Of a DNA stretch of 64,000 bases, positions 1-64,000 are shown one piece after another. This DNA comes from an uncultured Lactobacillales bacterium. Lineage in GTDB: Bacteria > Pseudomonadota > Alphaproteobacteria > CAYJES01. The stretch is taken from contig CAYJES010000001.1 of assembly GCA_964369365.1 (NCBI GenBank), forward strand, positions 30,967 to 94,966, given 5' to 3'. The notes under the pieces are model-generated. The model had not been told where the DNA came from. It ran no database searches and saw only the letters and a list, made by a program, of their open reading frames with translations. Numbering within the stretch: the first letter of the stretch is position 1; each line of letters starts with the position of its first letter. The translations under genes were made by a program, and so were the position numbers.

Positions 1-8
1 GTATCCCA

Positions 9-1145
9 TTGACTGATGAAGCAAATGATATGGCTTTAGAGAAATTAATACCTGCCTCATTAACCCTTGATAAAAATAAACATCTCGGAGTTTTGATTTC
101 CCATGCCCACCAAGACCACTTTGGCTTGATAGAGCTTGCCACTGAGCGCGAGATAGATATTTATGCGAATGAAATTACAACCAATATCATAAACGAATCA
201 GGATTTTGGCTAAGAGATCAAGATGAAGATTTGCCTATCTCAAACTTTAAAGTCGATGAATTCTTTGAAATTGGTGAGTTTAAAATAAAAACTTATAGAG
301 TCGACCACACTTATGATGCTGTGGCTTTTTTAATTTATATCGATGGCAAAAAAATCTTTTATACTGGGGATTTCAGAAACCATGGCAATGTAGATTTTTT
401 CAGCAAATTATTACAGCACGAAGAAATAAAAAATGCCGATATAATGTTAATCGAAGGTACGACCATAGGCAATGATGAAGAACACAAGGCTAAATCAGAA
501 AAAGACCTTATCCCAGAATTTGTTCAGTTTTTTAATAATCACGAAGGACTGCCCTTGATTGCCTGTTCCTCGCAAAATTTTGATAGAATTGTGAATATTA
601 TAAAAACTGCGAATTTGTTAAAAAAAGAACTTGTGATTGATATGTACACTTATAACATTTTACACACTTACGAAAATAACGCTTTAAATGGGGCATTAAC
701 AAAGGTTAAAGTTTTTCTGCCAGACAATCAAAAAATTAAAATAGTAAACTCTGAACGTTTCGATAAATTATGCCCAAAGAATCAAAGAGTTTTTGAAGAA
801 GACTTCAAAGAAAATTACAAGAATTACATCGTACTTTACAAAGCAAGTTACAATAAATTATTCTCTGAAGTTCCTGAATGTGCAACTAAGGCGAAACTAG
901 CATATTCTATGTGGCAAGGGTATTTTGAAAAAGATAAAAGACTACAATCTTTTCTTGAAAAATATAATATAGAAACAAAGCATATTCACACTTCTGGCCA
1001 TGCAAGCGACAAAGCGATAATCACTCTTGTCCAAAATATGACACCTAAAAATATCATTCCTATTCACACAATGCACGCAGGTAAGTTTTGTGAATTATTT
1101 CCAAACACAATCATTTCTTCTGACGGACAAGTTATTGATTTTTAA
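9..1145 (+). CDS. Metallo-beta-lactamase / beta-CASP family nuclease-like protein. Possibly 5'-partial: the frame is open back to the window start.
   Basis: HAHQDH (HxHxDH) MBL motif, downstream VDHTY and TGDF motifs, C-terminal HTSGHAS beta-CASP-like motif. The track start is TTG at 9 with no in-frame stop upstream within the window. Confidence 0.6.
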   Translation: MTDEANDMALEKLIPASLTLDKNKHLGVLISHAHQDHFGLIELATEREIDIYANEITTNIINESGFWLRDQDEDLPISNFKVDEFFEIGEFKIKTYRVDHTYDAVAFLIYIDGKKIFYTGDFRNHGNVDFFSKLLQHEEIKNADIMLIEGTTIGNDEEHKAKSEKDLIPEFVQFFNNHEGLPLIACSSQNFDRIVNIIKTANLLKKELVIDMYTYNILHTYENNALNGALTKVKVFLPDNQKIKIVNSERFDKLCPKNQRVFEEDFKENYKNYIVLYKASYNKLFSEVPECATKAKLAYSMWQGYFEKDKRLQSFLEKYNIETKHIHTSGHASDKAIITLVQNMTPKNIIPIHTMHAGKFCELFPNTIISSDGQVIDF

Positions 1146-1221
1146 CCATTTTTCTCCATTATTTTATACGTCGCATTTTGACGTATATTGATGATATATT
1201 TTATATATTAACAACAAAACA

Positions 1222-3273
1222 ATGGAGAAAATTATGACCGAAGAAAAAAGAATTGCCCTATACTATGCATCCATTTTATATAACACCAAAATGTCTAAAT
1301 CTTATCGTGAAAACTTCATAGATTGGGCTACAGAACATGCACCCGAGATATTTGATGAAAAACTGTATACCAACGACGTAAATGATGAATACTTTGTTGA
1401 CGACGATGATGATGAAAAGGCATTAATTAGCAAACATAATAAGTCTCATAAAAACGAAAAAAATCTTGGATTATTATTAAAAGCTGTAAAAGCGCCTAAA
1501 CGCCTTTCATGTACAGGGAAAACTTACAAAAAAGCTAATATGATTTGCGATGCATTGGGGATACATGATATTGATCGCGAAATTATAAGGCTATCTGTTT
1601 TTATAAAAGAATTTGAAACAATAAGAGACCTAATTAAAAGTGTTGAAAAAAAAGATTTTGACATTAATTTAATTTCTTGGCTATTGCAAAAACCTATTAA
1701 CTCTGTAAAACAAGCTCTAGGCGACCAATCTCCTTTAATAAAAAAAGGTTTATTAGAGTTTTCATATCGCAGTAATTACTCAAAAACTAATATATTAAAT
1801 AAAGTTCTTATATCTCCTTGCAGAAACTATAATGAAATACGGCGAGTTGTATTAGATGAAAAAGCTAAAACCAAACTTTCAAAAAAAGACTTCCAACACG
1901 TTGAAAACGAACTTAATTTTTTAATTAAAATACTAACTAAATGTTTTGAAAAAAAAGAATTAGGCGTAAATATAATGCTTTATGGCCCTCCTGGCACAGG
2001 AAAAACAGAATTTTCAAAAGTGTTATGTAAAGAATTAAAAGCAGATCTGTATATGCTTTCCGAAAATGCAGATGATCTTAAAAACAAAAGCAGATTGACC
2101 GAATTACGGCTTGCTCAGTCTTTAACAAAAGATGATAAAAACACAGTATTGCTTCTTGATGAAGCTGAAGATGTTTTCTATGGTTCTGATACCGCTTCTA
2201 AAATGTATGTTAATCGCGCACTTGAAAAAAACCAAACCCCTGTTATTTGGATAAGCAATAACATAAGGTGGATGGATCCCGCGTATTTACGTAGATATAC
2301 TTATGCAATAGAGTTTCCAGAACCACCCGAAAGCGTACGTGAAAGTTTATGGAAAAATATCGCAAAGAAAAATAAATACAAACTATCCATTAAAAAAGCA
2401 AAAGAATATGCAAAAAAATATGAAATTGCGCCTTCTTTTATCAACAGAGCGATACGGTCAGCAGCACTTTTAGATGACGAAAGTGCTATTGATAAAACAA
2501 TCCAAAGCCTTAAGAAAGCTATTACAGGAAAAGATTTTACTAAAAACGAAACTGATAAAAATAAAAAAAAATATAATGGCGAATATAACACAAACTTTAA
2601 TACTGACATACTTAACACCGATATTGATTTAAAAAAACTTGCAATGAGCCTTAAAAATAAAGAAACAAAACGATTTTCTTTGTGTCTTTTTGGGGCTGCA
2701 GGAACTGGCAAATCTGAATATGCAAGGTACCTTGCAAATGAATTGAAATTGCCAATAATCCACAAACGAGCATCAGACTTAATCAGCAAATATGTCGGTG
2801 AAACAGAACAAAATATTGCAGAAGTATTTAAACAAGCAAAAGAAAAGAAATCACTATTAATCTTTGATGAAGCAGATAGTTTTTTACAAGACAGAAGCCT
2901 TGCTCAGAGAACGTGGGAGGTTTCCAGCGTAAACGAGATGCTAACATGGATGGAAAATCATCCATACCCATTTATTTGCACCACAAATTTAATGGAAAGT
3001 TTGGATAAAGCGAGCTTGCGACGTTTTACATTCAAGGTAAAATACGACTATTTGAAATCTGAACAAGTTCAAAAAGCTTTCAAACACTTCTTTAATAAAG
3101 ATGCAAATCTTGGTGAACTTATAAACCTGGGTCATCTTGCTCCTGGAGATTTTATGGTAGTGAAAAATAAAGCAGAGATTTTAGAAATAGAAAATCGGTT
3201 CGACCTTATCGAAATGCTACAAAGCGAACAAGAAGCGAAAGGCATAATCACAAAACCTAAAATCGGCTTTTAA
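1222..3273 (+). CDS. Tandem AAA+ ATPase: ~230-aa N-terminal domain of unknown type followed by two classical AAA modules. The start is more likely ATG at 1234, which has GGAG 8 nt upstream.
   Basis: Walker A GPPGTGKT and GAAGTGKS. Walker B LLLDEAED and LLIFDEAD. Sensor-1 and Arg-finger segments ISNN...LRRYTY and CTTN...LRRFTF. Confidence 0.7.
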   Translation: MEKIMTEEKRIALYYASILYNTKMSKSYRENFIDWATEHAPEIFDEKLYTNDVNDEYFVDDDDDEKALISKHNKSHKNEKNLGLLLKAVKAPKRLSCTGKTYKKANMICDALGIHDIDREIIRLSVFIKEFETIRDLIKSVEKKDFDINLISWLLQKPINSVKQALGDQSPLIKKGLLEFSYRSNYSKTNILNKVLISPCRNYNEIRRVVLDEKAKTKLSKKDFQHVENELNFLIKILTKCFEKKELGVNIMLYGPPGTGKTEFSKVLCKELKADLYMLSENADDLKNKSRLTELRLAQSLTKDDKNTVLLLDEAEDVFYGSDTASKMYVNRALEKNQTPVIWISNNIRWMDPAYLRRYTYAIEFPEPPESVRESLWKNIAKKNKYKLSIKKAKEYAKKYEIAPSFINRAIRSAALLDDESAIDKTIQSLKKAITGKDFTKNETDKNKKKYNGEYNTNFNTDILNTDIDLKKLAMSLKNKETKRFSLCLFGAAGTGKSEYARYLANELKLPIIHKRASDLISKYVGETEQNIAEVFKQAKEKKSLLIFDEADSFLQDRSLAQRTWEVSSVNEMLTWMENHPYPFICTTNLMESLDKASLRRFTFKVKYDYLKSEQVQKAFKHFFNKDANLGELINLGHLAPGDFMVVKNKAEILEIENRFDLIEMLQSEQEAKGIITKPKIGF

Positions 3274-3321
3274 TATTCAAATAAATTTGATATGATACGT
3301 TAAAAAAGAAAAGGATGTAAA

Positions 3322-3930
3322 ATGAAGTACAACCAACTAAAAGACATATTAGAAAAACTCGAAAGCAAATATAGAGATACTAAATTTCATAAAGATAATT
3401 ATATGCGACAATATTTTGTCCTAGATACGAATGCAAAAGAAAATGATAAAGATTTGCCAATTGTCATCGTTGTCGGAGCTAATTATTGGCAATATGGGGG
3501 TGAAGAATACAAGGAGTTCTGTTTAAATGGAGTTGAAGAACCTAAAAAAGATGCTACAAATACACGAATTAAAAACTTTTTAAACAACCATATTAATAAT
3601 TCTTTCAACACTGACCCTATTGGTGATTTCCACCTAATTTTCACCAACCTATCTCCTTATATTGCGAAAGAAGGATGGGATGAAATTGATAAAAAGGAAA
3701 AAGAAATACTTTTAGCAGAAGCTGAAAATTTAGGTCATATTAATGAATTAGCAAAAGAGCTGGCAGATAAAAAGGAAAATTTAATTTGGATTGGCCACAC
3801 AAAATCCATTTTTGAACAATTAGAAAAAAAGCTTACTAGCATTTGCGAGATTAAAGAAAAATTTTATCTCTGTAATAATCTAAGCCGGTGCAACAATCCT
3901 AACTTTCAAGAAGTGAAGAAAAATGACTAA
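3322..3930 (+). CDS. Hypothetical protein (202 aa), translationally coupled to the downstream GGCT-like gene.
   Basis: AAGGA RBS 7 nt upstream of the ATG. 8-nt overlap with the next ORF. No recognisable motif. Confidence 0.5.
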   Translation: MKYNQLKDILEKLESKYRDTKFHKDNYMRQYFVLDTNAKENDKDLPIVIVVGANYWQYGGEEYKEFCLNGVEEPKKDATNTRIKNFLNNHINNSFNTDPIGDFHLIFTNLSPYIAKEGWDEIDKKEKEILLAEAENLGHINELAKELADKKENLIWIGHTKSIFEQLEKKLTSICEIKEKFYLCNNLSRCNNPNFQEVKKND

Positions 3931-4336
3931 CGAGTTTTATTACTTTGGATATGGTAGCAATATGGATTGGGCTCGAATGAAAAAAAGATGTCCTGAATCT
4001 GTTGCTATTGGGGTTGCGAAACTGCCAGAACATAAGGTTGTTGAACGCAAATTTGCGGACATAGAACCTTGCAAAAATTCCACTGTTTTCGGTGTACTTT
4101 ACAAGATATCAGAAGATGATTTAACCGCCTTAGACCATTATGAAGGTTACCCTGATGGCTATGACCGCAAATACATCGATGTTTATTACCAAGATCAAAA
4201 GCATAAAGCTATCGTGTACGAAATGACCGAAAGCTATAGAGAGTTTAATCAAGATATTCCATATTCGGATGAATATAAAAAACTATGTTATGATGCAGCT
4301 GCGCATTGGGATTTACCTATTAACGCATACGAATAA
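3923..4336 (+). CDS. Gamma-glutamyl cyclotransferase (GGCT/AIG2)-like protein.
   Basis: N-terminal YFGYGSNM motif characteristic of the GGCT/AIG2 fold. Size 137 aa. Confidence 0.55.
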   Translation: MTNEFYYFGYGSNMDWARMKKRCPESVAIGVAKLPEHKVVERKFADIEPCKNSTVFGVLYKISEDDLTALDHYEGYPDGYDRKYIDVYYQDQKHKAIVYEMTESYREFNQDIPYSDEYKKLCYDAAAHWDLPINAYE

Positions 4337-4341
4337 AACTA

Positions 4342-5310
4342 TTAATATTCAGGCAAGCTTTCCCAGAAATTTGTTGGCTTTATTACCTTTACCTTATCGC
4401 CCCAAGTGTATAGATGCCAAGACATTTCACGTCTACCTCCTGCCCTAAATTTCACCAAAAGCGATCCGTCTTTTTTGCGTTTTACTTTTTGAGTGGGGTG
4501 GAAGACATAACGTTCTGCCTCATCTGCCGCTTCTTTTGCAAATAACCATTCAACATCAAAAGGTTCTTCTTGATAGGTCCCAAAAGAATTTTCAACATAT
4601 TTTTCAAGTGAAAATTTTGCATCTTCTTCAAAGGTTTCTTTTAAAATCGTTACCTTTTTAATATTTCCAAGAATATAATAGCGCAGCTCACCTTTTGACC
4701 TTCCATCAACATATTTTGCTAACAAATAATGATTCCTATCTCCATAAACAAAACCCATAGGTATAAGTTTAGTATAATTAATTTTCCCGCTAGATTGATT
4801 AAAATAATCAATTTTGATTTGTCGGAAAGAGTGCAATGCGTCTCTTAACACACTAACGATAGTGTTGTCCATTTTTATCTTAGGACCAGGGCGTAACGCA
4901 AGCCCTTCTGATTTCAAAATATCCTCGACATCCATTGCAACGCTAGATTTTGGCTTTATCAATGATAAGAATTTATTTCTTGCTGTTTCTAAATTCTTTG
5001 CTTTTTCATCTAGGTTATTTTTTTGCAAATGTTTAATCGCACTATTAATTGCTGCAAGCTCACTTTTTGTCAGACTTGCCAACCCTGTCAATTTATTGGA
5101 AGTTAATCTGAAATGCTTTTTATTATCATCTCCATATTCTTCTAAAAAATCTGCAGCGAAATAGTTTGCGATTGCATTTCGCATACGCTCTGCAGTTCTT
5201 CTGCCTACACCAAATCTTTCTTGAATGTCATCTAAGGTTATTCCTTCGCTATTGCCTTGCATCATAAACGCAAGGTCAAACATATCCAACATCTTCCCAT
5301 AATTTTCCAT
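4342..5310 (-). CDS. HTH + WYL-domain transcriptional regulator (BrxR/CapW-like). The track's TTG at 5340 is probably an over-extension; ATG at 5310 has GGAGG 10 nt upstream.
   Basis: N-terminal winged-HTH-like segment (ITLDDIQERFGVGRRTAERMRNAI). Central WYL-like segment (KLIPMGFVYGDRNHYLLAKYVDG). Size ~320 aa. Confidence 0.55.
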   Translation of the reverse strand: MENYGKMLDMFDLAFMMQGNSEGITLDDIQERFGVGRRTAERMRNAIANYFAADFLEEYGDDNKKHFRLTSNKLTGLASLTKSELAAINSAIKHLQKNNLDEKAKNLETARNKFLSLIKPKSSVAMDVEDILKSEGLALRPGPKIKMDNTIVSVLRDALHSFRQIKIDYFNQSSGKINYTKLIPMGFVYGDRNHYLLAKYVDGRSKGELRYYILGNIKKVTILKETFEEDAKFSLEKYVENSFGTYQEEPFDVEWLFAKEAADEAERYVFHPTQKVKRKKDGSLLVKFRAGGRREMSWHLYTWGDKVKVIKPTNFWESLPEY

Positions 5311-5314
5311 ATTG

Positions 5315-6454
5315 CTAAACCTCCATAATTTTTTTAGCAATTTGCATTATTACTTCATCAATTTCATTTATCTTTTTTATTAAAGTTTCTTTTGATATCA
5401 AAAAATCATTTTTTTTACTTGTCAATAAAACATCACCTATTTTGGTTGTTTGTGCTGTTTTTGATATTTTCAGCTTTTCTCTTGATTTTTTGAACCCTTC
5501 AACTTTTTCCAATTCACATTTTATTTTATTAATCATGTCCAATCGAACCTTAGATGATCTGAACTTTTCATATTTCACCCTTATATCTATTTTATTCTTT
5601 TTCGAAGTTTCCTCTTTGTCGTATCCAAGAACTGAGTAATATAAAAACATTCTGTTTGATATATCAAACCCTTTTATTTTTAAAGCATTATCTTTTTTCC
5701 ATCCGTCATAGAGAAAATACCATTTATTTTGTTTATCATTTACACATATATCATTAAAAAAACCTTGCCATGTCCATTTAGACCAATTCTTCAAATCATT
5801 ACATTCTTTATACTCATCTGTTTTTTTATTAACATATGTCCAATAATTAAAAAATTCATCAATTATCCACATATCTTTATTAACATTACTTTCTAATGAA
5901 TTTAAAAAATCCACTCTATCAAAAAGGGTGTATTTCTCCTTATCTAACATACCCTTAAAATCTTTATTATTTAAAAAATTTCCTGTTTTTGTAACGATGC
6001 CAAAAATATCATTTTCTTTAAAACCTTTTGCTTCTACAATTTTTCTATACTTAGATAATTGAGATTCCTTGTCGTTGTTATTTTTTTTATTTTTCGCTTT
6101 TACTTCTTTTTCTTTTTTGCTTTTTTTTATATTGCTATCATGAATATCGGAATCTGTTTTATCTTCTATAATAAGGGCTTTTTTTATATTATTATTTTTA
6201 TCAACCTGCTCAAAATAAACTAACACATCGATATTGTCTTTTTGAACTTTCACCTCTGTTATTTTATAATCCCCTTCTATTCCAGCCTTTTCAAATAATG
6301 CATCGGCGAATGATTTTCCTGCTTTATGTAAATTATCATCTTTTTTTTCATTTTCTTCTCGTGACCATTCAAGGAGCCAGGCGATAAAGGCATCTTGCGA
6401 CAACTCTTTCGTTGCAAATTGAAATAAATTTGGTTTTTGAAGTTGATTTGTCAT
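5315..6454 (-). CDS. Hypothetical protein with a putative N-terminal PD-(D/E)XK nuclease core and a Lys/Asn-rich C-terminal half.
   Basis: AAGGAG RBS. Motifs DVLVYFE ... LIIEDKTD resemble the D...(D/E)xK catalytic core. This is inference. Confidence 0.4.
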   Translation of the reverse strand: MTNQLQKPNLFQFATKELSQDAFIAWLLEWSREENEKKDDNLHKAGKSFADALFEKAGIEGDYKITEVKVQKDNIDVLVYFEQVDKNNNIKKALIIEDKTDSDIHDSNIKKSKKEKEVKAKNKKNNNDKESQLSKYRKIVEAKGFKENDIFGIVTKTGNFLNNKDFKGMLDKEKYTLFDRVDFLNSLESNVNKDMWIIDEFFNYWTYVNKKTDEYKECNDLKNWSKWTWQGFFNDICVNDKQNKWYFLYDGWKKDNALKIKGFDISNRMFLYYSVLGYDKEETSKKNKIDIRVKYEKFRSSKVRLDMINKIKCELEKVEGFKKSREKLKISKTAQTTKIGDVLLTSKKNDFLISKETLIKKINEIDEVIMQIAKKIMEV

Positions 6455-6505
6455 TATACATCTCCTTTTTATTATTTTAAATATTAACCTTATGACGCTT
6501 CTATA

Positions 6506-7522
6506 TCAAATATTGTCATTATTATCATTACTCTGTGAAGAGCAAAAACATACATCATTATGTTTTATATTATATTTTAATCCGATTAAGTCTTCTAAGA
6601 ATTCTTTTTTTTCTTGCTTAAACTTATTAAATACATCTTCTATTGATACATGAAAACAATTCTTACCTTCCATTTGCTTGCTACTATCTCGAGAAAATAG
6701 TATATATATTTTATCATCTGATTTTGGTGACCCATTAAAAATATTCGTATAACCTGAATTACCATCAAATTTAACTTGAGCGTACAAATAACAACCGTCA
6801 GAAAATCGGCCTATTATATCATAAATTGCTAAACTTTTGCCTACTCTTACATTACTGTATTCATATTTTTTATCTTTAAACCAATTTAACCGCAAGTACT
6901 CTTCGCACATTTGCTCTACCGCTTTATAATGCATTAAATCTATGGATAAATCTATTTGCTCTCCTTTATAAATAAGAGGAATTATTGTATTATATATAGG
7001 AGATTTTGGTCTACATATTGTATTGTAAGGAGGCCTGGCTGATAATAAAGCAGGATAATCTTCATAAAAAATTTCCTTTACGTTTTTTATAGTTAGATAT
7101 TTCATTGGAAACATATTATCTTCAACGTCTTTTATTTCGTCGCTATCTATCTCCCCTATAAGAATTTTTTTTACTTGAACATCATCTACTAAAAGTTCAT
7201 ATTCGGCTACTATAAGAATATTATTTTTGTTTTTTATTATATTTTCAAAAGTTTTTTGGATATTTAACATATTTTTTAATGATTTTTCATTTGCATTTTC
7301 AAGCAATTTAGGTTCATTATCTTTATAATATTTTTTAGCTAAGTTTATCAAAGAATCATTATCATTATCATACTTTTTATAATCTTTATATGAAACAGGA
7401 AAATGGCCAAAACATATTCTTTTTTTATCAAATGCTCTTTGTGCGAAATTATTTTTTCTTTCATCTTCCGTTTTACAATATTGTAAAAAATTATGCCTTA
7501 TAAAATAAACTTCTTTTTCCAT
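6506..7522 (-). CDS. Hypothetical protein (~338 aa). Start is probably ATG at 7522 (AAGGAG 8 nt upstream) rather than the track start at 7555.
   Basis: ORF lies in an operon with the flanking nuclease-like genes, with 10-nt and 52-nt gaps. No confident domain assignment. Confidence 0.45.
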   Translation of the reverse strand: MEKEVYFIRHNFLQYCKTEDERKNNFAQRAFDKKRICFGHFPVSYKDYKKYDNDNDSLINLAKKYYKDNEPKLLENANEKSLKNMLNIQKTFENIIKNKNNILIVAEYELLVDDVQVKKILIGEIDSDEIKDVEDNMFPMKYLTIKNVKEIFYEDYPALLSARPPYNTICRPKSPIYNTIIPLIYKGEQIDLSIDLMHYKAVEQMCEEYLRLNWFKDKKYEYSNVRVGKSLAIYDIIGRFSDGCYLYAQVKFDGNSGYTNIFNGSPKSDDKIYILFSRDSSKQMEGKNCFHVSIEDVFNKFKQEKKEFLEDLIGLKYNIKHNDVCFCSSQSNDNNDNI

Positions 7523-7532
7523 ATTTTTCTCC

Positions 7533-8984
7533 TTATATTTTACTATACAACACATCTATCAACTTTGCCATAGCAAGGGTGTCTTGGTGGCAGTATTGGG
7601 TTAGACCTGAGAACAGAGTTTGTTCTTCTTCCTCTGATAGTTTGTTTTGCATAAATGATAGGTATCTATCCATTGCTTCGCCGCCGTTTGCTATTTCCAT
7701 ATCGTCATAGCTTAGGTCGGTGAAAGCTGGCAACACATATTTGATAGAGTTTGAATTTTGTTGTTTTGGATTGTATAAAACCCTGTCTCTAAATGGCTTC
7801 AACAAATCAATCATACGGGCGTTAATTGATAAAATATCAGAGTTTAAATCCGGAAATAGATTTGCAAGTTCTTTATTCCTAGTTTCTTCAAATGCTTGAT
7901 TATATACGATAACAGATCCTTTTTTACCGCAACTATCAACCAATTTTTCGGCAAACAATCTGCGAGGGTCTGATTTTTCTTTATGAAGAAACTCGATATG
8001 TTCCAGCGTCCCTCCCTTTTCTTTTTGAATATGGAGCGAAAATTGAAACGGGATTTGGTTGTAAGTTCCGCTGTTATCAAACAAAGGAATTGCTGGTTGG
8101 ATTGTTTCATAATCAAGATAATATAATGGATATTCCAACGTATCCAAAAATTCTTTTATTCTGTCTTTGTCGACGTATTCTTTGTTATCAATGAACGCTT
8201 GCACAGCCACCTTTGCCGCATCAGAACATTCTGGCAAAATATCAGGCGTGATTTCTGCGCTTTTCCTTTGGATGTATAGCTTGTCAGCCTTTGGATTTCG
8301 AATAACATCAAAAAGCGAAAATTCTGGGATATCTTTACCACAATAATGATAAAATTGACAGCCTTTGCACGCCTTATGAAGTTCTATTTTTGGTTCTGAT
8401 TTTCCTTTTTGGATTTTATAAAATTCTAAAGCTTTTTTTTGCACGTCGTGATACTCATATTCCACTTGTTCAGATACATCCGTTAAGGTAAATAACTGTT
8501 TAACATCAATCTTGCCATCTTTCTTATATTCCTTGTTAAAATGCAAAACATAACAGCTTTTTATTGGATAACCAGCTTGCATAAACACATAACGTTGAAA
8601 GGCCAAATCGACATAATGTTCTGATTTTGCTTCGTTAGTAGCCTTTATTTCAATCAAATCCCAGCCGTTAGAGTTCCTTTGCATTACGTCAATTCGGCAG
8701 TATGCGCCCCAAGTGGTTTTTGCAAAAGCCTCAAATAAAATATCGTGCTTTTTGCTTTGTTCTTGAGTTATCAAACAACCGCCTGTGATGTTCCAATAGT
8801 CTGCTTCCACCATATAACCGCCATCAAAGAAATCACGTGCAAGGTCTTGAGTTTCATTACCCTTATCAAAAATGGCTTGCAATTCTTGTGGGGTAGGAGG
8901 AATCAAATCTTTGCGATTTTTCTTTAACCACAAGGCCTTAGCACAATCCAGCGCCATCATATAGTCAGATTTTGATAAAAACAT
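7533..8984 (-). CDS. Fusion protein: N-terminal Cas4/RecB-like PD-(D/E)XK nuclease with Cys cluster, plus C-terminal DnaQ-like DEDD 3'-5' exonuclease. Possibly DUF2779-like.
   Basis: AGGAGG RBS 6 nt upstream. Nuclease motifs WDLIEIK (D..ExK) and QRYV (QxxxY-like). Cys cluster CKGCQFYHYC plus N-terminal Cys. Exonuclease motifs YLDYETI (Exo I, DxE), VYNQAFEE (Exo II, NxxF[DE]) and YCHQDTLAMAKL (Exo III, HxxD). Confidence 0.5.
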   Translation of the reverse strand: MFLSKSDYMMALDCAKALWLKKNRKDLIPPTPQELQAIFDKGNETQDLARDFFDGGYMVEADYWNITGGCLITQEQSKKHDILFEAFAKTTWGAYCRIDVMQRNSNGWDLIEIKATNEAKSEHYVDLAFQRYVFMQAGYPIKSCYVLHFNKEYKKDGKIDVKQLFTLTDVSEQVEYEYHDVQKKALEFYKIQKGKSEPKIELHKACKGCQFYHYCGKDIPEFSLFDVIRNPKADKLYIQRKSAEITPDILPECSDAAKVAVQAFIDNKEYVDKDRIKEFLDTLEYPLYYLDYETIQPAIPLFDNSGTYNQIPFQFSLHIQKEKGGTLEHIEFLHKEKSDPRRLFAEKLVDSCGKKGSVIVYNQAFEETRNKELANLFPDLNSDILSINARMIDLLKPFRDRVLYNPKQQNSNSIKYVLPAFTDLSYDDMEIANGGEAMDRYLSFMQNKLSEEEEQTLFSGLTQYCHQDTLAMAKLIDVLYSKI

Positions 8985-9028
8985 AATCCCTCCTAATTTA
9001 TATTTTAGATTAACAGCCTATCATTTAT

Positions 9029-9868
9029 TTAGCAATTGTTTAATTCCATAACAAAGTAAAAATTGAAATAATTACTTTTCACTACATAAACTTTTAACTT
9101 GTTTTTCCATTCTTCTGTAAAATTCTTATCTTTTTTCTTTTTACCTTTTTTATAAAAATCTCGCCATACTGAAAAATATGGATCTTCAATTTCTATTACA
9201 TTATCAATATAATTAAACGGCTTTAAGTTTTTGGAAAAAACATCTTGTATATTAAAATAGTTTTTCTTTCTTATTGATACATATTTTTTACATATAATGT
9301 GTACTTGATACTTCTCAGCCATTTCTTTTAATTTTTTAACTATATACTCATCAATATTTTTCTTTTTTTTGTTACGCTCTATTAAAAAATATTCTTCTAT
9401 ATAAACCACTTCAGACATTGATGCATTTTTTATAATCTTTTCAATCTGTTTAAAAGAATATTCAAAATTGTGATAAGTTTCTATTGGATAATGTTTATAC
9501 TTTTTGACTTCTTTTTCAAGTTCATTAATATCTAAATTTTTGATTTTTTTGGCATCGCAAAAATCGCTTTTTAAAATATTTTTGTAATGAGAGAAGTTAT
9601 TATCTCCCGCTATCCATAACAAATTTCCATCTTCATTTTGGCTCAACTTATCAGCAATTCCTAACATAATACTTTTATCAAATTTCTGTACGATTGAATT
9701 TCTAAGGGTTGTATTGACAATAAATGTCACTTCGCCCTTACGAAAACCCTGAATAGCATTATCAATTTCTTTTATTCCACAACAGGCGCCTTGCAAACCT
9801 GATTTAATTTTTTTAGCTTCTTCTATGAAATTATAAATACCTTGCTGCAATGTCATATTTTTATACAT
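9029..9868 (-). CDS. Hypothetical protein (279 aa), possibly a degenerate RecA/DnaB-C-terminal-like pseudo-ATPase.
   Basis: AAGGAGG RBS 6 nt upstream. SGLQGACCGIKEIDNAIQGFRKGEVTFIVNTT resembles the DnaB/KaiC strand-P-loop region but lacks GK[ST]. Confidence 0.3.
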   Translation of the reverse strand: MYKNMTLQQGIYNFIEEAKKIKSGLQGACCGIKEIDNAIQGFRKGEVTFIVNTTLRNSIVQKFDKSIMLGIADKLSQNEDGNLLWIAGDNNFSHYKNILKSDFCDAKKIKNLDINELEKEVKKYKHYPIETYHNFEYSFKQIEKIIKNASMSEVVYIEEYFLIERNKKKKNIDEYIVKKLKEMAEKYQVHIICKKYVSIRKKNYFNIQDVFSKNLKPFNYIDNVIEIEDPYFSVWRDFYKKGKKKKDKNFTEEWKNKLKVYVVKSNYFNFYFVMELNNC

Positions 9869-9937
9869 TTTAACCTCCTTATTAAATATCTATAAAAAGG
9901 ATAAAACTTATTTCCGACAAAGTATGTCGTATTACTT

Positions 9938-10447
9938 TTATTGAAAAGTTGTAATGTGCTCCGGATATGGCTTTATATTGTTCAGTTTATCTGCAAAAAA
10001 TGCGGGATATGCCTCATATTCTCTTAACTTTTCAATCGGCAACCATTCCATTCTTTCGGTTATTTCGCCGTTGAAAGTTTTGCTTTCTTTGGTTATTTCA
10101 ACTCTTTTACCTTTTGGCTTCATCAAAAAGAAAAAAGTTATTTCGTGGCATGCAAGCCCACTTAACATCCCGTCTTTTCGTTTGAAAAAGTTTTCTTGAA
10201 CAAATGCAAGCCTGTCTATTTCATAATATATGCCTACCTCCTCAGCCACTTCACGCAGAACGGCACTCTCTGCACTTTCACCTATTTCAACTGCCCCACC
10301 AATGGAATAATAATAATTTTCAGAATCATTCGTTGCAAAAAGAACATGATTTTCTTCGATTATAATTGCCGCTGCCCGCAACCTAAACCGCTTATTATCC
10401 GCTGTCTTATAACATACATCTTTAACTTCACTATTTACTATATTCAT
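9938..10447 (-). CDS. NUDIX hydrolase.
   Basis: Nudix box GGAVEIGESAESAVLREVAEEVGI (Gx5Ex7REUxEExGU). Confidence 0.75.
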   Translation of the reverse strand: MNIVNSEVKDVCYKTADNKRFRLRAAAIIIEENHVLFATNDSENYYYSIGGAVEIGESAESAVLREVAEEVGIYYEIDRLAFVQENFFKRKDGMLSGLACHEITFFFLMKPKGKRVEITKESKTFNGEITERMEWLPIEKLREYEAYPAFFADKLNNIKPYPEHITTFQ

Positions 10448-10466
10448 TTTATTTTTCTTTTATTTC

Positions 10467-10910
10467 CTATTCATAAATGCAGAAATGTTGATTTTTTGCT
10501 ATTAAATCAATTGCCTTTTTAACGTGGGGCAAAGTTTGTTCAGGCAGGTTATTTATATCAAAAAAAACAATTTCTTCGCATTTTTCTGGTTCGTTATTTT
10601 GAATTTGTCCTGAGAATTTTGTAGCTTTGATAAAAATATCAATTATATCGGTTGGATCGCCTTTATATGGCGCATTTGGACGTTGCATTGTTAACACAAC
10701 TTGCAAATCTTCTGGGGTTATGTCTATTCCTGCCTCTTCTTTTGCCTCTCTGATTATTGCATTTATAACTGTTTCGCCTTTTTCAGTGTGCCCTGCAATC
10801 ATGCTGTATTTACCAGCCAAAATTTCAGATTTACTTTTACTTAATAACACCTTTTCATCTTGGATTAATACTAGATACGCACCTATTAATGGTCTTTGAT
10901 TTCCTGTCAT
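10467..10910 (-). CDS. NUDIX hydrolase (second, adjacent paralogue).
   Basis: Nudix box AGHTEKGETVINAIIREAKEEAGI. Confidence 0.75.
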   Translation of the reverse strand: MTGNQRPLIGAYLVLIQDEKVLLSKSKSEILAGKYSMIAGHTEKGETVINAIIREAKEEAGIDITPEDLQVVLTMQRPNAPYKGDPTDIIDIFIKATKFSGQIQNNEPEKCEEIVFFDINNLPEQTLPHVKKAIDLIAKNQHFCIYE

Positions 10911-10912
10911 AA

Positions 10913-11587
10913 CTAATCTTTCCTTATTAAAATGTGATAGTGATAACTTTGACTTAGCTCGCCTTCTACTTCATAATATCTGCAAACGTGTTCAAGGTCA
11001 ACTATCTGAAATTCTTTGAATAACTCGCCTATTAAATCATAATCAGCATAAAAATGCGGAACTTTATATTCTGGACCTTGATCCATTCTAAGTTTAGTAT
11101 TTTCATCAACCATAGGCCAATCTTTTTTAAATCCCCACGTGTCCTTTGACCCTAAAGTTAGGTAACATTCCCCACCAGATTTAAGAATTCTATACAATTC
11201 TTTTATAATCTGCTTTACGCCATTTGTGTCGGTGTGAGAGATTACGTTTCTGCATAAAATACAGTCCATAGAATTATCTTGATATGGCAGATTTAACATA
11301 TCTCCTATGGCAAAATCGACAATAAGATTTTCCGTTTCTGCCCATTCTTTTGTTCTGGCTATGGCATTTTCACTTATGTCAAATGCAAACACATTAAAAC
11401 CATTTTTTGCAAATAAAATAGAATGCCTGCCTAAACCACAACCCAAGTCCAAAATTTCTTTTTTATGTTGAGAAATCCAACGACTAAGCAAATAAAAACT
11501 TTCCGGAGCAGGATTTTTCCAAACATTTTCATTGTCCCCAGAAACTATTTCCCAATTCCAACCAACCGATTTTATTATTTCATTCAT
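10913..11587 (-). CDS. Class I SAM-dependent methyltransferase.
   Basis: Motif I ILDLGCGLGRHS. Acidic motif II FAFDISE. Confidence 0.7.
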   Translation of the reverse strand: MNEIIKSVGWNWEIVSGDNENVWKNPAPESFYLLSRWISQHKKEILDLGCGLGRHSILFAKNGFNVFAFDISENAIARTKEWAETENLIVDFAIGDMLNLPYQDNSMDCILCRNVISHTDTNGVKQIIKELYRILKSGGECYLTLGSKDTWGFKKDWPMVDENTKLRMDQGPEYKVPHFYADYDLIGELFKEFQIVDLEHVCRYYEVEGELSQSYHYHILIRKD

Positions 11588-12084
11588 TTTGCACCTATCA
11601 CTTTATTTATATCTTTATCATTTTTTAAAATTATAACTTTATTAAAGTATTTTTCTTTTAAGGTATTAATATTCTCTTTTCCTTTTTTAAGATTTTCAAA
11701 ATTCCATTTTATTAGATTTATAATACTTTTGAATGTTTCGCCTTTACTTGCTAAAACACCTAACTTTCGTAGCAAAAATCTTTTTAAAATTCTAAAATTC
11801 CTAATATGAATATTTACATCAAGAACATAAATTTTATCAGCATTTTCAAAAGATTCATAAAGCCATGAAAAATATATACCTTCAATAATATAGTTCGAAT
11901 TTTGCATAAAGTCTTTTAATAATTTATGGCGTTCTTCTTTGTCTCTTTTTTGTCCGTAACCTTTTACATTATTATCCCAAAATATATCGTCAAGTTCAAG
12001 TAGAGGAATATTATGCTGTGACACAAGCTGTTTTGCAACGGTTGTTTTTCCACTGCCACTTTCGCCGATTATATGAATTTTCAT
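11584..12084 (-). CDS. P-loop NTPase / small kinase (adenylate-kinase or topology-modulation-like).
   Basis: Walker A IIGESGSGKTT at the N-terminus. Size 166 aa. Confidence 0.6.
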   Translation of the reverse strand: MKIHIIGESGSGKTTVAKQLVSQHNIPLLELDDIFWDNNVKGYGQKRDKEERHKLLKDFMQNSNYIIEGIYFSWLYESFENADKIYVLDVNIHIRNFRILKRFLLRKLGVLASKGETFKSIINLIKWNFENLKKGKENINTLKEKYFNKVIILKNDKDINKVIGAK

Positions 12085-12111
12085 ATATTACTGTCCTTTA
12101 AACTTTGCATT

Positions 12112-12639
12112 TTAATAATTTTCTATATGCGTCAAGTAAGTTGGAGGAATTATTCCATTTTTTAACACAATAAGATAATACGGAAGAAAGTAAAATCTTC
12201 TACCTTTTTCATCATTACAAACCGACCAATCAATAGAAGACAAATCAATATCATTAATATCTTCTAGCTTAATTAAAATTTCATCTCCGTTATAATTTTC
12301 TTCTACTGTATTTATATCAGCGGGAGGAGAATAATAAATATCTTCCAACAATCCATCCTTTTCAAGAGATAAAATATCAATAGATAGTAAATCAGAATTT
12401 TGAATAAACTCTTTAAGAGATAAACTTTCATCATGCCATTGAACGGGCTCAGTTAAAACGCGAACAGATTTAGACCTACCTTTAAAACTTTCCTCCATCC
12501 AATTAACAATTTCTAAATGAGTTTTAGCATTTGCACGTTTTTTATAATATCCTAATTCTGCATTTGGATTTTTAGCAAAAGATAAAATACCTTCTTCTAA
12601 AACTTTACTTCCTTTGGGCACATAATGATAAATTTTCAT
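12112..12639 (-). CDS. Hypothetical protein (175 aa).
   Basis: ORF lies in the co-directional gene array. No motif recognised. Confidence 0.4.
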   Translation of the reverse strand: MKIYHYVPKGSKVLEEGILSFAKNPNAELGYYKKRANAKTHLEIVNWMEESFKGRSKSVRVLTEPVQWHDESLSLKEFIQNSDLLSIDILSLEKDGLLEDIYYSPPADINTVEENYNGDEILIKLEDINDIDLSSIDWSVCNDEKGRRFYFLPYYLIVLKNGIIPPTYLTHIENY

Positions 12640-12706
12640 GATAACCTCTCCTTACTAAAATATTATAGAGGAAATTATGTTAATAAGCTATTTAAACAGC
12701 AAAACT

Positions 12707-13348
12707 CTATTTCTTAGATGGCATAGGATCGTGATAGCCTGCTATTTCGCCATTGCCTATGCGCCATAAATACAAACTTGCCACAGACGCATAAGGAGAA
12801 TATCTGTTTTTATATTTTTCAAATAGCTGCTTAGTGATTTTCTTATGACGATATAACATTCTTAAACCCCTTTGAATTATCAAATCATCATAGGCTATTA
12901 TATTCATTCGGTTCATTGAAAAAATCATTAACATCTGGGCTGTCCATTTGCCTATTCCTTTTAGGTTTGATAGTTTTTCACAAACCGCTTCATCGTCTAA
13001 ATCAAATAGAGATTGCAAATCCAAGTTGCCTGCAACAATTTCATTGGAAACATTTTTAATGTAATCAACTTTGCGATACGTTAACCCGCAAGATTGCAAT
13101 TCGTCATCAGAAAATTTTAATATGTTTAGGGGAGTAATTTCACCCACTTTATCCCTAAACCGTTCATAGATGGTAACGTGAGCTTTCCTGGAAATCTGTT
13201 GACCTATTATTGCATTAATCAGCGAATCAAATAAATCTGGATAGGTTTCTCTTTTTATGAAACCAATTTTATCAATAGCCTCGCCTAAACGCTTATCTTT
13301 TGACTTTAAATGGTTTAGGTGGCTTTCATCATATTCTAAAAAATTCAT
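12707..13348 (-). CDS. HhH-GPD DNA glycosylase (AlkA/3-methyladenine glycosylase II-like).
   Basis: HhH-GPD region LKGIGKWTAQMLMIFSMNRMNIIAYDDLIIQRGL with the catalytic Asp. Confidence 0.65.
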   Translation of the reverse strand: MNFLEYDESHLNHLKSKDKRLGEAIDKIGFIKRETYPDLFDSLINAIIGQQISRKAHVTIYERFRDKVGEITPLNILKFSDDELQSCGLTYRKVDYIKNVSNEIVAGNLDLQSLFDLDDEAVCEKLSNLKGIGKWTAQMLMIFSMNRMNIIAYDDLIIQRGLRMLYRHKKITKQLFEKYKNRYSPYASVASLYLWRIGNGEIAGYHDPMPSKK

Positions 13349-14430
13349 TACTCTACTGCATTTTCCAAAATTGAAAAAGTTTTAGATGTTGGATTTATTT
13401 CAGCCAAAGCACCATAAGGAAGTATAAACATCGGTACAGTATGTCCAAAATCCATATTGGTTATAATCGCTAAATCTTGCCTGTCATATTCTTTACAAAC
13501 CGATAATAAAACTTTATCAAAATCTTCGTATCCTACCAACCACTTTGCTTTTTCTACGGTTTCATTTGGGAAAAATTCGCCGCCAGGACGACCAAATATA
13601 ATACCATTTAATTTTTCCAATATCCCAGAGGCTCCTAAATTTCTAAGGAAATATTTAAACGTATCAGGAGATATTTTTTCTTCTGAATTTTCCAAAAACA
13701 AAATTACATTTTCAAAATCTTTTACATCTGGAAACAAACTTGTGCCTAAGCTAAATTGCAAAAGACATTCGGTACATCCACCAATTAACCTGCCTTGTAC
13801 TGTTTTGTTACCTTGAATATAACGCCAACCAGGTGCTTTTTCCCTTTTCCGTATAAAAGGTTCTTTGCCCCAATCTGATATTTCAACTATAAATTCATCG
13901 CTTTCTGGGATAATTCCTATTTCATTATTATCAAACAAAGTCTTTTTTGTGTTTTCTATCATATAATCTGGGATACCGCCATTTTCTGCATATCCAAACA
14001 TTGTACAAGCGCTGTAAAAAGATGACAATCCTGCCTTGTAACACATTAGGTGATTTATCGTTGTATCGCTCATCCCTAAAAATATTTTTGGATTATTCCT
14101 TATAATTTCGAAATGTTCATCATTCATAAAACGCAATAAACGAATAGTATCATCTCCGCCTATATTGCATAAAACTGCTTTTACTTCTGGATTTTTAAAT
14201 GCCCACATCAAATCGTCTAAACGCATTTGCGGGTTATCGTATAATTCCCCAGCAGATTTGACAGAGTTTGGAGCCTCCACCATTTTTACTTCAAAAGTTT
14301 CTTTGAATTGTTGTATTCCTTGAAGATATCTAGAATGAAAAGTATTTGCCCCGCCCCATGACAATGAAACGGTTGCAACCACATCGCCTTTTACCAGCGC
14401 TTTTGGCTTTATAAATTTTTTATTTTGCAT
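13348..14430 (-). CDS. S66 family LD-carboxypeptidase (MccF/LdcA-like).
   Basis: N-terminal KGDVVATVSLSWG layout and overall S66 architecture. Size 360 aa. Confidence 0.6.
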   Translation of the reverse strand: MQNKKFIKPKALVKGDVVATVSLSWGGANTFHSRYLQGIQQFKETFEVKMVEAPNSVKSAGELYDNPQMRLDDLMWAFKNPEVKAVLCNIGGDDTIRLLRFMNDEHFEIIRNNPKIFLGMSDTTINHLMCYKAGLSSFYSACTMFGYAENGGIPDYMIENTKKTLFDNNEIGIIPESDEFIVEISDWGKEPFIRKREKAPGWRYIQGNKTVQGRLIGGCTECLLQFSLGTSLFPDVKDFENVILFLENSEEKISPDTFKYFLRNLGASGILEKLNGIIFGRPGGEFFPNETVEKAKWLVGYEDFDKVLLSVCKEYDRQDLAIITNMDFGHTVPMFILPYGALAEINPTSKTFSILENAVE

Positions 14431-14683
14431 CTGCTATCCCTCCTTCTATTCCAAAAATTATTTTTAAATTATTGCGTGATTTTGTTAAAATTTTAAAACC
14501 TGTGCCATCTATCACAAATGACTTTTTAAAAATCCAAAAACGGAAATAGTATGACTTTTCTTTTAATTTTATTTTTTCCTTGGTTCTATATTCAGTTCCG
14601 TCTTCATTTTCAACCTCAACGCTTCTGCCCAGACCATATTTATTATTATCAAAATCCAATCCATATTCAATAAATATCTTCAT
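14420..14683 (-). CDS. Small hypothetical protein (87 aa).
   Basis: ORF only, wedged between the MFS and LD-carboxypeptidase genes with an 11-nt overlap. Confidence 0.3.
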   Translation of the reverse strand: MKIFIEYGLDFDNNKYGLGRSVEVENEDGTEYRTKEKIKLKEKSYYFRFWIFKKSFVIDGTGFKILTKSRNNLKIIFGIEGGIADAK

Positions 14684-15874
14684 TTAGATTTTCCTTTTTT
14701 TGTAAAATTTTCTTTTGTTTTTTACACCTGCCACAAAACCCAATTTAACAAGCAATTGGATAATTGCCAATAATAAAACACAAATCATAGGCGAAGTAAA
14801 ATCAGCTATGAGACCAAAAATATACATAAAAATGCCTGTTGCTATTCCTTTTATAAAAGCAATTATAGAACCCATTGTTGCCCTTTGTTCTGAGGTAAAT
14901 TCTTTTTGCATTATTTCTTTATTAGACGTCAGGCTTGGTCCATAAAAAAGATTAGAAATGCTCATCAAAAATGGAGTTACAAAGGTATTCATCAAAACTG
15001 AAATAATTTTTATCACTGATGAGGCTATCAAAGAAGTGAATAAAATTTTGATAGTACTATATTTTTTTAATCTAGGAACAATGAAAAAGCCCAAACCTCC
15101 ACAGATTTGTTTAAACGCTTTTGCTACCGTTACCACCCAAATAGGAACCAATGTAGCGAAATAAGCAAGTTCAAAACGATGCGAAGTCATTCCTAACGAA
15201 TTGCTTATTATATTTATAGAGGAAAAAAACATTAACTTTCTATTTTTTATTATTTCTTTAAAGGCTTTTACAAAATGACTTAGGCTGTTTATTTCGTGAG
15301 TTTTGGTTAATTTAGCTGGCTCTATATAAAAACAAGCAACAATTAATGACCCTAAGATAGGAAGACAAGAAATCCACGCCAAAACAACCATATCAAAATA
15401 ATATGTGATAAAAGCCGCACTTATTGCTGCCGAACCTAGCCCTACTTGATTCCAAAAATTATATCTGGAAAAAAGTACTGAAAAATCTCGTTTATCACCT
15501 AATTCCTCCATAGTTTCATACATAAGAGCTTCATCAGTTCCTGATAAAAAAGCATCACTTATCCCAAATAAGACAGCCCCAATAAAAAGCAATAAAATAT
15601 AATCAAAAGTTCCAGCCAATGCCCATAAAAGTGCTGATAAAACAAAAAGAAATCCTGATAAAATTAGCGTTTTCTTCCTGCCTATTTTATCGGAATAAAT
15701 GCCTGCTGGTATTTCCATTATTGATTGAATAATGAATGAAGTTGAAAACACCAACATCGCCGTTGCATAACTGTTTGTTATGCTTTCGAAATAAACAACA
15801 AACAATGCCGACAGAGGAAATAGCCCATCGAAAAATCCATTAATTTTAAAAAGTGTTATATTGCGTTTAATCAT
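14684..15874 (-). CDS. MFS-type transporter (~12 TM).
   Basis: Hydrophobic TM-rich protein. MFS signature-like DKIGRKKTLILSG loop. Paralogue of 19531..20712. Confidence 0.7.
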   Translation of the reverse strand: MIKRNITLFKINGFFDGLFPLSALFVVYFESITNSYATAMLVFSTSFIIQSIMEIPAGIYSDKIGRKKTLILSGFLFVLSALLWALAGTFDYILLLFIGAVLFGISDAFLSGTDEALMYETMEELGDKRDFSVLFSRYNFWNQVGLGSAAISAAFITYYFDMVVLAWISCLPILGSLIVACFYIEPAKLTKTHEINSLSHFVKAFKEIIKNRKLMFFSSINIISNSLGMTSHRFELAYFATLVPIWVVTVAKAFKQICGGLGFFIVPRLKKYSTIKILFTSLIASSVIKIISVLMNTFVTPFLMSISNLFYGPSLTSNKEIMQKEFTSEQRATMGSIIAFIKGIATGIFMYIFGLIADFTSPMICVLLLAIIQLLVKLGFVAGVKNKRKFYKKRKI

Positions 15875-16470
15875 ATATTTCTTACATCTTCTATTGAATT
15901 AAATAAAACGGCTTGCATTCCTAATTCTTTTGCTGTTGCAAAGTTTTTAGGGCAATCATCTATAAGAACCATTTCGCAATAAGGTATCCCTAATTCTTTT
16001 TTTACATATTCGAAAAAACCTTTTTCTGGTTTTGCTATTCCTATTTTTGCAGATGTAAAAACCTCATCAAATAAAATATGCCATTCTGAAAACTTGTTCC
16101 ATAAATAATTCATACGAATATGAGGCTGGTTCGATGCTATATGAAGATAATGACCCTGTTGTTTTTTATTTTTTATCCATTCAAACACATCTAAATTAAG
16201 CCTTGCATCACGCGACAACCAATATTCTAACAACTCATCCGAAGTCATAAGTATCTTATGTTTTTCAATAAATGGAATTATATAATCGTTTATTTCAGTG
16301 TTTGCAAAAAGCGCCGTTATAAAATTATTATCAAACAGCTCTTCAAAAATATTTCCATTAATTCCAAAATCATTTTCAAAATTTTCTACCCAATAAAAAT
16401 GCTCTTTGCCATTTTCATCAGTGTAAAAAGCATCAAGCAGTGTATTGTCTAAGTCTATTAAATAATGCAT
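15871..16470 (-). CDS. HAD-superfamily hydrolase.
   Basis: N-terminal DxD (IDLDNTL). Distal LIDD motif typical of HAD phosphatases. Confidence 0.6.
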   Translation of the reverse strand: MHYLIDLDNTLLDAFYTDENGKEHFYWVENFENDFGINGNIFEELFDNNFITALFANTEINDYIIPFIEKHKILMTSDELLEYWLSRDARLNLDVFEWIKNKKQQGHYLHIASNQPHIRMNYLWNKFSEWHILFDEVFTSAKIGIAKPEKGFFEYVKKELGIPYCEMVLIDDCPKNFATAKELGMQAVLFNSIEDVRNI

Positions 16471-16480
16471 GCAGTTTCCT

Positions 16481-17026
16481 TTACATTAAATCTTTTTTGA
16501 GTTTGGCTATATATTCTTTTGCGAAAGTGTTTGCTTTTTCATGAACTGGGATTGTTTCTGGCAAATAACATTTATTTTTATCTATCACATATTTTCCCAT
16601 GAATTCGATTGTTTCCATTAACCCTTGTCCTCTTGCGGTGCCAGTAAGCAAACATTTAGTTAGCAAATATGTTTCGCCACCCTCTATCACATGAGCATCG
16701 TGTAAAATTTTACCCTCTAGCGTTTCTGGCTCTTGTGAACGTTGAGATTCATTTGCTATTTTTAAAATAAACTCAGCATCATTTTCAGAAACATTTTGTG
16801 ATGAAAGCCAGTCTCTTATTTTTGGTTCATGAGAATAAACGAATCCATGAAAATATCCAGCTATCATTAGTTTTTCATAATCAATTTCTTTATAATTTCC
16901 CCAACTTATAACCTTATCTACATACTTTAACACAAGCGTTATATGATTCATATTATGCATTAAATCTTTATCTGCGTAATATGGCGTTACAAATTCAATT
17001 AATTTATTTTCATCAATTATCTTCAT
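16481..17026 (-). CDS. HD-domain phosphohydrolase-like protein.
   Basis: His/Asp motifs (HNMNH ... HDAHV). Size 181 aa. Confidence 0.45.
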   Translation of the reverse strand: MKIIDENKLIEFVTPYYADKDLMHNMNHITLVLKYVDKVISWGNYKEIDYEKLMIAGYFHGFVYSHEPKIRDWLSSQNVSENDAEFILKIANESQRSQEPETLEGKILHDAHVIEGGETYLLTKCLLTGTARGQGLMETIEFMGKYVIDKNKCYLPETIPVHEKANTFAKEYIAKLKKDLM

Positions 17027-17547
17027 AAATTGTCCTCAATTACTCTAAATACTTTTTTGTAATCTTTAAAGTTTTTGCATTTTATTACAGGGATTGATGT
17101 CGTTTTTAAATAATCTTTTATTTCTGCATTTATTTCTTGTCCGCCTACATCATAATCACGAATTTTTTTAAGCGTTATCTTGCGGTAATGATAAGCTTGG
17201 ACAGGCAATTCCTTATCTATATCTTTTCCAATTAATTTTTTTGCCTTTATAAATCTTGTAGTAAAACGCCATATCGCAATAAACCTGTTAATTCTCATAT
17301 CTACTATTAAATCTGGGGTAGTTTTTTCGTATAAATATTTTTGACAACCCTCCATAACCCATGAATTGTTTTGCAATAAAAAATTATCTAGTTTTTTATA
17401 TTGTTCTTCTTTTTCATAATAGCTTCCGTCCTTTGGGCGTCTGCATATTTCATCTATTATAAGACGGGGCATTCCATATTTTTTATTAATCGTATAGGCT
17501 AGTGTAGATTTTCCTGCGCCTAATGGCCCTATTACTAATATTTTCAT
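17023..17547 (-). CDS. P-loop NTPase / small kinase (paralogue of 11584..12084).
   Basis: Walker A VIGPLGAGKSTL. Confidence 0.6.
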   Translation of the reverse strand: MKILVIGPLGAGKSTLAYTINKKYGMPRLIIDEICRRPKDGSYYEKEEQYKKLDNFLLQNNSWVMEGCQKYLYEKTTPDLIVDMRINRFIAIWRFTTRFIKAKKLIGKDIDKELPVQAYHYRKITLKKIRDYDVGGQEINAEIKDYLKTTSIPVIKCKNFKDYKKVFRVIEDNL

Positions 17548-17555
17548 TGATGCTA

Positions 17556-18395
17556 TTATTCTTCCAGTGATTTTAGGGCGGAATCAGCTGCTAGTTTATC
17601 AATTATTGCTTTTACATAAATATCGATTACACTCCCTTCGGAATAATCTGCTGGGGCTGAGATGTTAACTCTATCACCGTCGATTAATCCTTGTACCTTT
17701 TCTTTTGCAAATAGATCATCATGTTTGTAAACTGCTATTGAATGTCCTTTTTCGTTTTTTATAATCTTCATACATGGCACATCGGTATCACCATCACCAA
17801 TATAAACCATGCTAGAAAAAGGAACAGGTCTGTTGTCTGGGTCTGAATAGCTGTTTATTAATTTATTATCTGATATATCTTCGCAACCTTTATTTATTCT
17901 GAATAAATATTGCGTTTTAGATGTGTAATTCAGCACAATCGCAGGCCAATAGGCAACTCCATTAGCATCATACATAAATGAAGAAGCAAAAATTTGAGTG
18001 AATTCTGATGCTATTTTAGTTCCCTCAACAATTTCTTTTAGTCCTGATGAAATTATATAATGCTTTAAATCAATTCCTTTTGTTGCAGCATATTCATTTA
18101 CCCTAGAAAACCATCCTTCTACCCCTGGGAAAAGCGTTATGTTTTTACCGTAATTGTTTAAGGTTTCGCGTTTAAAAGGCAAGTCTTTGTTTCTTGTTTC
18201 TTTTAACATCATATACATATATGCGCTGACTTCATCACCTTGCTGTTCTTTTGCAAGACCATTAGATTTAACCCAAAAATCCTTAGGGCTATCAATACCT
18301 AAAGCGTTCATAAAGTCGTATTCTTGCATATTGCCAGGAGATAGTGTCCCGTCAAAATCATAACATATTACCATAGGTGTTAATTTCTTAGTCAT
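17556..18395 (-). CDS. HAD-like phosphatase.
   Basis: N-terminal DFDGTL motif. C-terminal GDGDTD motif. Confidence 0.6.
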   Translation of the reverse strand: MTKKLTPMVICYDFDGTLSPGNMQEYDFMNALGIDSPKDFWVKSNGLAKEQQGDEVSAYMYMMLKETRNKDLPFKRETLNNYGKNITLFPGVEGWFSRVNEYAATKGIDLKHYIISSGLKEIVEGTKIASEFTQIFASSFMYDANGVAYWPAIVLNYTSKTQYLFRINKGCEDISDNKLINSYSDPDNRPVPFSSMVYIGDGDTDVPCMKIIKNEKGHSIAVYKHDDLFAKEKVQGLIDGDRVNISAPADYSEGSVIDIYVKAIIDKLAADSALKSLEE

Positions 18396-18468
18396 TACAT
18401 AATCTCCTTTAAAGTTGAATTTATTAATTTTTTATAGTATATAATATTTTTAAATAAAAGGAAACATC

Positions 18469-19098
18469 ATGAAAGTATTATTAATAAATGGCAGTCCTAA
18501 ACCAAAAGGATGCACATTCACAGCATTATCAATTATTGCGAAAGAATTAAGCGAACAAGGAATTGAAAGCGAAATTTTTAACATAGGAACAACGCCTATT
18601 ATCGGATGTATTGCATGCAAACAATGTCATAAAAATAATCTAGGCAAATGTATTTTTGATAATGATGTTACAAATAAATGTATCGAGCTAGCAGAACAGG
18701 CTGATGGGATTATTGTTGGATCACCTGTTTACTTTGCTGGTCCAAATTCTGCTTTATGTGCTATGCTGGATCGGATGTTTTTTTCAGCAAATGCAAAATT
18801 TAATTTCAAACCAGCCGCAGCAATAGCAAGTGCCAGAAGGGCTGGAACTACCGCTACTATTGATAGGATTAACAAATATTTTTCATTTGCAAACATGCCT
18901 ATTGTATCATCGATGTATTGGAATGAAATTCATGGAAACACGCCAGAAGAAGCTATGCAAGATGAGGAAGGTGTCCAAATTATGAGAACGCTTGGGCGTA
19001 ATATGGCTTGGATGTTAAAAAATATTGAAGCCGGAAAGGAAAAAGGAATAGAACAACCAACGCCAGAAGCAAGGACTATGACCAATTTCATTCGTTAA
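18469..19098 (+). CDS. Flavodoxin-like NADPH-dependent FMN reductase / iron-sulfur flavoprotein.
   Basis: MKVLLINGSPKPKGCT flavodoxin-like N-terminus. Cys pairs CIACKQC. Confidence 0.6.
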   Translation: MKVLLINGSPKPKGCTFTALSIIAKELSEQGIESEIFNIGTTPIIGCIACKQCHKNNLGKCIFDNDVTNKCIELAEQADGIIVGSPVYFAGPNSALCAMLDRMFFSANAKFNFKPAAAIASARRAGTTATIDRINKYFSFANMPIVSSMYWNEIHGNTPEEAMQDEEGVQIMRTLGRNMAWMLKNIEAGKEKGIEQPTPEARTMTNFIR

Positions 19099-19109
19099 GG
19101 CGGTTTAGG

Positions 19110-19439
19110 TTATGAATTTTCTGGTAATTTAAAAAGTCCACAAACACAGACGCCATTTTCTTTTACTTCTTCTACACACAATGGCGAACCGCAATAACGT
19201 TGATTATTATTTGCATCACAAGGGCATGGGCCCCAATTTTCTAATCCGAAATTTTTTAATTTTGCCATTACTATTGCATCAAGTGAAACCTCATTAACTT
19301 CCCAGTTATTTTCTTTTGCTATTCGAGCTATTTCCTTTTCCATTTCAGAACAAGTCTTCACTGCAGGAACATTAGATTGGTTTATTTCATCATCTGTTAA
19401 AACTGCATCTATTTTTTTATTTTCGTTTTCTTTATCCAT
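19110..19439 (-). CDS. Ferredoxin-thioredoxin reductase catalytic-subunit-like protein.
   Basis: CPC...C...C..C.C motif (WGPCPCDANNNQRYCGSPLC...GVCVCGLF) matching the FTR catalytic chain. Confidence 0.55.
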   Translation of the reverse strand: MDKENENKKIDAVLTDDEINQSNVPAVKTCSEMEKEIARIAKENNWEVNEVSLDAIVMAKLKNFGLENWGPCPCDANNNQRYCGSPLCVEEVKENGVCVCGLFKLPENS

Positions 19440-19530
19440 GATAATATCTCCTTAACATCTAAAGAATAATATAAAATATTTAAATGTCAATATTTGACAA
19501 TTTATGTAATAAGTTTTATTCTTTATTATC

Positions 19531-20712
19531 ATGATAAAACGTAACCTTACCCTTTTTAAAATCGATAATTTTTTCAGTTATCTCTACCCTATCACTGTAA
19601 TTATGGTGGTATATCTTGAAAGCATAACAAATTCCTATGCCATCGCTATGCTTATACTTTCTTTTACTAGTATTACTGTTTCTATTATGGAAATTCCTGC
19701 TGGGATTTTTTCCGATAAAATAGGAAGAAGGAAAACCCTTATCCTGCATAGTATAGCTTTTTTTGTTACCGCTGTATTAATGGCGCTTGCGGGGAGTTTT
19801 AATTCTACTTCATTTCTTTTTATTGGGGCGGTTATTTTTGGAATTTCAAAAGCCTTGCTTTCTGGCACTGATGAAGCTCTTATCTATGAAACAGCAGAAG
19901 AAATGGGTAACAAAAAAGATTTTGATATCATATTTGCTAAGTCTGGATTTTGGATTCAAATGGGGCTTTTAGGGGCTGCTGTTATCGGGGCTGTTATAAC
20001 CTACTATTTTGATATGGTGGTGTTGGCGTGGGTTGCTGTGGTAGCTATCTCTCCTTGCGTTATCGTGAAATTCTTTTACATCGAACCGAAAAGAACCAAA
20101 AAATATAAAAAGAAAAAGAAAAATTCTATTATCCATTTAAAAATAGCTGCAAGAAAACTGTGGCGGAATAAAAGGTTAAGGTTTTTTGCCCTTATAAATA
20201 TTTTTGACAATTCTATTTCTTTATCTGCAAATAGATTTGAAAGCGCTTATTTCGCTTCTCTTGTTCCTCTGTGGATGGTTAATGTTGCAAGAATGTTAAA
20301 ACAAATTTCAGGTGCAGTTGGATTTTATTTATTGCCTAAAATAAAATTTTTAGGCTCAGTTAAAATCTTATTTTTTTCTATCATAAGCAATATATTTATC
20401 AGGATTTGGGGGCTGTTTTTAAATAACATTTACACGTCTTTTATAATTTCATTGGGAAATATATGTTATGGACCTGGACACACAGCCAGTTCGGATATTC
20501 TTCACAACGAATTCACGCCATCGCAACGGGCTACTATGAAATCTATTATATCTTTTGCTGGTAATATAATTAATGCATTTGCCATGTTCGGATTAGGAGT
20601 TTTGGCTGATATATATTCTCCAAAAATTGCTTTAATTATCGGGGTCAGCGCAAAAATTATAGTTGTTATTTTATCTCTTTGCATACTTAAAAATTCAAAA
20701 AGTTTACGCTAG
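19531..20712 (+). CDS. MFS-type transporter, inverted paralogue of 14684..15874.
   Basis: N-termini MIKRNLTLFKIDNFF and MIKRNITLFKINGFF, with the DKIGRRKTLIL loop conserved between the two. Confidence 0.7.
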   Translation: MIKRNLTLFKIDNFFSYLYPITVIMVVYLESITNSYAIAMLILSFTSITVSIMEIPAGIFSDKIGRRKTLILHSIAFFVTAVLMALAGSFNSTSFLFIGAVIFGISKALLSGTDEALIYETAEEMGNKKDFDIIFAKSGFWIQMGLLGAAVIGAVITYYFDMVVLAWVAVVAISPCVIVKFFYIEPKRTKKYKKKKKNSIIHLKIAARKLWRNKRLRFFALINIFDNSISLSANRFESAYFASLVPLWMVNVARMLKQISGAVGFYLLPKIKFLGSVKILFFSIISNIFIRIWGLFLNNIYTSFIISLGNICYGPGHTASSDILHNEFTPSQRATMKSIISFAGNIINAFAMFGLGVLADIYSPKIALIIGVSAKIIVVILSLCILKNSKSLR

Positions 20713-21375
20713 ATAATTATCAAGGTATTCATTCCAGTTATCCAAACCTTGTTCATTAAAAAAATTACGCAAGAATAAAACCATAAAATCATGGCGATCT
20801 TTTGCTATTTTTTTACCTGTTTGGGTTTGCATTGCGCCTTTTAATTTCAATAATTTATCGAAAAAATGATTAATTGAATTATCTTCTTTTCTTACCTGTT
20901 TATATTGCTCAAGAGTTATATTTTTTATTGGAAATATGTTTTCATCAAACAAATCTTTTCCCTTTGAACAACCATACATAATTGTCCTGCAAATTCCTAT
21001 TGCACCTAATGTATCTAGCTTATCAGCATCAGAAAGTATTTTCATTTCTATTGATTTAAAGTTTGGATTACCACCACTTTTTGAAAAGCTGCTATTTTCG
21101 ATAGCTTCCACAATATCAGAAATAAAATCCTCATCAAGATTTAATGAAGATAGGAATTTTAAAACATTTCCACCACCGGTATTCATCTTATAATCATCGA
21201 CATCATGCAATAATGCTGACATTAAAACAATTTGTTCATTAGCGGAAGGTTCAGATTTTAAAATTTCTTTTGCGTTTTTATAAACCCTTTTTATATGTGA
21301 AAAATCGTGTCCAGAATTGTCTTTTGAGTGAAATTCTTCTGCAAATTTATATGCTTTTTCTATTAAACCGTTCAT
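20704..21375 (-). CDS. HD-domain phosphohydrolase.
   Basis: H...HD motif (FSHIKRV ... SALLHDVDD). Confidence 0.65.
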   Translation of the reverse strand: MNGLIEKAYKFAEEFHSKDNSGHDFSHIKRVYKNAKEILKSEPSANEQIVLMSALLHDVDDYKMNTGGGNVLKFLSSLNLDEDFISDIVEAIENSSFSKSGGNPNFKSIEMKILSDADKLDTLGAIGICRTIMYGCSKGKDLFDENIFPIKNITLEQYKQVRKEDNSINHFFDKLLKLKGAMQTQTGKKIAKDRHDFMVLFLRNFFNEQGLDNWNEYLDNYLA

Positions 21376-21383
21376 TTATCCGC

Positions 21384-22541
21384 TTATTTTACTTCTATTA
21401 GTTCATAATTTTGCGTACCTATACCAAGTTTTTCGGCATGGTCAACACATACTTGCCAATCTGTATTAGAATGCATAGTTTTAAAATGATCTTTTGATTC
21501 ATTATGTTCAGAACATCCGCAACCACTTTTGCATTTATTTAATTTATCGCCAATAAAGCTGTTTTCAAATGCTTTTTGATTATTACAAGCGTCGGCGCAA
21601 GCCTTGTCCAAAGCCACAGGATCGAATGAAGCAAACATCCCAATATCAGGAATGACAGGGGCGTCATTTTCAGCATGGCAATCACAATATGGAGATACAT
21701 CAATAACAAGGCTGATGTGGAAATGCGGTCTGTCTTTTACAACAGCTAGTGCATATTCGGCCATTTTCTTATTCAAATCAGATTCAGCAGAATCCCATTC
21801 TGGATATATTGCATCAAACACACAAGAACCTAAACATCTGCCACAACCTACGCATTTATCATGATTAATTTGAGCAATACCAGAAGCTACAAAAGAAATT
21901 GCCCCATGAGCACAATTTTTAAAACAAGCTTTACACTTTCTACACACAGATGAATTTACCTTTGGCTTGCCTGCAGAATGTTGTTCCATTTTGCCAGCCC
22001 TACTGCCACAACCCATACCTATATTTTTTAATGCTCCGCCAAATCCTGTTAATTCATGACCTTTAAAATGATTTAGAGAAATAAAAATATCTGCATCCAT
22101 TATGGCTGTTCCTATTTTTGCCTCTTTCACAAGTTCTCCATCAATCGGCACCAAAGTTTCATCCGTGCCTTTTAAGCCATCTGCTATTATCACATGACAT
22201 CCAGTCGAAAAAGGCGTATAACCATTTTCATAAGCAGCATCGATATGTTCCAATGCATTTTTGCGTCTGCCCACATAAAGTGTATTACAATCGGTTAAGA
22301 ATGGCTTTCCGCCCAAAGATTTTACAACATCTGCTATTACTTTTGAGTAATTAGGGCGAAGAAAAGCAAGATTGCCTGGTTCACCAAAATGAATTTTGAT
22401 TGCACAAAATTTTTCAGCGAAATCTATATTTTCTATTCCAGCTTTTCTTACCAACTTTTCCAATTTTTTTAATAAACTTGTTCCTGGTAATGCACGCATA
22501 TCAGAAAAATAAACTTTACTTTTTTCCATTTCAATCTCCAT
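21384..22541 (-). CDS. DUF362-family protein with a C-terminal 2x[4Fe-4S] ferredoxin domain.
   Basis: CRKCKACFKNC and CVGCGRCLGSC cluster motifs. Confidence 0.6.
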   Translation of the reverse strand: MEIEMEKSKVYFSDMRALPGTSLLKKLEKLVRKAGIENIDFAEKFCAIKIHFGEPGNLAFLRPNYSKVIADVVKSLGGKPFLTDCNTLYVGRRKNALEHIDAAYENGYTPFSTGCHVIIADGLKGTDETLVPIDGELVKEAKIGTAIMDADIFISLNHFKGHELTGFGGALKNIGMGCGSRAGKMEQHSAGKPKVNSSVCRKCKACFKNCAHGAISFVASGIAQINHDKCVGCGRCLGSCVFDAIYPEWDSAESDLNKKMAEYALAVVKDRPHFHISLVIDVSPYCDCHAENDAPVIPDIGMFASFDPVALDKACADACNNQKAFENSFIGDKLNKCKSGCGCSEHNESKDHFKTMHSNTDWQVCVDHAEKLGIGTQNYELIEVK

Positions 22542-22597
22542 AAAAAATTAATTATATCATATAGTTATAGCACCCTATACAACACTGTCAATCTATT

Positions 22598-23764
22598 TTA
22601 AAGCCAACCTGTTTTTACAATATTAGCACCGAATTTATTTTCAAGCGCATCTATTGCTTTACTTAATTCATCATCTTTTGGTTTTTGATTTTCTTCACTA
22701 AACAAACTTTGCTGAACTTCTGCATTAAAAGAAATGTCGTCTAAAGAAATTCCGCAGCTGCGATAAATTTTATTTGTTTTAAATAACTGATTAAACAACT
22801 TTGTTACAACTTCTTTTACTTCTTGTTCTGAATTTGTTTTTTTAGGTAATCTTTCTTTTTTTACAACCATTTCAAAATCTTTATACCTTAGCATTACGCC
22901 AACAACGCTAGTGTACCCATTCCATGCGCGCAATTTACGACATGCTTGTTGAATATGATAATTAAGCGAAGTGCTTATAAAATATTTATCCTGAGTAAAT
23001 TCTGAAAAAGCTTGAGAACTTTGAATAGATTTAGGAGGGATAGGGTCTTTTTCTATTTTATTAATCAAAATTCCTGAAAGTTCATTTTTAATTTGCGCAC
23101 CGCTTATTCCTAATGCTTTTTTGATGTCTATATCGTTCGCACTCATAAAATCTGAAATAGTTAAAATCTTTGCTTGTTGTAATTGTTTATGATGTTGTTT
23201 GCCAATACCGGAAACATGGTTAATAGGCAAATGTCCCAATTTTTCCACTAATTCTTGTGGTTTTATTTCGTAAATTCCGCCAGATGATTTTGCTTGCTCG
23301 CTTGCCAATTTGGCCAGTAGCTTTGTCGAAGAAATGCCTATTGAAACAGAAATTTTCAACTTGTCATAAATTTCTTGCTTAATATCTTTCCCTATTTCTG
23401 CATAGCTTTTTTTATATACTTTATCCAAAGTAGATAAATCTATGTATGCTTCATCTATTGATGCAATCTCTACTACTGGGCTGAAATTTTTAACCAGTTC
23501 CATAACTTGCGCTGAAATTTCTTTATACCTTTGCATTCGTGAAGAAATAAAAACGACGTTATCATATTTATCCTTTATCTTAAAATAAGGGTCGCACATT
23601 TTTATGCCTAAAGCTTTTACTTCCTTAGATCTTGCTAGAACTATACCCCTGTCTGTTATTCTGCTCATCACACAGACAGGTTTGCCCATTAATTCATGAT
23701 TGTCCGCTTGTTCACACGATGCAAAAAAAGAATCGCAATCAATTAACCCTATTACATTTTCCAT
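22598..23764 (-). CDS. dinB: DNA polymerase IV (Y-family).
   Basis: N-terminal IDCDSFFASCE. Later SIDEAYIDL catalytic motifs. Confidence 0.8.
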   Translation of the reverse strand: MENVIGLIDCDSFFASCEQADNHELMGKPVCVMSRITDRGIVLARSKEVKALGIKMCDPYFKIKDKYDNVVFISSRMQRYKEISAQVMELVKNFSPVVEIASIDEAYIDLSTLDKVYKKSYAEIGKDIKQEIYDKLKISVSIGISSTKLLAKLASEQAKSSGGIYEIKPQELVEKLGHLPINHVSGIGKQHHKQLQQAKILTISDFMSANDIDIKKALGISGAQIKNELSGILINKIEKDPIPPKSIQSSQAFSEFTQDKYFISTSLNYHIQQACRKLRAWNGYTSVVGVMLRYKDFEMVVKKERLPKKTNSEQEVKEVVTKLFNQLFKTNKIYRSCGISLDDISFNAEVQQSLFSEENQKPKDDELSKAIDALENKFGANIVKTGWL

Positions 23765-23774
23765 TTAATCTTTG

Positions 23775-24518
23775 TTATTTACTATATTTTTCAAGAATGG
23801 CTTGATATTCACCAGACAATTTAATTTCATCTATCGCATCTTGGATTTTTAAAATAACTTCGTCAGGAATATTTTTATTAAATGAATATGATAAATCATT
23901 AGTACCAAGAGAGCCTATAATTTCATATTTATCCAATAGCCCTTTATTTTTAAGTGTCCAAATTGCTACGTTTCCTTCATAAGTCCAATATTTTGCTTTT
24001 CCCGATTCAAGAGCACTTACAACATCATTCAAATTTGAAAATTCTAAGAAATCTTTATCTGCTACCCCTGCTTCACTTTTTGCAAGAACTTGACCTATAT
24101 CACCTTTTATCACCGCAATTTTAGAACCTTTTAACTGTTTAGGATCTGTGATTTTTTTTGTTCCTTTTTTTGCGATTATAGCTGTTCTAGTAGGTGCTAC
24201 CGGCCCTACCCATTTAAATAATGGGTCACGAGCATCACTTCTAGTTGTGGAAAAAATTACCGTATTAGGATTGTTTAATGCTGCATTATAACCTGCATTC
24301 CAATCAGTTAGAATCACATCTTTAGCTGTCAAAGAAGAGCCAGCTTTCTTAAGAGCTAGCGCCAATAAATCAACAGCTATTCCTGTGTTTTTTCCTTTTA
24401 CCTTGAAATTATACGGAGGATAATCTTCTGTATATAAAATTAAATCGTTTATATTTTGCGCTTTTACATTTGAAATTGTTGTTAAAAAAACTATCAATGT
24501 TAATAAAATTTTTCTCAT
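23775..24518 (-). CDS. Periplasmic solute-binding protein (family 3, amino-acid ABC transporter type).
   Basis: Signal peptide. Size 247 aa. SBP_bac_3-like pattern. Confidence 0.55.
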   Translation of the reverse strand: MRKILLTLIVFLTTISNVKAQNINDLILYTEDYPPYNFKVKGKNTGIAVDLLALALKKAGSSLTAKDVILTDWNAGYNAALNNPNTVIFSTTRSDARDPLFKWVGPVAPTRTAIIAKKGTKKITDPKQLKGSKIAVIKGDIGQVLAKSEAGVADKDFLEFSNLNDVVSALESGKAKYWTYEGNVAIWTLKNKGLLDKYEIIGSLGTNDLSYSFNKNIPDEVILKIQDAIDEIKLSGEYQAILEKYSK

Positions 24519-24544
24519 CTTTTTAATCCCTTCTTCATAGCTTT

Positions 24545-26578
24545 TTATGATTTAATTTCTTTTAAGAAAGAAGTTATTGCTTGTTTTAAATTATTAGTTT
24601 CTTCAGTAAGATTGTCTGAAGAATCTTTCATATTATGTGCTGCTATTTCTGTTTGCTTTATCGAATCGAATACTTGATTAATGTTACCAGAAACTTTTTG
24701 AGTTTCGGTTGATACCAGCGATATATTTTGTGAAATTTCTTCTGCTGCTACATTTTGTTGACTTACCGAATTATCAATACTTTGCGATATTGCGTTAAGC
24801 CTGTCTATGATATCACGTATCAGTGCAATTGATGATGTTGCTTCACCTACCACTGTTTGCATTTCAAGAATTTGAGCAGAAATTTCTTCTGTTGCTTTAC
24901 CTGTTTGTGCTGCCAAAGATTTAACTTCATTTGCCACAACTGCGAACCCTTTACCTGCCTCGCCTGCTCTGGCTGCTTCTATGGTTGCGTTAAGAGCCAA
25001 TAGATTAGTTTGGTCTGCGATATCTTTGATTAAATCAAGAACCTGACCAATTTTTCCTGCCGCAAACGATAAATTTTCCATTGTCGCATTTGTGTTCTCA
25101 GCCTGTTCCACGGACTTTCCAGCTATATCAGTTGATTCCATTACTTGTTGCGATATTTCATTAATAGATGCAGAGAGTTCTTCTATCGACGCAGATACCG
25201 TGTTTATACTTTCCGCCACCCTTGATGCTGCGGCTGAACCATCACTTGCTTGTGAAGATGATTTACCCGCATCATCAAGCAAATGCGACGCTACCTCATT
25301 CATTGTTACTGCTGATTCTGCTAGCCTATCTACAATTACTCCTACTCTTTCTTCGAAATCATTAGCAAGTCTTATTTGTTTGCCTTTTTGAACAGCATCC
25401 GCTTCCTCTTTCAATTTGTCTAAGCCCTTAACTTTAGCCACATTTTCCTTAAACACTTGAACCGCTTTTGCCATCATTCCTATTTCGTCAGCTCTATTTA
25501 AACTTGGAACCTCTACTTCATCATTACCATTTGATAATTCACCCATTACATTTACCATTTTAAGAAGTGGTGGTGTTATGCTTCTGACTATTACAATTGC
25601 AACAAATGCCAACACAACAAACGAGCCCAGTCCCACTACCGCAATGATAATTCGTGAAGTTTCTGCAGATGCAAGAGATGAAACAGCTGTTTCTTTTGAT
25701 GATCCGCTTACTTCCTGCATTAATGAATTTGATTCATTTTGAATATTTGATATTAAATTATTCATTAAATCTTCTATCGTAGAATTATTATTAGCTAGCT
25801 CATAAAGTTTTCCCATACTTGTTTCATATTTAGCAATACTTTCTTCTGTGAATTGCAATCTTTCTTGAACTTGGCTATCCTTATTGGTCTTAGCTATTAA
25901 TTTTGCCCTAGATTTCACACGATTAATATAACGAACAAGTCCTTTATAATTTTCATTTGAAATATTATTAATAAATGCTGTTCCAAAACGACGCAATTCA
26001 GAAATATCACGTTCCAAAGTTGCTATTGTGTTCGTGGTTTTCATCAAGCTTTTAATACTAGAAAATTGATTTTTATTTAGCATATAAACCTGTCTGCCCG
26101 ACATCACAATTACGAAATCTTTAATAAATGAAGTCAATCTTGAACCTTCGCGAACACTTGCTTGCTTATTTTCTTCTATTGATTTGTTATTTTCAACCAA
26201 TGTACTAAACAGTTTTGATGACTCTTCCAATTCTTTTTGTATATTTTTCAAATCTTCAATTATTGTTTCTTCTGATCCATTTGTTTCTAGCAAACTTATA
26301 GATTTTTCAATAGTAGATCTAGTCGTGGCAATAGAAGTTTGCGCAATTGTTTGATTATCCAAAATTGGTGCACGAATATATATTTGAACGTCATTGCTGA
26401 GGTTTGATGCTTGATTTTTAACCTCACCTATTTCAATTACTTCCTGTAACGTCAACGATGTAGATCTCTCCAAAACATTATTCATTTGGGACAAAGAAAA
26501 GTAACCATTTATAGCCACAACAAAAACGATTGCCAAAGCCAAGCAATAACCTAATACAATTTTCATACTTATTTTCAT
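24545..26578 (-). CDS. Methyl-accepting chemotaxis protein.
   Basis: Two TM segments with a periplasmic domain and HAMP region. Highly conserved signalling tip [31 protein letters not shown]. Confidence 0.85.
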
Positions 26579-26656
26579 AATAAATCTCTCTTTATAAAAC
26601 TAGTTCCAAATACAAACTGGTGCTACTATAACTTTTAAAAAGTTAATATATAGTAA

Positions 26657-26839
26657 TTATTGGTTTATATCTTTTGGTGTGGTATTTTCAGAACTATCTT
26701 CTGATTTTCCTTCTTCTAGTCCTTCTTTAAAATCTTTTTTAGCTTTACCTAAAGACTTAGCCAGCTTAGGTATTTGGCGAGAACCAAACAACAATAAAAC
26801 TAACACTAATATTATTAAAATTTCTGATGTTCCTATCAT
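26657..26839 (-). CDS. tatA: Twin-arginine translocase subunit TatA/E.
   Basis: Single TM helix plus amphipathic helix. LLFGSRQIPKLAKSLGKAKKDFK. Confidence 0.75.
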   Translation of the reverse strand: MIGTSEILIILVLVLLLFGSRQIPKLAKSLGKAKKDFKEGLEEGKSEDSSENTTPKDINQ

Positions 26840-26965
26840 AACTATCTCCTATATTATAATGATTTATACTAATAACGAATCTAGCTTAACTACTAAAAAT
26901 CGTCAAGATTTATTAATCATCAAGACGCTATCCGAGTTAGTAAATATATTTTAAATCTTTTTGCC

Positions 26966-27577
26966 CTATTTTTCTTTTATTTTTAATAAATGAAATGTTG
27001 TTTTATTATTATTGTCATCTTCTATATTTTCATACATCAAGTAAAGACCATACATTTCGCCTGCATTTTTCCGACATATTATAGCTGTATCAGAATCTAT
27101 TTCGCCTGTTGACAAATATAAAGCACCTATTGCAGTATCTGCTATTTCTTTTTCCTTTAAATCCGAAACGATCTTTTTTCTGGTTTCTTTTGTTTGTAAT
27201 AATGCTTGGGGATGCGATGCTATATACTTTAAACTGTCATTAGGAATATCAATGGATTTTTTAAAAACACAATGATGAATAGATAAAATTTCAATAGATA
27301 TTATTTCTGTATTAATATTTTCAAAAGCAATCTTTGTTTCCTGAACTATGCCTCCTATCGAATTTTCTATTGCAACCACACCATAATCAATTTCTTTTTT
27401 TAACAACGAATCTGCTACTCTTGCCGATGATATCAAAGGTATAAATTCAACATTTATGAATCCCAACTTTATGGCAAAAGATTTAGCAGCCGCTTCGCTA
27501 TTGCTGCCTATATCACCTTGATAACCTATTTTCACAAAAATTTTCCTTTTATAAAATTGACTTATATCGTAATTCAT
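26966..27577 (-). CDS. Prephenate dehydratase domain protein (PDT only, no ACT).
   Basis: IENSIGGIV and HPQALLQT motifs. Confidence 0.55.
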   Translation of the reverse strand: MNYDISQFYKRKIFVKIGYQGDIGSNSEAAAKSFAIKLGFINVEFIPLISSARVADSLLKKEIDYGVVAIENSIGGIVQETKIAFENINTEIISIEILSIHHCVFKKSIDIPNDSLKYIASHPQALLQTKETRKKIVSDLKEKEIADTAIGALYLSTGEIDSDTAIICRKNAGEMYGLYLMYENIEDDNNNKTTFHLLKIKEK

Positions 27578-27615
27578 TTATTATTGCATAAAACATTTAA
27601 ATAAGGAAAATAAAA

Positions 27616-28083
27616 ATGAGCGAACAAAATACTCTATTACTTAAATTAAAAGACGGCGATGTAAGAATTGAAATGTTGCCTGATATTGCGCCTAATCACG
27701 TTGCGAGAATCAAAGAATTGGTTAGCGAAGGATTTTATGACGGCCTTAAATTTCACCGTGTAATAGATGAATTTATGGCTCAAACAGGTTGCCCAAAAGG
27801 CACAGGCACAGGAGGAAGCGGCCAAAAATTAAAAGCTGAATTCAGTGATATTCCTCATACACGCGGAACAGTTTCTATGGCCAGATCAATGGATATTAAT
27901 TCAGGAGATAGTCAATTTTTCATTTGCTTTGAAGATTGTTCTTGGTTGGACGGTCAATATACCGTTTGGGGCAAGGTTACTGCTGGTATGGAATTTGTAG
28001 ATGCCATCAAAAAAGGCGACGAAAACTCAGGTGAGGTTGACGAACCAGATGAAATTATTTCTATCACCCTTGTTTCTGAATAA
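27616..28083 (+). CDS. Cyclophilin-type peptidyl-prolyl cis-trans isomerase.
   Basis: FHRVIDEFMAQTGCPKGTGTGG and downstream cyclophilin motifs. Confidence 0.85.
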   Translation: MSEQNTLLLKLKDGDVRIEMLPDIAPNHVARIKELVSEGFYDGLKFHRVIDEFMAQTGCPKGTGTGGSGQKLKAEFSDIPHTRGTVSMARSMDINSGDSQFFICFEDCSWLDGQYTVWGKVTAGMEFVDAIKKGDENSGEVDEPDEIISITLVSE

Positions 28084-28188
28084 AACATAATATGAATTTG
28101 TAAAAAGTTAACTTTTTCTTCAGTCATCCTTTTGGCTGATTATAGCCTATTACAAAAATTAATACACTTTATGGTTGCGATGAATTTC

Positions 28189-28217
28189 AACCACAAGTAG
28201 TGTTGGTTGATTTTTTT
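28189..28217 (+). terminator. Putative rho-independent terminator ~105 nt downstream of the PPIase gene.
   Basis: Imperfect stem CAACCACA / TGTTGGTTG followed by a T7 run at 28211-28217. Confidence 0.45.
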
Positions 28218-28289
28218 CTTGCAGTCTTATAAAACTTTAGATATAATTAAAACATAGATAAGCAATTAATACGTGTAAAGGATATAATT

Positions 28290-28916
28290 ATGAAAATCTT
28301 GATTTCTAACAAAATTGCAAAAATAAAAAATCATCTAGTGCAAAATAAAAACGATGTTACAACTTTAACATCAAAACAACTCGATGATATTTTTACCCTT
28401 TTGGAAAATGACAACCAAATATCTATGATTATTATAAACGACGAAGAAAATTGGAAACAGTTTGTGGTTGATATTTCATCTGAATTTCCAAACGTTAAAA
28501 TTGTTGTGTTTGCAAAATCTAAAAATGCAATCGATATAAAATATGCCTATAAACATAATGTAGCAAGTTTCATTCCTGACGACTTTTCCCCGAAAATGTT
28601 AAAAAGCATTTTTGAATTTGTAATAGAAGGAGGATGTTTTTATCCGCCTGAAATTTACGATGTTAAAAGTGAAAATAACACTTCTCGTAATCTTAATGAG
28701 CATGAAATTTATATCAGCCCTAAATATTTAACAAACCGTCAAGGAGAAGTACTTGAAAAATTATACAAAGGTCTTTCAAACAAGCAAATAGCATATGAAA
28801 TGAATGTAACAGAATCAACAGTTAAATTACATATTAAATCGTTGTTGCGGTCTTTGAATGCAAGAAACAGAACACATGCGGTTATGAACGCAATAAGACT
28901 TGGGATAAAAGCTTAA
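28290..28916 (+). CDS. LuxR-family transcriptional regulator (C-terminal HTH) with a non-canonical N-terminal domain.
   Basis: C-terminal LuxR HTH (LTNRQGEVLEKLYKGLSNKQIAYEMNVTESTVKLHIKSLLRSL). The N-terminus lacks the receiver DD pocket. Confidence 0.65.
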   Translation: MKILISNKIAKIKNHLVQNKNDVTTLTSKQLDDIFTLLENDNQISMIIINDEENWKQFVVDISSEFPNVKIVVFAKSKNAIDIKYAYKHNVASFIPDDFSPKMLKSIFEFVIEGGCFYPPEIYDVKSENNTSRNLNEHEIYISPKYLTNRQGEVLEKLYKGLSNKQIAYEMNVTESTVKLHIKSLLRSLNARNRTHAVMNAIRLGIKA

Positions 28917-29005
28917 ATATTTATTTTAGTTTAAATAAAAAAATAATATATAATCAACAAAAATATAAAATTCATTATGAAATATGAAATATTGGGAATA
29001 ATTGA

Positions 29006-29638
29006 TTACTTTTCTATCCAAATATAACTATTTTGCCTTAATGCTTTTTCTTTTTGTCTGCGGTATGAATAAAAACTATCTTTCATTGAAAATGTACACA
29101 TATCAATGCCGAAAATATTTTCTTTAGGTATTCCCGATTGCATTAATTGATGATTTGTTAATTCCCACAAGTTCATAGTTTGATTACATATAGAAAACCA
29201 CCCTATAAAATCTTGTCCCCATTCGCTGTCAAAATTTATAAATTCAGAAACTTGTGGAGACAAACTTGGTCCTCTTACAGCCATTATATCATTTGCCGAC
29301 ACATTATAAGTATTGCAAAATTCATCAATGGCTTTACCTATGAAATTTATCCTATTCCCGCGCCAACCAACATGAAGCGCCATTATATATTTTCCACTTT
29401 TATGTGATATTAAAATAGACTGACAATCTGCTGTTTTAATTTTTAAATATATTCCTTTTTCATTTGTGGCATGTCCATCTGCTTGCGGTTGTTCTGACAA
29501 TATGTCTGGATTAAAAATAACACTGTCTTGATGCACTTGATTAAGCTCTCTTGTCAAATCTCTATCAAGATTCAAATCTTCCTTTATTGTCCCAAAAAAA
29601 CATTTTACATTCTTTATTTTTGGGAAAGAAAATTCCAT
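29006..29638 (-). CDS. YfiH/PgeF (laccase-domain, DUF152) family protein.
   Basis: HVGWRGN motif. Size 210 aa. Confidence 0.6.
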   Translation of the reverse strand: MEFSFPKIKNVKCFFGTIKEDLNLDRDLTRELNQVHQDSVIFNPDILSEQPQADGHATNEKGIYLKIKTADCQSILISHKSGKYIMALHVGWRGNRINFIGKAIDEFCNTYNVSANDIMAVRGPSLSPQVSEFINFDSEWGQDFIGWFSICNQTMNLWELTNHQLMQSGIPKENIFGIDMCTFSMKDSFYSYRRQKEKALRQNSYIWIEK

Positions 29639-32600
29639 TATCTTACTTCTATCCTTTTGCTGTATTTAAACAACACTACTATTTCATTATCGATATAATC
29701 CCTATACAATGCTCCGAAATTGAAAGATGAGCTTTCGTCAATTTCATGATTATATGACATTTGGAAATTAGTTTCATTAGGTGTTTTCATATCTATTTCA
29801 TAGTTATCATAATAAATATTTCCATCAATATCCCTAGAATTAGCCAATGACAAATCGAATTTACCAGAATTTATTTTAACCGGTTGTGATATTAAAAATG
29901 AAATATTACTAGTTTGCCCATGCACTCTGTCAAAATTATAGCTTAGTCCCACTGCATATGAGCTTGAATAAAAGTCGCTGATATTTTTTATCAAAGAATT
30001 GTCAGATTCATTCACAACAGTAAAACCTATATTAACAGCACCTATTAAAGACAGCTTATCATTAAAAAATTTCATGTCTGTTTGAAAGCTTGTCATATAT
30101 GTTGTGTTATTTTCCCCTATTCCAAAAGCACCATTCCAAGAATTTCCGAACAGAGTTTCATTTTCATTAATTATACCAAGTTCTATTTTAGTATTAATAT
30201 TTTCATTAACGTCATAACTTATACCTGCCATAAATGCTGTGGCATTTCCTATATATTCGCCTTCTGAAAAACTGTCGTATTCATCATATTCCATAGTGTA
30301 ATTTTGTTGAATAAATCCAACGTTAAAATACGAATTTTGCGAAATTTTAAATGATGAGTTAAATCCATAATTATCATCACTATCATTTTTGAAATAAGGA
30401 TTTAATGGATTGTAATCATTAGAATTAGCCAATGTGAAATTATTGTAAAAATTCGATTTTTCATTCACAAATGTATTGTATGGGTTATTACCGTAATAAA
30501 AATTAAATCCATATTCTTTTTTGCTGTCTTGATATGACAATTCAATTTCTTCCGAATCTTTTATCTCTTCGCTTGTTGATTTGCTGTAATATAAATTAAA
30601 GCTTTCATCCTTGCCAAACGATATTGTTTTATGGGTTTTTGAAGCAAAATTTTCTAAAACTTTTTTTGCATCTATTCTGTTGGTATCTGTTTGGATCAAA
30701 TTGTTTAATTTTATATCATAAGTACGGTTATATTCATCAAAAACTACCATCTTCAAATCTTTGCTTTTGATATTATAAGCGATTGAAGAATCAAGTTTCA
30801 TAGTACTTACATTGATACTTTGTTTTGCAGCAGTTATTTTACTATCTAACCCTACTGATAAAGCGTCTGATGGTCTTGTTGCTCTTTCCAAATCCAACAT
30901 TCCCCATCCATAAATTTCATCTACACCTTCTTCGCCTAAATCTCTTGCTGTTGAAAATAATAGTTGAGTTATCTCTGCGCCACTAAGGTACGGGAAAGCT
31001 CCTTCTATAACTGCTACTGCGCCACTGACTATTGCTGCTGCACCTGATGTTCCTACAACAGCGCTATAACCATTTACTTCAGATGGTACAATACTGTATC
31101 CTGTCGTTAATGTCCAAGTACCAGGAGCAGAAATACAATATTCCATTGCCACACCACATTTATTGCTTGAGGCATGCAATTCTCCTTCATCAACATCATA
31201 ATTCACAACAGTTACAAAATTTTTGTAATATCCTGTACTGCTATCATAATACACATCTTGATAATGTAATGGAATCGCATTATTCATACTAGGTTGTGAT
31301 AACCCTTCATTTCCTGCTGCGAACACAAATATGACATCATTATTAATAACGGCTTGATTCATTTTATCTATATAATTACTGGTATAATTTGTATTTGGAT
31401 TATAGTTACTAGTAGTATCAGTATAATAAGAATTTGCACCTGAACCAACCAGTACATCTCCGAATGCATACTTTAATACATTTTGTGCTTGTGATCCAAA
31501 TTGCCCAGGAGTTGAAGCATTTAAACCAATTTCTGTTTGAGTGTCTTCTGTTGCAACCAGACCATAGCTGTTATTTATTACTGATGCTCCTTTTAATGCA
31601 GCATCTGCAAATGCTTCACCTATATAATAATTAGGTACAAAACTCTCGTCGCTTAATGATATTTTATATGGGATAATTTCAGCATCAGGAGCAACCCCAA
31701 TTATTCCTGTATTGTTGTCTGCAGCAACCATAAGTCCTGCCATATTAGTTCCGTGGGCAACATTTGTAGTTGTTGCATCTTTGCCATCTCCATATTCTCT
31801 ATTAGGGCTTGGATTACCATCTGAGCCTTGTGATTCTCCACAAATAGCAAGACCAGTTGCTACTTCACAAAAATTAAAAGCTACGTTAGTATTTCTTAAA
31901 TCATCTGATCTGTTATCAATTAGCTCTACATGCGATATTTCAACACCCGTATCCATAATAGCAATTTTTATAGCATCACCTTCACCAAAAGAACCTGAAC
32001 CATCTGTACCTAAATAATTAGGAGAAGTGCTGCCATCTGATTTTTTACCAGTAAAACCCCTTGCATGCGCATATGCCATTCTCATTAAATCAAAATCGTC
32101 TTTGTTTGAAAAAGTTAAACTACCGCTTGTTGCAGATCTTATATATTCACTATCATTTAGTACAGCGTCTAAATCTGTTTGCCTTACAAAACCAACTTCA
32201 TCATAATTTTTATCAATAGATGAAGTTCCACCGGAAGACCCTCCACCGCTTGAACCACCGCTATCGCTGCCGCCTCCACCACCTGCAGCTATTGCAACTC
32301 CACCACCTACTAGTGCAACCGCACCTACTGTTAAGCCTACTTTTCCTATAGAAAACCCTCCAGAAGTAGCAGAGGCTATAGTTGTAGATGAAATTGGCGT
32401 TGATGCTTGAGCTTGGTATGAGTTTATTTGTTTTATCATTGCTGATTGTGAACAATTATTTGGATTAAATCTTGAAAAAAGATGTCGTATTCTTGCATCT
32501 CTACTTAGCATTCCGGCGCAATAAACGAAATCTCTGCTTGCATCTCTTACTAATGGTCTTGCTCCATTTGAAAGCAAAATATTTGTTATTTCATAATTTT

Positions 32601-32796
32601 GATTCATCAAAGAATAACTAAGTGGAGTATTACCAAACCTGTCCACGACATTAACATTATATGGATTTATAGTTTGCATAACAAGATTCATATTATTTGT
32701 TTTTGCACCGTTTATAACTCTGAAATCAACTTGTGAGTATGCGGGATTTTGATTAAAAATTATAACAGCAAGAGAACACAAAAAAATCTTTTTCAT
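29638..32796 (-). CDS. Secreted S8 subtilisin-like serine protease with N-terminal ankyrin repeats, Gly/Ser-rich linker and a large C-terminal beta-rich (autotransporter-like) domain.
   Basis: Signal peptide. Ankyrin segment GNTPLSYSLMNQNYEITNILLSNGA. Catalytic triad contexts AIMDTGV (Asp), HGTNMAG (His) and GTSGAA (Ser). C-terminal ~350 aa with alternating aromatic beta-strand pattern. Confidence 0.7.
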   Translation of the reverse strand: MKKIFLCSLAVIIFNQNPAYSQVDFRVINGAKTNNMNLVMQTINPYNVNVVDRFGNTPLSYSLMNQNYEITNILLSNGARPLVRDASRDFVYCAGMLSRDARIRHLFSRFNPNNCSQSAMIKQINSYQAQASTPISSTTIASATSGGFSIGKVGLTVGAVALVGGGVAIAAGGGGGSDSGGSSGGGSSGGTSSIDKNYDEVGFVRQTDLDAVLNDSEYIRSATSGSLTFSNKDDFDLMRMAYAHARGFTGKKSDGSTSPNYLGTDGSGSFGEGDAIKIAIMDTGVEISHVELIDNRSDDLRNTNVAFNFCEVATGLAICGESQGSDGNPSPNREYGDGKDATTTNVAHGTNMAGLMVAADNNTGIIGVAPDAEIIPYKISLSDESFVPNYYIGEAFADAALKGASVINNSYGLVATEDTQTEIGLNASTPGQFGSQAQNVLKYAFGDVLVGSGANSYYTDTTSNYNPNTNYTSNYIDKMNQAVINNDVIFVFAAGNEGLSQPSMNNAIPLHYQDVYYDSSTGYYKNFVTVVNYDVDEGELHASSNKCGVAMEYCISAPGTWTLTTGYSIVPSEVNGYSAVVGTSGAAAIVSGAVAVIEGAFPYLSGAEITQLLFSTARDLGEEGVDEIYGWGMLDLERATRPSDALSVGLDSKITAAKQSINVSTMKLDSSIAYNIKSKDLKMVVFDEYNRTYDIKLNNLIQTDTNRIDAKKVLENFASKTHKTISFGKDESFNLYYSKSTSEEIKDSEEIELSYQDSKKEYGFNFYYGNNPYNTFVNEKSNFYNNFTLANSNDYNPLNPYFKNDSDDNYGFNSSFKISQNSYFNVGFIQQNYTMEYDEYDSFSEGEYIGNATAFMAGISYDVNENINTKIELGIINENETLFGNSWNGAFGIGENNTTYMTSFQTDMKFFNDKLSLIGAVNIGFTVVNESDNSLIKNISDFYSSSYAVGLSYNFDRVHGQTSNISFLISQPVKINSGKFDLSLANSRDIDGNIYYDNYEIDMKTPNETNFQMSYNHEIDESSSFNFGALYRDYIDNEIVVLFKYSKRIEVR

Positions 32797-32846
32797 AGCA
32801 ATTCCTCCGAAAAAAATGACTCAGATTCAGAATTAAACTATTTTTC

Positions 32847-35800
32847 TTAATTTTTCTTTAATGTATCCTTCATTTTCATGATTAATATATAAAACAATGG
32901 TGTAGCAAGTAATCCAACCACAGTCCCCATAACCATTCCATAGAATACCGGAGAACCAAGAGCTCTTCTTGCTGCTGCTCCTGCTCCTGTTGCTATTATC
33001 ATTGGGAATACCCCTAATATAAAAGTAAAGGCAGTCATCAAAACAGCACGGAAACGTTCTTGCGTACCAATTTTAGCCGCAGCAATAACCCCAGCACCTT
33101 TTTCCCGTTCGGTTTGAGCGAACTCTACAATCAAAATCGCGCTTTTCGAACCAAGTCCTACTATTAATATCAATCCCAACTGAGCATAAATACTGAGTGA
33201 CAACCCCAACACGTAAAGTGCAGCTAATGCTCCAAACATTGCGACAAATACCGACAACAACACAGGAATAGGCGTGGTCCAACTTTCGTATTGAGCAACC
33301 AAGAATAAATATCCAAAAACAATAGCAAGAATTATTAAAAATCCTACCTGCCCTTGACTTTTAGCCTCTTGATAAGTAAGCCCGCTCCATTCGAAAGTGT
33401 ATCCATACATACTTTCATCCATAAATAGATTTTCTATTGATGCCATAACATCGCCAGATGCAGCAGTGGGCATAAGGACGATAGAAATTCCTGCGGCCGG
33501 ATATTGGTTGTATCTTGACACAATACGAGGAGATAACACTTTTTTAAGTTCTATCAACGAAGATAAAGGCACGAATTTTCCCTTTGAAGAAAGTACATGC
33601 AGATTTTTTATTGCCTCAGGACTTTTCCTGTAATCCCAACTGGCCTGCAAAACTACTTTATTTACTTGAGTTCCAAAATTAACATCATTTATATAACTTG
33701 AACCTAAATAATTTTGTAAAACTCCTAATATTTCGCCAGTTTTCACACCCATTGCTTCGGCTTTTTTCCTATCTATTTCTATAAAAATACTTGCCTTTTT
33801 TGCAGTATAGCTTGTATAGGCATATGCAACGCCTGGAATAGCGCTGATTTTTGCAACCACTTCCCCCGTTTTATCGTCTAGCTCTTGCGGATCTGAAGTT
33901 AACAAGGATTGCAATTTCATATCAATACCAGCAGAAAGTCCAAGACCAGGAATCGATGGACGTTGAAAGAAGTTGACTCTTGCTTCTGGGATTTGTTCTG
34001 TTTGTTTTCTAAATTCATTAATAATGGCAGTAGGAGTTTTATCTTCGCCTCTTTCATTCCATGGAGAAAGAGGTAAAATTACAAATGCTGTATTTTCTCC
34101 GTCAGCACCATAAATAGCAAGATCCGAAACGATTTCTTCTTCTTGCTTATATATTTTTTTCATTTTTTCCACAACTTCTTGCGTTCTGCTTAAAGTTGCT
34201 CCTTCTGGCAATTGGATATTAGCAAACATTACGCCTTGATCTTCTTGCGGAATAAAGCTGGTCGAAGATATGTTTAAAATCCCTATTGTAGCAACTATGA
34301 ATGCCAGTAAAAACAATAATACAAAAATAATTTTCTTGCCCAAAACTTGTAACCAATATGCGTAAACATTGCTTAAATTCTTTAACCTTTTATTAAAAGT
34401 TGCAAAAAATCCAGTTTTTCTTTCTTTTAAAGGCTTTAAAATCAACCCACATAGTGCAGGAGATAATGTCAATGCATTAAGTGAAGAAAACACAACCGCC
34501 GTTGAAATAGCAACTGCAAATTGCTGGTAAATTTTACCCGTAATTCCGCCTAAAAAACCTATTGGAACAAAGATCGCAAGCAACACAAGAGTTGTTGCAA
34601 TCACCGCACCCGATACTTCATCCATTGCTTTTAACGCTGCTTCTTTACCACTTAGCTTCTCTTTTTGCATAATAGCAAGAACACGTTCAACCACAACAAT
34701 AGCATCATCAACCACAAGACCAATTGCCAAAACCAATCCAAACAATGTTAAAATATTAATACTGTAACCCAACACCAATAAAACAGCAAAAGTAGCAAGC
34801 AAAGAAGTTGGAATCGTTAAAACAGGTATAATCGTAGCCCTGACATCTTGTAAAAACAAATAACAAACCACAGCAACCAAAACAAAAGTCAAAAGTAATG
34901 TATAAATAACTTCTGTAATCGATGCAGATATATATTCAGTAGTGTCATAAGAAACTTCTATTCCTATTCCTTCTGGTAGCATTTTTTTAAGTTTTTCGAT
35001 TGTCTCTTTGACATTAGACATAGTTTGCACTGCATTTGCGCCTGATAACATACTTATCACTATTGATACAGATGGATTATTTCTAAGCTCTGCTACTATT
35101 CCATAACTTTCATTACCAATTTCAATATCAGCAACATCAGAAAGCCTTACGACACCTCCTGATTCATTTGTCCTGATAATAATATCCTTGAATGTTTCCA
35201 CCGTATTAAGTCTGCCTAGCGTTTCAAGGCTATAGGTAAGAGATGTTGCCTCTTCATTAGGCATTGCACCAACTGAACCAAGAGATGTTTGTGTGTTTTG
35301 ACTTTCGATTGCAATCTTTACATCATTAAGCGAAATGCCAAGCGCTGTTAATTTGTTTGAATTTAACCAAACCCTCATACTTGCTTTTGATGCTCTGACC
35401 ATAACATCACCAACACCAGCAGTACGAATCAATTCGTTTTTTACATTGTTTTCTACATAATCAGCAAGCTCTAGTATCCCTACTTTGCCATCAGTGGAAT
35501 ATAATGAAATATATCCAAGAGAATCAGGAGACTTTGTCCTGACCGAAAGTCCTGTCCTAGAAACCTCAGATGGCAATCTTGCTGTTGCTTGTTGAATACG
35601 GTTTTGAACCTCAGTTTGAGCAATATCTTGATCCACATCAGTGTCAAAAGTTATGCTTAATGAATACGTACCTTTGTTTGATGAGGTTGATTCCATATAA
35701 AGCATACCTGGAACACCATTTACACTGTCTTCTATCGGAATCCCCACAGATTTTGCAATAACATCAGCAGATGCGCCAGGATAGCTTGCAAAAATAGATA

Positions 35801-35930
35801 CAACAGGAGGAGTTACCTGAGGATATAACGAAATTGATAAAGAAAATAATGATATCGCCCCCGCCAATGACAATACTATCGATATTACCATAGCGAATTT
35901 TGGGCGATTTATGAAAAATTTAGAAAACAT
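32847..35930 (-). CDS. RND (HAE1/AcrB-like) efflux transporter.
   Basis: Size 1027 aa. 12-TM RND architecture. AcrB-like N-terminus MFSKFFINRPKFAMVISIVL. Confidence 0.85.
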   Translation of the reverse strand: MFSKFFINRPKFAMVISIVLSLAGAISLFSLSISLYPQVTPPVVSIFASYPGASADVIAKSVGIPIEDSVNGVPGMLYMESTSSNKGTYSLSITFDTDVDQDIAQTEVQNRIQQATARLPSEVSRTGLSVRTKSPDSLGYISLYSTDGKVGILELADYVENNVKNELIRTAGVGDVMVRASKASMRVWLNSNKLTALGISLNDVKIAIESQNTQTSLGSVGAMPNEEATSLTYSLETLGRLNTVETFKDIIIRTNESGGVVRLSDVADIEIGNESYGIVAELRNNPSVSIVISMLSGANAVQTMSNVKETIEKLKKMLPEGIGIEVSYDTTEYISASITEVIYTLLLTFVLVAVVCYLFLQDVRATIIPVLTIPTSLLATFAVLLVLGYSINILTLFGLVLAIGLVVDDAIVVVERVLAIMQKEKLSGKEAALKAMDEVSGAVIATTLVLLAIFVPIGFLGGITGKIYQQFAVAISTAVVFSSLNALTLSPALCGLILKPLKERKTGFFATFNKRLKNLSNVYAYWLQVLGKKIIFVLLFLLAFIVATIGILNISSTSFIPQEDQGVMFANIQLPEGATLSRTQEVVEKMKKIYKQEEEIVSDLAIYGADGENTAFVILPLSPWNERGEDKTPTAIINEFRKQTEQIPEARVNFFQRPSIPGLGLSAGIDMKLQSLLTSDPQELDDKTGEVVAKISAIPGVAYAYTSYTAKKASIFIEIDRKKAEAMGVKTGEILGVLQNYLGSSYINDVNFGTQVNKVVLQASWDYRKSPEAIKNLHVLSSKGKFVPLSSLIELKKVLSPRIVSRYNQYPAAGISIVLMPTAASGDVMASIENLFMDESMYGYTFEWSGLTYQEAKSQGQVGFLIILAIVFGYLFLVAQYESWTTPIPVLLSVFVAMFGALAALYVLGLSLSIYAQLGLILIVGLGSKSAILIVEFAQTEREKGAGVIAAAKIGTQERFRAVLMTAFTFILGVFPMIIATGAGAAARRALGSPVFYGMVMGTVVGLLATPLFYILIMKMKDTLKKN

Positions 35931-37063
35931 TATTCAACCTCTTGCGGTTTTACTTTTGCGCCGTTACTTATTTTTTGCAGACCTTCTATTATTATTTTTT
36001 CCCCGCCATTTAATCCTTCATCAACAACTTGCGTTTTACCGATTAATGATCCTGATTTAATCCTTGTTTGGATAGCTTTATTATCTTTGTCTATTAAATA
36101 AACATAACTGCCATATTTGTCTTCACCTATTGCTGTTGCTGGCACAACGACAACTGGACTGTCCATTTTTTCAAAAACTATTACTTTTACATAATTGCCT
36201 GCAGTTAATAAATTTTCTGTGTTCTTGTACTCCCCATATAATGTTATCGTGGCAGTATCTTTATCTATTTGATTGTCCACAAAAAGTGAAGTCATTTTTT
36301 CAGGTAAAATTTTGCCATTTGCAAGCTCTATTTCTATATCAATGTTTTCAGTCCCCAAAACTTTACCATTCAAATATTCCTTATCAGATACAGAAAAAGC
36401 AACCCTTATCGGATTTTGCTGGACTATTCTTGCCAAGCTTGTTTGACCTGAGGTTACAAAGTTTCCTTCTGTTACCAATGCTGTACCTATCATACCTGCG
36501 ATTGGTGCTTTTATCTTAGAATTTTCTAGGTCAATTTCTGCAAGCTTTACATTTGCTGCTGCTTGTTTTTGCGATGCACGAGCCTGCGCCAATTCTGATT
36601 CAGCCTTTTCCAAACTTGATTCAGAAATATGATTATCTTTATATAGCGTTACAGTTCTTATGAAATCTTTTTCCAACATCACAACATTTGCATTTGCATG
36701 TTCAAGTTCCGCTGTTTTTAAAGACAAATTTGCTGAATATTTATCAGAGTCTATTTTAAATAATACTTGCCCTTTTTTTACTAATGAACCTTCTTCAAAT
36801 AAAACCCTTTCTACGTTTCCAGAAATTTCAGGCTTTAAATCAACAAATTTTATTGGCTCTACTATTCCTATATATTCAATCTTTGGTGAAATGTCTTGTT
36901 TTTTGACTTCCTGAGAAAAAACGGCAACATCGCCTTGCGCGCCACCTTTACGCATCATCATAGCCTTAACATTAGCAGGAGGTCCTGACGTCGCACCACG
37001 TACAAACCAACCCGCAATAAGAGAAGATGTTATAATTATAACCAGAAAAATAACGTTTTTCAT
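35930..37063 (-). CDS. RND efflux periplasmic adaptor (MFP, AcrA/HlyD-like).
   Basis: Signal anchor. Coiled-coil and lipoyl/beta-barrel layout. 1-nt overlap with the RND gene. Confidence 0.8.
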   Translation of the reverse strand: MKNVIFLVIIITSSLIAGWFVRGATSGPPANVKAMMMRKGGAQGDVAVFSQEVKKQDISPKIEYIGIVEPIKFVDLKPEISGNVERVLFEEGSLVKKGQVLFKIDSDKYSANLSLKTAELEHANANVVMLEKDFIRTVTLYKDNHISESSLEKAESELAQARASQKQAAANVKLAEIDLENSKIKAPIAGMIGTALVTEGNFVTSGQTSLARIVQQNPIRVAFSVSDKEYLNGKVLGTENIDIEIELANGKILPEKMTSLFVDNQIDKDTATITLYGEYKNTENLLTAGNYVKVIVFEKMDSPVVVVPATAIGEDKYGSYVYLIDKDNKAIQTRIKSGSLIGKTQVVDEGLNGGEKIIIEGLQKISNGAKVKPQEVE

Positions 37064-37214
37064 TACGATTTCCTTAAAAGTTTATTTTCAAACAGGATAT
37101 ACCTATCTTCAAATATTGCAATAAAATAAAACTTACCCATATTATACGTTTTAAAATTAAAAAAGTTTCGGTTAGAGATATTAATTATTACATTGGTTAA
37201 GTTCTCTAATTTTA

Positions 37215-37242
37215 AAAGGGGCAACTTTTCATTGCCCCTTTT
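37215..37242 (-). terminator. Rho-independent terminator (bidirectional-capable hairpin) downstream of the nrdD fragments.
   Basis: aaaaGGGGCAActtttcaTTGCCCCtttt: 7-bp GC-rich stem flanked by A and T runs. Confidence 0.6.
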
Positions 37243-37265
37243 CATGTCTTGGTTAAAAAATAACC

Positions 37266-37454
37266 TTATGCTGCTTGAACTTTAGCTGCTTTTTCAGCTG
37301 TTGCTTGATTTTCAGTAAAGCATACTCTTTCGTTATACTCACCTTTTTTCCCAATATTGAATTGAGAATATGGACGGTGATATCCCATTACCCTTGTCCA
37401 AACTTCACAAGGTTGTCTTTCTTCATCTTTTAATAGTGTTTCTACGCTTCCCAT
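37266..37454 (-). CDS. Stand-alone glycyl-radical domain of the anaerobic ribonucleotide reductase (C-terminal NrdD fragment). In frame with and 25 nt downstream of the main nrdD ORF.
   Basis: Protein WTRVMGYHRPYSQFNIGKKGEYNERV matches the NrdD C-terminal RVxGY glycyl-radical loop. AAGGAGG lies 5 nt upstream of its ATG. Confidence 0.65.
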   Translation of the reverse strand: MGSVETLLKDEERQPCEVWTRVMGYHRPYSQFNIGKKGEYNERVCFTENQATAEKAAKVQAA

Positions 37455-37478
37455 TTTATCCTCCTTTGTTATTGTTAA

Positions 37479-39581
37479 TTAATTATCTTTTTTATCTTTT
37501 TGCTTTTTTGCAATAATTTCTTGATCGCATAGTGGGCAAAATTTATGTTCGCCAGAAATATAACCATGTTTTGGACATATAGAGAATGTCGGAGTTACAG
37601 TTATATAAGGCAAACGGTAATTCGTAAGCACTTTACGTACTAAATTTTTACATACTTCTGAATCTGAAATTCTTTCATTCATGTAAAGGTGAAGTACTGT
37701 ACCACCTGTGTATTTTGTTTGTAAGTCTTCTTGTAAATCCAATGCAGTGAAAGGATCATCAGTAAATCCTACTGGAAGTTGTGATGAATTCGTATAAAAC
37801 GGATTTTCATCAGTACCAGCATGTAAAATATCAGGATATTTAGCAATATCACTTTTTACCATACGGTATGTTGCGCCTTCGGCTGGGGTTGCTTCTAAAT
37901 TATACATATGTCCCGTTTCATTTTGAAATTCTACCATCTTATTTCTGATGTGATCTAAGAACTTTATTGCAAATTCGTTGCCAAATTTATCAGTGATGTT
38001 ATTTTTATCGTTGGTAAAGTTTCTTATCATCTCATTTATGCCGTTTACGCCAATAGTAGAGAAATGATTCCTTAATGTACCAAGATAACGTTTTGTAAAT
38101 GGGAACAATCCTTCATCCATATGCTTTTGAATTGTTTTTCTTTTCACTTCTAGTGAATTCTTAGCCATTTCAAGCAACACATCTAGTCTTTTATATAAAC
38201 CTTCTTCATCACCTTTATATTCATAACCCATACGAGCACAGTTTAATGTAACCACACCAATAGAGCCAGTTTGTTCCGCAGAACCAAACAAACCATTACC
38301 TTTTGCAAGCAACTCTCTTAAATCCAATTGCAAACGACAGCACATAGAACGTACCATTTTTGGTGACAATGGAGAGTTTATGAAATTTTGGAAGTATGGC
38401 AAACCATATTTGGCAGTCATTTCAAACAATAATGTTGTGTTTTCATCATCCCAAGGAAAATCCTTAGTAATATTATAAGTAGGAATCGGGAAAGTAAATA
38501 AACGACCTTTACTATCTCCCTTTGTCATTACTTCTATGTATGCGCGGTTTATCATTGCCATTTCATCTTTTAATTCGCTATAAGTAAATGACATTTCTTC
38601 GCCAGCTATTACTGGGTGATTATTTTCCAAATCTTCTGGGCATACCCAATCAAAAGTTAGGTTTGTAAATGGAGTTTGAGTACCCCAACGTGATGGCACA
38701 TTCAAATTATAAATAAATTCTTGGATATGCTGTTTTACTTCTGCATAATCTAGATTATCTTTTCTGATGAATGGTGCAAGATAAGTGTCAAATGATGAAA
38801 ATGCTTGTGCACCAGCCCATTCGTTTTGCACAGTACCAAAGAAATTTACAGCTTGACCAAGAGCACTTCCCAAATGTTTAGGAGGAGAAGATTCAACTTT
38901 ATTAGCTACGCCATTAAATCCTTCTAATAATAAAGTTTTCAACGACCAACCTGCGCAATAACCAGCCAACATATCTAAATCATGAATGTAAAAATCGCCA
39001 TTTCTATGAGCATCGCCAATTTCAGGAGAATAAACATGAGACAACCAATAATTAGCAGTTAATTTACCAGATATATTAAGAATAAGCCCGCCTAATGAAT
39101 ATCCTTGGTTTGCATTTGCATTAACACGCCAATCTGCTTGTGATAAATATTCATTGATAGATGATACTGCATCAACAACAGCTTTTTTATCTTGACGCAT
39201 TTTTGCGCGTTGTTCACGATATACTATATACGCACGTGCAGTTTTAATAAAATTGTTAACAATTAATGTTTGCTCTACTACATCTTGTATTTGTTCAATA
39301 GTAGGATAATTTTTTTCATAAGTACGATATTTAAGAACTTTTAAAACTTGTTTTGCAAGCAAACGAGCTTCTTCTTCTTCAAATTCGCCAGTAGCCTCAC
39401 CTGCCATTTTTACAGCAGAAAGGATTTTTTCCTGATCAAAAGGCATTTTTGTATTATCTCTTTTAATTACAAAAGATAAAGTCGCCAAAGAAATTACTTT
39501 TTTATCGTCTTCTTTCATCAAAACATCACTCACTTTTAAATTATTCCCATCTATCTGAACTGTTAAACCATTATTGCACAT
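37479..39581 (-). CDS. nrdD: Anaerobic ribonucleoside-triphosphate reductase (class III) main chain, ending at an in-frame TAA before the glycyl-radical loop. Start uncertain (39581 or 39518); the track start at 39671 is an over-extension.
   Basis: ATP-cone (VIKRDNTKMPFDQEKI). Class III RNR core. C-terminal Zn ribbon CPKHG...CPLCD. NrdR-box-like palindromes lie inside the track's 5' extension. Confidence 0.75.
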   Translation of the reverse strand: MCNNGLTVQIDGNNLKVSDVLMKEDDKKVISLATLSFVIKRDNTKMPFDQEKILSAVKMAGEATGEFEEEEARLLAKQVLKVLKYRTYEKNYPTIEQIQDVVEQTLIVNNFIKTARAYIVYREQRAKMRQDKKAVVDAVSSINEYLSQADWRVNANANQGYSLGGLILNISGKLTANYWLSHVYSPEIGDAHRNGDFYIHDLDMLAGYCAGWSLKTLLLEGFNGVANKVESSPPKHLGSALGQAVNFFGTVQNEWAGAQAFSSFDTYLAPFIRKDNLDYAEVKQHIQEFIYNLNVPSRWGTQTPFTNLTFDWVCPEDLENNHPVIAGEEMSFTYSELKDEMAMINRAYIEVMTKGDSKGRLFTFPIPTYNITKDFPWDDENTTLLFEMTAKYGLPYFQNFINSPLSPKMVRSMCCRLQLDLRELLAKGNGLFGSAEQTGSIGVVTLNCARMGYEYKGDEEGLYKRLDVLLEMAKNSLEVKRKTIQKHMDEGLFPFTKRYLGTLRNHFSTIGVNGINEMIRNFTNDKNNITDKFGNEFAIKFLDHIRNKMVEFQNETGHMYNLEATPAEGATYRMVKSDIAKYPDILHAGTDENPFYTNSSQLPVGFTDDPFTALDLQEDLQTKYTGGTVLHLYMNERISDSEVCKNLVRKVLTNYRLPYITVTPTFSICPKHGYISGEHKFCPLCDQEIIAKKQKDKKDN

Positions 39582-39593
39582 TATTATTAATAT

Positions 39594-39640
39594 TTCGTAT
39601 ATATAGAGTCTATTTGTATATTTGCATACTATATATAGTA
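39594..39640 (-). promoter_or_regulatory. Two NrdR-box-like palindromes upstream of nrdD, centres ~32 bp apart.
   Basis: Box 2 TACTATATATAGTA is a perfect 14-bp palindrome at 39627-39640. Box 1 GTATATATAGAG is at 39597-39608. Compare NrdR consensus acaCwAtATaTwGtgt. Confidence 0.5.
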
Positions 39641-39977
39641 ATCGTAATAAAAAATTTAATATCCAATACATACTAGAATAAGGGTATTGTCAAAGCAAAA
39701 AATAATTATTTTTTTTCGGATTGTTTTATATAAAAAATTCAAAAAAAAGTTAATTTAATTTTGTCTTTTTTTTATACCTTCTTTCTTTATCCACAGGCCT
39801 CGCAAACCCGCAGACCTTATGGTATATTTTTGTTTTTATTACATTTATTTTGATGCTGTTTTTTTTATTATTGGAGTCGTTTAAAAAAAATAAAAAAAAC
39901 TATATATTGTTATTGTAAAAATTGAAAATGACCTATATAGTTAAAAAAAAGTTAATTATTTTTAAAGGATTGGGGCT

Positions 39978-40610
39978 ATGGCTGACGAAGAAAATTTAGA
40001 TGAAGAAAAAAGAGAAGACGACATTCCTGCTGATGATGAAGATGGGGAAGGCGAGGTAAAGTCCGGCGTATCTCCTAAGAAAAAAATAATTCTTATCGCT
40101 ATTCCTTTGCTTATATTATTGCTTGGGCTTGGCGGTATGTACATGCTTGGTCCTATTGGCGGCGATACTGAAGAAAAATCAGAAGAAGTTGTTGAAGGAG
40201 CAGAAGAGCAAGCTAATGCCGATGGCGAAAAACCAGAAGAAACAACTAAAGGCGATGATGTGGCAGAAGGAGAAGAAGGCGCGGCAAAACCAGACATTCC
40301 TCCTAAAGATATATACTATGACTTGCCTGACATTTTGGTTAATATAAATTCTGGCGGAAAAAAGCAAGTTTATTTAAAAGTTCTTGTTACTTTAGCTTTA
40401 CCTGATGCAGACGCAGCTACTAGAGTTGAAAACGAAATGCCTAAAATTCTTGATGGATTTCAAATTTATTTACGTGAACTTACCATTGATGAAATTCAAG
40501 GTTCTGCTGGGATGTTCAGACTTAAAGAAGAGCTTGTTGAAAGAATCAATCGTTTGATTTCTCCATCAAGAATAAGTGATGTATTATTTAAAGAAATGTT
40601 AATTCAATAA
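39978..40610 (+). CDS. fliL: Flagellar basal-body-associated protein FliL.
   Basis: Acidic N-terminus. Single TM (ILIAIPLLILLLGLGG). FliL C-terminal domain (YYDLPDILVNIN...YLKVLVTLAL). Confidence 0.7.
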   Translation: MADEENLDEEKREDDIPADDEDGEGEVKSGVSPKKKIILIAIPLLILLLGLGGMYMLGPIGGDTEEKSEEVVEGAEEQANADGEKPEETTKGDDVAEGEEGAAKPDIPPKDIYYDLPDILVNINSGGKKQVYLKVLVTLALPDADAATRVENEMPKILDGFQIYLRELTIDEIQGSAGMFRLKEELVERINRLISPSRISDVLFKEMLIQ

Positions 40611-40630
40611 ATGAAAGATAATATATAATA

Positions 40631-41728
40631 ATGTCAGATGAAGAAAATGATGGTTTAGTTGATCAAGATGCAATGGCTGCCGAATGGGCTGCCATGCTTG
40701 GCGATGATGATGGCGATGGCGATGCGGATAGCGCCTCCCTTGATTCATTAGTTCCCGGTCAATCCGCAACCCGTATTTTAAACCAAGATGAAATTGACAG
40801 TCTTCTTGGTTTTACAGATGATACTGAGAGCGAAATTGACAAATCAGGAATGAAGGCTATTTTAAATTCCTCTATGGTTTCATATGAACGTCTTCCTATG
40901 TTGGAGATTGTTTTTGACCGTTTGGTTCGTATGATGTCTACTTCGCTTAGGAATTTCACCCAAGATAATGTTGAGGTTTCGCTAGATAGTATTCTGTCTC
41001 TTAGATTTGCTGATTACTTGAACTCTATTCCTCTTCCTGCTATGCTTGCTGTATTTAAAGCAGAAGAATGGGATAACTATGGCTTGATGACCATTGATTC
41101 ATCTTTAATATATTCTACTGTTGACGTATTATTGGGTGGAAGACGCGGAACAGCAGCTATGAGAGTTGAAGGCAGACCTTATACAACCATTGAAAGAACT
41201 TTGGTTGAAAGGCTTATCCATGTAATTCTTTCTGACTTATCTGCTGCTTTTGATCCGTTGTCCCCTGTTACTTTCCGTTATGACAGACTTGAAACAAATC
41301 CAAGATTTGCAACTATTTCTCGTCCTTCTAATGCTGCTATTGTTGCCAAGCTTCGAATCGATATGGAAGATCGGGGTGGCAGACTAGAGCTTCTTATCCC
41401 TTATGCCACTTTGGAGCCTGTGCGTGAACTATTACTACAAATGTTTATGGGTGAAAAATTCGGTCGTGACTCTATTTGGGAAACCCACTTAGCGGAAGAA
41501 TTATGGCTGACTGAGGTCGATATAAGTGCTATTTTAGACAGACAAGAAATGCCTCTTGATAAAGTTTTAAACTGGCAGGTTGGATCGCAACTTATGCTCA
41601 ACACTTCTCCTGATTCAAATATTGAACTTGTATGTGGTGATTTTCCTATGTTTAAAGGTGCTATGGGCAGAAAAGGCAATAATGTTGCAGTACAAATTAA
41701 TGATAAAATTAGAAGACCAAAGGGGTAA
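40631..41728 (+). CDS. fliM: Flagellar motor switch protein FliM.
   Basis: N-terminal CheY-P binding-like acidic segment. Conserved FliM middle domain. C-terminal SpoA-like domain. Confidence 0.8.
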   Translation: MSDEENDGLVDQDAMAAEWAAMLGDDDGDGDADSASLDSLVPGQSATRILNQDEIDSLLGFTDDTESEIDKSGMKAILNSSMVSYERLPMLEIVFDRLVRMMSTSLRNFTQDNVEVSLDSILSLRFADYLNSIPLPAMLAVFKAEEWDNYGLMTIDSSLIYSTVDVLLGGRRGTAAMRVEGRPYTTIERTLVERLIHVILSDLSAAFDPLSPVTFRYDRLETNPRFATISRPSNAAIVAKLRIDMEDRGGRLELLIPYATLEPVRELLLQMFMGEKFGRDSIWETHLAEELWLTEVDISAILDRQEMPLDKVLNWQVGSQLMLNTSPDSNIELVCGDFPMFKGAMGRKGNNVAVQINDKIRRPKG

Positions 41729-41736
41729 TAATTAAA

Positions 41737-42264
41737 ATGAAAATTGATTTAATTTTTGACATTCTAATTATATGTTTATTGTTTCCAACTATTATTTATG
41801 CTGTTATTCTTAACCATAGACTTAAAAGTTTACGCTCTAATCAAGAAGATTTTGCAAAATTAATTCTAGCGTTTAACGACGCTACGACCAGAGCAGAATC
41901 GGGTACTATAAAACTTCGCCAGCTTGCTGAGCATGCTGGAAGTGAACTTAAAGGTCAAGTTGATACAGCAAAAGTATTAAGAGAAGATCTTGCATACTTT
42001 TTAGAAAAAGCTGAGAGTGTCTCTTCAAAACTAGAAACATCTATTCGTCAAGGTCAGGCCGAGATTCAAAATATTGAAACACGAAAAAGAGCACCTATAT
42101 TTATGGATGAAATTGCTGAAATAAGACCTATGCCAAAAAAAGAAATGACAGCTCCTCGCAAAAAAATTAAAACATATGCTGATGAGGATGACTTTCTTGA
42201 TCTTGATGAAAATAGATCAGAGGCTGAAAGAGAACTTTTAAAAGCGTTGCAAGCTATCGGATAA
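41737..42264 (+). CDS. Flagellar-locus membrane protein of unknown function.
   Basis: N-terminal TM. Position between fliM and the motE-like gene. Confidence 0.45.
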   Translation: MKIDLIFDILIICLLFPTIIYAVILNHRLKSLRSNQEDFAKLILAFNDATTRAESGTIKLRQLAEHAGSELKGQVDTAKVLREDLAYFLEKAESVSSKLETSIRQGQAEIQNIETRKRAPIFMDEIAEIRPMPKKEMTAPRKKIKTYADEDDFLDLDENRSEAERELLKALQAIG

Positions 42265-42279
42265 TAAAGGTTTATAAAT

Positions 42280-42990
42280 ATGAAACAAACAAATAAATCT
42301 CATTTTCGCCTTTTGCCTATTATAATATTCTTATGCGCAATTATTTTTTCACTTAAAATAGAAAGTTTATTCGAAAAAAGCTCTTCAGAAACTACTAAGA
42401 AGGAATTATCTTTTCTTGCGTTGCCTAGTGCGCAAGCACAAGATCCAAGCCCTATAAGTGATGAAAAGCCAGAAGAACGCGCGCCAAATATTTCAACAAC
42501 CCCTCCTGAAATATCTATGGATGCAGGAAACCTAGTATCTGCTGTAACAAGTAGCACTGAAGATGAAAAATATACTGAAAGCGAACTTGCTATTTTACAA
42601 GATTTAGCCGCAAGAAGAAATGAAATCGAAGAAAAATCAAAAGAATTAGAATTAAAAATAGCTATGCTTAATGCTGCTGAAATGCAAATTGATAAAAAAG
42701 TTCTTAAACTAAAAGAACTTGAAACATCTATTCAAACGCTTGTTGATGAATATGATGAAAATGAAAAATCGCAACTGACTAGTTTGGTTACTATATATTC
42801 AAATATGAAACCAAAAGATGCAGCTAGAATTTTTAATGATTTAGACATGGAAATTCTTATAAAACTATTCTCGCAGATGAAAGAATCAAAAGCTGCTACT
42901 ATTTTATCTGCTATGGATGTTACAAAGGCAAACGCCTTAACCATTGAATTAGCTAATAAAACCAGACCAGATTTTATAAAAAAGGACTAA
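42280..42990 (+). CDS. MotE-like flagellar protein (MgtE-N-type domain).
   Basis: Signal/TM N-terminus. C-terminal KPKDAARIFNDLDMEILIKLFSQMKESKAATILSAMD resembles the MgtE_N/MotE fold. Confidence 0.5.
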   Translation: MKQTNKSHFRLLPIIIFLCAIIFSLKIESLFEKSSSETTKKELSFLALPSAQAQDPSPISDEKPEERAPNISTTPPEISMDAGNLVSAVTSSTEDEKYTESELAILQDLAARRNEIEEKSKELELKIAMLNAAEMQIDKKVLKLKELETSIQTLVDEYDENEKSQLTSLVTIYSNMKPKDAARIFNDLDMEILIKLFSQMKESKAATILSAMDVTKANALTIELANKTRPDFIKKD

Positions 42991-43083
42991 AATGAAAATA
43001 TTTTTGTTTCGAGTGTTGTTTTTTTAAAATAAATCTTGTAGAATGTTTAAAATTTATAAAAAAATATAGTAAGGAGATTTTTT

Positions 43084-43476
43084 ATGGCTGTTGATAAAAC
43101 TATGAGAGTGTTAGTAGTTGATGACTATAATACTATGAGAAGAATCATAGGGAACCTGTTGAAACAGTTGGGTTTTGAAAACATTGATGAGGCTGCTGAT
43201 GGTACAGAAGCACTTAAAGTTCTTGAAGAAAGTGGGCCTCATGGTTTGATTATTTCAGATTGGAATATGGAACCTATGACTGGGCTTGAACTTCTTAAAG
43301 AAGTTAGAGCTCATGCACAATTCAAAAAAACTCCTTTCATCATGGTTACAGCAGAAAGTAAGTCTGAAAACGTAATCGCAGCAAAAGAGGCTGGGGTTTC
43401 AAACTATATCGTTAAACCTTTTAACGCTGGAACTTTGAAATCTAAAATGATGAGTGTATTAGGCGAATTTGAATAA
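43084..43476 (+). CDS. cheY: Single-domain response regulator (CheY-like).
   Basis: VVDD acidic pocket. Phospho-acceptor Asp in ISDWNM. Conserved Thr and Lys (IVKPF). AAGGAG RBS. Confidence 0.8.
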   Translation: MAVDKTMRVLVVDDYNTMRRIIGNLLKQLGFENIDEAADGTEALKVLEESGPHGLIISDWNMEPMTGLELLKEVRAHAQFKKTPFIMVTAESKSENVIAAKEAGVSNYIVKPFNAGTLKSKMMSVLGEFE

Positions 43477-43541
43477 GATATTTGCTTGTAAAAAATCACA
43501 AAAGTGTTTATTATAATCCAAGAAACAATAAGGAGTTTATC

Positions 43542-46500
43542 TTGAATCGTTCTTGGATTATTTTTTTGTGCTTTATATTTAGTGTTTTTGTTCCCACAAA
43601 ATCAAGCTTTTCTGCGCAAATGAACATAAATGCAAGTTTACTTGGCGACATGGCACGGGTTGAATTTTCTATGCAAGGTATTAATAATAATGTTACTTTG
43701 CAGCAAACAGATAAAACTATTATAATAAACTTCAACCAACAAATTAATGCTGACCCTTCTATTTTACTGAACCTTGCTCCTGGTTATATAACTGATGCAG
43801 TATTAAGTAAAGACCTATCTTCTATTATAATTTCTACGGCCAAACCTTATCCGCTCAATAATTTATTATTACGTAATAACTTTTTCCTTGAATTGGTCGG
43901 CACTCCTAGTACAAATCTAAAAAATATAAAACCTGATGCTGATATAAATCCTGAAATGGATTTCTTTCAATTGCAAAAAAATAATCAAAATTTAGAAAAT
44001 CTTCCTACTGTTAATGAAAGAGTATATATAAGAAAAGAATTTTTAGAACCTCAACCTGTACTTGATCTTGGTATTAATAGCGAAAAGAATAAAACCGTAT
44101 TCAATTTTAACTGGGATAAAAAAGTTGATTTTAAACTATCTGATAACAAAAATGGGCTTAACTTATCATTTGATGCAAACGTAGATATTGATAATAATGA
44201 TGTAAAAAGCCTGCTTGTGAGCGAATTAAAACAATTCAACGCGAAAAATAATGAAAATAAATTATCCATTTTTATTCCTATCCCTAAAAATTATATGTCA
44301 TCTATTATTGAACAAGGTAATAATGTTTCGGTTATTTTAGATAAGAAACAAATCCCTGTAAAAGCTGCTGTAAAAAAAGCAGTTGTTGCCACGAAAAAGT
44401 CTACTGCTAAAAAATCTGATGTTACTGTAAAAGCACAAGTTGAGAAAGTAGCTACCACTAAAACAACAAAAACTTCTAATAAAACGGCCATTGAAACATC
44501 TTCTGGTTCCGATACAAAAACTGAAAATACTAAAAAAATAGAAAAAGTAGTTACGGAATCTAAAACAAATGAAGTAGCAAAAACAACTGAAATTGCTGAT
44601 ATTCCTCCTGTCACTCATGAAAAAATTCATATATCAGATAACCTACCAATCACTGCTGATGATGCCGAAGTTATGACTATTGGCTCTCGTACTGAAACTA
44701 TTGACGAAGACGATGATTCAAGATCGTTTAGCCTCAGCTTCCCATGGAGTAGGGATACTGCTGCTGCGCTATTTGAAAAACAAGGATATTGGTGGATTGT
44801 TTTTGATAGAAAAGCTGAGATTGATTTCTCTTTACTTAAAAGACTTGGCGGTGACGTAGTTCATGAAATAGTTCAACTGCCTAATAACTCTGCGACAGTT
44901 ATAAGAATGATTATTGACGCAGGATACAATCCAACAGTTCGTAAAGAAGGATTGTTGTGGATTATGGATATCGTTGGAAGAGAGACTGGACCTACTATCA
45001 ACCTCGACGTTCAACCTATAAAAGATAGAGTAAATAACAGATTATTTATTGCAAGTAATAAAGTAGGTGTTATTCAAAGAATTTCCGATCCTTTGTTTGG
45101 TGATTCTTTTACTGTTGTTCCTGTTTACGGTCTTGGTTGGGGTATTGCTAAGGAACATAGTTATCCAAATCTTGTTTTGCCGAAAACTATTCAAGGGGTT
45201 GTTATTGAACCTATTTCATCAGACATTATAGTAAAAACAAATAACAGTGGAATTGAAATTTCAAAAGTTTCTGGTGGCTTGTCGCTGTCATCTGATGCAA
45301 TGGTTATGGCAGAAGAAGATATTAATTATACTATGGAAGCATTAGACAGGCTTTTTGATTTAAAAGCGTTTGAAAAAGAAACTTATGACGAATTCCATGA
45401 ATTATTACCTAACTTCTTAGCCAGAAGCACTGTTGGATCAAATAAACAACGTAATTTACAAAGGCTTAATCTTGCGAAATTCTATCTTGCAAACGGTTTC
45501 ACAGCAGAAGCTTTATCAATCTTGAAACTAGTGGAAAGTGATGATTATGATTTATCGCAAACCCCTACTTTCCTTGCTATTCGTGGTATGGCAAATGTAT
45601 TATTTAACCGCCCAGATAAAGCTATTGAAAACCTTAATCGTGAAGATTTTGATGATAGTGATATGGCGAAAGTGTGGCTTGCAGCTGCTTATGCTCAAAA
45701 AGATAATTTCAGCCCAGCCCAATTTAACGTGTTTAAAAAATATCAAAAAGCTATTTCTCTGCTGCCTTATGATACTCGTGCCGAAATAGCGCTCCTTGCA
45801 GCAGAAACTGCGTATTCTCAACAAGATGATGCAACTATGGATTCATTTTTAGAGATGCTTACTCCTGAAAAAAATAATCCATATCAACAAGCCGCTTACG
45901 ATTACTATAAAGGTATAAATTTAGAAGCTCTTGCAGCGTTCAAAGAGGCTGGCGAACACCTTACAAAAGCAAAAGATAGCCCTTCTCAATTATATCATGC
46001 ATTGGGTTCTGTTGCTTTGGCTAAACTTGCATTTAAATTGGATATGATTGACATTAATGAACTCGCTAGAAGGCTGGAAAGACATCGTTATGCGTGGCGT
46101 GGTGATGATATTGAATATAACACTATGCTTGACTTAGTTAATATCTACATGGAAAATGAAAAGTATCCAGAAGCGTTAAGGAAAATGCGAGAAATTATAA
46201 AAGCATTCCCTAAACATAAGAAAACAGCTGAAATTAAAAATTTAGCAATAAAAACTTTTGAAGATTTATATTTTAATGATAAGTCTTCTAAAATAGATCC
46301 AGTTACTGCAATTGCACTGTTTAACGAATTTACAGATTTAATTCCAAATAATAATACTGGCAATGAAATGATTAAAAAGCTGGCAGATAGAATGGTCAGC
46401 GTGGATTTATTAAACAATGCTGCTAAATTATTGCAAAACCAAATGGACAATCCACTATTGATGGGTAAACAGCGCAGCGAAATTGGAACTAGACTTGCAT

Positions 46501-47060
46501 TAATTTATTTACTTGAAAATCAATCGGAAAATGCGATTAGCGCTCTTGATGAAAGTATATTCTTCCCTATTTCTGGAACGCTTGATGATCACAGAACTAT
46601 TATAAGGGCAAAGGCTCTTGCTAATATGGGGCAAGTTGATGAAGCAATTAAGCTGCTTGAAATTGACAACTCCCCTAACTCTCAAAAACTTAAAATAGAT
46701 ATTTATTGGGCGAAAAAAGACTGGGAGAAAGTTTCAGACGCTATTAAACCTTTAATTAAAAAACCTATGATTGGAAAACCTATTTCAAACGAACAAGCTC
46801 AACTATTAATAGCTTGGGCAACGGCTATGAGATTGGGTGGTAATGAAACAGGTCTTAATAGACTTAGAGAAAATTTCATAACCTATATGAAAGATACTTC
46901 TTTCTATGAACCGTTTAATATAATTACGTCTTCTAGTTTTGAAGCTATCGATGTCAATAATCTTACAAAAGAAATTAAATCTGCTGAAAACTTTGCATCT
47001 TTTTTGAATGGATATACAAAAGATCTCAAAGATAACAACCTCAGCGATATTGTGAAATAA
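43542..47060 (+). CDS. Large secreted protein with Lys/Thr/Ala-rich low-complexity region and C-terminal TPR-like repeats. Start is probably TTG at 43542 (AGGAG 6 nt upstream); the track start is 43482.
   Basis: Signal peptide WIIFLCFIFSVFVPTKSSFSA. K/T-rich region ~aa 290-370. Helical repeat C-terminal half. Confidence 0.5.
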   Translation: MNRSWIIFLCFIFSVFVPTKSSFSAQMNINASLLGDMARVEFSMQGINNNVTLQQTDKTIIINFNQQINADPSILLNLAPGYITDAVLSKDLSSIIISTAKPYPLNNLLLRNNFFLELVGTPSTNLKNIKPDADINPEMDFFQLQKNNQNLENLPTVNERVYIRKEFLEPQPVLDLGINSEKNKTVFNFNWDKKVDFKLSDNKNGLNLSFDANVDIDNNDVKSLLVSELKQFNAKNNENKLSIFIPIPKNYMSSIIEQGNNVSVILDKKQIPVKAAVKKAVVATKKSTAKKSDVTVKAQVEKVATTKTTKTSNKTAIETSSGSDTKTENTKKIEKVVTESKTNEVAKTTEIADIPPVTHEKIHISDNLPITADDAEVMTIGSRTETIDEDDDSRSFSLSFPWSRDTAAALFEKQGYWWIVFDRKAEIDFSLLKRLGGDVVHEIVQLPNNSATVIRMIIDAGYNPTVRKEGLLWIMDIVGRETGPTINLDVQPIKDRVNNRLFIASNKVGVIQRISDPLFGDSFTVVPVYGLGWGIAKEHSYPNLVLPKTIQGVVIEPISSDIIVKTNNSGIEISKVSGGLSLSSDAMVMAEEDINYTMEALDRLFDLKAFEKETYDEFHELLPNFLARSTVGSNKQRNLQRLNLAKFYLANGFTAEALSILKLVESDDYDLSQTPTFLAIRGMANVLFNRPDKAIENLNREDFDDSDMAKVWLAAAYAQKDNFSPAQFNVFKKYQKAISLLPYDTRAEIALLAAETAYSQQDDATMDSFLEMLTPEKNNPYQQAAYDYYKGINLEALAAFKEAGEHLTKAKDSPSQLYHALGSVALAKLAFKLDMIDINELARRLERHRYAWRGDDIEYNTMLDLVNIYMENEKYPEALRKMREIIKAFPKHKKTAEIKNLAIKTFEDLYFNDKSSKIDPVTAIALFNEFTDLIPNNNTGNEMIKKLADRMVSVDLLNNAAKLLQNQMDNPLLMGKQRSEIGTRLALIYLLENQSENAISALDESIFFPISGTLDDHRTIIRAKALANMGQVDEAIKLLEIDNSPNSQKLKIDIYWAKKDWEKVSDAIKPLIKKPMIGKPISNEQAQLLIAWATAMRLGGNETGLNRLRENFITYMKDTSFYEPFNIITSSSFEAIDVNNLTKEIKSAENFASFLNGYTKDLKDNNLSDIVK

Positions 47061-47061
47061 T

Positions 47062-47334
47062 ATGAATAACGATCAAATAACAAAACTTGAAAAAGTAGCA
47101 AATCATTTAGAAGCAGCAAAAATAGCCGAGTATGTAGAGCTTTCGCAAAAGCCATGGCGTTTATTTTATATGGGTTTTTTATATGGAATGGCTAGGGGAT
47201 TAGGCTTTACCGTTGGAACAGCAATTGTTCTTGCATTAGCGTATAAAATCCTTAGCGAAATAATCGCACTGAACATACCGTACTTAACAGAAACTCTTAC
47301 TAATCTAGTTTCTTTCATAAAAGATGTTAATTAA
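47062..47334 (+). CDS. Small membrane protein (90 aa).
   Basis: Two predicted TM helices. Immediately follows the large protein's stop. Confidence 0.4.
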   Translation: MNNDQITKLEKVANHLEAAKIAEYVELSQKPWRLFYMGFLYGMARGLGFTVGTAIVLALAYKILSEIIALNIPYLTETLTNLVSFIKDVN

Positions 47335-47352
47335 TTATTTTACCTAAAACGG

Positions 47353-48093
47353 TCAGGGCACGCCTTTGTTGAATGAGTTGACTAAGCTGCCGGTTAATAG
47401 ATACCAGCCATCAATCATTACAAAAAATATCAACTTAAATGGCATCGCAAGCATTGTAGGCGGTAACATCATCATACCCATGCTCATCAGTACAGATGCA
47501 ACAATCATATCAATAATAATGAATGGTAAATATATCAAAAAGCCTATTTCGAATGCACGTCTAAGTTCGCTGATCATAAACGCAGGTAATAAAGCGCTAA
47601 GAGGAACTTCTTCTGGTTTTTCTATTTTTAAATCTTCATGCATATCCACAAATAATTGCAAATCTTTTTGACGCACATTTTCAAGCATAAACTTTTTAAA
47701 AGGCTGAACAGCACGTTCTATACCTTCCATTGTTTCAATTTTTTCTTGGGTTATTGGGACAATACCGTCATTCCACGATTTTTCAAACGTAGGAGCCATA
47801 ATAAATGCGGTCATAAATAACGCCAGCGACAACATAACCATATTCGGCGGTGTTTGACCTGTTGCCAATGCTTGACGAACTATTGAAAAAACAATAATTA
47901 TCCTTGTAAAGGATGTAGCCATAACCAAAATACTAGGAGCAACAGATAAAACGGTTACAACAAGAATTATTTCAATCATATTTCCGGTTACAGAACCAGA
48001 CGCGTCATTTCCTAAATCAATAGAGATGTTTTGGGCAAATGCAGGAAATGCCATTAAAACAAACATCAAAGCAAGAGTTAATTTTTTAATCAT
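47353..48093 (-). CDS. fliP: Flagellar type III export protein FliP.
   Basis: Signal peptide. Conserved FliP core (IILVVTVLSVAPSILVMATSFTRIIIV ... GQTPPNMVML). Confidence 0.85.
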   Translation of the reverse strand: MIKKLTLALMFVLMAFPAFAQNISIDLGNDASGSVTGNMIEIILVVTVLSVAPSILVMATSFTRIIIVFSIVRQALATGQTPPNMVMLSLALFMTAFIMAPTFEKSWNDGIVPITQEKIETMEGIERAVQPFKKFMLENVRQKDLQLFVDMHEDLKIEKPEEVPLSALLPAFMISELRRAFEIGFLIYLPFIIIDMIVASVLMSMGMMMLPPTMLAMPFKLIFFVMIDGWYLLTGSLVNSFNKGVP

Positions 48094-48403
48094 TTTTTTC
48101 TCGCTTTCTATTATTATAATGTCTTTTTGATGGAGTTTGCGAATCGCTTTTATAACCAGATCTATCGATTACTTGGGCCGATTGCCCAGATATTAAAATC
48201 AAATATTCACGATCGTCTTTTTGCATTAAAACCACCTTTGTTTTAACATCAAGAGTTTTTGAAGCCAAAACTTTTAAACGGCTGTTTATACCAGATACAC
48301 TGCCATTTAGTCCGTATCTTTTAGCAAGATAAGCGCATAGGAATATCAAACCAATGACAAAGCAAAGTCCAAGCATACTATGAAGATAAAGTTCCATACC
48401 CAT
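48086..48403 (-). CDS. fliO: Flagellar export protein FliO-like.
   Basis: Single TM + short periplasmic domain. 8-nt overlap with fliP. Confidence 0.55.
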   Translation of the reverse strand: MGMELYLHSMLGLCFVIGLIFLCAYLAKRYGLNGSVSGINSRLKVLASKTLDVKTKVVLMQKDDREYLILISGQSAQVIDRSGYKSDSQTPSKRHYNNRKREKND

Positions 48404-48537
48404 TTTATAAAATCTCTTGTTGTTTAATTATTGAAGCTGATTTTATCATGTTAATCAAATAAGGCAATTTTTTTATTAAAAAAACACTGATGAATAATCA
48501 AAAGTGTTTTTTAAATTAGGCTTATGTTTAATTTTTT

Positions 48538-48723
48538 TTATTTTTCGTGTGATTTTTCTTTTTTAATAAAAGATAATATATCAACTTTATCTTTTGATAA
48601 AATTGTTTCATCTATGTGGTTTTCTTTCACATAATTTAAAACTTCCCTAACTTCCCTAGGGTGCATTGCTTTGATTTCGCCTGCAACCATTTGTTGCCAT
48701 TTATTATATAATTCCTTATCCAT
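48538..48723 (-). CDS. Small hypothetical protein (61 aa).
   Basis: 8-nt overlap with the upstream gene. No motif recognised. Confidence 0.3.
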   Translation of the reverse strand: MDKELYNKWQQMVAGEIKAMHPREVREVLNYVKENHIDETILSKDKVDILSFIKKEKSHEK

Positions 48724-49738
48724 TTACCGCTCCTTTTAGATGGTTTATGATATTTAATGTATTATCCTTTTTATCGACATCTGATTTATTAGAAAACTCT
48801 ATTTTGTTTTTTGTTTTTGCCTCTGCTTTTTCGGCTTTTTTTCTTGCAGCTTCTTTGGTTTCAACTTCAACCTTTTTTTGTAACCAAAAGGCAGCATCTT
48901 CATCGCCTTTTATTCTGCCTTCATAAAGCATATCAAGAGTGTACTTTAGCTCTTCAAGTTTTTTTTCTGATGGCTCTTTTTGCATTTCTTTTCTGGCTGT
49001 ACTGAACTCAGTTGATACTGCCCATAATTCACTAGATGTAAATGTGCTGCATAATTCGCACGCACGATTTTCATCCATATCATAATCTTTAAATAATTTA
49101 ACAGCCTTTGCTATTTCTTGTTGATTCGGATATATGTTATTGCTGCCTTTTACAGCTATAACAGAATCGGTTTCAATTCCATTTTTCTTCAAAAAATTTT
49201 TGAATGCATTTAATGAAGCACCAGTTGTTAAAATATCTTCCACAAGGACTATTTTACAATCTTTACTTGCTATTTTTAACGCTGAAAAAGTGTCATTATC
49301 CCCTATTTCATATAATCTTGATGCATATGGTCTTAACGCCTTTGTTACATCTTTCATCGCAATAGAGTGCAAAGTATCTATGAAATTATCAGATTCCAAA
49401 GTATTTGTGTTACAGCCTTTTGCGTTAAGCTTTTCTTTTAAAACATTACCTAGTTGTACTGGTATTGTGTTGGTTTTGCTTGTGCTTGGAACGCTTAATA
49501 ATATTACGTTATCATCTTTATATTTATCGGCAAGCGGCGCTATAAAATCGTCAGTTATATACTTTCTTATTAACCTTTCTCCTGCTGCGTCGTCTTTCTT
49601 TTTGCCTTTTACAAAGTCGACATCTACAAGCAGGTCGTCAGTATTTTTTTTATCTACAACTGTGAAAATATTATCCGATGATATCGGAGAAAAATATTTA
49701 TCAATCGCTTCTTTTATTTCTTTTGCTATTGGTTTCAT
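48716..49738 (-). CDS. Phosphoribosyltransferase-fold (ComF-like?) protein with coiled-coil C-terminus.
   Basis: Type I PRT motif IVLVEDILTTGASL. Confidence 0.45.
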   Translation of the reverse strand: MKPIAKEIKEAIDKYFSPISSDNIFTVVDKKNTDDLLVDVDFVKGKKKDDAAGERLIRKYITDDFIAPLADKYKDDNVILLSVPSTSKTNTIPVQLGNVLKEKLNAKGCNTNTLESDNFIDTLHSIAMKDVTKALRPYASRLYEIGDNDTFSALKIASKDCKIVLVEDILTTGASLNAFKNFLKKNGIETDSVIAVKGSNNIYPNQQEIAKAVKLFKDYDMDENRACELCSTFTSSELWAVSTEFSTARKEMQKEPSEKKLEELKYTLDMLYEGRIKGDEDAAFWLQKKVEVETKEAARKKAEKAEAKTKNKIEFSNKSDVDKKDNTLNIINHLKGAVNG

Positions 49739-49801
49739 AATTATTAATATACTCGCTTTTCATTAAAAAGTCAATGCTTTTTTGCCTTGTTTTTTGACAA
49801 A

Positions 49802-50965
49802 TTAAATGGTTAGTGTTTTATGGATTTTTTGGGCGAATGCATTTTCCGGTTGCTCTTTTAACCATAAATCAGCCAATTTTTTTGCATTTACTTTATCGAT
49901 TTCAATGTAGTCTGAAATTGCTTCAAAAAGACCTTTGTCTAGATTTGGAATATCCTTTTTCATCGATAAAACATTAAAATACATTCCCAAGGCTTCATCT
50001 AAATCACCTTGTTCATGCAAGATGAAAGCAAAATTTAATAATACTTCTGGGATATTTGGGTTTATTTCAATAACTTTGCGATAATTTTCAATTGCTTCTA
50101 ATAAAAGTCCTTGTTTGTGAGCAATAATACCTAAATTTATTAAAACATCTATATTATTTTTATCCCATTCCAATGCATTTTTAAGGACTTCTTTAGCCTT
50201 TTTTAAATCGCCCCGACGAACATATATTTCTGAGATTAGAATTGTGGCTGGAATATAATTATTATGCTCATTTAAAATCTGATTATATGTTTCAAAAGCT
50301 TTTTCCTCTTCGCCTTTTAAATCATATAAAACACCCAGCAACTCTTTCATTTTTGGGTGAGGATATTCTGACACAGCAGCTTCAATCGCTATAAATGCAC
50401 TTTCATAATCTTTTTCTTGTTTGTGAATTTGCGCAGTTTGATACAGAACGAAAGGGTTTTTAGGAGACACTTCTAATGCCTTTTTCAATATATTTAAAGC
50501 TTTTTTAACATCTTCTGTTTCAAGCGAGGCAAGACCTAACAATGCTTGATAGCAATTTTCATCGATTGAAAGTGCTTTTTCATATGCTTTTTTTGCCTGA
50601 GACAGTTCATTCAGCGATTGCAAACATACCCCTTTGCCATAATAACATGCTATTTCACTAGGGTTTATTTCAATAATTTTTTCATAATAATCAAGCGCCT
50701 CACTATGTTTTCCCCAGGCTTCTAAAGTTTGGGCTAAGTTCAGCAATATTTCAGGATTATTTTTATCTGTTGAAAGTATATCATAAAAAATTTCAGCAGA
50801 TTGCTCATAAAATTCTTTTTCATAAGCAATTAATCCTAGCATCTTTTTTATCTGAGGCTCTTCTGGCATTGATTGCAACAGCTCTCTTGCTAAGCTTTCT
50901 GCTTTGTCTAGCTCTCCTTCTCTATAAAAATTTATCGCATTTTCAAAGATTATTTGATATGACAT
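49802..50965 (-). CDS. Tetratricopeptide-repeat protein.
   Basis: Multiple 34-aa TPR units (e.g. AEIFYDILSTDKNNPEILLNLAQTLEAWGKHSEA). Confidence 0.7.
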   Translation of the reverse strand: MSYQIIFENAINFYREGELDKAESLARELLQSMPEEPQIKKMLGLIAYEKEFYEQSAEIFYDILSTDKNNPEILLNLAQTLEAWGKHSEALDYYEKIIEINPSEIACYYGKGVCLQSLNELSQAKKAYEKALSIDENCYQALLGLASLETEDVKKALNILKKALEVSPKNPFVLYQTAQIHKQEKDYESAFIAIEAAVSEYPHPKMKELLGVLYDLKGEEEKAFETYNQILNEHNNYIPATILISEIYVRRGDLKKAKEVLKNALEWDKNNIDVLINLGIIAHKQGLLLEAIENYRKVIEINPNIPEVLLNFAFILHEQGDLDEALGMYFNVLSMKKDIPNLDKGLFEAISDYIEIDKVNAKKLADLWLKEQPENAFAQKIHKTLTI

Positions 50966-51030
50966 TTTTCCTCATAATATATACTTATTGATAGATTTAC
51001 AACTTATTGTATTGGTGATAAAGTATTTTT

Positions 51031-51093
51031 ATGAGTAGCTAGAATTTTTAAAGATAACAACCCCACATTTAAACTCGATTTCTAGCTACTCAT
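51031..51093 (-). promoter_or_regulatory. 14-bp perfect inverted repeat (ATGAGTAGCTAGAA ... TTCTAGCTACTCAT) separated by 35 bp, immediately downstream of rpoD.
   Basis: Read directly from sequence. Candidate terminator or attenuator hairpin, or protein-binding palindrome. Confidence 0.4.
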
Positions 51094-51105
51094 CCCTCAA
51101 ACAAT

Positions 51106-53421
51106 CTAGTAATTATCCAAAAAACTTCTCAATTTTCTAGAACGACTAGGATGTTTTAATTTTCTTAGAGCTTTTGCCTCGATTTGACGGATACGTTCTC
51201 TGGTTACTGAAAACTGCTGACCAACCTCTTCTAATGTATGGTCGGTATTCATACCAATACCAAAACGCATCCTTAAAACGCGTTCTTCTCTTGGTGTTAA
51301 ACTAGACAATACCATTGTACAAGTAGCACGCAAGTTTGCTTGGATTGCTGCATCAAGCGGTTGAACAGAGTTTTTATCCTCGATAAAATCGCCTAGATGT
51401 GAATCTTCTTCATCACCTACTGGTGTTTCCAAACTTATCGGCTCTTTTGCTATTTTCATAACTTTTTTAATTTTATCAACTGACATATTTAAACGCACTG
51501 CCAATTCTTCTGGAATAGGTTCTTTACCTGTTTCATGCATCATTTGACGTGAAGTACGCACCAATTTGTTAATCGTTTCAATCATATGAACCGGAATACG
51601 AATCGTTCTTGCTTGGTCTGCTATCGACCTTGTAATTGCCTGTCTTATCCACCAAGTTGCATAGGTTGAAAACTTGTAACCACGACGATATTCAAACTTA
51701 TCCACTGCTTTCATCAAACCTATATTACCTTCTTGAATTAAATCCAAAAATTGCAAACCACGGTTCATATATTTTTTGGCAATAGAAATAACCAACCTAA
51801 GGTTTGCTTCTATCATCTCACGTTTTGCTTTTGTTACTTCTTGTTCACCCTTTTTAACCATCATAACAATACGACGATATTCTGACAATGGCATACCTAC
51901 TTCTTGGACTGTATCTGAAATTTCGCCATGAATTTCATCAATTTCGTTTTTATGTAAATCTAAAAACTTTTTCCATTTTTTATCAGATGATTTTTCAATT
52001 AATTGAATCCATCTTATGCCTTTTTCGCCTTGGCCATATTTTGATAAAAATTCATCCCTTGAAATTCTTACATCAAGAGCAAGACGCAACAACCTACCTT
52101 CTAACATCAATATTTTTTTGTTATAAACGTTAAGTTGATCAACGAGCTCTTCTATCCTTCTAGGGTTTAGTTGGATTTTTTCCAACAACAATACAAGTTC
52201 TCTTTTAATTTCGTTGTATTTTTTCCTAACCGAATCAGAAGGAATTTCACCTTCTATTATCAAATTAAGTCTGTTATCACGAGCTTTTTTAAATTTTTTG
52301 TATACTTGACTTATCGCATCAAACATTTCCAAAACTTGAGGCATCAAAGATGTTTCCATTTGAAGCAATGAAACAGCAGGAGAATCATCATCTTCCTCTT
52401 CTTCATCTTCTTCTGGCTCTTTATCTAGGGCTGGATCGTCGTAATCACCAAAATCATCGCCTGAAATTAAATCGTCATCATCTTCGTCATCTGAATTTTG
52501 ACCATCGACTACTTCTTTTTTCTTTTTCTTTGCTAGTTTTGTTTTGCCTTCTGACTTTACACTTTTTGCAAAATCTGCTTCATCATATGTAGCATCAAGA
52601 TCGATAATATCACGTAACAACATTTCGCCGGCAAGTAATGCTGTATGCCAACGATTTATTGCACGCATGGTCAATGAACTTTCACAAAGACCACTGATAA
52701 GTAAATCTTTGCCGGCTTCCATCCTTTTTGCAATTGCGATTTCGCCTTCACGAGAAAGTAATTCTACTGCGCCCATTTCACGTAAATACAAACGAACAGG
52801 GTCATCCGTTTTACCAGATATACCAACGTCTTCTACGGTTAGTTCGCCATCCATTACTTCACCGTCTTCGCCTTCTGTTCCTTCTTTGCGGTTTTTTCCC
52901 TTGCGAGGAGTGCTTTGAGAAATTTGAATTCCCAAATCAGAAATAACTTTCATAGCCTCTTCAATTAATTCAGGAGCGCGTTTTTGAGCAGGAATAGATT
53001 TATTTATTTCATCAATTGTTATTTTACCTTCTGATTTTGCTCTGTCAATTGCACGCCTTAAACCAAGTGGTAATTTTATTTCTAGAACTTCTGGCTCAGC
53101 TATAACAACTTTTACTTCGGATTTTTTACTTTTTTCTGCTTTTACTTTTTCTACTTTTGCTTTTTTATCTTCTGTTTTTTTTGTAATTTTATTAGAAGTT
53201 TCTTTTTTCATAACCTTCTTAATTTCTTCTGTTTTTTTTATTGCCTTTTTAGCCGGAACAGGCTTTTTTGCCGCCGCTTTTTTGGGAGCGTCTTTTTTAG
53301 CCACCACAGCTTTTTTTGATGGTAGTTTTTTAGAAGTCGGTTTTGATTTTGATGCTGGTGCTGATTTTTTCGTAGTATTTTGCGATTTTTTTGCAATTTT
53401 CGCAGAAGAAGTTTTAGCCAT
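51106..53421 (-). CDS. rpoD: RNA polymerase sigma-70 (RpoD) with ~110-aa Lys/Ala/Pro-rich N-terminal extension.
   Basis: Regions 1.1, 2 ([50 protein letters not shown]), 3 and 4 ([27 protein letters not shown]). Acidic linker. Confidence 0.9.
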
Positions 53422-53577
53422 ATTTTTTCCCTGATTAATGTTGAAATAAAAGACTCGGTAAACTTTGCTTTAATACTATAAAAAAGCGAATTTGTCAAGA
53501 AAAAGCATTGAAAAAAGTGTTTTTAAATCAAATTTATTATGCTATAAAGGCTTATTATATTTTCGAAGAGGCTTTTA

Positions 53578-54111
53578 ATGACAAAAGTAATCAACTTTTT
53601 TGGTGGTCCAGGCATAGGAAAATCAACGATAGCAGCAAAAATTTATGCTGAATTAAGTTCTATGGGATATTTATGCGAAATAGTTAACGAATTTGCAAAA
53701 GAACTTGCATGGGCAGGCCGAATCGATGATTTAAAGGACCAACTTTACGTTTTTGGAGAGCAAAACCACAGACAAAATATATTAATTGGCAAGGCTGATT
53801 TTGTTATAGTAGATGGATCTATCTTGCTTAGTGGATATTATAACAAACACTATAAAAGCGATAAATATTTAGATACATATTTTGATGAATTTATCATACA
53901 AATCTTTAATAAATACGATAACATCAATTACCTTATAACGCGTGATGATTCAGATGAATACAAAGAACACGGCAGAGTTCAAACAGAAGAAGCAGCCAAA
54001 AAAGTTGATGTCGAGATGAAAAATTATCTTGATGAATCTCGCATTAATTATAAAGAAATTTCTAGAAATGACACGTCGTCAATCATTAACGACATCATTA
54101 AAAATAAATAG
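53578..54111 (+). CDS. P-loop NTPase (NadR-kinase/AAA_28-like).
   Basis: Walker A GGPGIGKST. Walker B-like VIVDGS. Confidence 0.5.
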   Translation: MTKVINFFGGPGIGKSTIAAKIYAELSSMGYLCEIVNEFAKELAWAGRIDDLKDQLYVFGEQNHRQNILIGKADFVIVDGSILLSGYYNKHYKSDKYLDTYFDEFIIQIFNKYDNINYLITRDDSDEYKEHGRVQTEEAAKKVDVEMKNYLDESRINYKEISRNDTSSIINDIIKNK

Positions 54112-54119
54112 TTCATATT

Positions 54120-55796
54120 TTAAATTCTAACTAAATGCACTTCCGTTAAAGGTTTATTACCTTGAACTTGCGCCACATATTTGCGAATCGCCATTTTTAC
54201 TTGTTCTTTGATTGTAAAATCGTTATTTCTCTCTAACCCTTGCAATCCACCGATTACTTCTTTTACCTTTTCTTTGATTACAGTTATCTCTTCGCTTTCT
54301 TCATCATAAAGTCCAATGCTGGAAATTTGTGGCTCACCCAACAATTCAGCATCTTTATTAATTACTATTGTTGCAACGATACTACCGCTATAGATAATTT
54401 TTTTACGACTTTTAAGGACGCTCGAATCCATACGGATTATGCGTTTTCCGTCTATTGCCAATATTCCAGTTTCAATCGAAGATAGGGTTTTGACATCTTC
54501 ATTGCTGATTAAAACCATATCACCGTCTTTTATTTCTAATGATTTTTCACAACCACATTCAAGAGCGAATTTTGCATGCTCTTCCAAATGAACAGGCTCT
54601 CCGTGAACTGGGATAACATATTTAGGCTTCACAAGTTCATACATTTTTGCCATATCGCCTCTTGCTGGGTGGCCTGATACGTGAATTTCTGGAATATCCG
54701 TATTGCTTATAACTTCTGCACCCAATATTGATAAACGATTTTGAACCAATGACACTTCGGTTTCATTACCTGGAATTACTCTTGCTGAAAAAATAACTAC
54801 ATCTCCTTTTCCAACACGTACGAATCGATTATCATTTTTTGCGATGCTATGCATTGCCGACCTACGTTCCCCTTGCGAACCTGTACAAACATATACCAAT
54901 TCACTTTTATCATATTCTGCTGCTTCTTGTTCCGATAAGAAGTCATCAATATCTATTAAGTATCCACTTGCCCTTGCTGCTCCGTCTGCACGCCATAGCG
55001 ATCTGCCCACCAAACAAACTTTACGATTGTTTTTGGCCGCCGCAATTGCAATACTTTCCAATCTTGCAATGTTAGAAGCAAAACATCCAACTAATATACC
55101 TTTATTATACTTTGCAAATAAATCTATTAAAGTTTCTCTTACCGTCATTTCAGATTTTGAAAAACCTTCAGTGAACACACTTGTTGAATCGCCTATTACA
55201 GCTGTTATTCCTGATTTACCAAAATTTTCAAAAGTTTCATAATTAGGTTTTAATTCAATATCTTTGTTGTTATCAAATTTCCAATCTCCTGTGTGGATTA
55301 CTTTTGTTTCGCCTGCTTTTATCATCAAGGTATGAGCTTCTGGAATCGAATGATTCATCGCAACAAAAGAAATCTCAAAAGGCGATATAGAAATAGTTGT
55401 GTCAGGCGAAATTGTGTTTATTTCCACCCTGCCCAACAATCCCGCTTCATCAAGACGAGATGAAAGCATTTCTTTTGCAAATTCGCTCATGTATAAAGGG
55501 CAACGAAGCTTAGACCATAAATGAGAAATTGCACCAACGTGATCTTCATGCGCGTGAGTGATTACAATGCCCAACAAATCTTTTGCAAATGGCTCTATAA
55601 AATCAATAGAAGGCAACAAAATATCAATACCAGGGATGCTATCATCAGCAAAACCAATGCCCAAGTCTACCATCAACCATTTACCTTTATGATGATAAAG
55701 ATAACAGTTAAGACCTATTTCACCAACACCTCCTAATGGAAGAAAAATCAGTTTATTATTATATTGTTCCAATAATTTTGCTATATCATTATTCAT
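54120..55796 (-). CDS. rnj: Ribonuclease J (MBL/beta-CASP RNase).
   Basis: THAHEDHVGA motif. Beta-CASP and C-terminal domain. Size 558 aa. Confidence 0.8.
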   Translation of the reverse strand: MNNDIAKLLEQYNNKLIFLPLGGVGEIGLNCYLYHHKGKWLMVDLGIGFADDSIPGIDILLPSIDFIEPFAKDLLGIVITHAHEDHVGAISHLWSKLRCPLYMSEFAKEMLSSRLDEAGLLGRVEINTISPDTTISISPFEISFVAMNHSIPEAHTLMIKAGETKVIHTGDWKFDNNKDIELKPNYETFENFGKSGITAVIGDSTSVFTEGFSKSEMTVRETLIDLFAKYNKGILVGCFASNIARLESIAIAAAKNNRKVCLVGRSLWRADGAARASGYLIDIDDFLSEQEAAEYDKSELVYVCTGSQGERRSAMHSIAKNDNRFVRVGKGDVVIFSARVIPGNETEVSLVQNRLSILGAEVISNTDIPEIHVSGHPARGDMAKMYELVKPKYVIPVHGEPVHLEEHAKFALECGCEKSLEIKDGDMVLISNEDVKTLSSIETGILAIDGKRIIRMDSSVLKSRKKIIYSGSIVATIVINKDAELLGEPQISSIGLYDEESEEITVIKEKVKEVIGGLQGLERNNDFTIKEQVKMAIRKYVAQVQGNKPLTEVHLVRI

Positions 55797-56491
55797 AAGT
55801 AAAATACATCCCCTGCCATTATTTGTTTTGTTTCTTTGCCTGTATCCAGCAATAAAGCACCTTGTTCCGATATGCCTTTAAAAATTCCAACCATTTTTTC
55901 ATTGATTGTTGTTACTTCTATTTGCGAATCCAAATTGTGAGCGTAATTTAACCATTTTTCGCGAATTAAAGCAAATCCTTTATCATTTAATATTTTAATA
56001 TTGGATGATAAATTATTGGATAAAACTTCTAAAAGTTGCTGAGGAGATATCTCTATCCCATAATCGCTAAGCGAACATGTTTCATATTTTGAATTTAAAA
56101 ATGACGATATTATATTTATTCCTATACCTATTATCAACGCACTTTCGCAAACTTCCAGCAATATTCCTGAAGATTTTTTTCCATCAATCAAAACATCATT
56201 TGGCCATTTGCAACTAGTCCCTTTTTTTAATCCTAATTCAAAAAAAGAATCGAGAACCGACAATGCCGAGACAAAAGAATAGCAACTAGGGTTTTTATTT
56301 TCAACCACAAAAGAACAATAAAGATTTCCTTTTGGACTGTGCCATTTTCTGTCATATCTTCCTTTACCAGATGACTGACTATCCGCATAAATGACAGAAT
56401 TATAAGATATTTCAGATTTCAACACAAGTTCTTTTGCCAATTCATTTGTGCTAGGAATATCGTCAAAATGCAACAGTTTCCAGTCACCCAT
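55793..56491 (-). CDS. birA: Biotin--[acetyl-CoA-carboxylase] ligase.
   Basis: GRGRxxRxW-type motif (SGKGRYDRKWHSPKG). Size 232 aa, no N-terminal HTH. Confidence 0.7.
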   Translation of the reverse strand: MGDWKLLHFDDIPSTNELAKELVLKSEISYNSVIYADSQSSGKGRYDRKWHSPKGNLYCSFVVENKNPSCYSFVSALSVLDSFFELGLKKGTSCKWPNDVLIDGKKSSGILLEVCESALIIGIGINIISSFLNSKYETCSLSDYGIEISPQQLLEVLSNNLSSNIKILNDKGFALIREKWLNYAHNLDSQIEVTTINEKMVGIFKGISEQGALLLDTGKETKQIMAGDVFYL

Positions 56492-57855
56492 TAAATTACG
56501 GCCTCTTTAACAAAAAACAAAATATGTGATAACAGAAACCCAAAAAAGCAAACAAATAAAAGACAGATAAGAATAACTAGCTTTAACGATGAGTTTACGT
56601 CTGACAACAACACTTCACCTTTTTCAAAAAACAAAATTTTCGCCATTTTAGCTATTAAAATAAAGCCTATCATGCTTGTAAAAATTGCAAAAATTGCTTG
56701 AAAATAATATCCATTTAAAAATGCATCTGATAATATAGAAAACCGCGCAAAAAAGCCGCCAAACGGAGGAAACCCGAGCAAAGAAAGCATAAATATCAAC
56801 AAAACCACCATTCTTAAAGGATACACCTTTCCTAAGCCTGATAAACTTTTTATATCGGTTAATAAGTTATTTCCATTTCTAAATGAACAAATAACAGCTA
56901 TAAAACCAAACATAGCAAAAGAATATGCCATTAAATAAACAACCAAATGGCGATAAGATTCTTCAAACCCAGCGGTTGTAATAGGAATTAATGCATAACC
57001 TGTATTCATTATAACCAAATATGCTATCAACTTTTTTAAATTAGTTTGTGATAATGAGCCAAAAGCTCCTATTATCATACTTATTATTGAGATAAACAAG
57101 AATATATCATCAAAAAATTCCAGAGTTCTTAATTTAAATATTAACAACAATAAAACTATTTGAACTGTTATTGCGTAAACAGAAATTAAAGGCAAAAGTA
57201 TTCCATCGTATAGCCTTATTAGCCAAAAATGGAAAGGAACAACAGCAAGCTTTATCAAAAATCCACATATTATTAATCCTATCCCAAGAGCAACCCCCAT
57301 ATTAGAAAGACTTCTTATTTCAGAAAATTCTAATGAAGCGCTGTACCCATAAACCAACGAAATTCCAAAAACAATAATGGCCGAAGAGCAAAGTCCCATT
57401 AAGATAGAATGGGTTACAGATTTAATAGACGAGGGATTATATTTATCATATCCTATTAAACAGTATAAACTAAGCGAAAATAATTCCAATCCAAGATAAC
57501 ACTCTATTAAATTTTGTGATTTTATTGCGATGCCTGCACCTATTATTGTAAATATTAAAAATACAGGCCTTTGATAACTTTGCTGAACTTGATAAGATGC
57601 ATACGCTTTTAACAATATCATCGAAAACATCGAAGTTAATATTAACATTAAATTTATTATGTTTAACACATCACTGTACCCTACACGAAGATAGCTACCG
57701 TAGAGGATTGCAATTAAAACACCCAATGTTGCTAGCAAAACATTTATTATGTATTCTGTATTTTTTTTAGCGATTGCCCCCATTCCCAACAAAGATATGG
57801 ATACAACTCCTAATATAACTTCAACCGCATATGGAACAAGAAAATTTAATAACAT
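56491..57855 (-). CDS. nuoN: NADH-quinone oxidoreductase subunit N-like antiporter-type membrane protein.
   Basis: 14-TM Mrp/Nuo antiporter-like. Position after nuoM-like and before birA. Confidence 0.55.
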   Translation of the reverse strand: MLLNFLVPYAVEVILGVVSISLLGMGAIAKKNTEYIINVLLATLGVLIAILYGSYLRVGYSDVLNIINLMLILTSMFSMILLKAYASYQVQQSYQRPVFLIFTIIGAGIAIKSQNLIECYLGLELFSLSLYCLIGYDKYNPSSIKSVTHSILMGLCSSAIIVFGISLVYGYSASLEFSEIRSLSNMGVALGIGLIICGFLIKLAVVPFHFWLIRLYDGILLPLISVYAITVQIVLLLLIFKLRTLEFFDDIFLFISIISMIIGAFGSLSQTNLKKLIAYLVIMNTGYALIPITTAGFEESYRHLVVYLMAYSFAMFGFIAVICSFRNGNNLLTDIKSLSGLGKVYPLRMVVLLIFMLSLLGFPPFGGFFARFSILSDAFLNGYYFQAIFAIFTSMIGFILIAKMAKILFFEKGEVLLSDVNSSLKLVILICLLFVCFFGFLLSHILFFVKEAVI

Positions 57856-59318
57856 TACATTTTTTCCGACAATAAAATTGTTTTATTTAAAATATCGCCA
57901 ACCATCCAAGGACAAAAACCAAGCACTAATATCATAATGCTTACAACCGTTAAAAAAGAGTTTTCATACATTGTAAGAGGCAAAAATTCTTTACCTTCTT
58001 CAATGTTTTTTGGCTCCATAAAAAATATTTTTTTATAGATGTTTAACATTGAAACCAATAATATAAAAGTCGCAATGATTAATAAAAATAATATTATTTT
58101 TGATTGAAAAAACAATCCAACCATTATCGACCATTTTCCTATAAATCCGACTGTTCCTGGTGACCCTATTACATTTAAAATTAACACAAAAAACATAACC
58201 GCCAACATCGGAGCAAAAGAATAAATCCCACCTATTGATTTTATTTTATAACTATAACCTCTTTTATGCAAAACTTCAGCAAAAAAACAAAATCCAGCCA
58301 TTCCTAAAACTTGTGCAATTATCATTGATACAACCCCTATTATTCCAAAATCTGATAAGGACAATAACCCCAATAACGACACACTTGCAAAAATTATTGC
58401 AATGTATGAAATTATTTTTTTGAAATCATTTTCTATCGACAATAAAAAACTTATATAAATTAGATTAAAAAGGACAAAATATATTGCTATAGGAGCTAAC
58501 TCTGCTGACATTTCAGGCATAGGAGATATTATCATTCTTGATATTGCGTAAACCGGCAACACTATCACAATTCCAGATATCACCATAGACACAGAGTTTA
58601 AACAATAATAATTTACAATAGATAACCATCTGTGAAACGGGAAAAAAGACATTTTTAATAAAAAACCCATGAACAGAAAAATCCATATTGTTTTTTGTTC
58701 AAGGTTTGTATATTCATCAAAATTAATATCAATTAATGTTTTGTTTTCTGGATATATATAAATAATAACCGGCAATATAAAAACAGAACCTACGATATAA
58801 TAAATTAAAAATTTTGATGCTGAATATATTTTGTTCTTATCATTTCCAAAAACCCCAATTAAATAGAACAAAGATAATAAAATAATTTCAAAAAAGACGT
58901 AAAACATCAAAATATCAATACTAAGTAGAACCCCGTTTACAGCTGCTTGTAAAAATAATATAGCCGCCATATATTCTTGGGGCATTGTTTTTATATTCCA
59001 ATTCAAAGTAAGGGCAATTAAGAATAAAAATGAACTTAACAACATCAATATCAATGAAAAAGCATCAACCCCTACAAGATAAAAACTTGCTTTAAAATAA
59101 CTGACATCAACGCTTTCCTTCAACTGAAAGCCATTAATATCATCATCAAAAACAATTAATAAAAGAAGACTTGCAATCATAACTAACGCAGAAGAAAAGA
59201 ACGCAACATTGCGTGAATTCTGAATTTTTATTTCATCACTACCTCTTATAAAAGTGATAAAAAATGCGCAAATAATCGGGAAAAATATTAAAAATGATAC
59301 TATTGGAAAATTTATCAT
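57855..59318 (-). CDS. nuoM: NADH-quinone oxidoreductase subunit M-like.
   Basis: Antiporter-like polytopic membrane protein, 487 aa, in J-K-L-M-N order. Confidence 0.55.
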   Translation of the reverse strand: MINFPIVSFLIFFPIICAFFITFIRGSDEIKIQNSRNVAFFSSALVMIASLLLLIVFDDDINGFQLKESVDVSYFKASFYLVGVDAFSLILMLLSSFLFLIALTLNWNIKTMPQEYMAAILFLQAAVNGVLLSIDILMFYVFFEIILLSLFYLIGVFGNDKNKIYSASKFLIYYIVGSVFILPVIIYIYPENKTLIDINFDEYTNLEQKTIWIFLFMGFLLKMSFFPFHRWLSIVNYYCLNSVSMVISGIVIVLPVYAISRMIISPMPEMSAELAPIAIYFVLFNLIYISFLLSIENDFKKIISYIAIIFASVSLLGLLSLSDFGIIGVVSMIIAQVLGMAGFCFFAEVLHKRGYSYKIKSIGGIYSFAPMLAVMFFVLILNVIGSPGTVGFIGKWSIMVGLFFQSKIILFLLIIATFILLVSMLNIYKKIFFMEPKNIEEGKEFLPLTMYENSFLTVVSIMILVLGFCPWMVGDILNKTILLSEKM

Positions 59319-61073
59319 TTACATTCCTCCTCTTTTTATAAAGACATAGAAAACTATTCCAACTATTCCTAAAACCATTAGCAAAGACGATATTACAGTT
59401 ACGCTTTTACCACATATATTTGAAATATTTTTAGTTTGGGAAATAAATAACTTTTCTATTCCTCCTATTATATTTTTATCAAATACAATAAATAAAATTT
59501 TTCCTATTACATTAAATGGTTTTATAAATAACAAACGGTACAATTCTTCAAAATCCTTTCTGTCGTTTATTACACGTTTTAATTTTTGTAGGCCAGATAA
59601 TTTTTGTGAATAAAATGCACAAATAAAACCAGCAAATATAGAAAAAAGCCCTAGCCAAACTAAATATCCTCTATAAATAAAATCTATTACAAAAAATTGA
59701 TTAACATAAAATAATGATACAAAAACAAATACCAACAACATTATAATTGCCGCTATAATAAATGGATTTTTCTCGTTTACTCTTGCTATTACAGCATCTT
59801 CTTCTTTTTGTTTTCCATGAAAAACTCTTAATAAAATTCTTGACAGGTACCCTGATGTAAAAAATTGAGCTACTAAGATCCCAAATATCACTACTATTGA
59901 TATTTTAGCAGTTGTTGCAATATACAATAAAACGAAAAAAGGAATGAAAGCAATGAATGTAATAGTTAAAATCATAAAAATATAAGCAATGGGCATTTTA
60001 TTGATTACTCCGCCCATTTTATTTATATCCTCTTCTGATGATAAACCTTTCACAATTGCCCCCACATCAAGATAAAGCATCGTTATATATAACCCATAAA
60101 ACATCAACAATAATAATGTCATCATCGGATATCCAAGACCCAAAGTAAACATCATCATACCGATTTGTGATACAGAAGCATAAGAAACAACCCTTTTTAT
60201 ATTAGATTGAACACAAGCTAAGACACCCGCATAAATGTACGTTGCCAAACCTATGCATAATAAAATTTGCATCGATGGATTTATTATTTCAAATAGTAGA
60301 TACATTTTAATAGCAACACAAATTCCAGAGACAATAAAAGTACAAGAATGCAAAATTGCATTAGCCGAATTAGGGGCAACAACGGCATCGGGCACCCAAA
60401 CGTGAAACCCAAACCCAGCAGACCTTACCACCACTCCTATCAACATAAAGATTGTTATCATTTTTAAATCATTTGTATCTAATGATCCTATTTTATCAAA
60501 AATCAATGAAAATTCTGATGAGCCTGTCAATACGAATAACATAATAAAAGAAAACAAGAAAAACATATCGCCTATGCTATTAATAACCAACATTTTTAGC
60601 GATGCAGAACTTGATGATAGTTTTTCATTTCTTGATGAAATCATAAAATATGCAATAAAACAAAGCCCTGTCCAACCAAAATAAAGTGATACCAAATCGC
60701 TTGAAAAAATTATTATCAACATCATTGCGCTTGCCAAACATATAAATCCTATAACAGCGTTACGATTAGTATCTGATAAGAATTCCAAACTATATATTAA
60801 TATTACAAAAGTAATAAACATGACTGTTGCGCCCATTATCATAGAGATAAAATCTAATTTAAAAATTATATTTAAAGGCGTATCTGAAACAAAATAAAAA
60901 GGAATTTTAAAATATAATTCTCTTGTTTCTAATAAATACAACAAATAACATTCCCAAGAAAATGCAAACGCAATGAAAACAAAAGACAAAGGAACAATCC
61001 ATAAAAGTTTTGGTTTTAACTTGAAAGATAAAGCACCAAAAATAAATGGAATTAAAATTATAGCTAGTAACAT
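59319..61073 (-). CDS. nuoL: NADH-quinone oxidoreductase subunit L-like.
   Basis: FGWTGL...YFM segment matches the NuoL/MrpA-type FGWEGVGL region. Size 584 aa. Confidence 0.6.
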   Translation of the reverse strand: MLLAIILIPFIFGALSFKLKPKLLWIVPLSFVFIAFAFSWECYLLYLLETRELYFKIPFYFVSDTPLNIIFKLDFISMIMGATVMFITFVILIYSLEFLSDTNRNAVIGFICLASAMMLIIIFSSDLVSLYFGWTGLCFIAYFMISSRNEKLSSSSASLKMLVINSIGDMFFLFSFIMLFVLTGSSEFSLIFDKIGSLDTNDLKMITIFMLIGVVVRSAGFGFHVWVPDAVVAPNSANAILHSCTFIVSGICVAIKMYLLFEIINPSMQILLCIGLATYIYAGVLACVQSNIKRVVSYASVSQIGMMMFTLGLGYPMMTLLLLMFYGLYITMLYLDVGAIVKGLSSEEDINKMGGVINKMPIAYIFMILTITFIAFIPFFVLLYIATTAKISIVVIFGILVAQFFTSGYLSRILLRVFHGKQKEEDAVIARVNEKNPFIIAAIIMLLVFVFVSLFYVNQFFVIDFIYRGYLVWLGLFSIFAGFICAFYSQKLSGLQKLKRVINDRKDFEELYRLLFIKPFNVIGKILFIVFDKNIIGGIEKLFISQTKNISNICGKSVTVISSLLMVLGIVGIVFYVFIKRGGM

Positions 61074-61346
61074 TTATTCTTCCTTTTTTTCTAACTTTAT
61101 ATCAGCATGACTATTAAAAATAAAAGAGCTCAACAATATTTGGATAAATGCAAGAATCAAAACCAACACTGCTATTATTTGGCCTGTTTCTTGGCTTTGC
61201 TGTTTGAATGCAGAAAAATATATAAAATTTATAGCTGCACCTAATATCATTAGGTATACATAAATATTTTTCTTTATCACTTTCTGATTGCTTGTGAAAA
61301 TCCCTATTAAACCTATGGAAAAAAGAAACACTGCCAATATTATCAT
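61074..61346 (-). CDS. nuoK: NuoK (4L)-like small membrane subunit, divergent.
   Basis: Size 90 aa, 3 TM. Position between J-like and L-like genes. Conserved membrane glutamates not evident. Confidence 0.45.
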   Translation of the reverse strand: MIILAVFLFSIGLIGIFTSNQKVIKKNIYVYLMILGAAINFIYFSAFKQQSQETGQIIAVLVLILAFIQILLSSFIFNSHADIKLEKKEE

Positions 61347-61852
61347 TTTATATCCTCTTTGCTTTCTACTGTTGCTTTTTTCTCAACAGCTAATATATAT
61401 ATACATACAGAAGAAATTAATAATATAAAAAATAATGATAAAAAAGAAGATGGAAATTCGCTAAATAATACATTTAAATTAGAAAACTTAAAATCAACTC
61501 CTTTTTTTAAAACTGGGGTAAAATCAACAATTATACCCATAATTATGAATACGGATAAAATTAAAAATAATGATATCGTATTGTATATTTGTCGCAAACT
61601 TGCTCGCTTGTTGTTTGAATTTTTATATAACTTCGCATTGTTCGATTTATATAAAATAAAAACAGTCAAAGAGCCTAATAACAAAATAAGCGCCCCGTAA
61701 AAAGGCGCATTATTAAGCATCATTATTAATCCAACAAATATATTAATCCCTATAAATCCATAAAAGTAATAAGATATTTTTTTAGAAATTATCATGAATC
61801 CAGCCGAAAATATTATTAATCCAAAAATAAATAAAAATACAGCTGCGCTCAT
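61343..61852 (-). CDS. nuoJ: NuoJ-like membrane subunit.
   Basis: Size 169 aa, 5 TM. VMMLN-type segment (LIMMLNNAPF). Confidence 0.45.
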   Translation of the reverse strand: MSAAVFLFIFGLIIFSAGFMIISKKISYYFYGFIGINIFVGLIMMLNNAPFYGALILLLGSLTVFILYKSNNAKLYKNSNNKRASLRQIYNTISLFLILSVFIIMGIIVDFTPVLKKGVDFKFSNLNVLFSEFPSSFLSLFFILLISSVCIYILAVEKKATVESKEDIK

Positions 61853-61918
61853 TTAATTCAACTTTTCCATAACTTTTACACAACTATTGCAACAAAAGAA
61901 TGTTACAATAGTTATAAA

Positions 61919-62251
61919 TTATAATGTTTCTTTTACAGACCCAGGAGCAAGTGGAATTTGTTTAACGTGTTGAACCGGAACATCGTATTCACGGATTATG
62001 TCATCGTTTTCAAATTCTACTATGATAATTTTTGCTGCTTTTGATAAATGTTCTTGAGCGTCTGGATGCACATAATCCAAAATGATTGTTTCATTGTTAT
62101 TTCTATAAAATAAAGCGTGCTCTTTACCGTCATAAAGAATTCTTGAATTTTCAGGCTCGCCCTCTTTCTTTTGTAGAGCGATTAAAAGTTCACCATTATT
62201 ATTTACAAGCACATCATAACGGCCTTCTTGAACTGGTTTATTTTCTGACAT
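61919..62251 (-). CDS. Hypothetical protein (110 aa).
   Basis: ORF only. Confidence 0.35.
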   Translation of the reverse strand: MSENKPVQEGRYDVLVNNNGELLIALQKKEGEPENSRILYDGKEHALFYRNNNETIILDYVHPDAQEHLSKAAKIIIVEFENDDIIREYDVPVQHVKQIPLAPGSVKETL

Positions 62252-62266
62252 TATTTATTCTCCTTT

Positions 62267-63316
62267 TTATTTTTTAACACTTTCAACAAGTCCCTCTATA
62301 CCATTTTTTATAAAAGAATTGTCTATATAAATCCTTATTTTATACTTATGACGAGAAAAAGCAACTAAAAGCTCACTTATTTCAATAGTTTTTTGAGAAA
62401 ACACGAAAAATGCGCTACTTACTGCCATTCCTTGCGCTTCTTTTGGGGTTAATACAGGTATTAATATCCCACGTTCTTCAAATTCTGATTTTATATGTTT
62501 TTGCAATCTGTAATTTGATGCAATTATTAGACTGTCTTTGCTGTTTTTATCAATATCTTTTAACAATTGTTCAATAATTATTTTTTTATTGTCGAAAAAT
62601 GCCAAACTTTTATAATCTCTACGTCTATAATAATAATTGAATGCCTGCTTGATTTGCCCTTTTCTTATATTGTGAATGGCCTTTACATCACTTCGGTTTC
62701 TTTGGCGGAAAATTTCTTTTAACTCTCTTGTCTCGTTTCCATTATTATGCAAAACGTCTATTACTTGTAAAAAACCATTATTTTCGGGCTTTAGTCCTAT
62801 TTGGAATAAATCGCCCACCAATATCAATAAAGACTTTGACCGAATCGAGTTATCAATAATATCGTTCATCACATCAAGCGGCAAAAAACCTGCCTCGTCA
62901 ATTAATATAACAGTGTTTTCAGGTGGAACAAATTCGCGTAATTCTTTAAATTTTAGATATTTTATTTTATTTCTATAGCCCAGATCAAAATGCTTTGCTA
63001 ATTTTCGCACAAAAACAGCCATTTTTTTTGAAGATTGATAGTTATTGCAAGATATTATGATATTTTTTTGTTCCATCAATCCTAGCAAAGAATATATATG
63101 TATAACCTTGCTTTTTCCGGCGCCAGGAGCCCCCTCAAACACCTTTAAATCTCCATCTTTTAAAGAAGCTAAGGTCACATTTCTTAACTCTACAAGATGG
63201 CTTTTTCTTCTAAACAAAGAATACTCATCTACTAATTTTTCCGCTATATCAGACCGGAAGTCAAAGCTAGAGCTATTCCTTAATTGTATAATTTTATTTT
63301 TTAGGTCGTCATTCAT
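62267..63316 (-). CDS. Compact SF1 (RecD/TraA/Dda-like) DNA helicase / P-loop ATPase.
   Basis: Walker A GAPGAGKS. Walker B ILIDEAGF. Motif III LILVGD. Motif V/VI-like TPKEAQGMAVS and VAFSRHK. Confidence 0.6.
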   Translation of the reverse strand: MNDDLKNKIIQLRNSSSFDFRSDIAEKLVDEYSLFRRKSHLVELRNVTLASLKDGDLKVFEGAPGAGKSKVIHIYSLLGLMEQKNIIISCNNYQSSKKMAVFVRKLAKHFDLGYRNKIKYLKFKELREFVPPENTVILIDEAGFLPLDVMNDIIDNSIRSKSLLILVGDLFQIGLKPENNGFLQVIDVLHNNGNETRELKEIFRQRNRSDVKAIHNIRKGQIKQAFNYYYRRRDYKSLAFFDNKKIIIEQLLKDIDKNSKDSLIIASNYRLQKHIKSEFEERGILIPVLTPKEAQGMAVSSAFFVFSQKTIEISELLVAFSRHKYKIRIYIDNSFIKNGIEGLVESVKK

Positions 63317-63392
63317 GAATGTTTATTGCAAATTTCAAAAAAATCGTTATTCTTAATTTCAATTATAGCAACTTTTATTCAGGAGAACAATA

Positions 63393-64000
63393 GTGGAAAA
63401 AAATCGTCAACAACTTGCAGACAAATTAAAGCATGAAATTGTCCATCATCTTAAATTTTCTTTAGGAAAAAGAGTTGTGGAAGCTGAACCTGAACATTTC
63501 TTTACAGCTCTTGCTATGGCTGTAAAAGATTGGTCAAACGAAAAAATGTATGACACAGCGGCTCGTCATTCATCTAAAGACCCTAAGAGAATCTACTATC
63601 TTTCTGTTGAATATCTAATCGGCAGATCCCTTGAAAACAATCTTGTAAACTTACAAATTCTTGATTTATTGGATTTAATTAAATTTGAAGATAATGACAT
63701 AGCATTAAAAGATGTTATCAACTATGAATATGATCCTGCACTTGGTAATGGCGGATTGGGTAGACTTGCAGCATGTTACATTGACTCTATGGCTACTTTA
63801 GGAATGCCTGGATATGGTTATGGAATTAACTATCAATACGGCTTGTTCAGACAATATATTGAAAATGGTTGGCAAAGAGAAAAAGCAGATTCTTGGATGC
63901 AACGTAGCTCTCCTTGGCAATTAGAAAGAGCAGATAAAGCTATTACAGTTAGAACATACGGACGAATCGAACATGAAGATTTAGGGGATGGAAAGACATA
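63393..64000 (+). CDS. glgP: Glycogen/alpha-glucan phosphorylase, 5' portion (continues beyond the window). GTG start with AGGAGA RBS.
   Basis: Hallmark EPALGNGGLGRLAACYIDSMATLG motif. Not in the ORF track because it starts with GTG and is 3'-truncated. Confidence 0.85.
   Translation, partial: MEKNRQQLADKLKHEIVHHLKFSLGKRVVEAEPEHFFTALAMAVKDWSNEKMYDTAARHSSKDPKRIYYLSVEYLIGRSLENNLVNLQILDLLDLIKFEDNDIALKDVINYEYDPALGNGGLGRLAACYIDSMATLGMPGYGYGINYQYGLFRQYIENGWQREKADSWMQRSSPWQLERADKAITVRTYGRIEHEDLGDGKT

Follow-up and report, generated by a model that had tools for sequence, protein, structure and literature searches.

Gene content of the locus

The first 9868 nt of the window (the whole 64-kb stretch of DNA analysed here) hold nine genes, A to I, arranged in two convergent clusters. 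The genes and two DriD-type operators are as follows:

A, 1..1145 (ORF from 9), plus strand: MBL/beta-CASP-type metallo-nuclease, 5'-truncated at the window edge
B, 1234..3273 (ORF also from 1222), plus strand: tandem classical AAA+ ATPase with an N-terminal helical and winged-helix domain
C, 3322..3930, plus strand: 202-aa protein, family not recognised; local cargo
D, 3923..4336, plus strand: GGACT/AIG2-like gamma-glutamyl cyclotransferase-fold protein
E, 4342..5310, minus strand: DriD-family wHTH-WYL-WCX transcription factor, predicted ssDNA sensor
F, 5315..6454, minus strand: divergent PD-(D/E)XK nuclease, PDDEXK_4 type; local cargo
G, 6506..7522, minus strand: near-orphan with an EVE/YTH-like (PUA-fold) N-domain and a C-terminal PD-(D/E)XK-like motif; candidate modification-dependent nuclease
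H, 7533..8984, minus strand: Cas4-like Fe-S PD-(D/E)XK nuclease fused to a DEDDy 3'-5' exonuclease (DUF2779)
I, 9029..9868, minus strand: 279-aa orphan with weak likeness to the DnaB C-terminal (RecA-like) domain
DriD-type operator 1, 1166..1186, no strand assigned: ATACGTCGCATTTTGACGTAT; perfect palindrome with 7-bp arms
DriD-type operator 2, 9912..9932, no strand assigned (sequence given for the minus strand): ATACGACATACTTTGTCGGAA

We found all open reading frames of the first-pass annotation at the coordinates it gave, with the domains guessed there, and the stop codons of D and E indeed converge with a gap of 5 bp. Its account of the span was nevertheless incomplete, since it missed the ninth gene, I. 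A is 5'-truncated here: no in-frame stop precedes position 9, and the ORF leaves the window. Strong SD sites had been described for all genes; GGAG-type sites do precede B, E, F, G, H, and I, but C has a weaker AAGGAT and D no clear site. For B, ATG 1234 is the most likely start, because GGAG lies 7 nt upstream and this start yields the 679-aa product on record. C and D overlap by 8 nt, and the minus-strand operon runs from I, its first gene, through H, G, and F to E, its last, with tight intergenic spacings of 44, 10, 51, and 4 nt. A Nudix gene adjoins I, with 69 nt between its stop codon and the I start. The GC content of the region is the same as in the remainder of the window, the right flank consists of ordinary housekeeping genes, and an HhH-GPD glycosylase gene lies 3 kb from the island.

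Several products resemble nucleases. A matches Lactamase_B_2 (7e-14) and RMMBL (1e-5) and shows weak likeness to RNase J/beta-CASP proteins (63.6 bits against RNase J models with a cut-off of 400); its relatives are 415-426 aa long. H matches PF11074 (DUF2779; 2.8e-44), Cas_Cas4 (9e-8), and RNase_H_2 (3e-6), with invariant residues C14/C206/C209/C215, D99/E112/K114/Q130, and D291/E293/E366/Y464/D468. F has no direct Pfam match; its homologues (at most 36% identity; best E=1.7e-21) carry PF14281 (PDDEXK_4), and the motifs ...D(V/L)... IIEDK ... QLSKY can be read in its sequence. For G, sequence-level likeness to any family was not detected. Its structural model places, with moderate confidence, an EVE fold in the N-domain, resembling modification-dependent restriction enzymes, and an E...D...QxK motif follows this modelled domain, suggesting that the other half may be a nuclease.

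B carries two classical AAA domains behind a ~230-aa N-terminal region, with a pore loop in the second domain (D2), and may act as an unfoldase. It is matched nearly full length by phrog_10401, and its core matches IetA (PADLOC, 2e-40; NCBIfam, 1.6e-34; 120 bits against a cut-off of 510). D matches PF06094 (8e-15, 55.9 bits against a cut-off of 22.8) and phrog_2520 (6e-23), and C has no match in Pfam, NCBIfam, PHROGs, or PADLOC. The likeness of I to TIGR03600 (4e-5) falls far under the cut-off, a Walker A/GKT motif is absent from its inspected sequence, and a single homologue (27% identity) was found among 1.84 billion representatives. Even databases of billions of proteins contain almost no relatives of G or I, and each of the B-I products formed a singleton cluster when looked up.

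A DriD-type regulator and its predicted operators

Profile searches identified WYL and WCX domains in E. In a phmmer search of the PDB, E matched the Caulobacter crescentus DriD structures over its full length (E=2e-52, 36% identity); these entries were the sole matches, and BrxR and CapW structures gave no sequence match at E<=0.01. The regulator, earlier described as BrxR/CapW-like, is thus by sequence a member of the DriD clade, that is, of the ssDNA-activated DNA-damage activators. The recognition helix RRTAERMR is the same in E and DriD. DriD reads its operator through R37, E40, and R41, with R36, T38, and R43 (PMC10853764), and E has the same residue at every one of these positions, which 12 AAA-linked homologues also conserve. 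Of the 11 residues by which DriD contacts ssDNA, 7 are kept in E and 4 are changed (R176N, R178T, K202E, R207I), so that the ligand of E could differ from that of DriD. By analogy with DriD, E would sense ssDNA, and it presumably activates rather than represses; a promoter scan of this AT-rich DNA does not separate the two modes.

We derived the search pattern TACGNC-N7-GNCGNA from the published DriD site ATACGAC-N7-GTCGTAT. It occurs twice in the 64 kb, against 0.05 matches expected, and both occurrences are intergenic: operator 1 precedes the B start codon (1234) by 67 nt, and operator 2 precedes that of I by 63 nt, within the Nudix-I gap. No such box was found directly upstream of the E start codon. 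Because operator copies precede the first genes of both clusters, these look like one regulon, and since operator 2 precedes I-H-G-F-E, E would control its own synthesis. Binding sites of one DNA-damage/ssDNA-sensing regulator thus probably precede both clusters. The same box stands upstream of the ATPase gene in related loci, at ~60 nt (typical spacing 57-73 nt); of 40 strict operator matches, 13 fall in the 130 nt preceding the AAA+ ORF, against 0.31 expected (P=3.5e-18). In the closest relative, L082, boxes precede the WYL gene, the MBL gene, and the AAA+ operon.

A conserved core with variable cargo

We sampled 80 genome loci anchored on B homologues. An E homologue (35-51% identity) was present in 25 (tblastn) to 33 (clustering) of them, mostly as the adjacent gene, and in 10 the AAA+/WYL pair has an H homologue (DUF2779; 28-55% identity) next to it. 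MBL genes were found in 1 of the 80 loci, and in L082; in L015 and L082, an A homologue (33% identity each) immediately precedes the AAA+ gene and is itself preceded by a DriD box. The conserved core is therefore the AAA+ gene with the WYL gene, with or without DUF2779 and occasionally MBL, plus the conserved operator. A search of ~170 related loci detected no counterpart of C, D, F, G, or I. Among metagenome loci with H-like genes, few carry the ATPase (4/80) or WYL (7/80), so the DUF2779 link is one-way. In L004, the core genes form a single co-directional cluster and the WYL-DUF2779 slot is filled by unrelated orphans. L008 has a minimal WYL-DUF2779-AAA+ module. The distribution is patchy over several phyla; L081 and L002 carry duplicated copies, and most loci are chromosomal.

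Although split between the two strands here, B, E, and H thus occur together in other genomes, and this co-occurrence together with the common operator supports the functional link between the two convergent clusters that had been proposed. The "undescribed combination" reported earlier holds for the core, since B and the two-headed nuclease H recur with the regulator in many bacterial phyla, mostly beside anti-phage genes, and have not been described as a system, but not for the nine-gene set, which is not conserved.

B homologues with at least 80% query coverage were recovered from 15 plasmid records; one of these is a conjugative Leisingera plasmid with flanking IS elements. Full-length relatives number ~7 among 2.9 million viral contigs, with the AAA+-WYL pair in 2 of the 7 IMG/VR relatives; 50,697 phage records yielded one. 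In L006-L009 and L082, the module borders on GmrSD/DUF262 genes; in Rhodobacterales plasmids, HEPN, ADP-ribosylglycohydrolase, and AddAB-like genes follow it behind the same box, and SIR2 is among the recurrent neighbours of related loci. Genes adjoining the module also include a resolvase (L004) and a phage-type SAM lyase (L082).

Proposed function and relation to known systems

The neighbours seen elsewhere (GmrSD, HEPN, SIR2, plasmids) favour an inducible defence module, and we judge it somewhat probable that the locus is one regulon encoding an inducible anti-phage or anti-plasmid module. E would be a DriD-type wHTH-WYL-WCX dimer that, by homology, binds ssDNA arising from DNA damage or from replicating or restricted foreign DNA, and then binds the palindromic operator ATACG(A/T)C-N7-G(A/T)CGTAT before B-C-D and before I-H-G-F-E. 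B, once induced, would form a hexameric, Cdc48-like tandem AAA+ unfoldase with its D2 pore loop, which the winged-helix N-domain could tether to nucleic acid or a partner. The induced nucleases would act on DNA ends or foreign DNA: H as a 5' Fe-S Cas4-type nuclease and 3'-5' DEDDy exonuclease, F as a PD-(D/E)XK enzyme, G as a reader of modified bases (EVE type) that also bears a nuclease-like motif, and A, probably, as an MBL/beta-CASP nuclease. Invading DNA would thereby be degraded once ssDNA signals trouble. The AAA+ and WYL genes, sometimes with DUF2779 or MBL, would be the horizontally mobile core, and the other genes swappable cargo. Of the earlier label "candidate defence island", the island-like context stands; a defence function is plausible only, and repair fits the regulator equally. 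DriD itself governs DNA-damage genes, not defence, and Cas4/AddB-like, DEDD/MrfB-like, and beta-CASP nucleases also serve repair. Further points against the proposal are the housekeeping right flank, the unremarkable GC content, the four changed ssDNA-contact residues of E, and the one-way DUF2779 link.

Cdc48-type unfoldases pull proteins from chromatin in eukaryotic repair, and B could likewise be a remodeller that clears proteins from damaged DNA (protein-DNA adducts, stalled complexes). E would then sense resected ssDNA and induce H, F, and A as end-processing nucleases that serve the host chromosome and not an anti-invader role, a reading that we regard as possible but doubtful. It draws on the homology of E and its operator to DriD, which like DdaA and PafBC is a damage-response activator (PMC9186387, PMC12392091), on the resemblance of the DUF2779 DEDD domain to the mitomycin-repair exonuclease MrfB (PMC13621843), on the AddAB-like genes behind the same box in Rhodobacterales, and on the nearby HhH-GPD gene. 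Core damage-response regulons are usually clade-conserved, however, whereas this module is patchy, non-syntenic, duplicated, and also found on plasmids; the recurrent GmrSD, HEPN, and SIR2 neighbours, the modelled EVE-reader fold of G, and the hypervariable orphan cargo within the operon also argue against repair.

Plasmid carriage of B homologues, the nearly full-length phrog_10401 match, the AAA+-WYL pair in viral contigs, and the resolvase and SAM lyase genes are consistent with a damage-sensing switch of a plasmid, ICE, or prophage, serving for example escape, counter-defence, or superinfection exclusion; host or competitor proteins would be the targets of the ATPase. We consider this improbable given the rarity of viral relatives, the chromosomal position of most loci, and the window copy itself, beside which no integrase, transposase, or tRNA was seen within the available sequence. 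That unrelated genes merely happen to converge here and the WYL protein regulates something else would agree with the lack of conservation of 5 of the 9 genes with the remainder and with DUF2779 genes mostly occurring without the ATPase. This reading is already disfavoured, and we hold it very unlikely, because the only two operator copies in 64 kb fall precisely on the two promoters, AAA+/WYL adjacency and operator position are conserved across phyla, and the core genes form a single co-directional cluster in L004.

No named system had been recognised at the locus, and our searches agree: PADLOC returned only core-AAA matches to IetA/TRIP13 and generic WYL and Cas4 matches, and no defence model of PADLOC or NCBIfam fits the island genes. 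DriD (CCNA_01151), an ssDNA-activated WYL activator of an SOS-independent damage response, shares with E the wHTH/three-helix-bundle/WYL/WCX layout and, by prediction, an operator of the form CGNC-N7-GNCG with an AT-rich centre. E is no orthologue of DriD, as alphaproteobacterial AAA-linked WYL proteins are no closer to DriD than E is. DriD targets didA, recA, recJ, bapE, and dnaG, whereas the predicted targets of E are the linked AAA+ ATPase and nucleases of an accessory island, and E, unlike DriD, is the terminal gene of a five-gene operon.

BrxR and CapW, WYL repressors of BREX and CBASS islands, and DdaA likewise lie within accessory islands, as E does within a nuclease/ATPase island that it apparently controls. 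CapW also senses ssDNA (PMC11662680), and DdaA, a Moraxellaceae WYL activator, ties the damage response to defence (PMC12392091). However, BrxR and CapW are repressors whereas the DriD clade consists of activators, PADLOC found no BREX or CBASS component in this island, and the DdaA site is CGWCA-N5-TGWCG, in contrast to the N7 site here. The AAA core of IetA in IetAS (AAA+ ATPase IetA and protease IetS; Gao et al. 2020) resembles B D2, but the match is confined to this core, whereas B also comprises a further AAA domain and a winged-helix N-domain, and an IetS-type protease is absent from its linked genes. The actinobacterial PafBC and Mpa/Cpa AAA+ proteasome locus also links a WYL damage regulator to an unfolding AAA+ machine, an analogy only, as the island has no proteasome or Pup genes and the N-domain differs. 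The comparison of B, with its tandem classical AAA domains and D2 pore loop, to Cdc48/p97, which extracts proteins from chromatin, is likewise an analogy only.

The modelled N-domain of G shares the EVE/YTH fold of EVE-PD(D/E)XK and other PUA-fold type IV restriction enzymes (VcaM4I, McrB-N, MspJI; Bell et al. 2020), and GmrSD, another type IV enzyme, holds neighbouring positions in related loci. No sequence likeness of G to these enzymes was detected; its fold is predicted with moderate confidence, and its nuclease domain and dependence on modified DNA are putative. The DUF2779 link to the AAA+/WYL pair and the DriD box was not described in the literature searched, and the family is experimentally uncharacterised. 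H clearly belongs to these "solo Cas4-DEDD" nucleases (PF11074; e.g., Mycoplasma MMSYN1_0389), with a Cas4-like N-terminal half, a DEDD(y) RNase-H-fold C-terminal half, intact catalytic residues, and, unlike the Mycoplasma protein, all four Fe-S cysteines.

Gene content of the island and predicted proteins

We checked the anatomy of the island with an ORF list and four profile libraries, and these confirmed the ORFs and domain guesses of the first-pass annotation. Its gene list was incomplete: a ninth gene, I (9029-9868, minus strand), lies inside the span that it had assigned to the island and had gone undescribed.

Genes of the island, with the minus-strand operon in transcription order
A, to 1145, plus strand: MBL-fold hydrolase with a C-terminal RMMBL motif
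B, 1234-3273, plus strand: two classical AAA domains after an N-terminal region of ~230 residues
C, 3322-3930, plus strand: matches nothing in the four profile libraries
D, 3923-4336, plus strand: GGACT/AIG2 protein, overlapping C by 8 nt
I, 9868-9029, minus strand: 279-aa orphan heading the operon
H, 8984-7533, minus strand: Cas4 + DUF2779 fusion (2.8e-44)
G, 7522-6506, minus strand: third gene of the operon
F, 6454-5315, minus strand: divergent PD-(D/E)XK protein
E, 5310-4342, minus strand: WYL + WCX domains, last gene of the operon

The 5-bp spacing described between the convergent stop codons (4337-4341) was reproduced, and no terminator-like hairpin was found in it. If one regulator induces both convergent units, their transcripts should read into each other, and antisense or collision effects are possible. 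Intergenic gaps in the minus-strand operon are 44, 10, 51 and 4 nt. The earlier statement that all genes have strong Shine-Dalgarno sites holds for six of the eight complete genes, which carry GGAG-type ribosome binding sites; C has a weaker one (AAGGAT) and D none that is clear. The reading frame of A continues to the window start without meeting a stop codon upstream of position 9, and relatives of A measure 415-426 aa. Therefore, the window edge truncates A and leaves its promoter outside the sequence.

The ATPase B gave two PF00004 matches (Pfam), and Walker A and B, sensor-1 Asn and paired arginines are present in both D1 and D2. When 18 B homologues were aligned (alignment A1), GxxGxGK, DE, N and RR were invariant columns in both AAA domains, and B has the features of the classical AAA+ clade (Cdc48/Vps4/FtsH-like). 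As read from the sequence, a KYVGE pore loop occurs in D2 and the pore-loop aromatic is missing from D1. Because the motifs are intact in both domains and the pore loop is found in D2 alone, these features would fit a Cdc48-like protein translocase with a single threading ring.

H belongs to the DUF2779 family (PF11074, 150.8 bits against a cut-off of 23.3). Three sets of residues are invariant in a nine-homologue alignment (C14/C206/C209/C215, D99/E112/K114/Q130 and D291/E293/E366/Y464/D468), which argues that both halves are intact; H is thus predicted to be an Fe-S Cas4-type nuclease joined to a DEDDy 3'-5' exonuclease. We know of no role for DUF2779, a large nuclease family of which one member is quasi-essential in a minimal Mycoplasma cell. 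A PDB sequence search with H returned nothing, and the family is documented by predictions alone (PMC3985635, PMC13621843).

For C, F, G and I, Pfam scans at relaxed thresholds yielded nothing above noise. F could be classed through its homologues, which carry PF14281, and I weakly resembles the RecA-like C-domain of DnaB and has no P-loop or Walker A motif. D has the GGACT/AIG2 gamma-glutamyl cyclotransferase fold (PF06094, 55.9 bits against a cut-off of 22.8), and D-like proteins are also encoded by phages (phrog_2520). The combination of an EVE domain with PD-(D/E)XK is a recognized class of predicted modification-dependent restriction enzymes (PMC7641849), and G, on the basis of its structural model, is a tentative candidate for such a type IV endonuclease. 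A as RNase J was rejected, with a weak resemblance of 63.6 bits against a cut-off of 400. The window has a separate RNase J-family gene at 54120-55796 (minus strand; 383 bits against the TIGR00649 cut-off of 400, and 411 against 820 for RNase J1), so A is an extra, divergent beta-CASP-type enzyme.

A DriD-type regulator and its predicted operators

The regulator E matches PF13280 and PF25583 (Pfam) and has a winged HTH, helical bundle, WYL and WCX layout. A phmmer search of E against all PDB sequences returned DriD entries only (8tp8, 9pfq, 7tzv and others; E=2e-52, full length), with E residues 6-313 aligned to DriD 9-311, and did not detect BrxR, CapW or PafBC at E<=0.01. Moreover, no PADLOC model for BREX or CBASS matched any of the nine proteins, so that both systems were rejected and the earlier description of E as BrxR/CapW-like had to be replaced.

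DriD is an ssDNA-activated activator of an SOS-independent damage response (PMC9186387). Its operator has the consensus ATACGAC-N7-GTCGTAT, which R37 and R41 read, assisted by E40, R36, T38 and R43 (PMC10853764). We found that the recognition helix GVGRRTAERMR is identical in E and DriD, and that E keeps the base-reading residues R37, E40 and R41 as well as the phosphate contacts R36, T38 and R43. RTAER-R is invariant in 13 sequences, and the helix is kept in 12 further AAA-linked WYL proteins. The ssDNA-contact set of DriD comprises Y168, S172, R176, R178, Y192, K202, R204, W206, R207, Y240 and R288; E keeps Y168, S172, Y192, R204, Y240 and R288, has Y in place of W206, and replaces four of the 11 contacts (R176N, R178T, K202E and R207I). 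Because of these four changes, ssDNA is taken here as a putative ligand of E. AAA-linked WYL proteins are 34-41% identical to DriD whatever the taxon; equally distant from it, they form a sister group of DriD and are not its orthologues.

We searched the window with the pattern TACGNC-N7-GNCGNA, taken from the published DriD site, and obtained the expectation by shuffling. The pattern occurred at two places in the 64 kb against 0.05 expected, both at promoters, with no third copy in the window.

DriD-type operators in the window
Operator 1, 1166-1186, ATACGTCGCATTTTGACGTAT: perfect palindrome located between A and B; the ATG of B follows after 67 nt
Operator 2, 9912-9932, minus strand, ATACGACATACTTTGTCGGAA: within the 69 nt that separate I from the Nudix gene upstream of it; the ATG of I follows after 63 nt

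The orphan gene I is the first gene behind the second box. A promoter and terminator scan gave sites no more numerous than in shuffled controls, and -35/-10 elements could not be placed relative to the boxes.

The same arrangement recurs in related loci, where 13 of 40 strict box matches (1.34 Mb) lie within 130 nt upstream of an ATPase ORF against 0.31 expected (binomial P=3.5e-18), usually at a distance of 57-73 nt. Boxes also precede MBL genes in L015 and in L082, the locus of the closest B relative, and the WYL gene in L082; in L008, a box lies between divergent WYL and DUF2779 genes. On Rhodobacterales chromosomes and plasmids, an operon that begins with an ADP-ribosylglycohydrolase gene and ends with AddB-like and AddA-like genes has a box 61-65 nt ahead of its first gene, and the Fuscovulum copy of this operon (L084) includes a HEPN gene. 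Together, the boxes at both window promoters and their recurrence in related loci provide strong comparative evidence for the prediction that the ATPase and nuclease genes are under direct control of the WYL protein. B-C-D and I-H-G-F-E would then be a single regulon, in which E, transcribed from the I promoter, would regulate its own production. Such a regulon is testable, because its 21-bp site and its promoters are defined and its inducer is predicted.

Conservation of the module and its genomic surroundings

B has >500 homologues. A scan of one genome per species yielded 80 loci with 10-kb flanks, spanning Alpha-, Beta- and Gammaproteobacteria, Campylobacterota, Elusimicrobia, Nitrospira, Acidobacteriota, Latescibacterota and Desulfobacterota, which were compared by tblastn with the nine window proteins and by all-against-all ORF clustering. 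Full-length E homologues (35-51% identity) were present in 25 of the 80 loci by tblastn and 33 by clustering, mostly adjoining the ATPase gene in the order AAA>WYL> or WYL<AAA>. H homologues (28-55% identity) occurred in 10 loci, mostly adjacent, and in L015, as in the window, an A homologue immediately precedes the ATPase. Besides two GmrSD genes, L082 (49% identity to B) carries a WYL gene (48%) and an MBL gene (33%). In L004, a single co-directional cluster comprises WYL, two orphans, DUF2779 and the ATPase, and L008 has just the three core genes, next to a GmrSD gene. In the reverse test, 80 metagenome loci with H-like genes contained the ATPase in four cases and a WYL gene in seven; given this weak reverse association, H is a facultative and not a defining partner.

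The expectation that the gene neighborhood would be conserved elsewhere was thus borne out for B-, E-, H- and A-type genes and failed for C, D, F, G and I, which had no homologue in any of the 80 loci by either tblastn or clustering. G has two relatives among 5.8 billion proteins, and its only long-contig relative (P0003, in L001) lies in a different context; I has one relative among 1.84 billion representatives. In a cluster look-up, the products of B to I were each a singleton cluster. The co-occurrence and arrangement in the 80 loci show that the conserved unit is the AAA+ gene with WYL, and facultatively DUF2779 and MBL, and that it spans both operons of the first-pass annotation. The full set of nine genes occurs in this genome alone, and we would not regard it as a system of its own.

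Several loci showed additional features. L082 encodes, at 14854-15912, a 352-aa protein that resembles the N-domain and first AAA domain of B alone (26% identity, residues 99-360) and may be a split or truncated B paralogue in the same island. Six DriD-like boxes occur in this locus, along with DUF2828/DUF7788 and a SAM lyase of phage type. In Rheinheimera maricola (L081), two AAA+-WYL pairs lie no more than 6 kb apart from end to end, and in L002 a single WYL gene is followed by two AAA+ genes in tandem, of 689 and 688 aa. In Rhodobacterales, namely in L012, L016, L017, L018, L032, L084 (Fuscovulum pRsa) and L085 (a Leisingera conjugative plasmid), the AAA+-WYL pair has a second DriD-boxed operon after it; the products of this operon are, in order, an ADP-ribosylglycohydrolase fusion, sometimes a HEPN protein, an AddB-like PD-(D/E)XK nuclease, an AddA-like UvrD helicase-nuclease and a 404-aa unknown.

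The window comes from a Gram-negative organism of low GC content (about 31%) and has a composition profile without an island-like GC shift, and tRNA and Rfam scans of the 64 kb were empty. It also encodes an RND efflux pump, Nuo subunits, a proteobacterial-type RpoD, NrdD and a chemoreceptor. The nearest E and H relatives are in rumen or gut metagenome-assembled genomes labeled Rhodospirillales or Alphaproteobacteria and in a human-gut contig. Directly upstream of the minus-strand operon, 9938-13348 (minus strand) encodes two Nudix hydrolases, a SAM methyltransferase, a small P-loop kinase-like protein, a 175-aa unknown and an HhH-GPD DNA glycosylase; no DriD box precedes these genes. At 29638-32796 and 32847-37063 (both minus strand), a 1052-aa protein with a subtilisin/mycosin-like protease core lies directly downstream of an AcrB-like/AcrA-like RND pair, an unusual pairing. 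A 1192-aa ORF with a TTG start at 43482-47060 (plus strand) had no NCBIfam match at E<=1e-10.

Possible functions and comparison with known systems

We give an even or slightly better chance to a role of the module in defense. GmrSD/DUF262 genes touch the module in L006-L009 and L082, the modeled G resembles a reader-nuclease for modified DNA, and the same slot is filled by unrelated orphans in different genomes. The distribution of the module is patchy and non-syntenic, with occasional duplication (L081, L002) and plasmid copies, one of them conjugative, which also argues for defense. A role in DNA repair is the less likely reading; in its favor, the closest characterized relative of E runs a damage response and the nucleases are of end-processing types. 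Moreover, the window copy is surrounded by ordinary genes (Nudix, methyltransferase, HhH-GPD glycosylase, LD-carboxypeptidase), its GC content is unremarkable, and neither an integrase nor a tRNA is in view.

We consider it improbable that the module serves a mobile element; when phage origin was considered, a full-length B relative was found in only one phage record and about seven IMG/VR contigs. Chance association of the two clusters, both of which the conserved unit spans, is very improbable. WYL regulators gate both the damage response (DriD, PafBC, DdaA) and phage defense (BrxR, CapW), and the defense and repair readings share the same regulatory mechanism. DdaA of Moraxellaceae illustrates that one WYL activator can serve both (PMC12392091). 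We tentatively propose, as a possibility of less than even odds, a widespread and so far undescribed inducible system of immunity or DNA surveillance that has the AAA+/DriD-like pair as its core. The WYL protein would sense ssDNA and switch on a Cdc48-like unfoldase with a winged-helix N-domain, and the nuclease effectors working with this unfoldase would be exchangeable (the Cas4-DEDDy fusion or MBL/beta-CASP, AddAB-like, GmrSD or EVE-nuclease genes).

The claim that the genes match no named system was upheld: PADLOC gave core-AAA (IetA, TRIP13), generic WYL and generic Cas4 matches and called no system. IetAS was rejected, as NF042959 scored 119.7 bits against a cut-off of 510 in the core region only, and PADLOC IetA matches covered profile positions 122-268 of 374; a Pfam scan of the island proteins found no protease, so there is no IetS partner. 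A CRISPR adaptation module was rejected as well, as none of the nine proteins matched Cas1 or Cas2 above noise (the single Cas1-type match, Cas1g at 1.3e-3, falls on a Cas4 segment); H is therefore a solo Cas4-like protein.

WYL-regulated islands are already known as a kind, and DriD and DUF2779 have each been described. The part of the literature that we searched gave no account of a conserved pairing between a DriD-type regulator and this tandem AAA+ family, of a conserved operator ~60 nt upstream of the ATPase gene, or of DUF2779, MBL and AddAB-like nucleases in such a regulon. In the present comparison, a DriD-type regulator whose operator is kept in Alphaproteobacteria, Nitrospira, Acidobacteriota and a low-GC gut organism is tied to a specific, uncharacterized tandem AAA+ ATPase and to DUF2779. 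The module thereby offers a handle on two orphan protein families and a system for probing the boundary between repair and immunity, and cultured carriers (Fuscovulum blasticum pRsa and the Leisingera conjugative plasmid) make experiments feasible. If the proposal is true, this would be the first bacterial defense built on a tandem classical AAA+ unfolding motor under direct control of a DriD-type sensor.

Follow-up and report, generated by a model that had tools for sequence, protein, structure and literature searches.

Introduction

The window, by which we mean the whole stretch of 64,000 nucleotides analyzed here, begins with genes for an MBL-fold hydrolase, a tandem AAA+ ATPase, a 202-aa protein, and a GGCT-like protein, and it raises the question of what switches the ATPase operon on and what the ATPase might act upon. 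The first-pass annotation had joined the AAA+, GGCT-like, and MBL genes into one module and had treated the palindrome between the MBL and ATPase genes as a mere separator. We instead consider the locus, with a probability of roughly 60%, to be one arm of a two-operon island under a DriD-type WYL activator, in which the AAA+ protein would be an unfoldase induced by DNA damage or phage.

Organization of the locus

All four ORFs were found where they had first been placed (Table 1), although NCBI calls the AAA+ start at the second ATG (1234) instead of the ORF start at 1222. The 202-aa and 137-aa genes share 8 nt, and the AAA+, 202-aa, and GGCT-like genes, with no predicted terminator separating them, are probably co-transcribed. 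The GGCT-like gene converges with the driD-like gene, their stop codons lying 5 nt apart, and within the minus-strand operon the driD-like and 379-aa genes overlap by 26 nt and the 349-aa and DUF2779 genes by 23 nt. A Megablast search of window positions 1 to 9000 against plasmids gave zero matches.

Table 1. Features of the AAA+ locus and of the convergent driD operon in the window
Feature	Position	Strand	Basis or remark
MBL-fold hydrolase gene, C-terminal RMMBL motif (RNase J / beta-CASP-like)	9-1145	+	5' end beyond window
Putative DriD-type operator ATACGTC-N7-GACGTAT (within the palindrome at 1165-1187)	1166-1186	strandless
-10-like hexamer TATATA, probable promoter element	1202-1207	+
Tandem (type II) AAA+ ATPase gene, 683 aa	1222-3273	+	ORF list, Pfam AAA twice
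AAA+ N-domain	1222-1866	+	without recognizable fold
AAA+ D1	about 1867-2541	+	Walker A 1984-2007, Walker B 2158-2172, no canonical pore loop
AAA+ D2	about 2629-3273	+	Walker A 2692-2715, pore loop K-Y-V-G 2788-2799, Walker B 2866-2877
AAA+ conserved C-terminal I-G-F	3262-3270	+	homologue alignment
202-aa protein gene, UDG-superfamily fold	3322-3930	+	rare family, without Pfam model
202-aa motif G52-x-N54-Y55-x-Q57	3475-3492	+	conserved
202-aa motif T108-N109-L-S-P	3643-3657	+	conserved
202-aa motif W156-I-G-H159-T	3787-3801	+	conserved
202-aa motif N186-L-S	3877-3885	+	conserved
137-aa GGCT/GGACT (AIG2-like) protein gene	3923-4336	+	Pfam PF06094
DriD-family wHTH-WYL-WCX transcription factor gene	4342-5340	-	Pfam WYL and WCX
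379-aa protein gene, driD operon	5315-6454	-
349-aa protein gene, driD operon	6506-7555	-
Cas4-like / DUF2779 / RNase-H-like nuclease gene, 483 aa	7533-8984	-	Pfam
279-aa protein gene, first in minus-strand operon	9029-9868	-
Second DriD-type box, (A)TACGAC-ATACTTT-GTCGGA on minus strand	9913-9931	-

The palindrome is a putative DriD-type operator

The palindrome, TATACGTC-N7-GACGTATA, sits exactly where it was first noticed. By itself it is ordinary, as 27 inverted repeats of at least 8 nt occur within 9.2 kb, and inverted repeats in general are only about 2-fold enriched upstream of AAA+ genes (18% versus 8%). The decisive test was a sequence-specific box search rather than generic inverted-repeat enrichment, and it placed a box upstream of 42 of 81 AAA+ genes, compared to 3.2% of random positions; perfect 12-base cores numbered 14 in 1.56 Mb, where about 0.1 would be expected. 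The box consensus is TACGtCCgAATcTGACGTA, with a median of 54 nt from its center to the start codon, and the 21-bp box duplex reads ATACGTCGCATTTTGACGTAT. In the window, 46 nt separate the box center from the ATG at 1222 that follows it, and on three plasmids with RefSeq annotation the boxes precede the annotated start by 46 to 54 nt.

Published DriD sites have the sequence ATACGAC(N7)GTCGTAT, with ATACGTCCGTTTCTGGCGCAT at didA (PMC12041258, PMC13004042), and a box from Xanthobacter differs from the validated Caulobacter site by one spacer base. What had been taken for a mere separator matches a conserved DriD-type operator, and the palindrome would tie the operon to an ssDNA-sensing WYL activator whose gene is 1 kb away. 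We regard this putative operator as the most informative feature at the locus. Reading on from it, a -10-like TATATA begins 15 nt past the box, at a spacing that resembles the didA promoter (PMC13004042), although the hexamer alone is weak evidence because the surrounding sequence is AT-rich. A second box precedes the 279-aa gene together with an AGGAGG, and its center stands about 54 nt before the ATG at 9868.

The regulator is closest to DriD

The best PDB matches of the window WYL protein are C. crescentus DriD structures (8tp8 and 9pfq; full-length matches at E = 1.3e-52, with residues 14 to 323 aligned), and its recognition helix, GVGRRTAERMR, is identical to that of DriD, which reads bases with R37, E40, and R41 (PMC10853764). 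The locus thus has a predicted DriD-family regulator as well as a promoter box at activator distance, as a DriD-type regulon requires. Association of the AAA+ gene with a WYL gene recurs across loci. The two are at most 10 kb apart in 70 of 88 loci, and in 31 of 86 the WYL gene comes directly after the AAA+ gene in the same direction. On annotated plasmids the AAA+ gene is likewise followed by the WYL gene, with DUF2779 between them or absent. Culturable hosts of such a locus include Pantoea sp. At-9b (pPAT9B03), Rhodoferax antarcticus (on a plasmid), Leisingera thetidis (pBMJM1_5), and Xanthobacter flavus.

The window regulator shares with Caulobacter DriD a homologous wHTH-WYL-WCX architecture, a CGxC-N7-GxCG palindrome with an AT-rich spacer, and targets that include nucleases, and the distance from box to start codon (46 to 58 nt) is near the roughly 60 nt of the validated CCNA_03891 promoter. 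The two systems differ in what is controlled and how the genes are arranged. In Caulobacter the targets are didA, bapE, recJ, and dnaG and the regulator gene is transcribed divergently, whereas here the boxed genes encode the tandem AAA+, UDG-fold, GGCT-like, and DUF2779 proteins, the regulator gene is last in a boxed operon, and islands of the window type are compact, differ in their cargo, and in part reside on plasmids or phages. Another WYL activator, from a cluster neighboring DriD, is DdaA of Moraxellaceae, whose motif, CGWCA-N5-TGWCG, keeps the register of the window box. DdaA switches on anti-phage as well as DNA-damage genes, but through a genome-wide network replacing SOS for which no AAA+ partner is reported (PMC12392091). 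The greater proximity of the window protein to DriD applies to solved structures, a comparison outside of which DdaA falls. CapW and BrxR resemble the window regulator in their wHTH-WYL-WCX architecture, palindromic operators, and defense-island setting, and CapW senses ssDNA. Both, however, are repressors from a separate phylogenetic cluster (PMC12392091), while the helix and box found here are of the DriD type.

The tandem AAA+ ATPase

Pfam AAA matched the ATPase twice (1.7e-40), and the claim of two complete AAA modules held up in an alignment of 19 homologues, in which the key residues of both modules are invariant: Walker A (G255-K261 and G491-K497), Walker B (D313/E314 and D549/E550), sensor-1 (N346 and N589), and the arginines (R357/R358 and R600/R601). 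An aromatic pore loop, K523-Y-V-G526, is conserved in D2 only. The poly-Asp patch described in the N-domain is present at D60 to D64, but the region is gapped and unconserved in the alignment, and the remote-homology search that had been proposed for this domain (residues 1 to 215) returned no meaningful match in Pfam or the PDB.

The nearest solved structures are VAT, Cdc48, and p97 (E about 1e-38) together with NVL and Rix7, and among PHROGs the protein matches phrog_10401 (7e-91). It resembles Cdc48/p97/VAT in its two stacked AAA modules, intact motifs, and aromatic D2 pore loop, but differs in that no double-psi-barrel N-domain was detected and in that D1, having no pore loop, also resembles clamp-loader or RuvB ATPases. 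TIGR01243 gave 68.2 bits where its cutoff is 802.65, and the NCBIfam IteA/IetA model NF042959 gave 119.7 bits where 510 are needed; PADLOC had no model matching at family level. IetA of the IetAS anti-phage system shares with the window protein a classical AAA module that resembles D2 (PADLOC, 2e-40), but it is paired with a protease, IetS, and has a single module (about 370 aa) where the window protein has two; no subtilisin-like or other protease domain was found among the genes of window positions 1 to 9868. IetA, Cdc48, RFC, TRIP13, and DolB were each rejected on score as labels for the AAA+ family.

The 202-aa protein has a UDG-superfamily fold

The 202-aa protein has an alpha/beta fold of the UDG superfamily and represents a previously unclassified family. 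Canonical UDG enzymes carry a motif A such as GQDPY or GINPG and a motif B such as HPSPLS or NPSGLS; in the 202-aa family, a conserved G-x-N-Y follows strand 1 and a conserved N-L-S follows the last strand, at the places expected for A and B, as judged from the order of secondary structure elements and not from a residue-level superposition. Profile searches passed the family by: Pfam UDG matched 0 of 30 members, the family as a whole found nothing in Pfam or PHROGs, and the family profile had no match among PDB sequences. A single-sequence AF2 model was unusable (pLDDT 38). Word-indexed searches with the 202-aa and GGCT-like proteins returned self-matches only, and the relatives of the 202-aa protein came from an exhaustive HMMER search, which found none on viral contigs.

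Members of the family occur alongside AAA+, WYL, and DUF2779 genes at three other loci (L091, L092, and L095), and they stand behind boxes in L088 and L092. At L001 the AAA+ gene is followed by a 247-aa gene that was considered as a further member and excluded by alignment. The family resembles Brig1 and Brig2 in its divergent UDG-superfamily fold, stand-alone size of about 200 aa, and island or mobile setting, and an ADP-ribosylglycohydrolase gene is found both beside brig1 and in AAA+-WYL loci. Homology to the Brig proteins is established at the level of the shared superfamily fold only. The 202-aa family has motifs of its own (GxNYxQ, TNLSPWIT, WIGHT, and NLS), and it shows a link to DriD boxes. 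The fold suggests that the protein may act as a glycosylase.

The GGCT-like gene, the MBL gene, and the other cargo

The GGCT fold assigned to the 137-aa protein was borne out by Pfam GGACT PF06094 (55.9 bits, cutoff 22.8, 8e-15) and by human GGCT (2i5t, 1.8e-6), to which both YGSN and the catalytic Glu of 'QEG' align; its match among PHROGs is phrog_2520 (6e-23). By passing the Pfam threshold and retaining YGSN and the Glu it resembles the GGCT/GGACT family (human GGCT, GGACT, and phage phrog_2520), from which it differs in being short, in belonging to a DriD-boxed operon, and in being coupled to a UDG-fold gene. The protein may be a cyclotransferase. The gene adjoins none of about 95 other AAA+ or 202-aa-family loci, and it is cargo particular to the window locus.

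For the MBL gene, whose 5' end lies outside the window, the scores obtained from the remaining part are 7e-14 for Lactamase_B_2 and 1e-5 for RMMBL. Pfam detects only these MBL and RMMBL domains and the RNase J model TIGR00649 reaches 63.6 bits against a cutoff of 400, so the 'beta-CASP' label was not upheld. Co-operonic status with the AAA+ gene is also doubtful because the activator box and the -10-like element stand between the two genes. Of the 86 loci, 6 have an MBL homologue beside the AAA+ gene, and at one locus (L001) a DriD-type box lies in front of the MBL gene.

In the minus-strand operon, Pfam detects DUF2779 (2.8e-44), Cas_Cas4 (9e-8), and RNase_H_2 (3e-6) in the 483-aa protein, homologues of which are encoded in eight AAA+/WYL loci (L010, L014, L017, L035, L079, L092, L095, and L100). 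The DUF2779 nuclease is recurrent cargo in these islands. The sole match of the 349-aa protein is a weak one to phrog_31197 (1e-4), while the 379-aa protein matched nothing in Pfam, PADLOC, NCBIfam, or PHROGs, and the 279-aa protein nothing in Pfam or PHROGs. The 349-aa proteins of the window and of L091 are equal in length and otherwise unrelated. Recurrent neighbors of the AAA+ gene across loci (DUF2779, MBL, UvrD, PD-(D/E)XK, RNase T, and DnaB_C) are DNA enzymes.

Proposed mechanism

The operon is most likely induced by DNA damage or phage because its genes stand behind a conserved site for an ssDNA-sensing activator of the DriD type. Under our model, DNA damage or phage replication would generate single-stranded DNA, which would bind the WYL domain of the DriD homologue. 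The activated dimer would then occupy the operator, at or beside the -35 position, and recruit RNA polymerase, so that the AAA+, UDG-like, and GGCT-like genes would be expressed as a single transcription unit, while the second box would drive the 279-aa, DUF2779, 349-aa, 379-aa, and driD genes. The AAA+ protein, the conserved target, would most likely assemble into a Cdc48/VAT-like double-ring hexamer and thread a substrate protein through the pore of D2 (K-Y-V-G-E loop). Both the unfoldase activity and the substrate are inferred; the most plausible substrates would be proteins trapped or bound on damaged or foreign DNA, whose removal could give access to co-induced DNA enzymes, here the UDG-fold protein and the DUF2779/Cas4-like nuclease, and at other loci an MBL nuclease or UvrD/PD-(D/E)XK pairs. 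Gene content, folds, the DriD homology with its identical helix, and the conservation and position of the box are observations, while published DriD work supplies the sensing of ssDNA and the activation from near -35. Precedents for ssDNA- or damage-dependent activation through the regulator come from Caulobacter and Acinetobacter only.

Alternative explanations

Two alternatives would undo parts of this model at the level of the locus itself. The palindrome lies 20 nt past the MBL stop codon, amid many local 8-nt inverted repeats, and might simply have arisen by chance or serve the MBL gene as its intrinsic terminator. We find this scarcely credible, as a terminator scan made no call there and as the sequence of the palindrome, beyond its mere pairing, is conserved at a fixed distance before AAA+ genes across phyla and agrees with the DriD site. 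The first-pass proposal that the AAA+, 202-aa/GGCT-like, and MBL genes form a module processing gamma-glutamyl or isopeptide-conjugated substrates is highly improbable as well. The GGCT fold is real, its catalytic residues are present, and within the AAA+ operon translational coupling joins the gene to its 202-aa neighbor, but the counts argue against a single module, since the other AAA+ or 202-aa-family loci are without a GGCT-like gene and MBL adjoins so few. The 202-aa protein is, moreover, DNA-glycosylase-like rather than conjugation-related, and the island genes scanned include no ubiquitin-like, ligase, or glutamine-synthetase-like gene. Of the original interpretation, the tandem AAA+ protein, the GGCT fold, the MBL hydrolase, and the stress- or defense-island flavor stand; the gamma-glutamyl/isopeptide module does not.

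Other alternatives accept the operator and disagree about purpose. The island could primarily serve anti-phage defense and not be a repair regulon, with the WYL protein acting like CapW, BrxR, or DdaA, the AAA+ protein as an IetA-like effector or sensor (possibly abortive), the UDG-fold protein excising hypermodified phage bases in the manner of Brig1/Brig2, and the GGCT-like enzyme as an accessory. Regulation would overlap with that of our model, while purpose and target would differ. We hold this to be a possible but rather doubtful reading, as PADLOC stays below family level, IteA falls far short of its cutoff, the IetS protease was not found, the regulator is nearest to the activator DriD and not to the repressors CapW and BrxR, and housekeeping genes surround many loci. 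A further proposal makes the AAA+ protein a regulatory partner of the WYL factor and not an effector, for example by stripping or unfolding ssDNA-bound DriD as a reset, which would explain the tight linkage of the AAA+ and driD genes. These two genes lie side by side in one direction in 31 of 86 loci, while all other genes vary, and the conserved C-terminal I-G-F suggests docking to a fixed partner. Caulobacter DriD, however, works without an AAA+ partner, on a P. luteola plasmid the AAA+ gene has a box but lacks a WYL gene in the 4.5 kb around it, and a local regulator beside its main target is common and needs no physical interaction; we therefore judge the proposal very unlikely.

Implications of the DriD-type islands

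So far DriD has been known as a regulator of the Caulobacter family that controls a handful of targets. The same box and recognition helix were found in Alpha-, Beta-, and Gammaproteobacteria, Acidobacteriota, Nitrospirota, Campylobacterota, gut MAGs, and plasmids, and the preferred target of the box appears to be an uncharacterized Cdc48-like double AAA+ ATPase. In eukaryotes, damage-related protein remodeling by p97 is well known; to our knowledge, p97-like damage-induced remodeling is not established for bacteria, and the AAA+ protein offers a concrete candidate for it in bacterial DNA repair or anti-phage defense.

A bolder reading, which we consider unlikely as a whole, would make the AAA+ protein the ancestral and most widespread direct DriD-type target, an ssDNA-switched segregase akin to Cdc48/p97 that strips proteins from damaged or invading DNA, within a boxed mobile island of interchangeable, DNA-attacking cargo. 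In the same reading, the UDG-fold glycosylase and the gamma-glutamyl cyclotransferase coupled to it would form, at the window locus, a new effector of two enzymes that recognizes or dismantles amino-acid-type hypermodified phage bases. The box may also serve as a simple sequence tag for finding co-regulated cargo genes, and the UDG-fold cargo family, missed by profile libraries, would join the recently recognized glycosylase-type effectors of defense or repair.

Gene content of the plus-strand operon

All four plus-strand ORFs of the first-pass annotation were recovered at the same positions. Because homologues of the MBL-fold hydrolase have 398-426 aa, the 5' end of its gene is cut by the window start; its earlier label, beta-CASP, has only partial support: MBL and RMMBL domains were detected, and the RNase J model scored far under its cutoff.

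Features of the window discussed in the text
Feature	Position	Strand	Remarks
MBL-fold hydrolase	9-1145	+	ORF call
Palindrome (box 1)	1165-1187		between MBL and AAA+ genes
683-aa tandem AAA+ protein	1222-3273	+	ORF call; database copy begins at second ATG, 1234
Conserved AAA+ C-terminus	3262-3270
202-aa ORF	3322-3930	+	ORF call
137-aa GGCT-like ORF	3923-4336	+	ORF call; 8-nt overlap with 202-aa ORF
driD-like WYL gene	4342-5340	-
Inverted repeat	5300-5352		across 379-aa/driD-like overlap junction
Second box	upstream of 279-aa gene at 9868	-	reads (A)TACGAC-ATACTTT-GTCGGA
Nucleotide-/base-sanitising cluster	9938-13348	-	directly past box 2
Third box-like sequence	54404-54422		within 558-aa ORF 54120-55796

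Pfam detects both of the AAA modules proposed for the 683-aa protein, and their Walker A, Walker B, sensor-1, and Arg residues do not vary across the 18 full-length homologues aligned with it. The poly-Asp patch described earlier is also present but lies in a variable, gapped stretch of the alignment. The protein is a member of a large tandem-ATPase family (650-790 aa) and matches phrog_10401 almost end to end. Its nearest solved relatives in a profile search are the type II unfoldases VAT, Cdc48, p97, NVL, Rix7, and Afg2 (E ~1e-38 to 1e-29). D2 has a canonical K-Y-V-G-E pore loop, with V525, G526, and E529 invariant in the alignment; D1 has complete ATPase motifs, no pore loop, and also scores against clamp-loader, RuvB, and Orc models. 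The 215-residue N-domain gave no Pfam or PDB match. Membership was rejected for both the IetA family (119.7 bits vs 510; two modules; no IetS) and the Cdc48 family (68 bits vs 803; no recognizable N-domain). Conservation at the C-terminus centres on an I/L-G-F motif (I-G-F in the window protein), in many family members with nothing after it. It is reminiscent of the motifs by which proteasomal and Cdc48 ATPases dock through their C-termini; no docking partner for it was identified.

A DriD-type box and regulator

The palindrome TATACGTC-N7-GACGTATA, reported earlier between the MBL and AAA+ genes, is present and reads ATACGTC-GCATTTT-GACGTAT. The Caulobacter WYL activator DriD recognizes ATACGAC(N7)GTCGTAT, and the didA promoter used for cryo-EM includes ATACGTCCGTTTCTGGCGCAT (PMC12041258, PMC13004042). 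Judged by sequence, the window palindrome is a predicted DriD box. Generic inverted repeats are enriched only ~2-fold upstream of AAA+ genes, and a scan of 1.56 Mb of loci gave 14 perfect core matches, vs ~0.1 expected, clustered just 5' of AAA+ genes; one distant gammaproteobacterial locus bears the identical core TACGTC-N7-GACGTA. When a degenerate box (TACGWC-N7-GWCGTA, up to two mismatches) was searched from -60 to +200 of the ORF start, it was found at 42 of 81 AAA+ genes, vs 3.2% of random positions. Its consensus is TACGtCCgAATcTGACGTA. The median distance between its centre and the start codon is 54 nt, with the caveat that start positions of ORFs are approximate in high-GC loci; three plasmids whose start codons are annotated in RefSeq give 46-54 nt. 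The validated Caulobacter CCNA_03891 promoter has its box centre ~60 nt from the start (counted on the PMC13004042 sequence), compared with 46-58 nt here, and the Xanthobacter flavus box facing the AAA+ gene matches the Caulobacter site except at one spacer base. The third box-like sequence of the window, TACGACTTTTAAGGACGCT, has two mismatches and is probably a chance match.

The window WYL protein can be aligned to DriD structures along its whole length (E 1.3e-52), and its recognition helix, GVGRRTAERMR, is identical to that of DriD, where it holds the base-reading residues Arg37, Glu40, and Arg41 (PMC10853764). The RRTAER helix is common to at least 34 WYL proteins of AAA+ loci, and others have a second subtype. 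This subtype, with helix RTxQRDL/RSxQRSL, lies beside the AAA+ gene in loci L025, L026, L031, L035, L036, L044, L049, L065, L066, and L075, and several AAA+ genes in such loci are still preceded by CGAC-N7-GTCG-like boxes.

The second box, with a -10-like element and AGGAGG behind it, heads a tightly packed operon, 279aa-DUF2779-349aa-379aa-driD. From the two boxes and the gene layout, positions 1-9931 appear to form two convergent DriD-boxed operons with ends 5 nt apart (stops at 4336 and 4342). Terminator prediction gave none in the gap, so that each operon, when induced, would be transcribed on into the 3' end of the other. The inverted repeat (20 nt, 80% complementary, 13-nt spacer) may serve as an attenuator or as a regulatory site within the operon. 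Beyond box 2, the cluster that abuts the island encodes two NUDIX hydrolases, a SAM methyltransferase, a small P-loop kinase-like protein, and an HhH-GPD base-excision glycosylase; the search detected no box preceding this cluster.

Conserved neighbors of the AAA+ gene

Neighborhoods were compared in 86 genome and metagenome loci, of which 80 genome loci were the best tblastn matches to the window AAA+ protein and thus a biased sample, alongside annotated copies on plasmids and a single, unverified phage scaffold. The sole broadly conserved neighbor is a wHTH-WYL-WCX regulator: 70 of 88 loci have it no more than 10 kb away, and in 31 of 86 it is the next gene downstream on the same strand. The AAA+ gene also occurs on plasmids and on the phage scaffold, there too with a WYL gene behind it. 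In the window the regulator gene is convergent, and the insertion of the 202-aa and GGCT-like genes separates it from the AAA+ gene. Further neighbors found repeatedly are DUF2779/Cas4-like nucleases, UvrD-like helicases with PD-(D/E)XK nucleases, RNase T-like exonucleases, and DnaB_C-type ATPases, all of them DNA enzymes; an ADP-ribosylglycohydrolase-phosphatase fusion likewise recurs.

The MBL and GGCT-like genes had been grouped with the AAA+ gene as one module. By tblastn, ORF clustering, and profile searches, the MBL gene adjoins the AAA+ gene in six of the loci and the GGCT-like gene in none of them.

The UDG-like and GGCT-like proteins

None of the profile libraries searched recognized the 202-aa protein. 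When 1.84 billion representatives were searched exhaustively with HMMER, 30 relatives of 200-280 aa emerged. Invariant among them are G52, N54, Y55, N109, H159, and N186; shared motifs are VGxNYxQ, FHLVxTNLSPWIT, WIGH(T/G), and NLS. The AlphaFold model from the family alignment was confident (pLDDT 87.7, pTM 0.87), and its top 14 Foldseek matches in the PDB were all UDG-superfamily enzymes (SMUG1, TDG); viral matches were DUF1643 and phage UDG-like proteins. The modeled UDG fold is solid at the superfamily level, and from strand order we infer that GxNY and NLS are equivalent to UDG motifs A and B.

Family members follow WYL-WCX and DUF2779 genes in L092 and a WCX-type regulator in L088. In L091, WYL and tandem AAA+ genes share one strand, and a 349-aa gene divergent from them precedes the family member. 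A stretch of less than 10 kb in L095 groups DUF2779, the family member, a tandem AAA+ gene (42% identity to its window counterpart), and WYL. In L088, L092, and L095, a DriD-type box stands at the head of these operons. These contexts mark the family as recurrent cargo of DriD-boxed islands, and not an obligate AAA+ partner, since none of 87 genome-derived AAA+ loci has a member. At L095 1-4970, the island adjoins a type II CRISPR-Cas locus (Cas9, Cas2, Cas1).

The 137-aa protein was correctly called a GGCT fold: Pfam GGACT/AIG2 was found, and the YGSN motif and a Glu aligned with the catalytic Glu of human GGCT mark it, at the level of sequence, as bona fide. Its relatives are common in phages. 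Because the gene occurs at the window locus only, among all loci examined, predicted co-transcription here is all that ties it to the AAA+ gene; that it works together with the UDG-fold protein is speculation from their gene overlap.

A model for induction

The DriD WYL domain binds ssDNA, after which DriD occupies its palindrome, in or adjoining the -35 position, and makes contact with RNA polymerase to activate transcription (PMC9186387, PMC10853764, PMC13004042). The sister regulator DdaA activates DNA-damage and anti-phage genes alike (PMC12392091). By analogy with DriD, ssDNA accumulating through damage or phage replication would lead the window regulator to turn on the AAA+/UDG-like/GGCT-like operon. 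Since the recognition helix is identical and the box geometry conserved, this regulatory part is well supported (probability roughly 0.8). The AAA+ protein would be a hexameric unfoldase driven by D2; its substrates would most plausibly be proteins trapped on or bound to DNA, a tentative assignment made because its neighbors are almost all DNA-end or base-processing enzymes. The reading that the region is an anti-phage defense island first, rather than a repair regulon, seems to us less likely though plausible, and overlaps with the one above.

The regulatory system itself is already known in kind. The published Caulobacter DriD regulon includes no AAA+ ATPase, and a search of open-access text found no paper tying a tandem AAA+ ATPase to DriD or WYL regulators. 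The conserved AAA+ target, the mobile-island organization with variable cargo, and the UDG-fold family appear to be new.

Other boxed islands

In six alphaproteobacterial loci (L024, L034, L045, L047, L053, and L087), the ADP-ribosylglycohydrolase/dual-specificity phosphatase fusion gene lies downstream of WYL, with a second DriD-type box before it in 5 of 7 cases and PD-(D/E)XK and UvrD genes after it; an ADP-ribosylglycohydrolase also borders brig1 (PMC11078745). On a Pseudomonas luteola plasmid (L102, NZ_CP044084.1), a box lies 54 nt upstream of an AAA+ gene flanked by RecB-like nuclease and dynamin-family genes; no WYL gene was found within 4.5 kb, and a regulator encoded at another site may control it in trans. 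The gut-MAG islands L001 and L013 have six and seven DriD-type boxes, respectively, before WYL, MBL, and several unknown genes, and are multi-promoter regulon islands; in L001 an S-AdoMet-lyase-like gene lies just 3' of the AAA+ gene.

Follow-up and report, generated by a model that had tools for sequence, protein, structure and literature searches.

A DUF2779-family two-nuclease protein in a gene cluster with a predicted DriD-type promoter

The stretch of DNA analysed here (64,000 nucleotides, referred to as the window) carries a gene for a 483-aa protein, which is an ordinary member of the DUF2779 family and apparently fully functional. What the analysis adds is the placement of this gene behind a predicted DriD-type promoter, so that the architecture is ordinary and the regulation modestly interesting. 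The reading that we favour, with moderate confidence, is that of a nuclease which is induced by single-stranded DNA (ssDNA) and processes DNA ends. An earlier note on the same DNA had seen in the protein an unusual fusion of two nucleases and a DNA-degrading or DNA-processing effector, an interpretation that is, taken as a whole, partly supported.

Domain architecture and catalytic residues

The open reading frame lies exactly where the earlier note had placed it, and an AGGAGG ribosome-binding site stands immediately 5' of its ATG. Its parts, with domain limits inferred from Pfam envelopes, are as follows.

7533..8984, minus strand: DUF2779-family two-nuclease protein, 483 aa, ATG start
8325..8984, minus strand: Cas4/RecB-like PD-(D/E)XK nuclease domain, aa 1-220; catalytic D99, E112, K114 and Q130, cysteine cluster C14 plus C206-x2-C209-x5-C215
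8133..8324, minus strand: helical linker joining both nuclease domains, aa 221-284
7536..8132, minus strand: DEDDy-type 3'-5' exonuclease domain, the DUF2779 core, aa 285-483; Exo I D291/E293, Exo II YNxxFE with E366, Exo III Y464-x3-D468

That a Cas4-like nuclease and a DnaQ-like exonuclease share one polypeptide, as had been proposed, is borne out by Pfam matches, by the AF2 model and by the conserved residues. The DUF2779 model is matched at positions 1-126 of 126 (2.8e-44, 150.8 bits, cut-off 23.3), and the cut-offs of Cas_Cas4 (9e-8, 32.8 bits, cut-off 22.7) and of RNase_H_2 (PF13482; 2.7e-6, 27.9 bits, cut-off 22) are also passed, all at levels well outside chance. The AF2 model (pLDDT 95, pTM 0.87) has secondary structure that places the linker helices at 232-280. 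The N-terminal half has a RecB-like fold with the D and ExK catalytic residues, the C-terminal half an RNase H-like fold. Searching the PDB with the single sequence returned no relevant match, and a 106-sequence profile gave only sub-threshold matches, which involved a Pol I-like Exo II segment and the cysteine motif of Cas4; because these sequence-only searches gave nothing significant, a comparison of folds was needed. The best matches of the exonuclease half were the proofreading domains of DNA polymerases and the DNA exonucleases MrfB and ExoI, and the nuclease half grouped with the DNA-specific Cas4, RecB, MGME1 and Dna2. The DEDDy-type domain is related to polymerase proofreading domains.

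Conservation was counted over 138 family representatives, at most 50% identical pairwise. All the motifs quoted in the earlier note were found, and its catalytic and cysteine residues are conserved, with two corrections to the nuclease half. The PD-(D/E)XK motif had been read from WDLIEIK alone; its ExK part holds (E112/K114 of LIEIK, 136/138), but the Asp of WDL (D109) is kept in 66/138 only, and the catalytic Asp is instead D99 in CRIDV, present in all 138. Similarly, QRYV had been likened to QxxxY, which is right for the Gln (Q130, 137/138) and wrong for the Tyr (Y132, 72/138). The cysteines, kept in 130 (C14), 129 (C206), 130 (C209) and 129 (C215) representatives, form a predicted Fe-S-type four-cysteine site. 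In the exonuclease half, D291/E293 of YLDYETI and E366 of VYNQAFEE are each conserved in 137/138, and Y464/D468 of YCHQDT in 136/138. Altogether 40 family positions (query numbering) are conserved at 93% or more, and every one of them is present in the window protein.

The exonuclease half differs in detail from its structural relatives. Unlike the DEDDy domains of family-B and family-A DNA polymerases and the stand-alone DEDD DNA exonucleases MrfB (8UN9), ExoI and Pol III epsilon, it has in Exo II a Glu (Glu366, YNxxFE; Glu in 137/138) where the canonical motif (Nx2-3[F/Y]D) has Asp, a departure that counts against the reading favoured here, and it has an additional invariant Asp, D393; nor does the protein contain a polymerase domain. 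We consider it very unlikely that the DEDD domain, or the protein as a whole, acts on RNA in the manner of RNase T/D or oligoribonuclease and is not a DNase. Such a role could appeal to a Mycoplasma bovis mutant that came from a study centred on nanoRNase functions, but the best structural matches and the group to which the partner domain belongs are those of DNA enzymes, the genomic context is centred on DNA, and Exo III has the Yx3D form that characterises the exonucleases of DNA polymerases and of the WRN type.

With Cas4 proteins (SSO0001, 4IC1; Pcal_0546, 4R5Q; type I-C, 8D3L; Cas4-Cas1, 7MI4) the nuclease half shares the fold, the D...ExK triad, the conserved Gln and the cysteine layout of one N-terminal and three C-terminal residues (CxxCx5C). 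Unlike Cas4, the window protein carries the extra exonuclease domain and has no linkage to cas1, cas2 or a CRISPR array, the Tyr of QxxxY is not conserved in DUF2779, the resemblance in sequence is weak (E about 1e-7), and the family clusters apart as PF11074. The 64-kb window contains no CRISPR-like repeat array, and cas1 and cas2 were not seen among annotated neighbours in the window and the related loci examined; a role as a CRISPR-type Cas4, with prespacer trimming in spacer acquisition as its task, is accordingly one that we have rejected as extremely improbable.

A large, already catalogued family

The fusion had been called unusual, a judgement that does not hold: DUF2779 (PF11074) comprises 7,619 clusters at 50% identity (E<=1e-3), and the same fusion was already in print in 2014 and 2026 (PMC3985635; PMC13621843), the 2026 description concerning MMSYN1_0389, a quasi-essential gene of JCVI-syn3.0. 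The fusion is therefore not a discovery but belongs to a very common, already catalogued bacterial family, whose members are uniformly about 480-500 aa long and consist of a Cas4-like half and an exonuclease half. End-to-end alignment with the window protein was found for most of the best 120 word-indexed matches and most of the best 150 library representatives, and 30 of 32 matching plasmids annotate the protein as 'DUF2779 domain-containing protein'. Relatives come from Alphaproteobacteria, Rickettsiales and Micavibrio MAGs; a scan of species-representative genomes yielded only two distant loci. The gene was found in none of 50,697 phage genomes, and a pattern scan of IMG/VR (2.9 million contigs) confirmed only 16 relatives, on which grounds we rejected a phage recombination exonuclease. 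In the literature searched we found neither a biochemical characterisation of any member nor a report of DriD-box regulation of the family, such that thousands of 50%-identity clusters, one of them with a quasi-essential member in a minimal cell, are uncharacterised there.

MMSYN1_0389, UU173 of Ureaplasma (NCBIfam) and the RefSeq DUF2779 proteins have the same Cas4-like plus DEDD(y) layout as the window protein and share its conserved D/E/K and D/E/E/Y/D residues, and the published description is identical. Differences lie in the Fe-S-type cysteines, of which there are four in the window protein, as in most of the family, and only two in the Mycoplasma protein, and in length, the window protein being shorter than the Mollicutes forms and matching the 650-position UU173 model at 382-637 only (73 bits against a cut-off of 225). 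A Cas4-like PD-(D/E)XK nuclease is also combined with a DEDD exonuclease in the COG2251/TM0106-type 'RecB family nuclease' (DUF83 + PF13482; PMC3985635), and the window protein, like that type, passes the PF13482 cut-off. The latter is nevertheless a separate family (F.13 vs F.17, PMC3985635), often with tandem AAA domains, and none of its NCBIfam models matched the window protein.

The very wide distribution of the family, the uniform size of its members, its quasi-essentiality in JCVI-syn3.0 and the listing of a DUF2779 transposon mutant in a Mycoplasma bovis cell-culture survival study could all be read as signs of a constitutive housekeeping nuclease of repair or recombination, for example a helicase-independent stand-in for AddAB/RecJ end resection. 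The nearby WYL gene and the upstream palindrome described below would then be devoid of regulatory meaning, the palindrome serving as the terminator of a Nudix gene. We regard this as improbable, for reasons that lie chiefly in the gene neighbourhood and the promoter.

The gene cluster and its neighbourhood

The earlier note had the gene head a three-gene operon ending in a WYL regulator. The WYL gene is indeed last, but the DUF2779 gene is the second of five co-directional genes, its companions, together with a nearby ATPase gene, being the following.

9029..9868, minus strand: first gene, degenerate DnaB C-terminal/RecA-like protein, Walker A lost, 279 aa
6506..7522, minus strand: third gene, near-orphan, 338 aa, tentatively with an N-terminal EVE/YTH-like (PUA-like) domain
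5315..6454, minus strand: fourth gene, divergent PDDEXK_4 (PF14281) nuclease, 379 aa
4342..5310, minus strand: fifth gene, DriD-type wHTH-WYL-WCX regulator, 322 aa in the form on record
1222..3273, plus strand: double AAA+ ATPase (2xAAA), 683 aa, Pfam AAA twice

The cluster genes are tightly spaced, and no minus-strand terminator-like site was predicted within the cluster. The first gene matches NCBIfam phage_DnaB at 4e-5, far under that model's cut-off, and resembles a DnaB_C/AAA_25 protein of locus L005 (BLASTP E=4e-7) in an alignment that sets ARPAMGKTSF against VNTTL--RNSIV; DnaB_C/AAA_25 genes adjoin DUF2779 and WYL genes in L003, L005, L007, L010 and L090. The third gene, whose AlphaFold model is only moderately confident (pLDDT 68), has a likeness to modified-base readers and, tentatively, a C-terminal PD-(D/E)XK-like motif (D235...Q249-V-K251), the sequence motif being the sole basis of this second nuclease assignment. 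The fourth gene is without a Pfam match of its own, most of its 148 homologues having PF14281; PDDEXK_4 or 'PD-(D/E)XK nuclease family' genes adjoin DUF2779 in L008, L090 and L094, and BLASTP detected no similarity between the fourth gene and an Aliarcobacter 'PD-(D/E)XK nuclease' neighbour. The 2xAAA protein is 34% identical (E=3e-100) to an ATP-binding protein of a Rhodoferax plasmid, whose gene stands directly upstream of a DUF2779-WYL pair, and its homologues adjoin DUF2779 in L008, L026 and L036; with a Helicobacter AAA ATPase it has only the P-loop in common. When jackhmmer was run with the three non-conserved genes of the cluster on 89 related loci, it detected no relatives, so that conservation does not extend to the five-gene operon as such.

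A recurrent element is the WYL gene. Of the WYL genes near DUF2779, 18 are closer than 5 kb, whereas the 5-10 kb interval has none (p=5e-4), an enrichment that argues against the housekeeping nuclease; a WYL gene is found within 5 kb in 13 of 40 well-covered loci, or about a third, in 3 of 8 of the plasmid sample and in 5 of 16 of the IMG/VR sample. About two-thirds of the sampled loci are without a nearby WYL gene, which favours the housekeeping role, and family-wide there is no fixed partner, 121 Pfam families being represented among 132 immediate neighbours; the link to DriD may therefore hold for some clades only. The commonest immediate neighbours are WYL, ResIII, PDDEXK_4, McrBC, Mrr_cat and HsdR.

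This list raises the question of defence. The cluster could be a dedicated anti-phage or anti-plasmid cassette, in which DUF2779, PDDEXK_4, the EVE/YTH-like protein (likened here to a modification-dependent restriction enzyme) and 2xAAA would be effectors destroying invading DNA, and the WYL protein would gate their expression, as BrxR does for BREX and CapW for CBASS. In mechanism this overlaps with the ssDNA-induced nuclease that we favour; the biological role differs. The homologue neighbourhoods are rich in defence genes, including McrBC directly upstream of DUF2779 in L005, GmrSD and a REase in L009, type I R-M (by cluster, a methylase in 13 loci, HsdR in 7 and HsdS in 6), and PLD plus helicase near DUF2779 on plasmids. 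The variable cluster genes have 26-27% GC against 35-36% for the DUF2779 and WYL genes, the third gene has its resemblance to modified-base readers, the 50,697 phage genomes lack the family, and for WYL regulators co-localisation with defence islands has been described (PMC9122601). Against this, PADLOC has no system-level model containing the DUF2779 protein, for which version 2 gave only weak Cas4/Cas4b domain matches (best E=2.1e-9), the other cluster genes giving WYL only; the minimal Mycoplasma in which MMSYN1_0389 is quasi-essential is grown in the absence of phages; most DUF2779 loci lie among unrelated housekeeping genes; the window is flanked by ordinary chromosomal genes, among which there is no integrase; and the regulator belongs to the activator type of DriD, without the RWHVR motif of defence-linked repressors. 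On balance a dedicated defence role appears rather unlikely.

A DriD-type regulator and its predicted box

The WYL protein, with Pfam WYL and WCX, aligns over its full length with the DriD chains 8tp8/9pfq in the PDB (phmmer E=2e-52), and the recognition-helix segment GVGRRTAERMR is identical in both; by sequence its orthology with Caulobacter DriD is clear. ssDNA activates DriD, and among the genes that DriD induces are those of the nucleases RecJ and BapE (recJ, bapE; PMC9186387). Two candidate DriD sites are present, each with a hexamer at a similar position.

9915..9929, no strand assigned: DriD-type box CGACA-N5-TGTCG (context aATACGACatactttGTCGgaa), 46 bp upstream of the first cluster gene
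9898..9903, minus strand: -10-like hexamer TATCCT, exactly 11 nt downstream of the box
1169..1183, no strand assigned: second box CGTCGCATTTTGACG, a perfect CGXC(X)7GXCG match, 38 bp upstream of the 2xAAA gene
1195-1200: TATATT hexamer of the second box

The first box, which also reads ATACGAC-N7-GTCG, has an AT-rich spacer; it is the sole match to CGWCAN5TGWCG in 64 kb (0.04 expected) and agrees with the experimentally defined DriD consensus, ATACGAC(X)7GTCGTAT / CGXC(X)7GXCG (PMC10853764). As the hexamer is 11 nt away, the box stands where a -35 element would be, a geometry described for DriD-activated promoters (PMC13004042), and the cluster promoter is thus predicted to have a DriD box in place of its -35 element. 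Scanning for generic sigma-70 promoters told nothing here, the DNA being AT-rich and the 35 sites found being equal in number to the 35 expected. With its own box, the 2xAAA gene is a probable member of the same regulon.

The arrangement recurs. WYL-positive loci contain 12 boxes in 258 kb and WYL-negative loci 2 in 739 kb (p=5e-6); L003, L004, L007, L010, L038 and L091 have boxes upstream of DUF2779 or of an operon that contains it, and the same box and spacing are found upstream of DUF2779, DnaB_C-like, 2xAAA and WYL genes in related loci, the Rhodoferax plasmid included. Of 15 box sites, 10 have TAnnnT at +12..+17 (background frequency 0.024, p=1.5e-13) and 0-3 have it at any other offset, a statistic that overstates independence because several of the 15 sites come from related contigs (L003, L010). 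The strict box is confined to the close clade and to L091, L038 and L047, and is absent from the other WYL-linked loci; a relaxed pattern, YGNCA-N5-TGNCR, is too permissive for statistics and was used only for TGNCA variant sites in L005.

For the housekeeping nuclease with a Nudix terminator it may be said that the palindrome lies 9 nt past the stop codon of the Nudix gene upstream, and that it was flagged as a weak terminator-like hairpin. That hairpin, however, is just 5 base pairs long and lacks a clear T-run, and a -10-like hexamer at a fixed 11 nt would be unexpected for a terminator. The same 15-nt motif stands, moreover, between divergent genes, at a place with no gene end (L007 7915-7929), and in two copies upstream of the Rhodoferax plasmid's ATPase-DUF2779-WYL operon, and it fits the DriD site defined by experiment.

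The DriD orthologue and the upstream box say more about function than the label 'effector'. That the regulator here activates, as opposed to represses, we infer from orthology and promoter geometry alone. In Caulobacter crescentus the DriD regulon constitutes an SOS-independent response to DNA damage; its target genes differ from those of the window cluster, and the regulator gene, divergently transcribed in that system, is here the last gene of the operon that it would regulate.

Proposed mechanism

In the ssDNA-induced processing of DNA ends that we favour, DNA breakage or the entry of foreign DNA would lead to a build-up of ssDNA, which the WYL domain of the DriD homologue would bind, by analogy with published work on DriD. 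The homologue, positioned on its box, would recruit RNA polymerase and so switch on the cluster and probably the nearby 2xAAA gene. The Cas4-like domain may then cut ssDNA from the 5' side, as Cas4 proteins are 5'-3' ssDNA exonucleases (PMC5704561), and the DEDDy domain may trim 3' ends, the polarity again being that of published enzymes; together, and without a helicase of their own, both domains would resect linear DNA that is broken or foreign, or destroy it. Domain identity, catalytic conservation, DriD orthology, the box with its fixed geometry and the recurrent WYL linkage were computed here. For the DUF2779 family the link to WYL/DriD would provide a concrete regulatory context, namely induction by ssDNA after DNA damage or foreign DNA entry.

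AddAB and RecBCD likewise bring a RecB-type nuclease domain to DNA ends (with Fe-S in AddB), and they produce the ssDNA sensed by WYL regulators. Unlike them, the window protein and its operon include no helicase, and the second nuclease is DEDD, not RecB-type; an AddAB-like helicase-nuclease was rejected, there being no helicase domain, SF1 included, in the DUF2779 protein or the five-gene cluster.

A more speculative extension, which we hold to be quite doubtful, is that DUF2779 and WYL form a feed-forward sensing pair, the nuclease being both target and signal generator of a DriD-type response. The two-polarity nuclease would release short ssDNA from broken or invading ends, to be bound by the WYL domain, and the pair, often with a DnaB_C-like gene, would frame a slot for variable nuclease or restriction cargo, such as McrBC, PDDEXK_4, the EVE/YTH-like enzyme or the 2xAAA ATPase. 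The DnaB_C-like protein, the PDDEXK_4 nuclease and the 2xAAA ATPase are in any case candidate partners for DUF2779.

A large family of two-nuclease proteins

The gene at 7533..8984 on the minus strand, read from an ATG in the ORF listing and with an AGGAGG ribosome-binding site directly 5' of that start, encodes a protein of 483 aa, which, as far as sequence and model can indicate, is a Cas4-like nuclease joined to a DEDDy exonuclease. Matches over the curated Pfam cut-offs are those to Cas_Cas4 (PF01930; residues 52-215, E=9e-8), DUF2779 (PF11074; residues 288-413, E=2.8e-44) and RNase_H_2 (PF13482; residues 325-480, E=2.7e-6). The one NCBIfam match, to the Mollicutes family UU173, is partial and stays below threshold, and PADLOC yields only weak Cas4 domain matches. 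In the AlphaFold2 model (33 homologues; mean pLDDT 95, pTM 0.87) the N-terminal half matches the structures of Cas4-Cas1 (7mi4, score 13.5), MGME1 (11.8), Dna2 (11.3), type I-C Cas4 (8d3l, 11.3), SSO0001 (4ic1, 11.0) and Pcal_0546 (9.7), and an independent comparison with Foldseek likewise ranks Cas4 8d3l first (E=6e-5). On every DUF2779 test run the protein came out as a member, and at the level of domains it also scored as a putative Cas4-like and a putative DEDDy nuclease.

The residues concerned are conserved among 138 library representatives, mutually no more than 50% identical. In the nuclease half these are D99 (138/138), E112 and K114 (136/138) and Q130 (137/138), together with C14, C206, C209 and C215, kept in 129-130 of the 138; in the exonuclease half they are D291 and E293 (137/138), E366 (137/138), and Y464 and D468 (136/138). 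By its Yx3D form Exo III belongs to the DEDDy type, and in Exo II, which reads YNxxFE, a glutamate (E366, codon 7887-7889) replaces the usual aspartate. A further near-invariant aspartate of this domain is D393 (codon 7806-7808; 136 representatives). The motifs quoted in the earlier note are all present in the translation, and its two-nuclease reading is borne out by the Pfam matches, the model, the fold matches and the conserved residues; because of the latter two, neither a lack of RecB-like and RNase-H-like folds nor unconserved motifs, which that note had named as counting against it, was found. Two details need amendment. WDLIEIK does supply the Glu and Lys of the D..ExK motif, but its aspartate, D109, is conserved in only 66 of 138 representatives, and the catalytic Asp of the PD-(D/E)XK site is predicted to be D99, within CRIDV; similarly, the Q of the QxxxY-like QRYV is conserved, but the remainder of QxxxY is not.

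The architecture, which had been called unusual, is already known, and the window protein is one more member of a large, annotated family whose fusion is in print (PMC3985635, PMC13621843). A word-indexed search finds 2,927 relatives, and the majority of the 120 listed have 480-500 aa and can be aligned over their whole length. Among 50%-identity representatives an exhaustive search gives 7,619 clusters at E<=1e-3, of which 2,240 reach E<=1e-30; of 32 matching plasmid records, 30 are labelled 'DUF2779 domain-containing protein', and in two the gene is unannotated. Majorek et al. (2014) put PF11074 among the predicted 3'-5' exonucleases and remarked on its fusion to a PD-(D/E)XK-like DUF83 domain (PMC3985635). 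Catalytic residues identical to those here, and the His-to-Tyr change, are named in PMC13621843, as is the retention of only two of the four cysteines in the Mycoplasma protein, unlike the window protein and most of the family, which have all four. The literature searched yielded no biochemical study of any DUF2779 member. Unlike a true Cas4, the window protein did not come through the test for CRISPR linkage, and unlike AddAB it comes without a helicase.

The gene cluster and its surroundings

The earlier note had this gene heading a three-gene operon that ends in a WYL regulator; it is instead the second of five closely spaced genes, all on the minus strand, and prediction gives no terminator-like site on that strand within the cluster.

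Features of the cluster and of the ATPase gene
9915-9929: predicted DriD-type box, 46 bp 5' of the first cluster gene
9868-9029, minus strand: DnaB C-terminal/RecA-like protein, 279 aa, Walker A motif lost; first cluster gene
8984-7533, minus strand: DUF2779 protein; second cluster gene
7522-6506, minus strand: near-orphan of 338 aa, two homologues; third cluster gene
6454-5315, minus strand: divergent PDDEXK_4 nuclease, 379 aa, recognisable only via homologues
5310-4342, minus strand: WYL + WCX regulator, 322 aa; fifth cluster gene
1169-1183: second predicted DriD-type box, a perfect match to the generalised motif, followed by the -10-like hexamer TATATT at the spacing described below
1222-3273, plus strand: double AAA+ ATPase, 683 aa, preceded by the second box

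The region 4400-10000 is a mosaic in GC content: the DUF2779 and WYL genes have 35-36%, the 279-, 338- and 379-aa genes 26-27%, and the window averages ~32%. This suggests, from composition, exchangeable cargo inside a conserved frame of DUF2779 and WYL. The near-orphan has an invariant D...QVK motif in its C-terminal half, and its layout is tentatively that of a modification-dependent restriction enzyme. The ATPase is 34% identical to that of a Rhodoferax plasmid (E=3e-100). Homologues of this ATPase adjoin DUF2779 in that plasmid and in three related loci (L008, L026, L036), which suggests a conserved ATPase-nuclease pairing.

Directly upstream of the cluster, at 9938-13348 on the minus strand, are genes for two Nudix hydrolases, a SAM methyltransferase, a small P-loop kinase-like protein, an unknown 175-aa protein and an HhH-GPD DNA glycosylase, and at 22598-23764 is a gene for a DinB-type polymerase (IMS); no strict box occupies an intergenic position at any of these.

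A DriD-type regulator and its predicted box

In a phmmer search of PDB sequences the WYL protein matches Caulobacter DriD (8tp8, 9pfq) over its full length (E=2e-52) and has no other relevant match; the recognition-helix segment GVGRRTAERMR is the same in both, and the WYL protein lacks RWHVR, a motif of repressors of the BrxR/CapW group. By sequence, the protein is evidently a DriD orthologue. DriD has the consensus ATACGAC(X)7GTCGTAT, and the generalised CGXC(X)7GXCG, whose spacer is AT-rich, occurs at 68 of 69 alphaproteobacterial driD promoters (PMC10853764).

The box at 9915-9929, in context aATACGACatactttGTCGgaa, was first spotted by eye on comparing upstream regions and tested afterwards. 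It is the one match to the pattern CGWCA-N5-TGWCG in the 64-kb window, against 0.04 expected; among the related loci, 258 kb of WYL-positive sequence contains 12 matches and the remaining 739 kb two (p=5e-6). Sites lie directly 5' of DUF2779 (L007, L038), 5' of short genes leading into it (L003, L004, L010), twice 5' of the ATPase-DUF2779-WYL operon of the Rhodoferax (Betaproteobacteria) plasmid, and elsewhere upstream of DnaB_C genes, WYL operons and double-AAA ATPase genes; the strict box was not seen in WYL-linked loci outside the window's clade. In 10 of 15 sites, which are not fully independent because some come from related contigs, TAnnnT follows exactly 11 nt 3' of the box (background 0.024, p=1.5e-13; other offsets, at most three). 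This fixed spacing would place the box at the -35 position, at a set distance from the -10, the geometry seen in cryo-EM structures of DriD-activated promoters (PMC13004042).

In the human-gut contig L005, with a DUF2779 protein 57% identical, a TGNCA-N5-TGNCA variant stands at six intergenic positions (3075, 4131, 4215, 9959, 11212 and 11445), surrounding the genes for WYL, DnaB_C and McrBC-DUF2779 as well as several small ones further downstream; judged from these palindromes, the regulon may extend over the whole island.

In DriD the WYL domain is what binds ssDNA, after which the protein binds to its box and switches on genes, among them recJ and bapE, which encode nucleases (PMC9186387); WYL repressors sense ssDNA too (PMC11662680), and Cas4 proteins are exonucleases that need a metal and degrade ssDNA in the 5'-3' direction (PMC5704561). 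Combining this work with the present results, we propose that the DUF2779 enzyme would be produced upon accumulation of ssDNA, its Cas4-like domain acting on DNA ends from the 5' side and its DEDDy domain from the 3' side. To our knowledge, the literature searched does not connect this family with a DriD-type regulon whose operator and promoter geometry are defined; the connection opens the function of this large unknown family to experiment.

Neighbours in related loci and the purpose of the enzyme

The loci sampled (89 from assemblies and metagenomes, 8 plasmid regions and 16 IMG/VR contigs) show no fixed partner, since 132 immediate neighbours match 121 different Pfam families. The commonest neighbour is WYL, present in 17 of 90 loci overall, 13 of 40 with good flanks and 10 of 24 with the full +/-4.5 kb; an internal control counts 18 WYL genes at up to 5 kb from DUF2779 and none at 5-10 kb (p=5e-4), and the proportion recurs in independent samples (plasmids 3/8, IMG/VR contigs 5/16). 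Divergent, convergent and co-directional arrangements occur, with 0-5 genes between, and such variety looks like a lasting regulator-target link.

The remaining neighbours that recur are suggestive of defence: Type I R-M subunits, PDDEXK_4 nucleases, AAA+ ATPases immediately 5' of DUF2779, McrBC in that same position in L005, GmrSD in another locus (L009), and PLD and helicase on plasmids. Such neighbourhoods rich in defence genes, and the variable nuclease or restriction-like cargo, favour the destruction of incoming DNA as the purpose of the enzyme; among 50,697 phage genomes there was no DUF2779 match. In favour of a role in repairing or resecting the DNA of the cell itself are quasi-essentiality in a minimal Mycoplasma, a regulator of the activator type and the many housekeeping contexts.

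WYL, DnaB_C-like and DUF2779 genes stay together as a trio in the closest clade, at 52-62% identity: in the window and in L003, L005, L007 and L010. On an Aliarcobacter plasmid four genes follow one another, for DnaB_C, a PD-(D/E)XK nuclease, DUF2779 and finally WYL. In L003, L005, L007 and L010 the DnaB_C/AAA_25 genes accompanying DUF2779 and WYL are intact and have boxes of their own.
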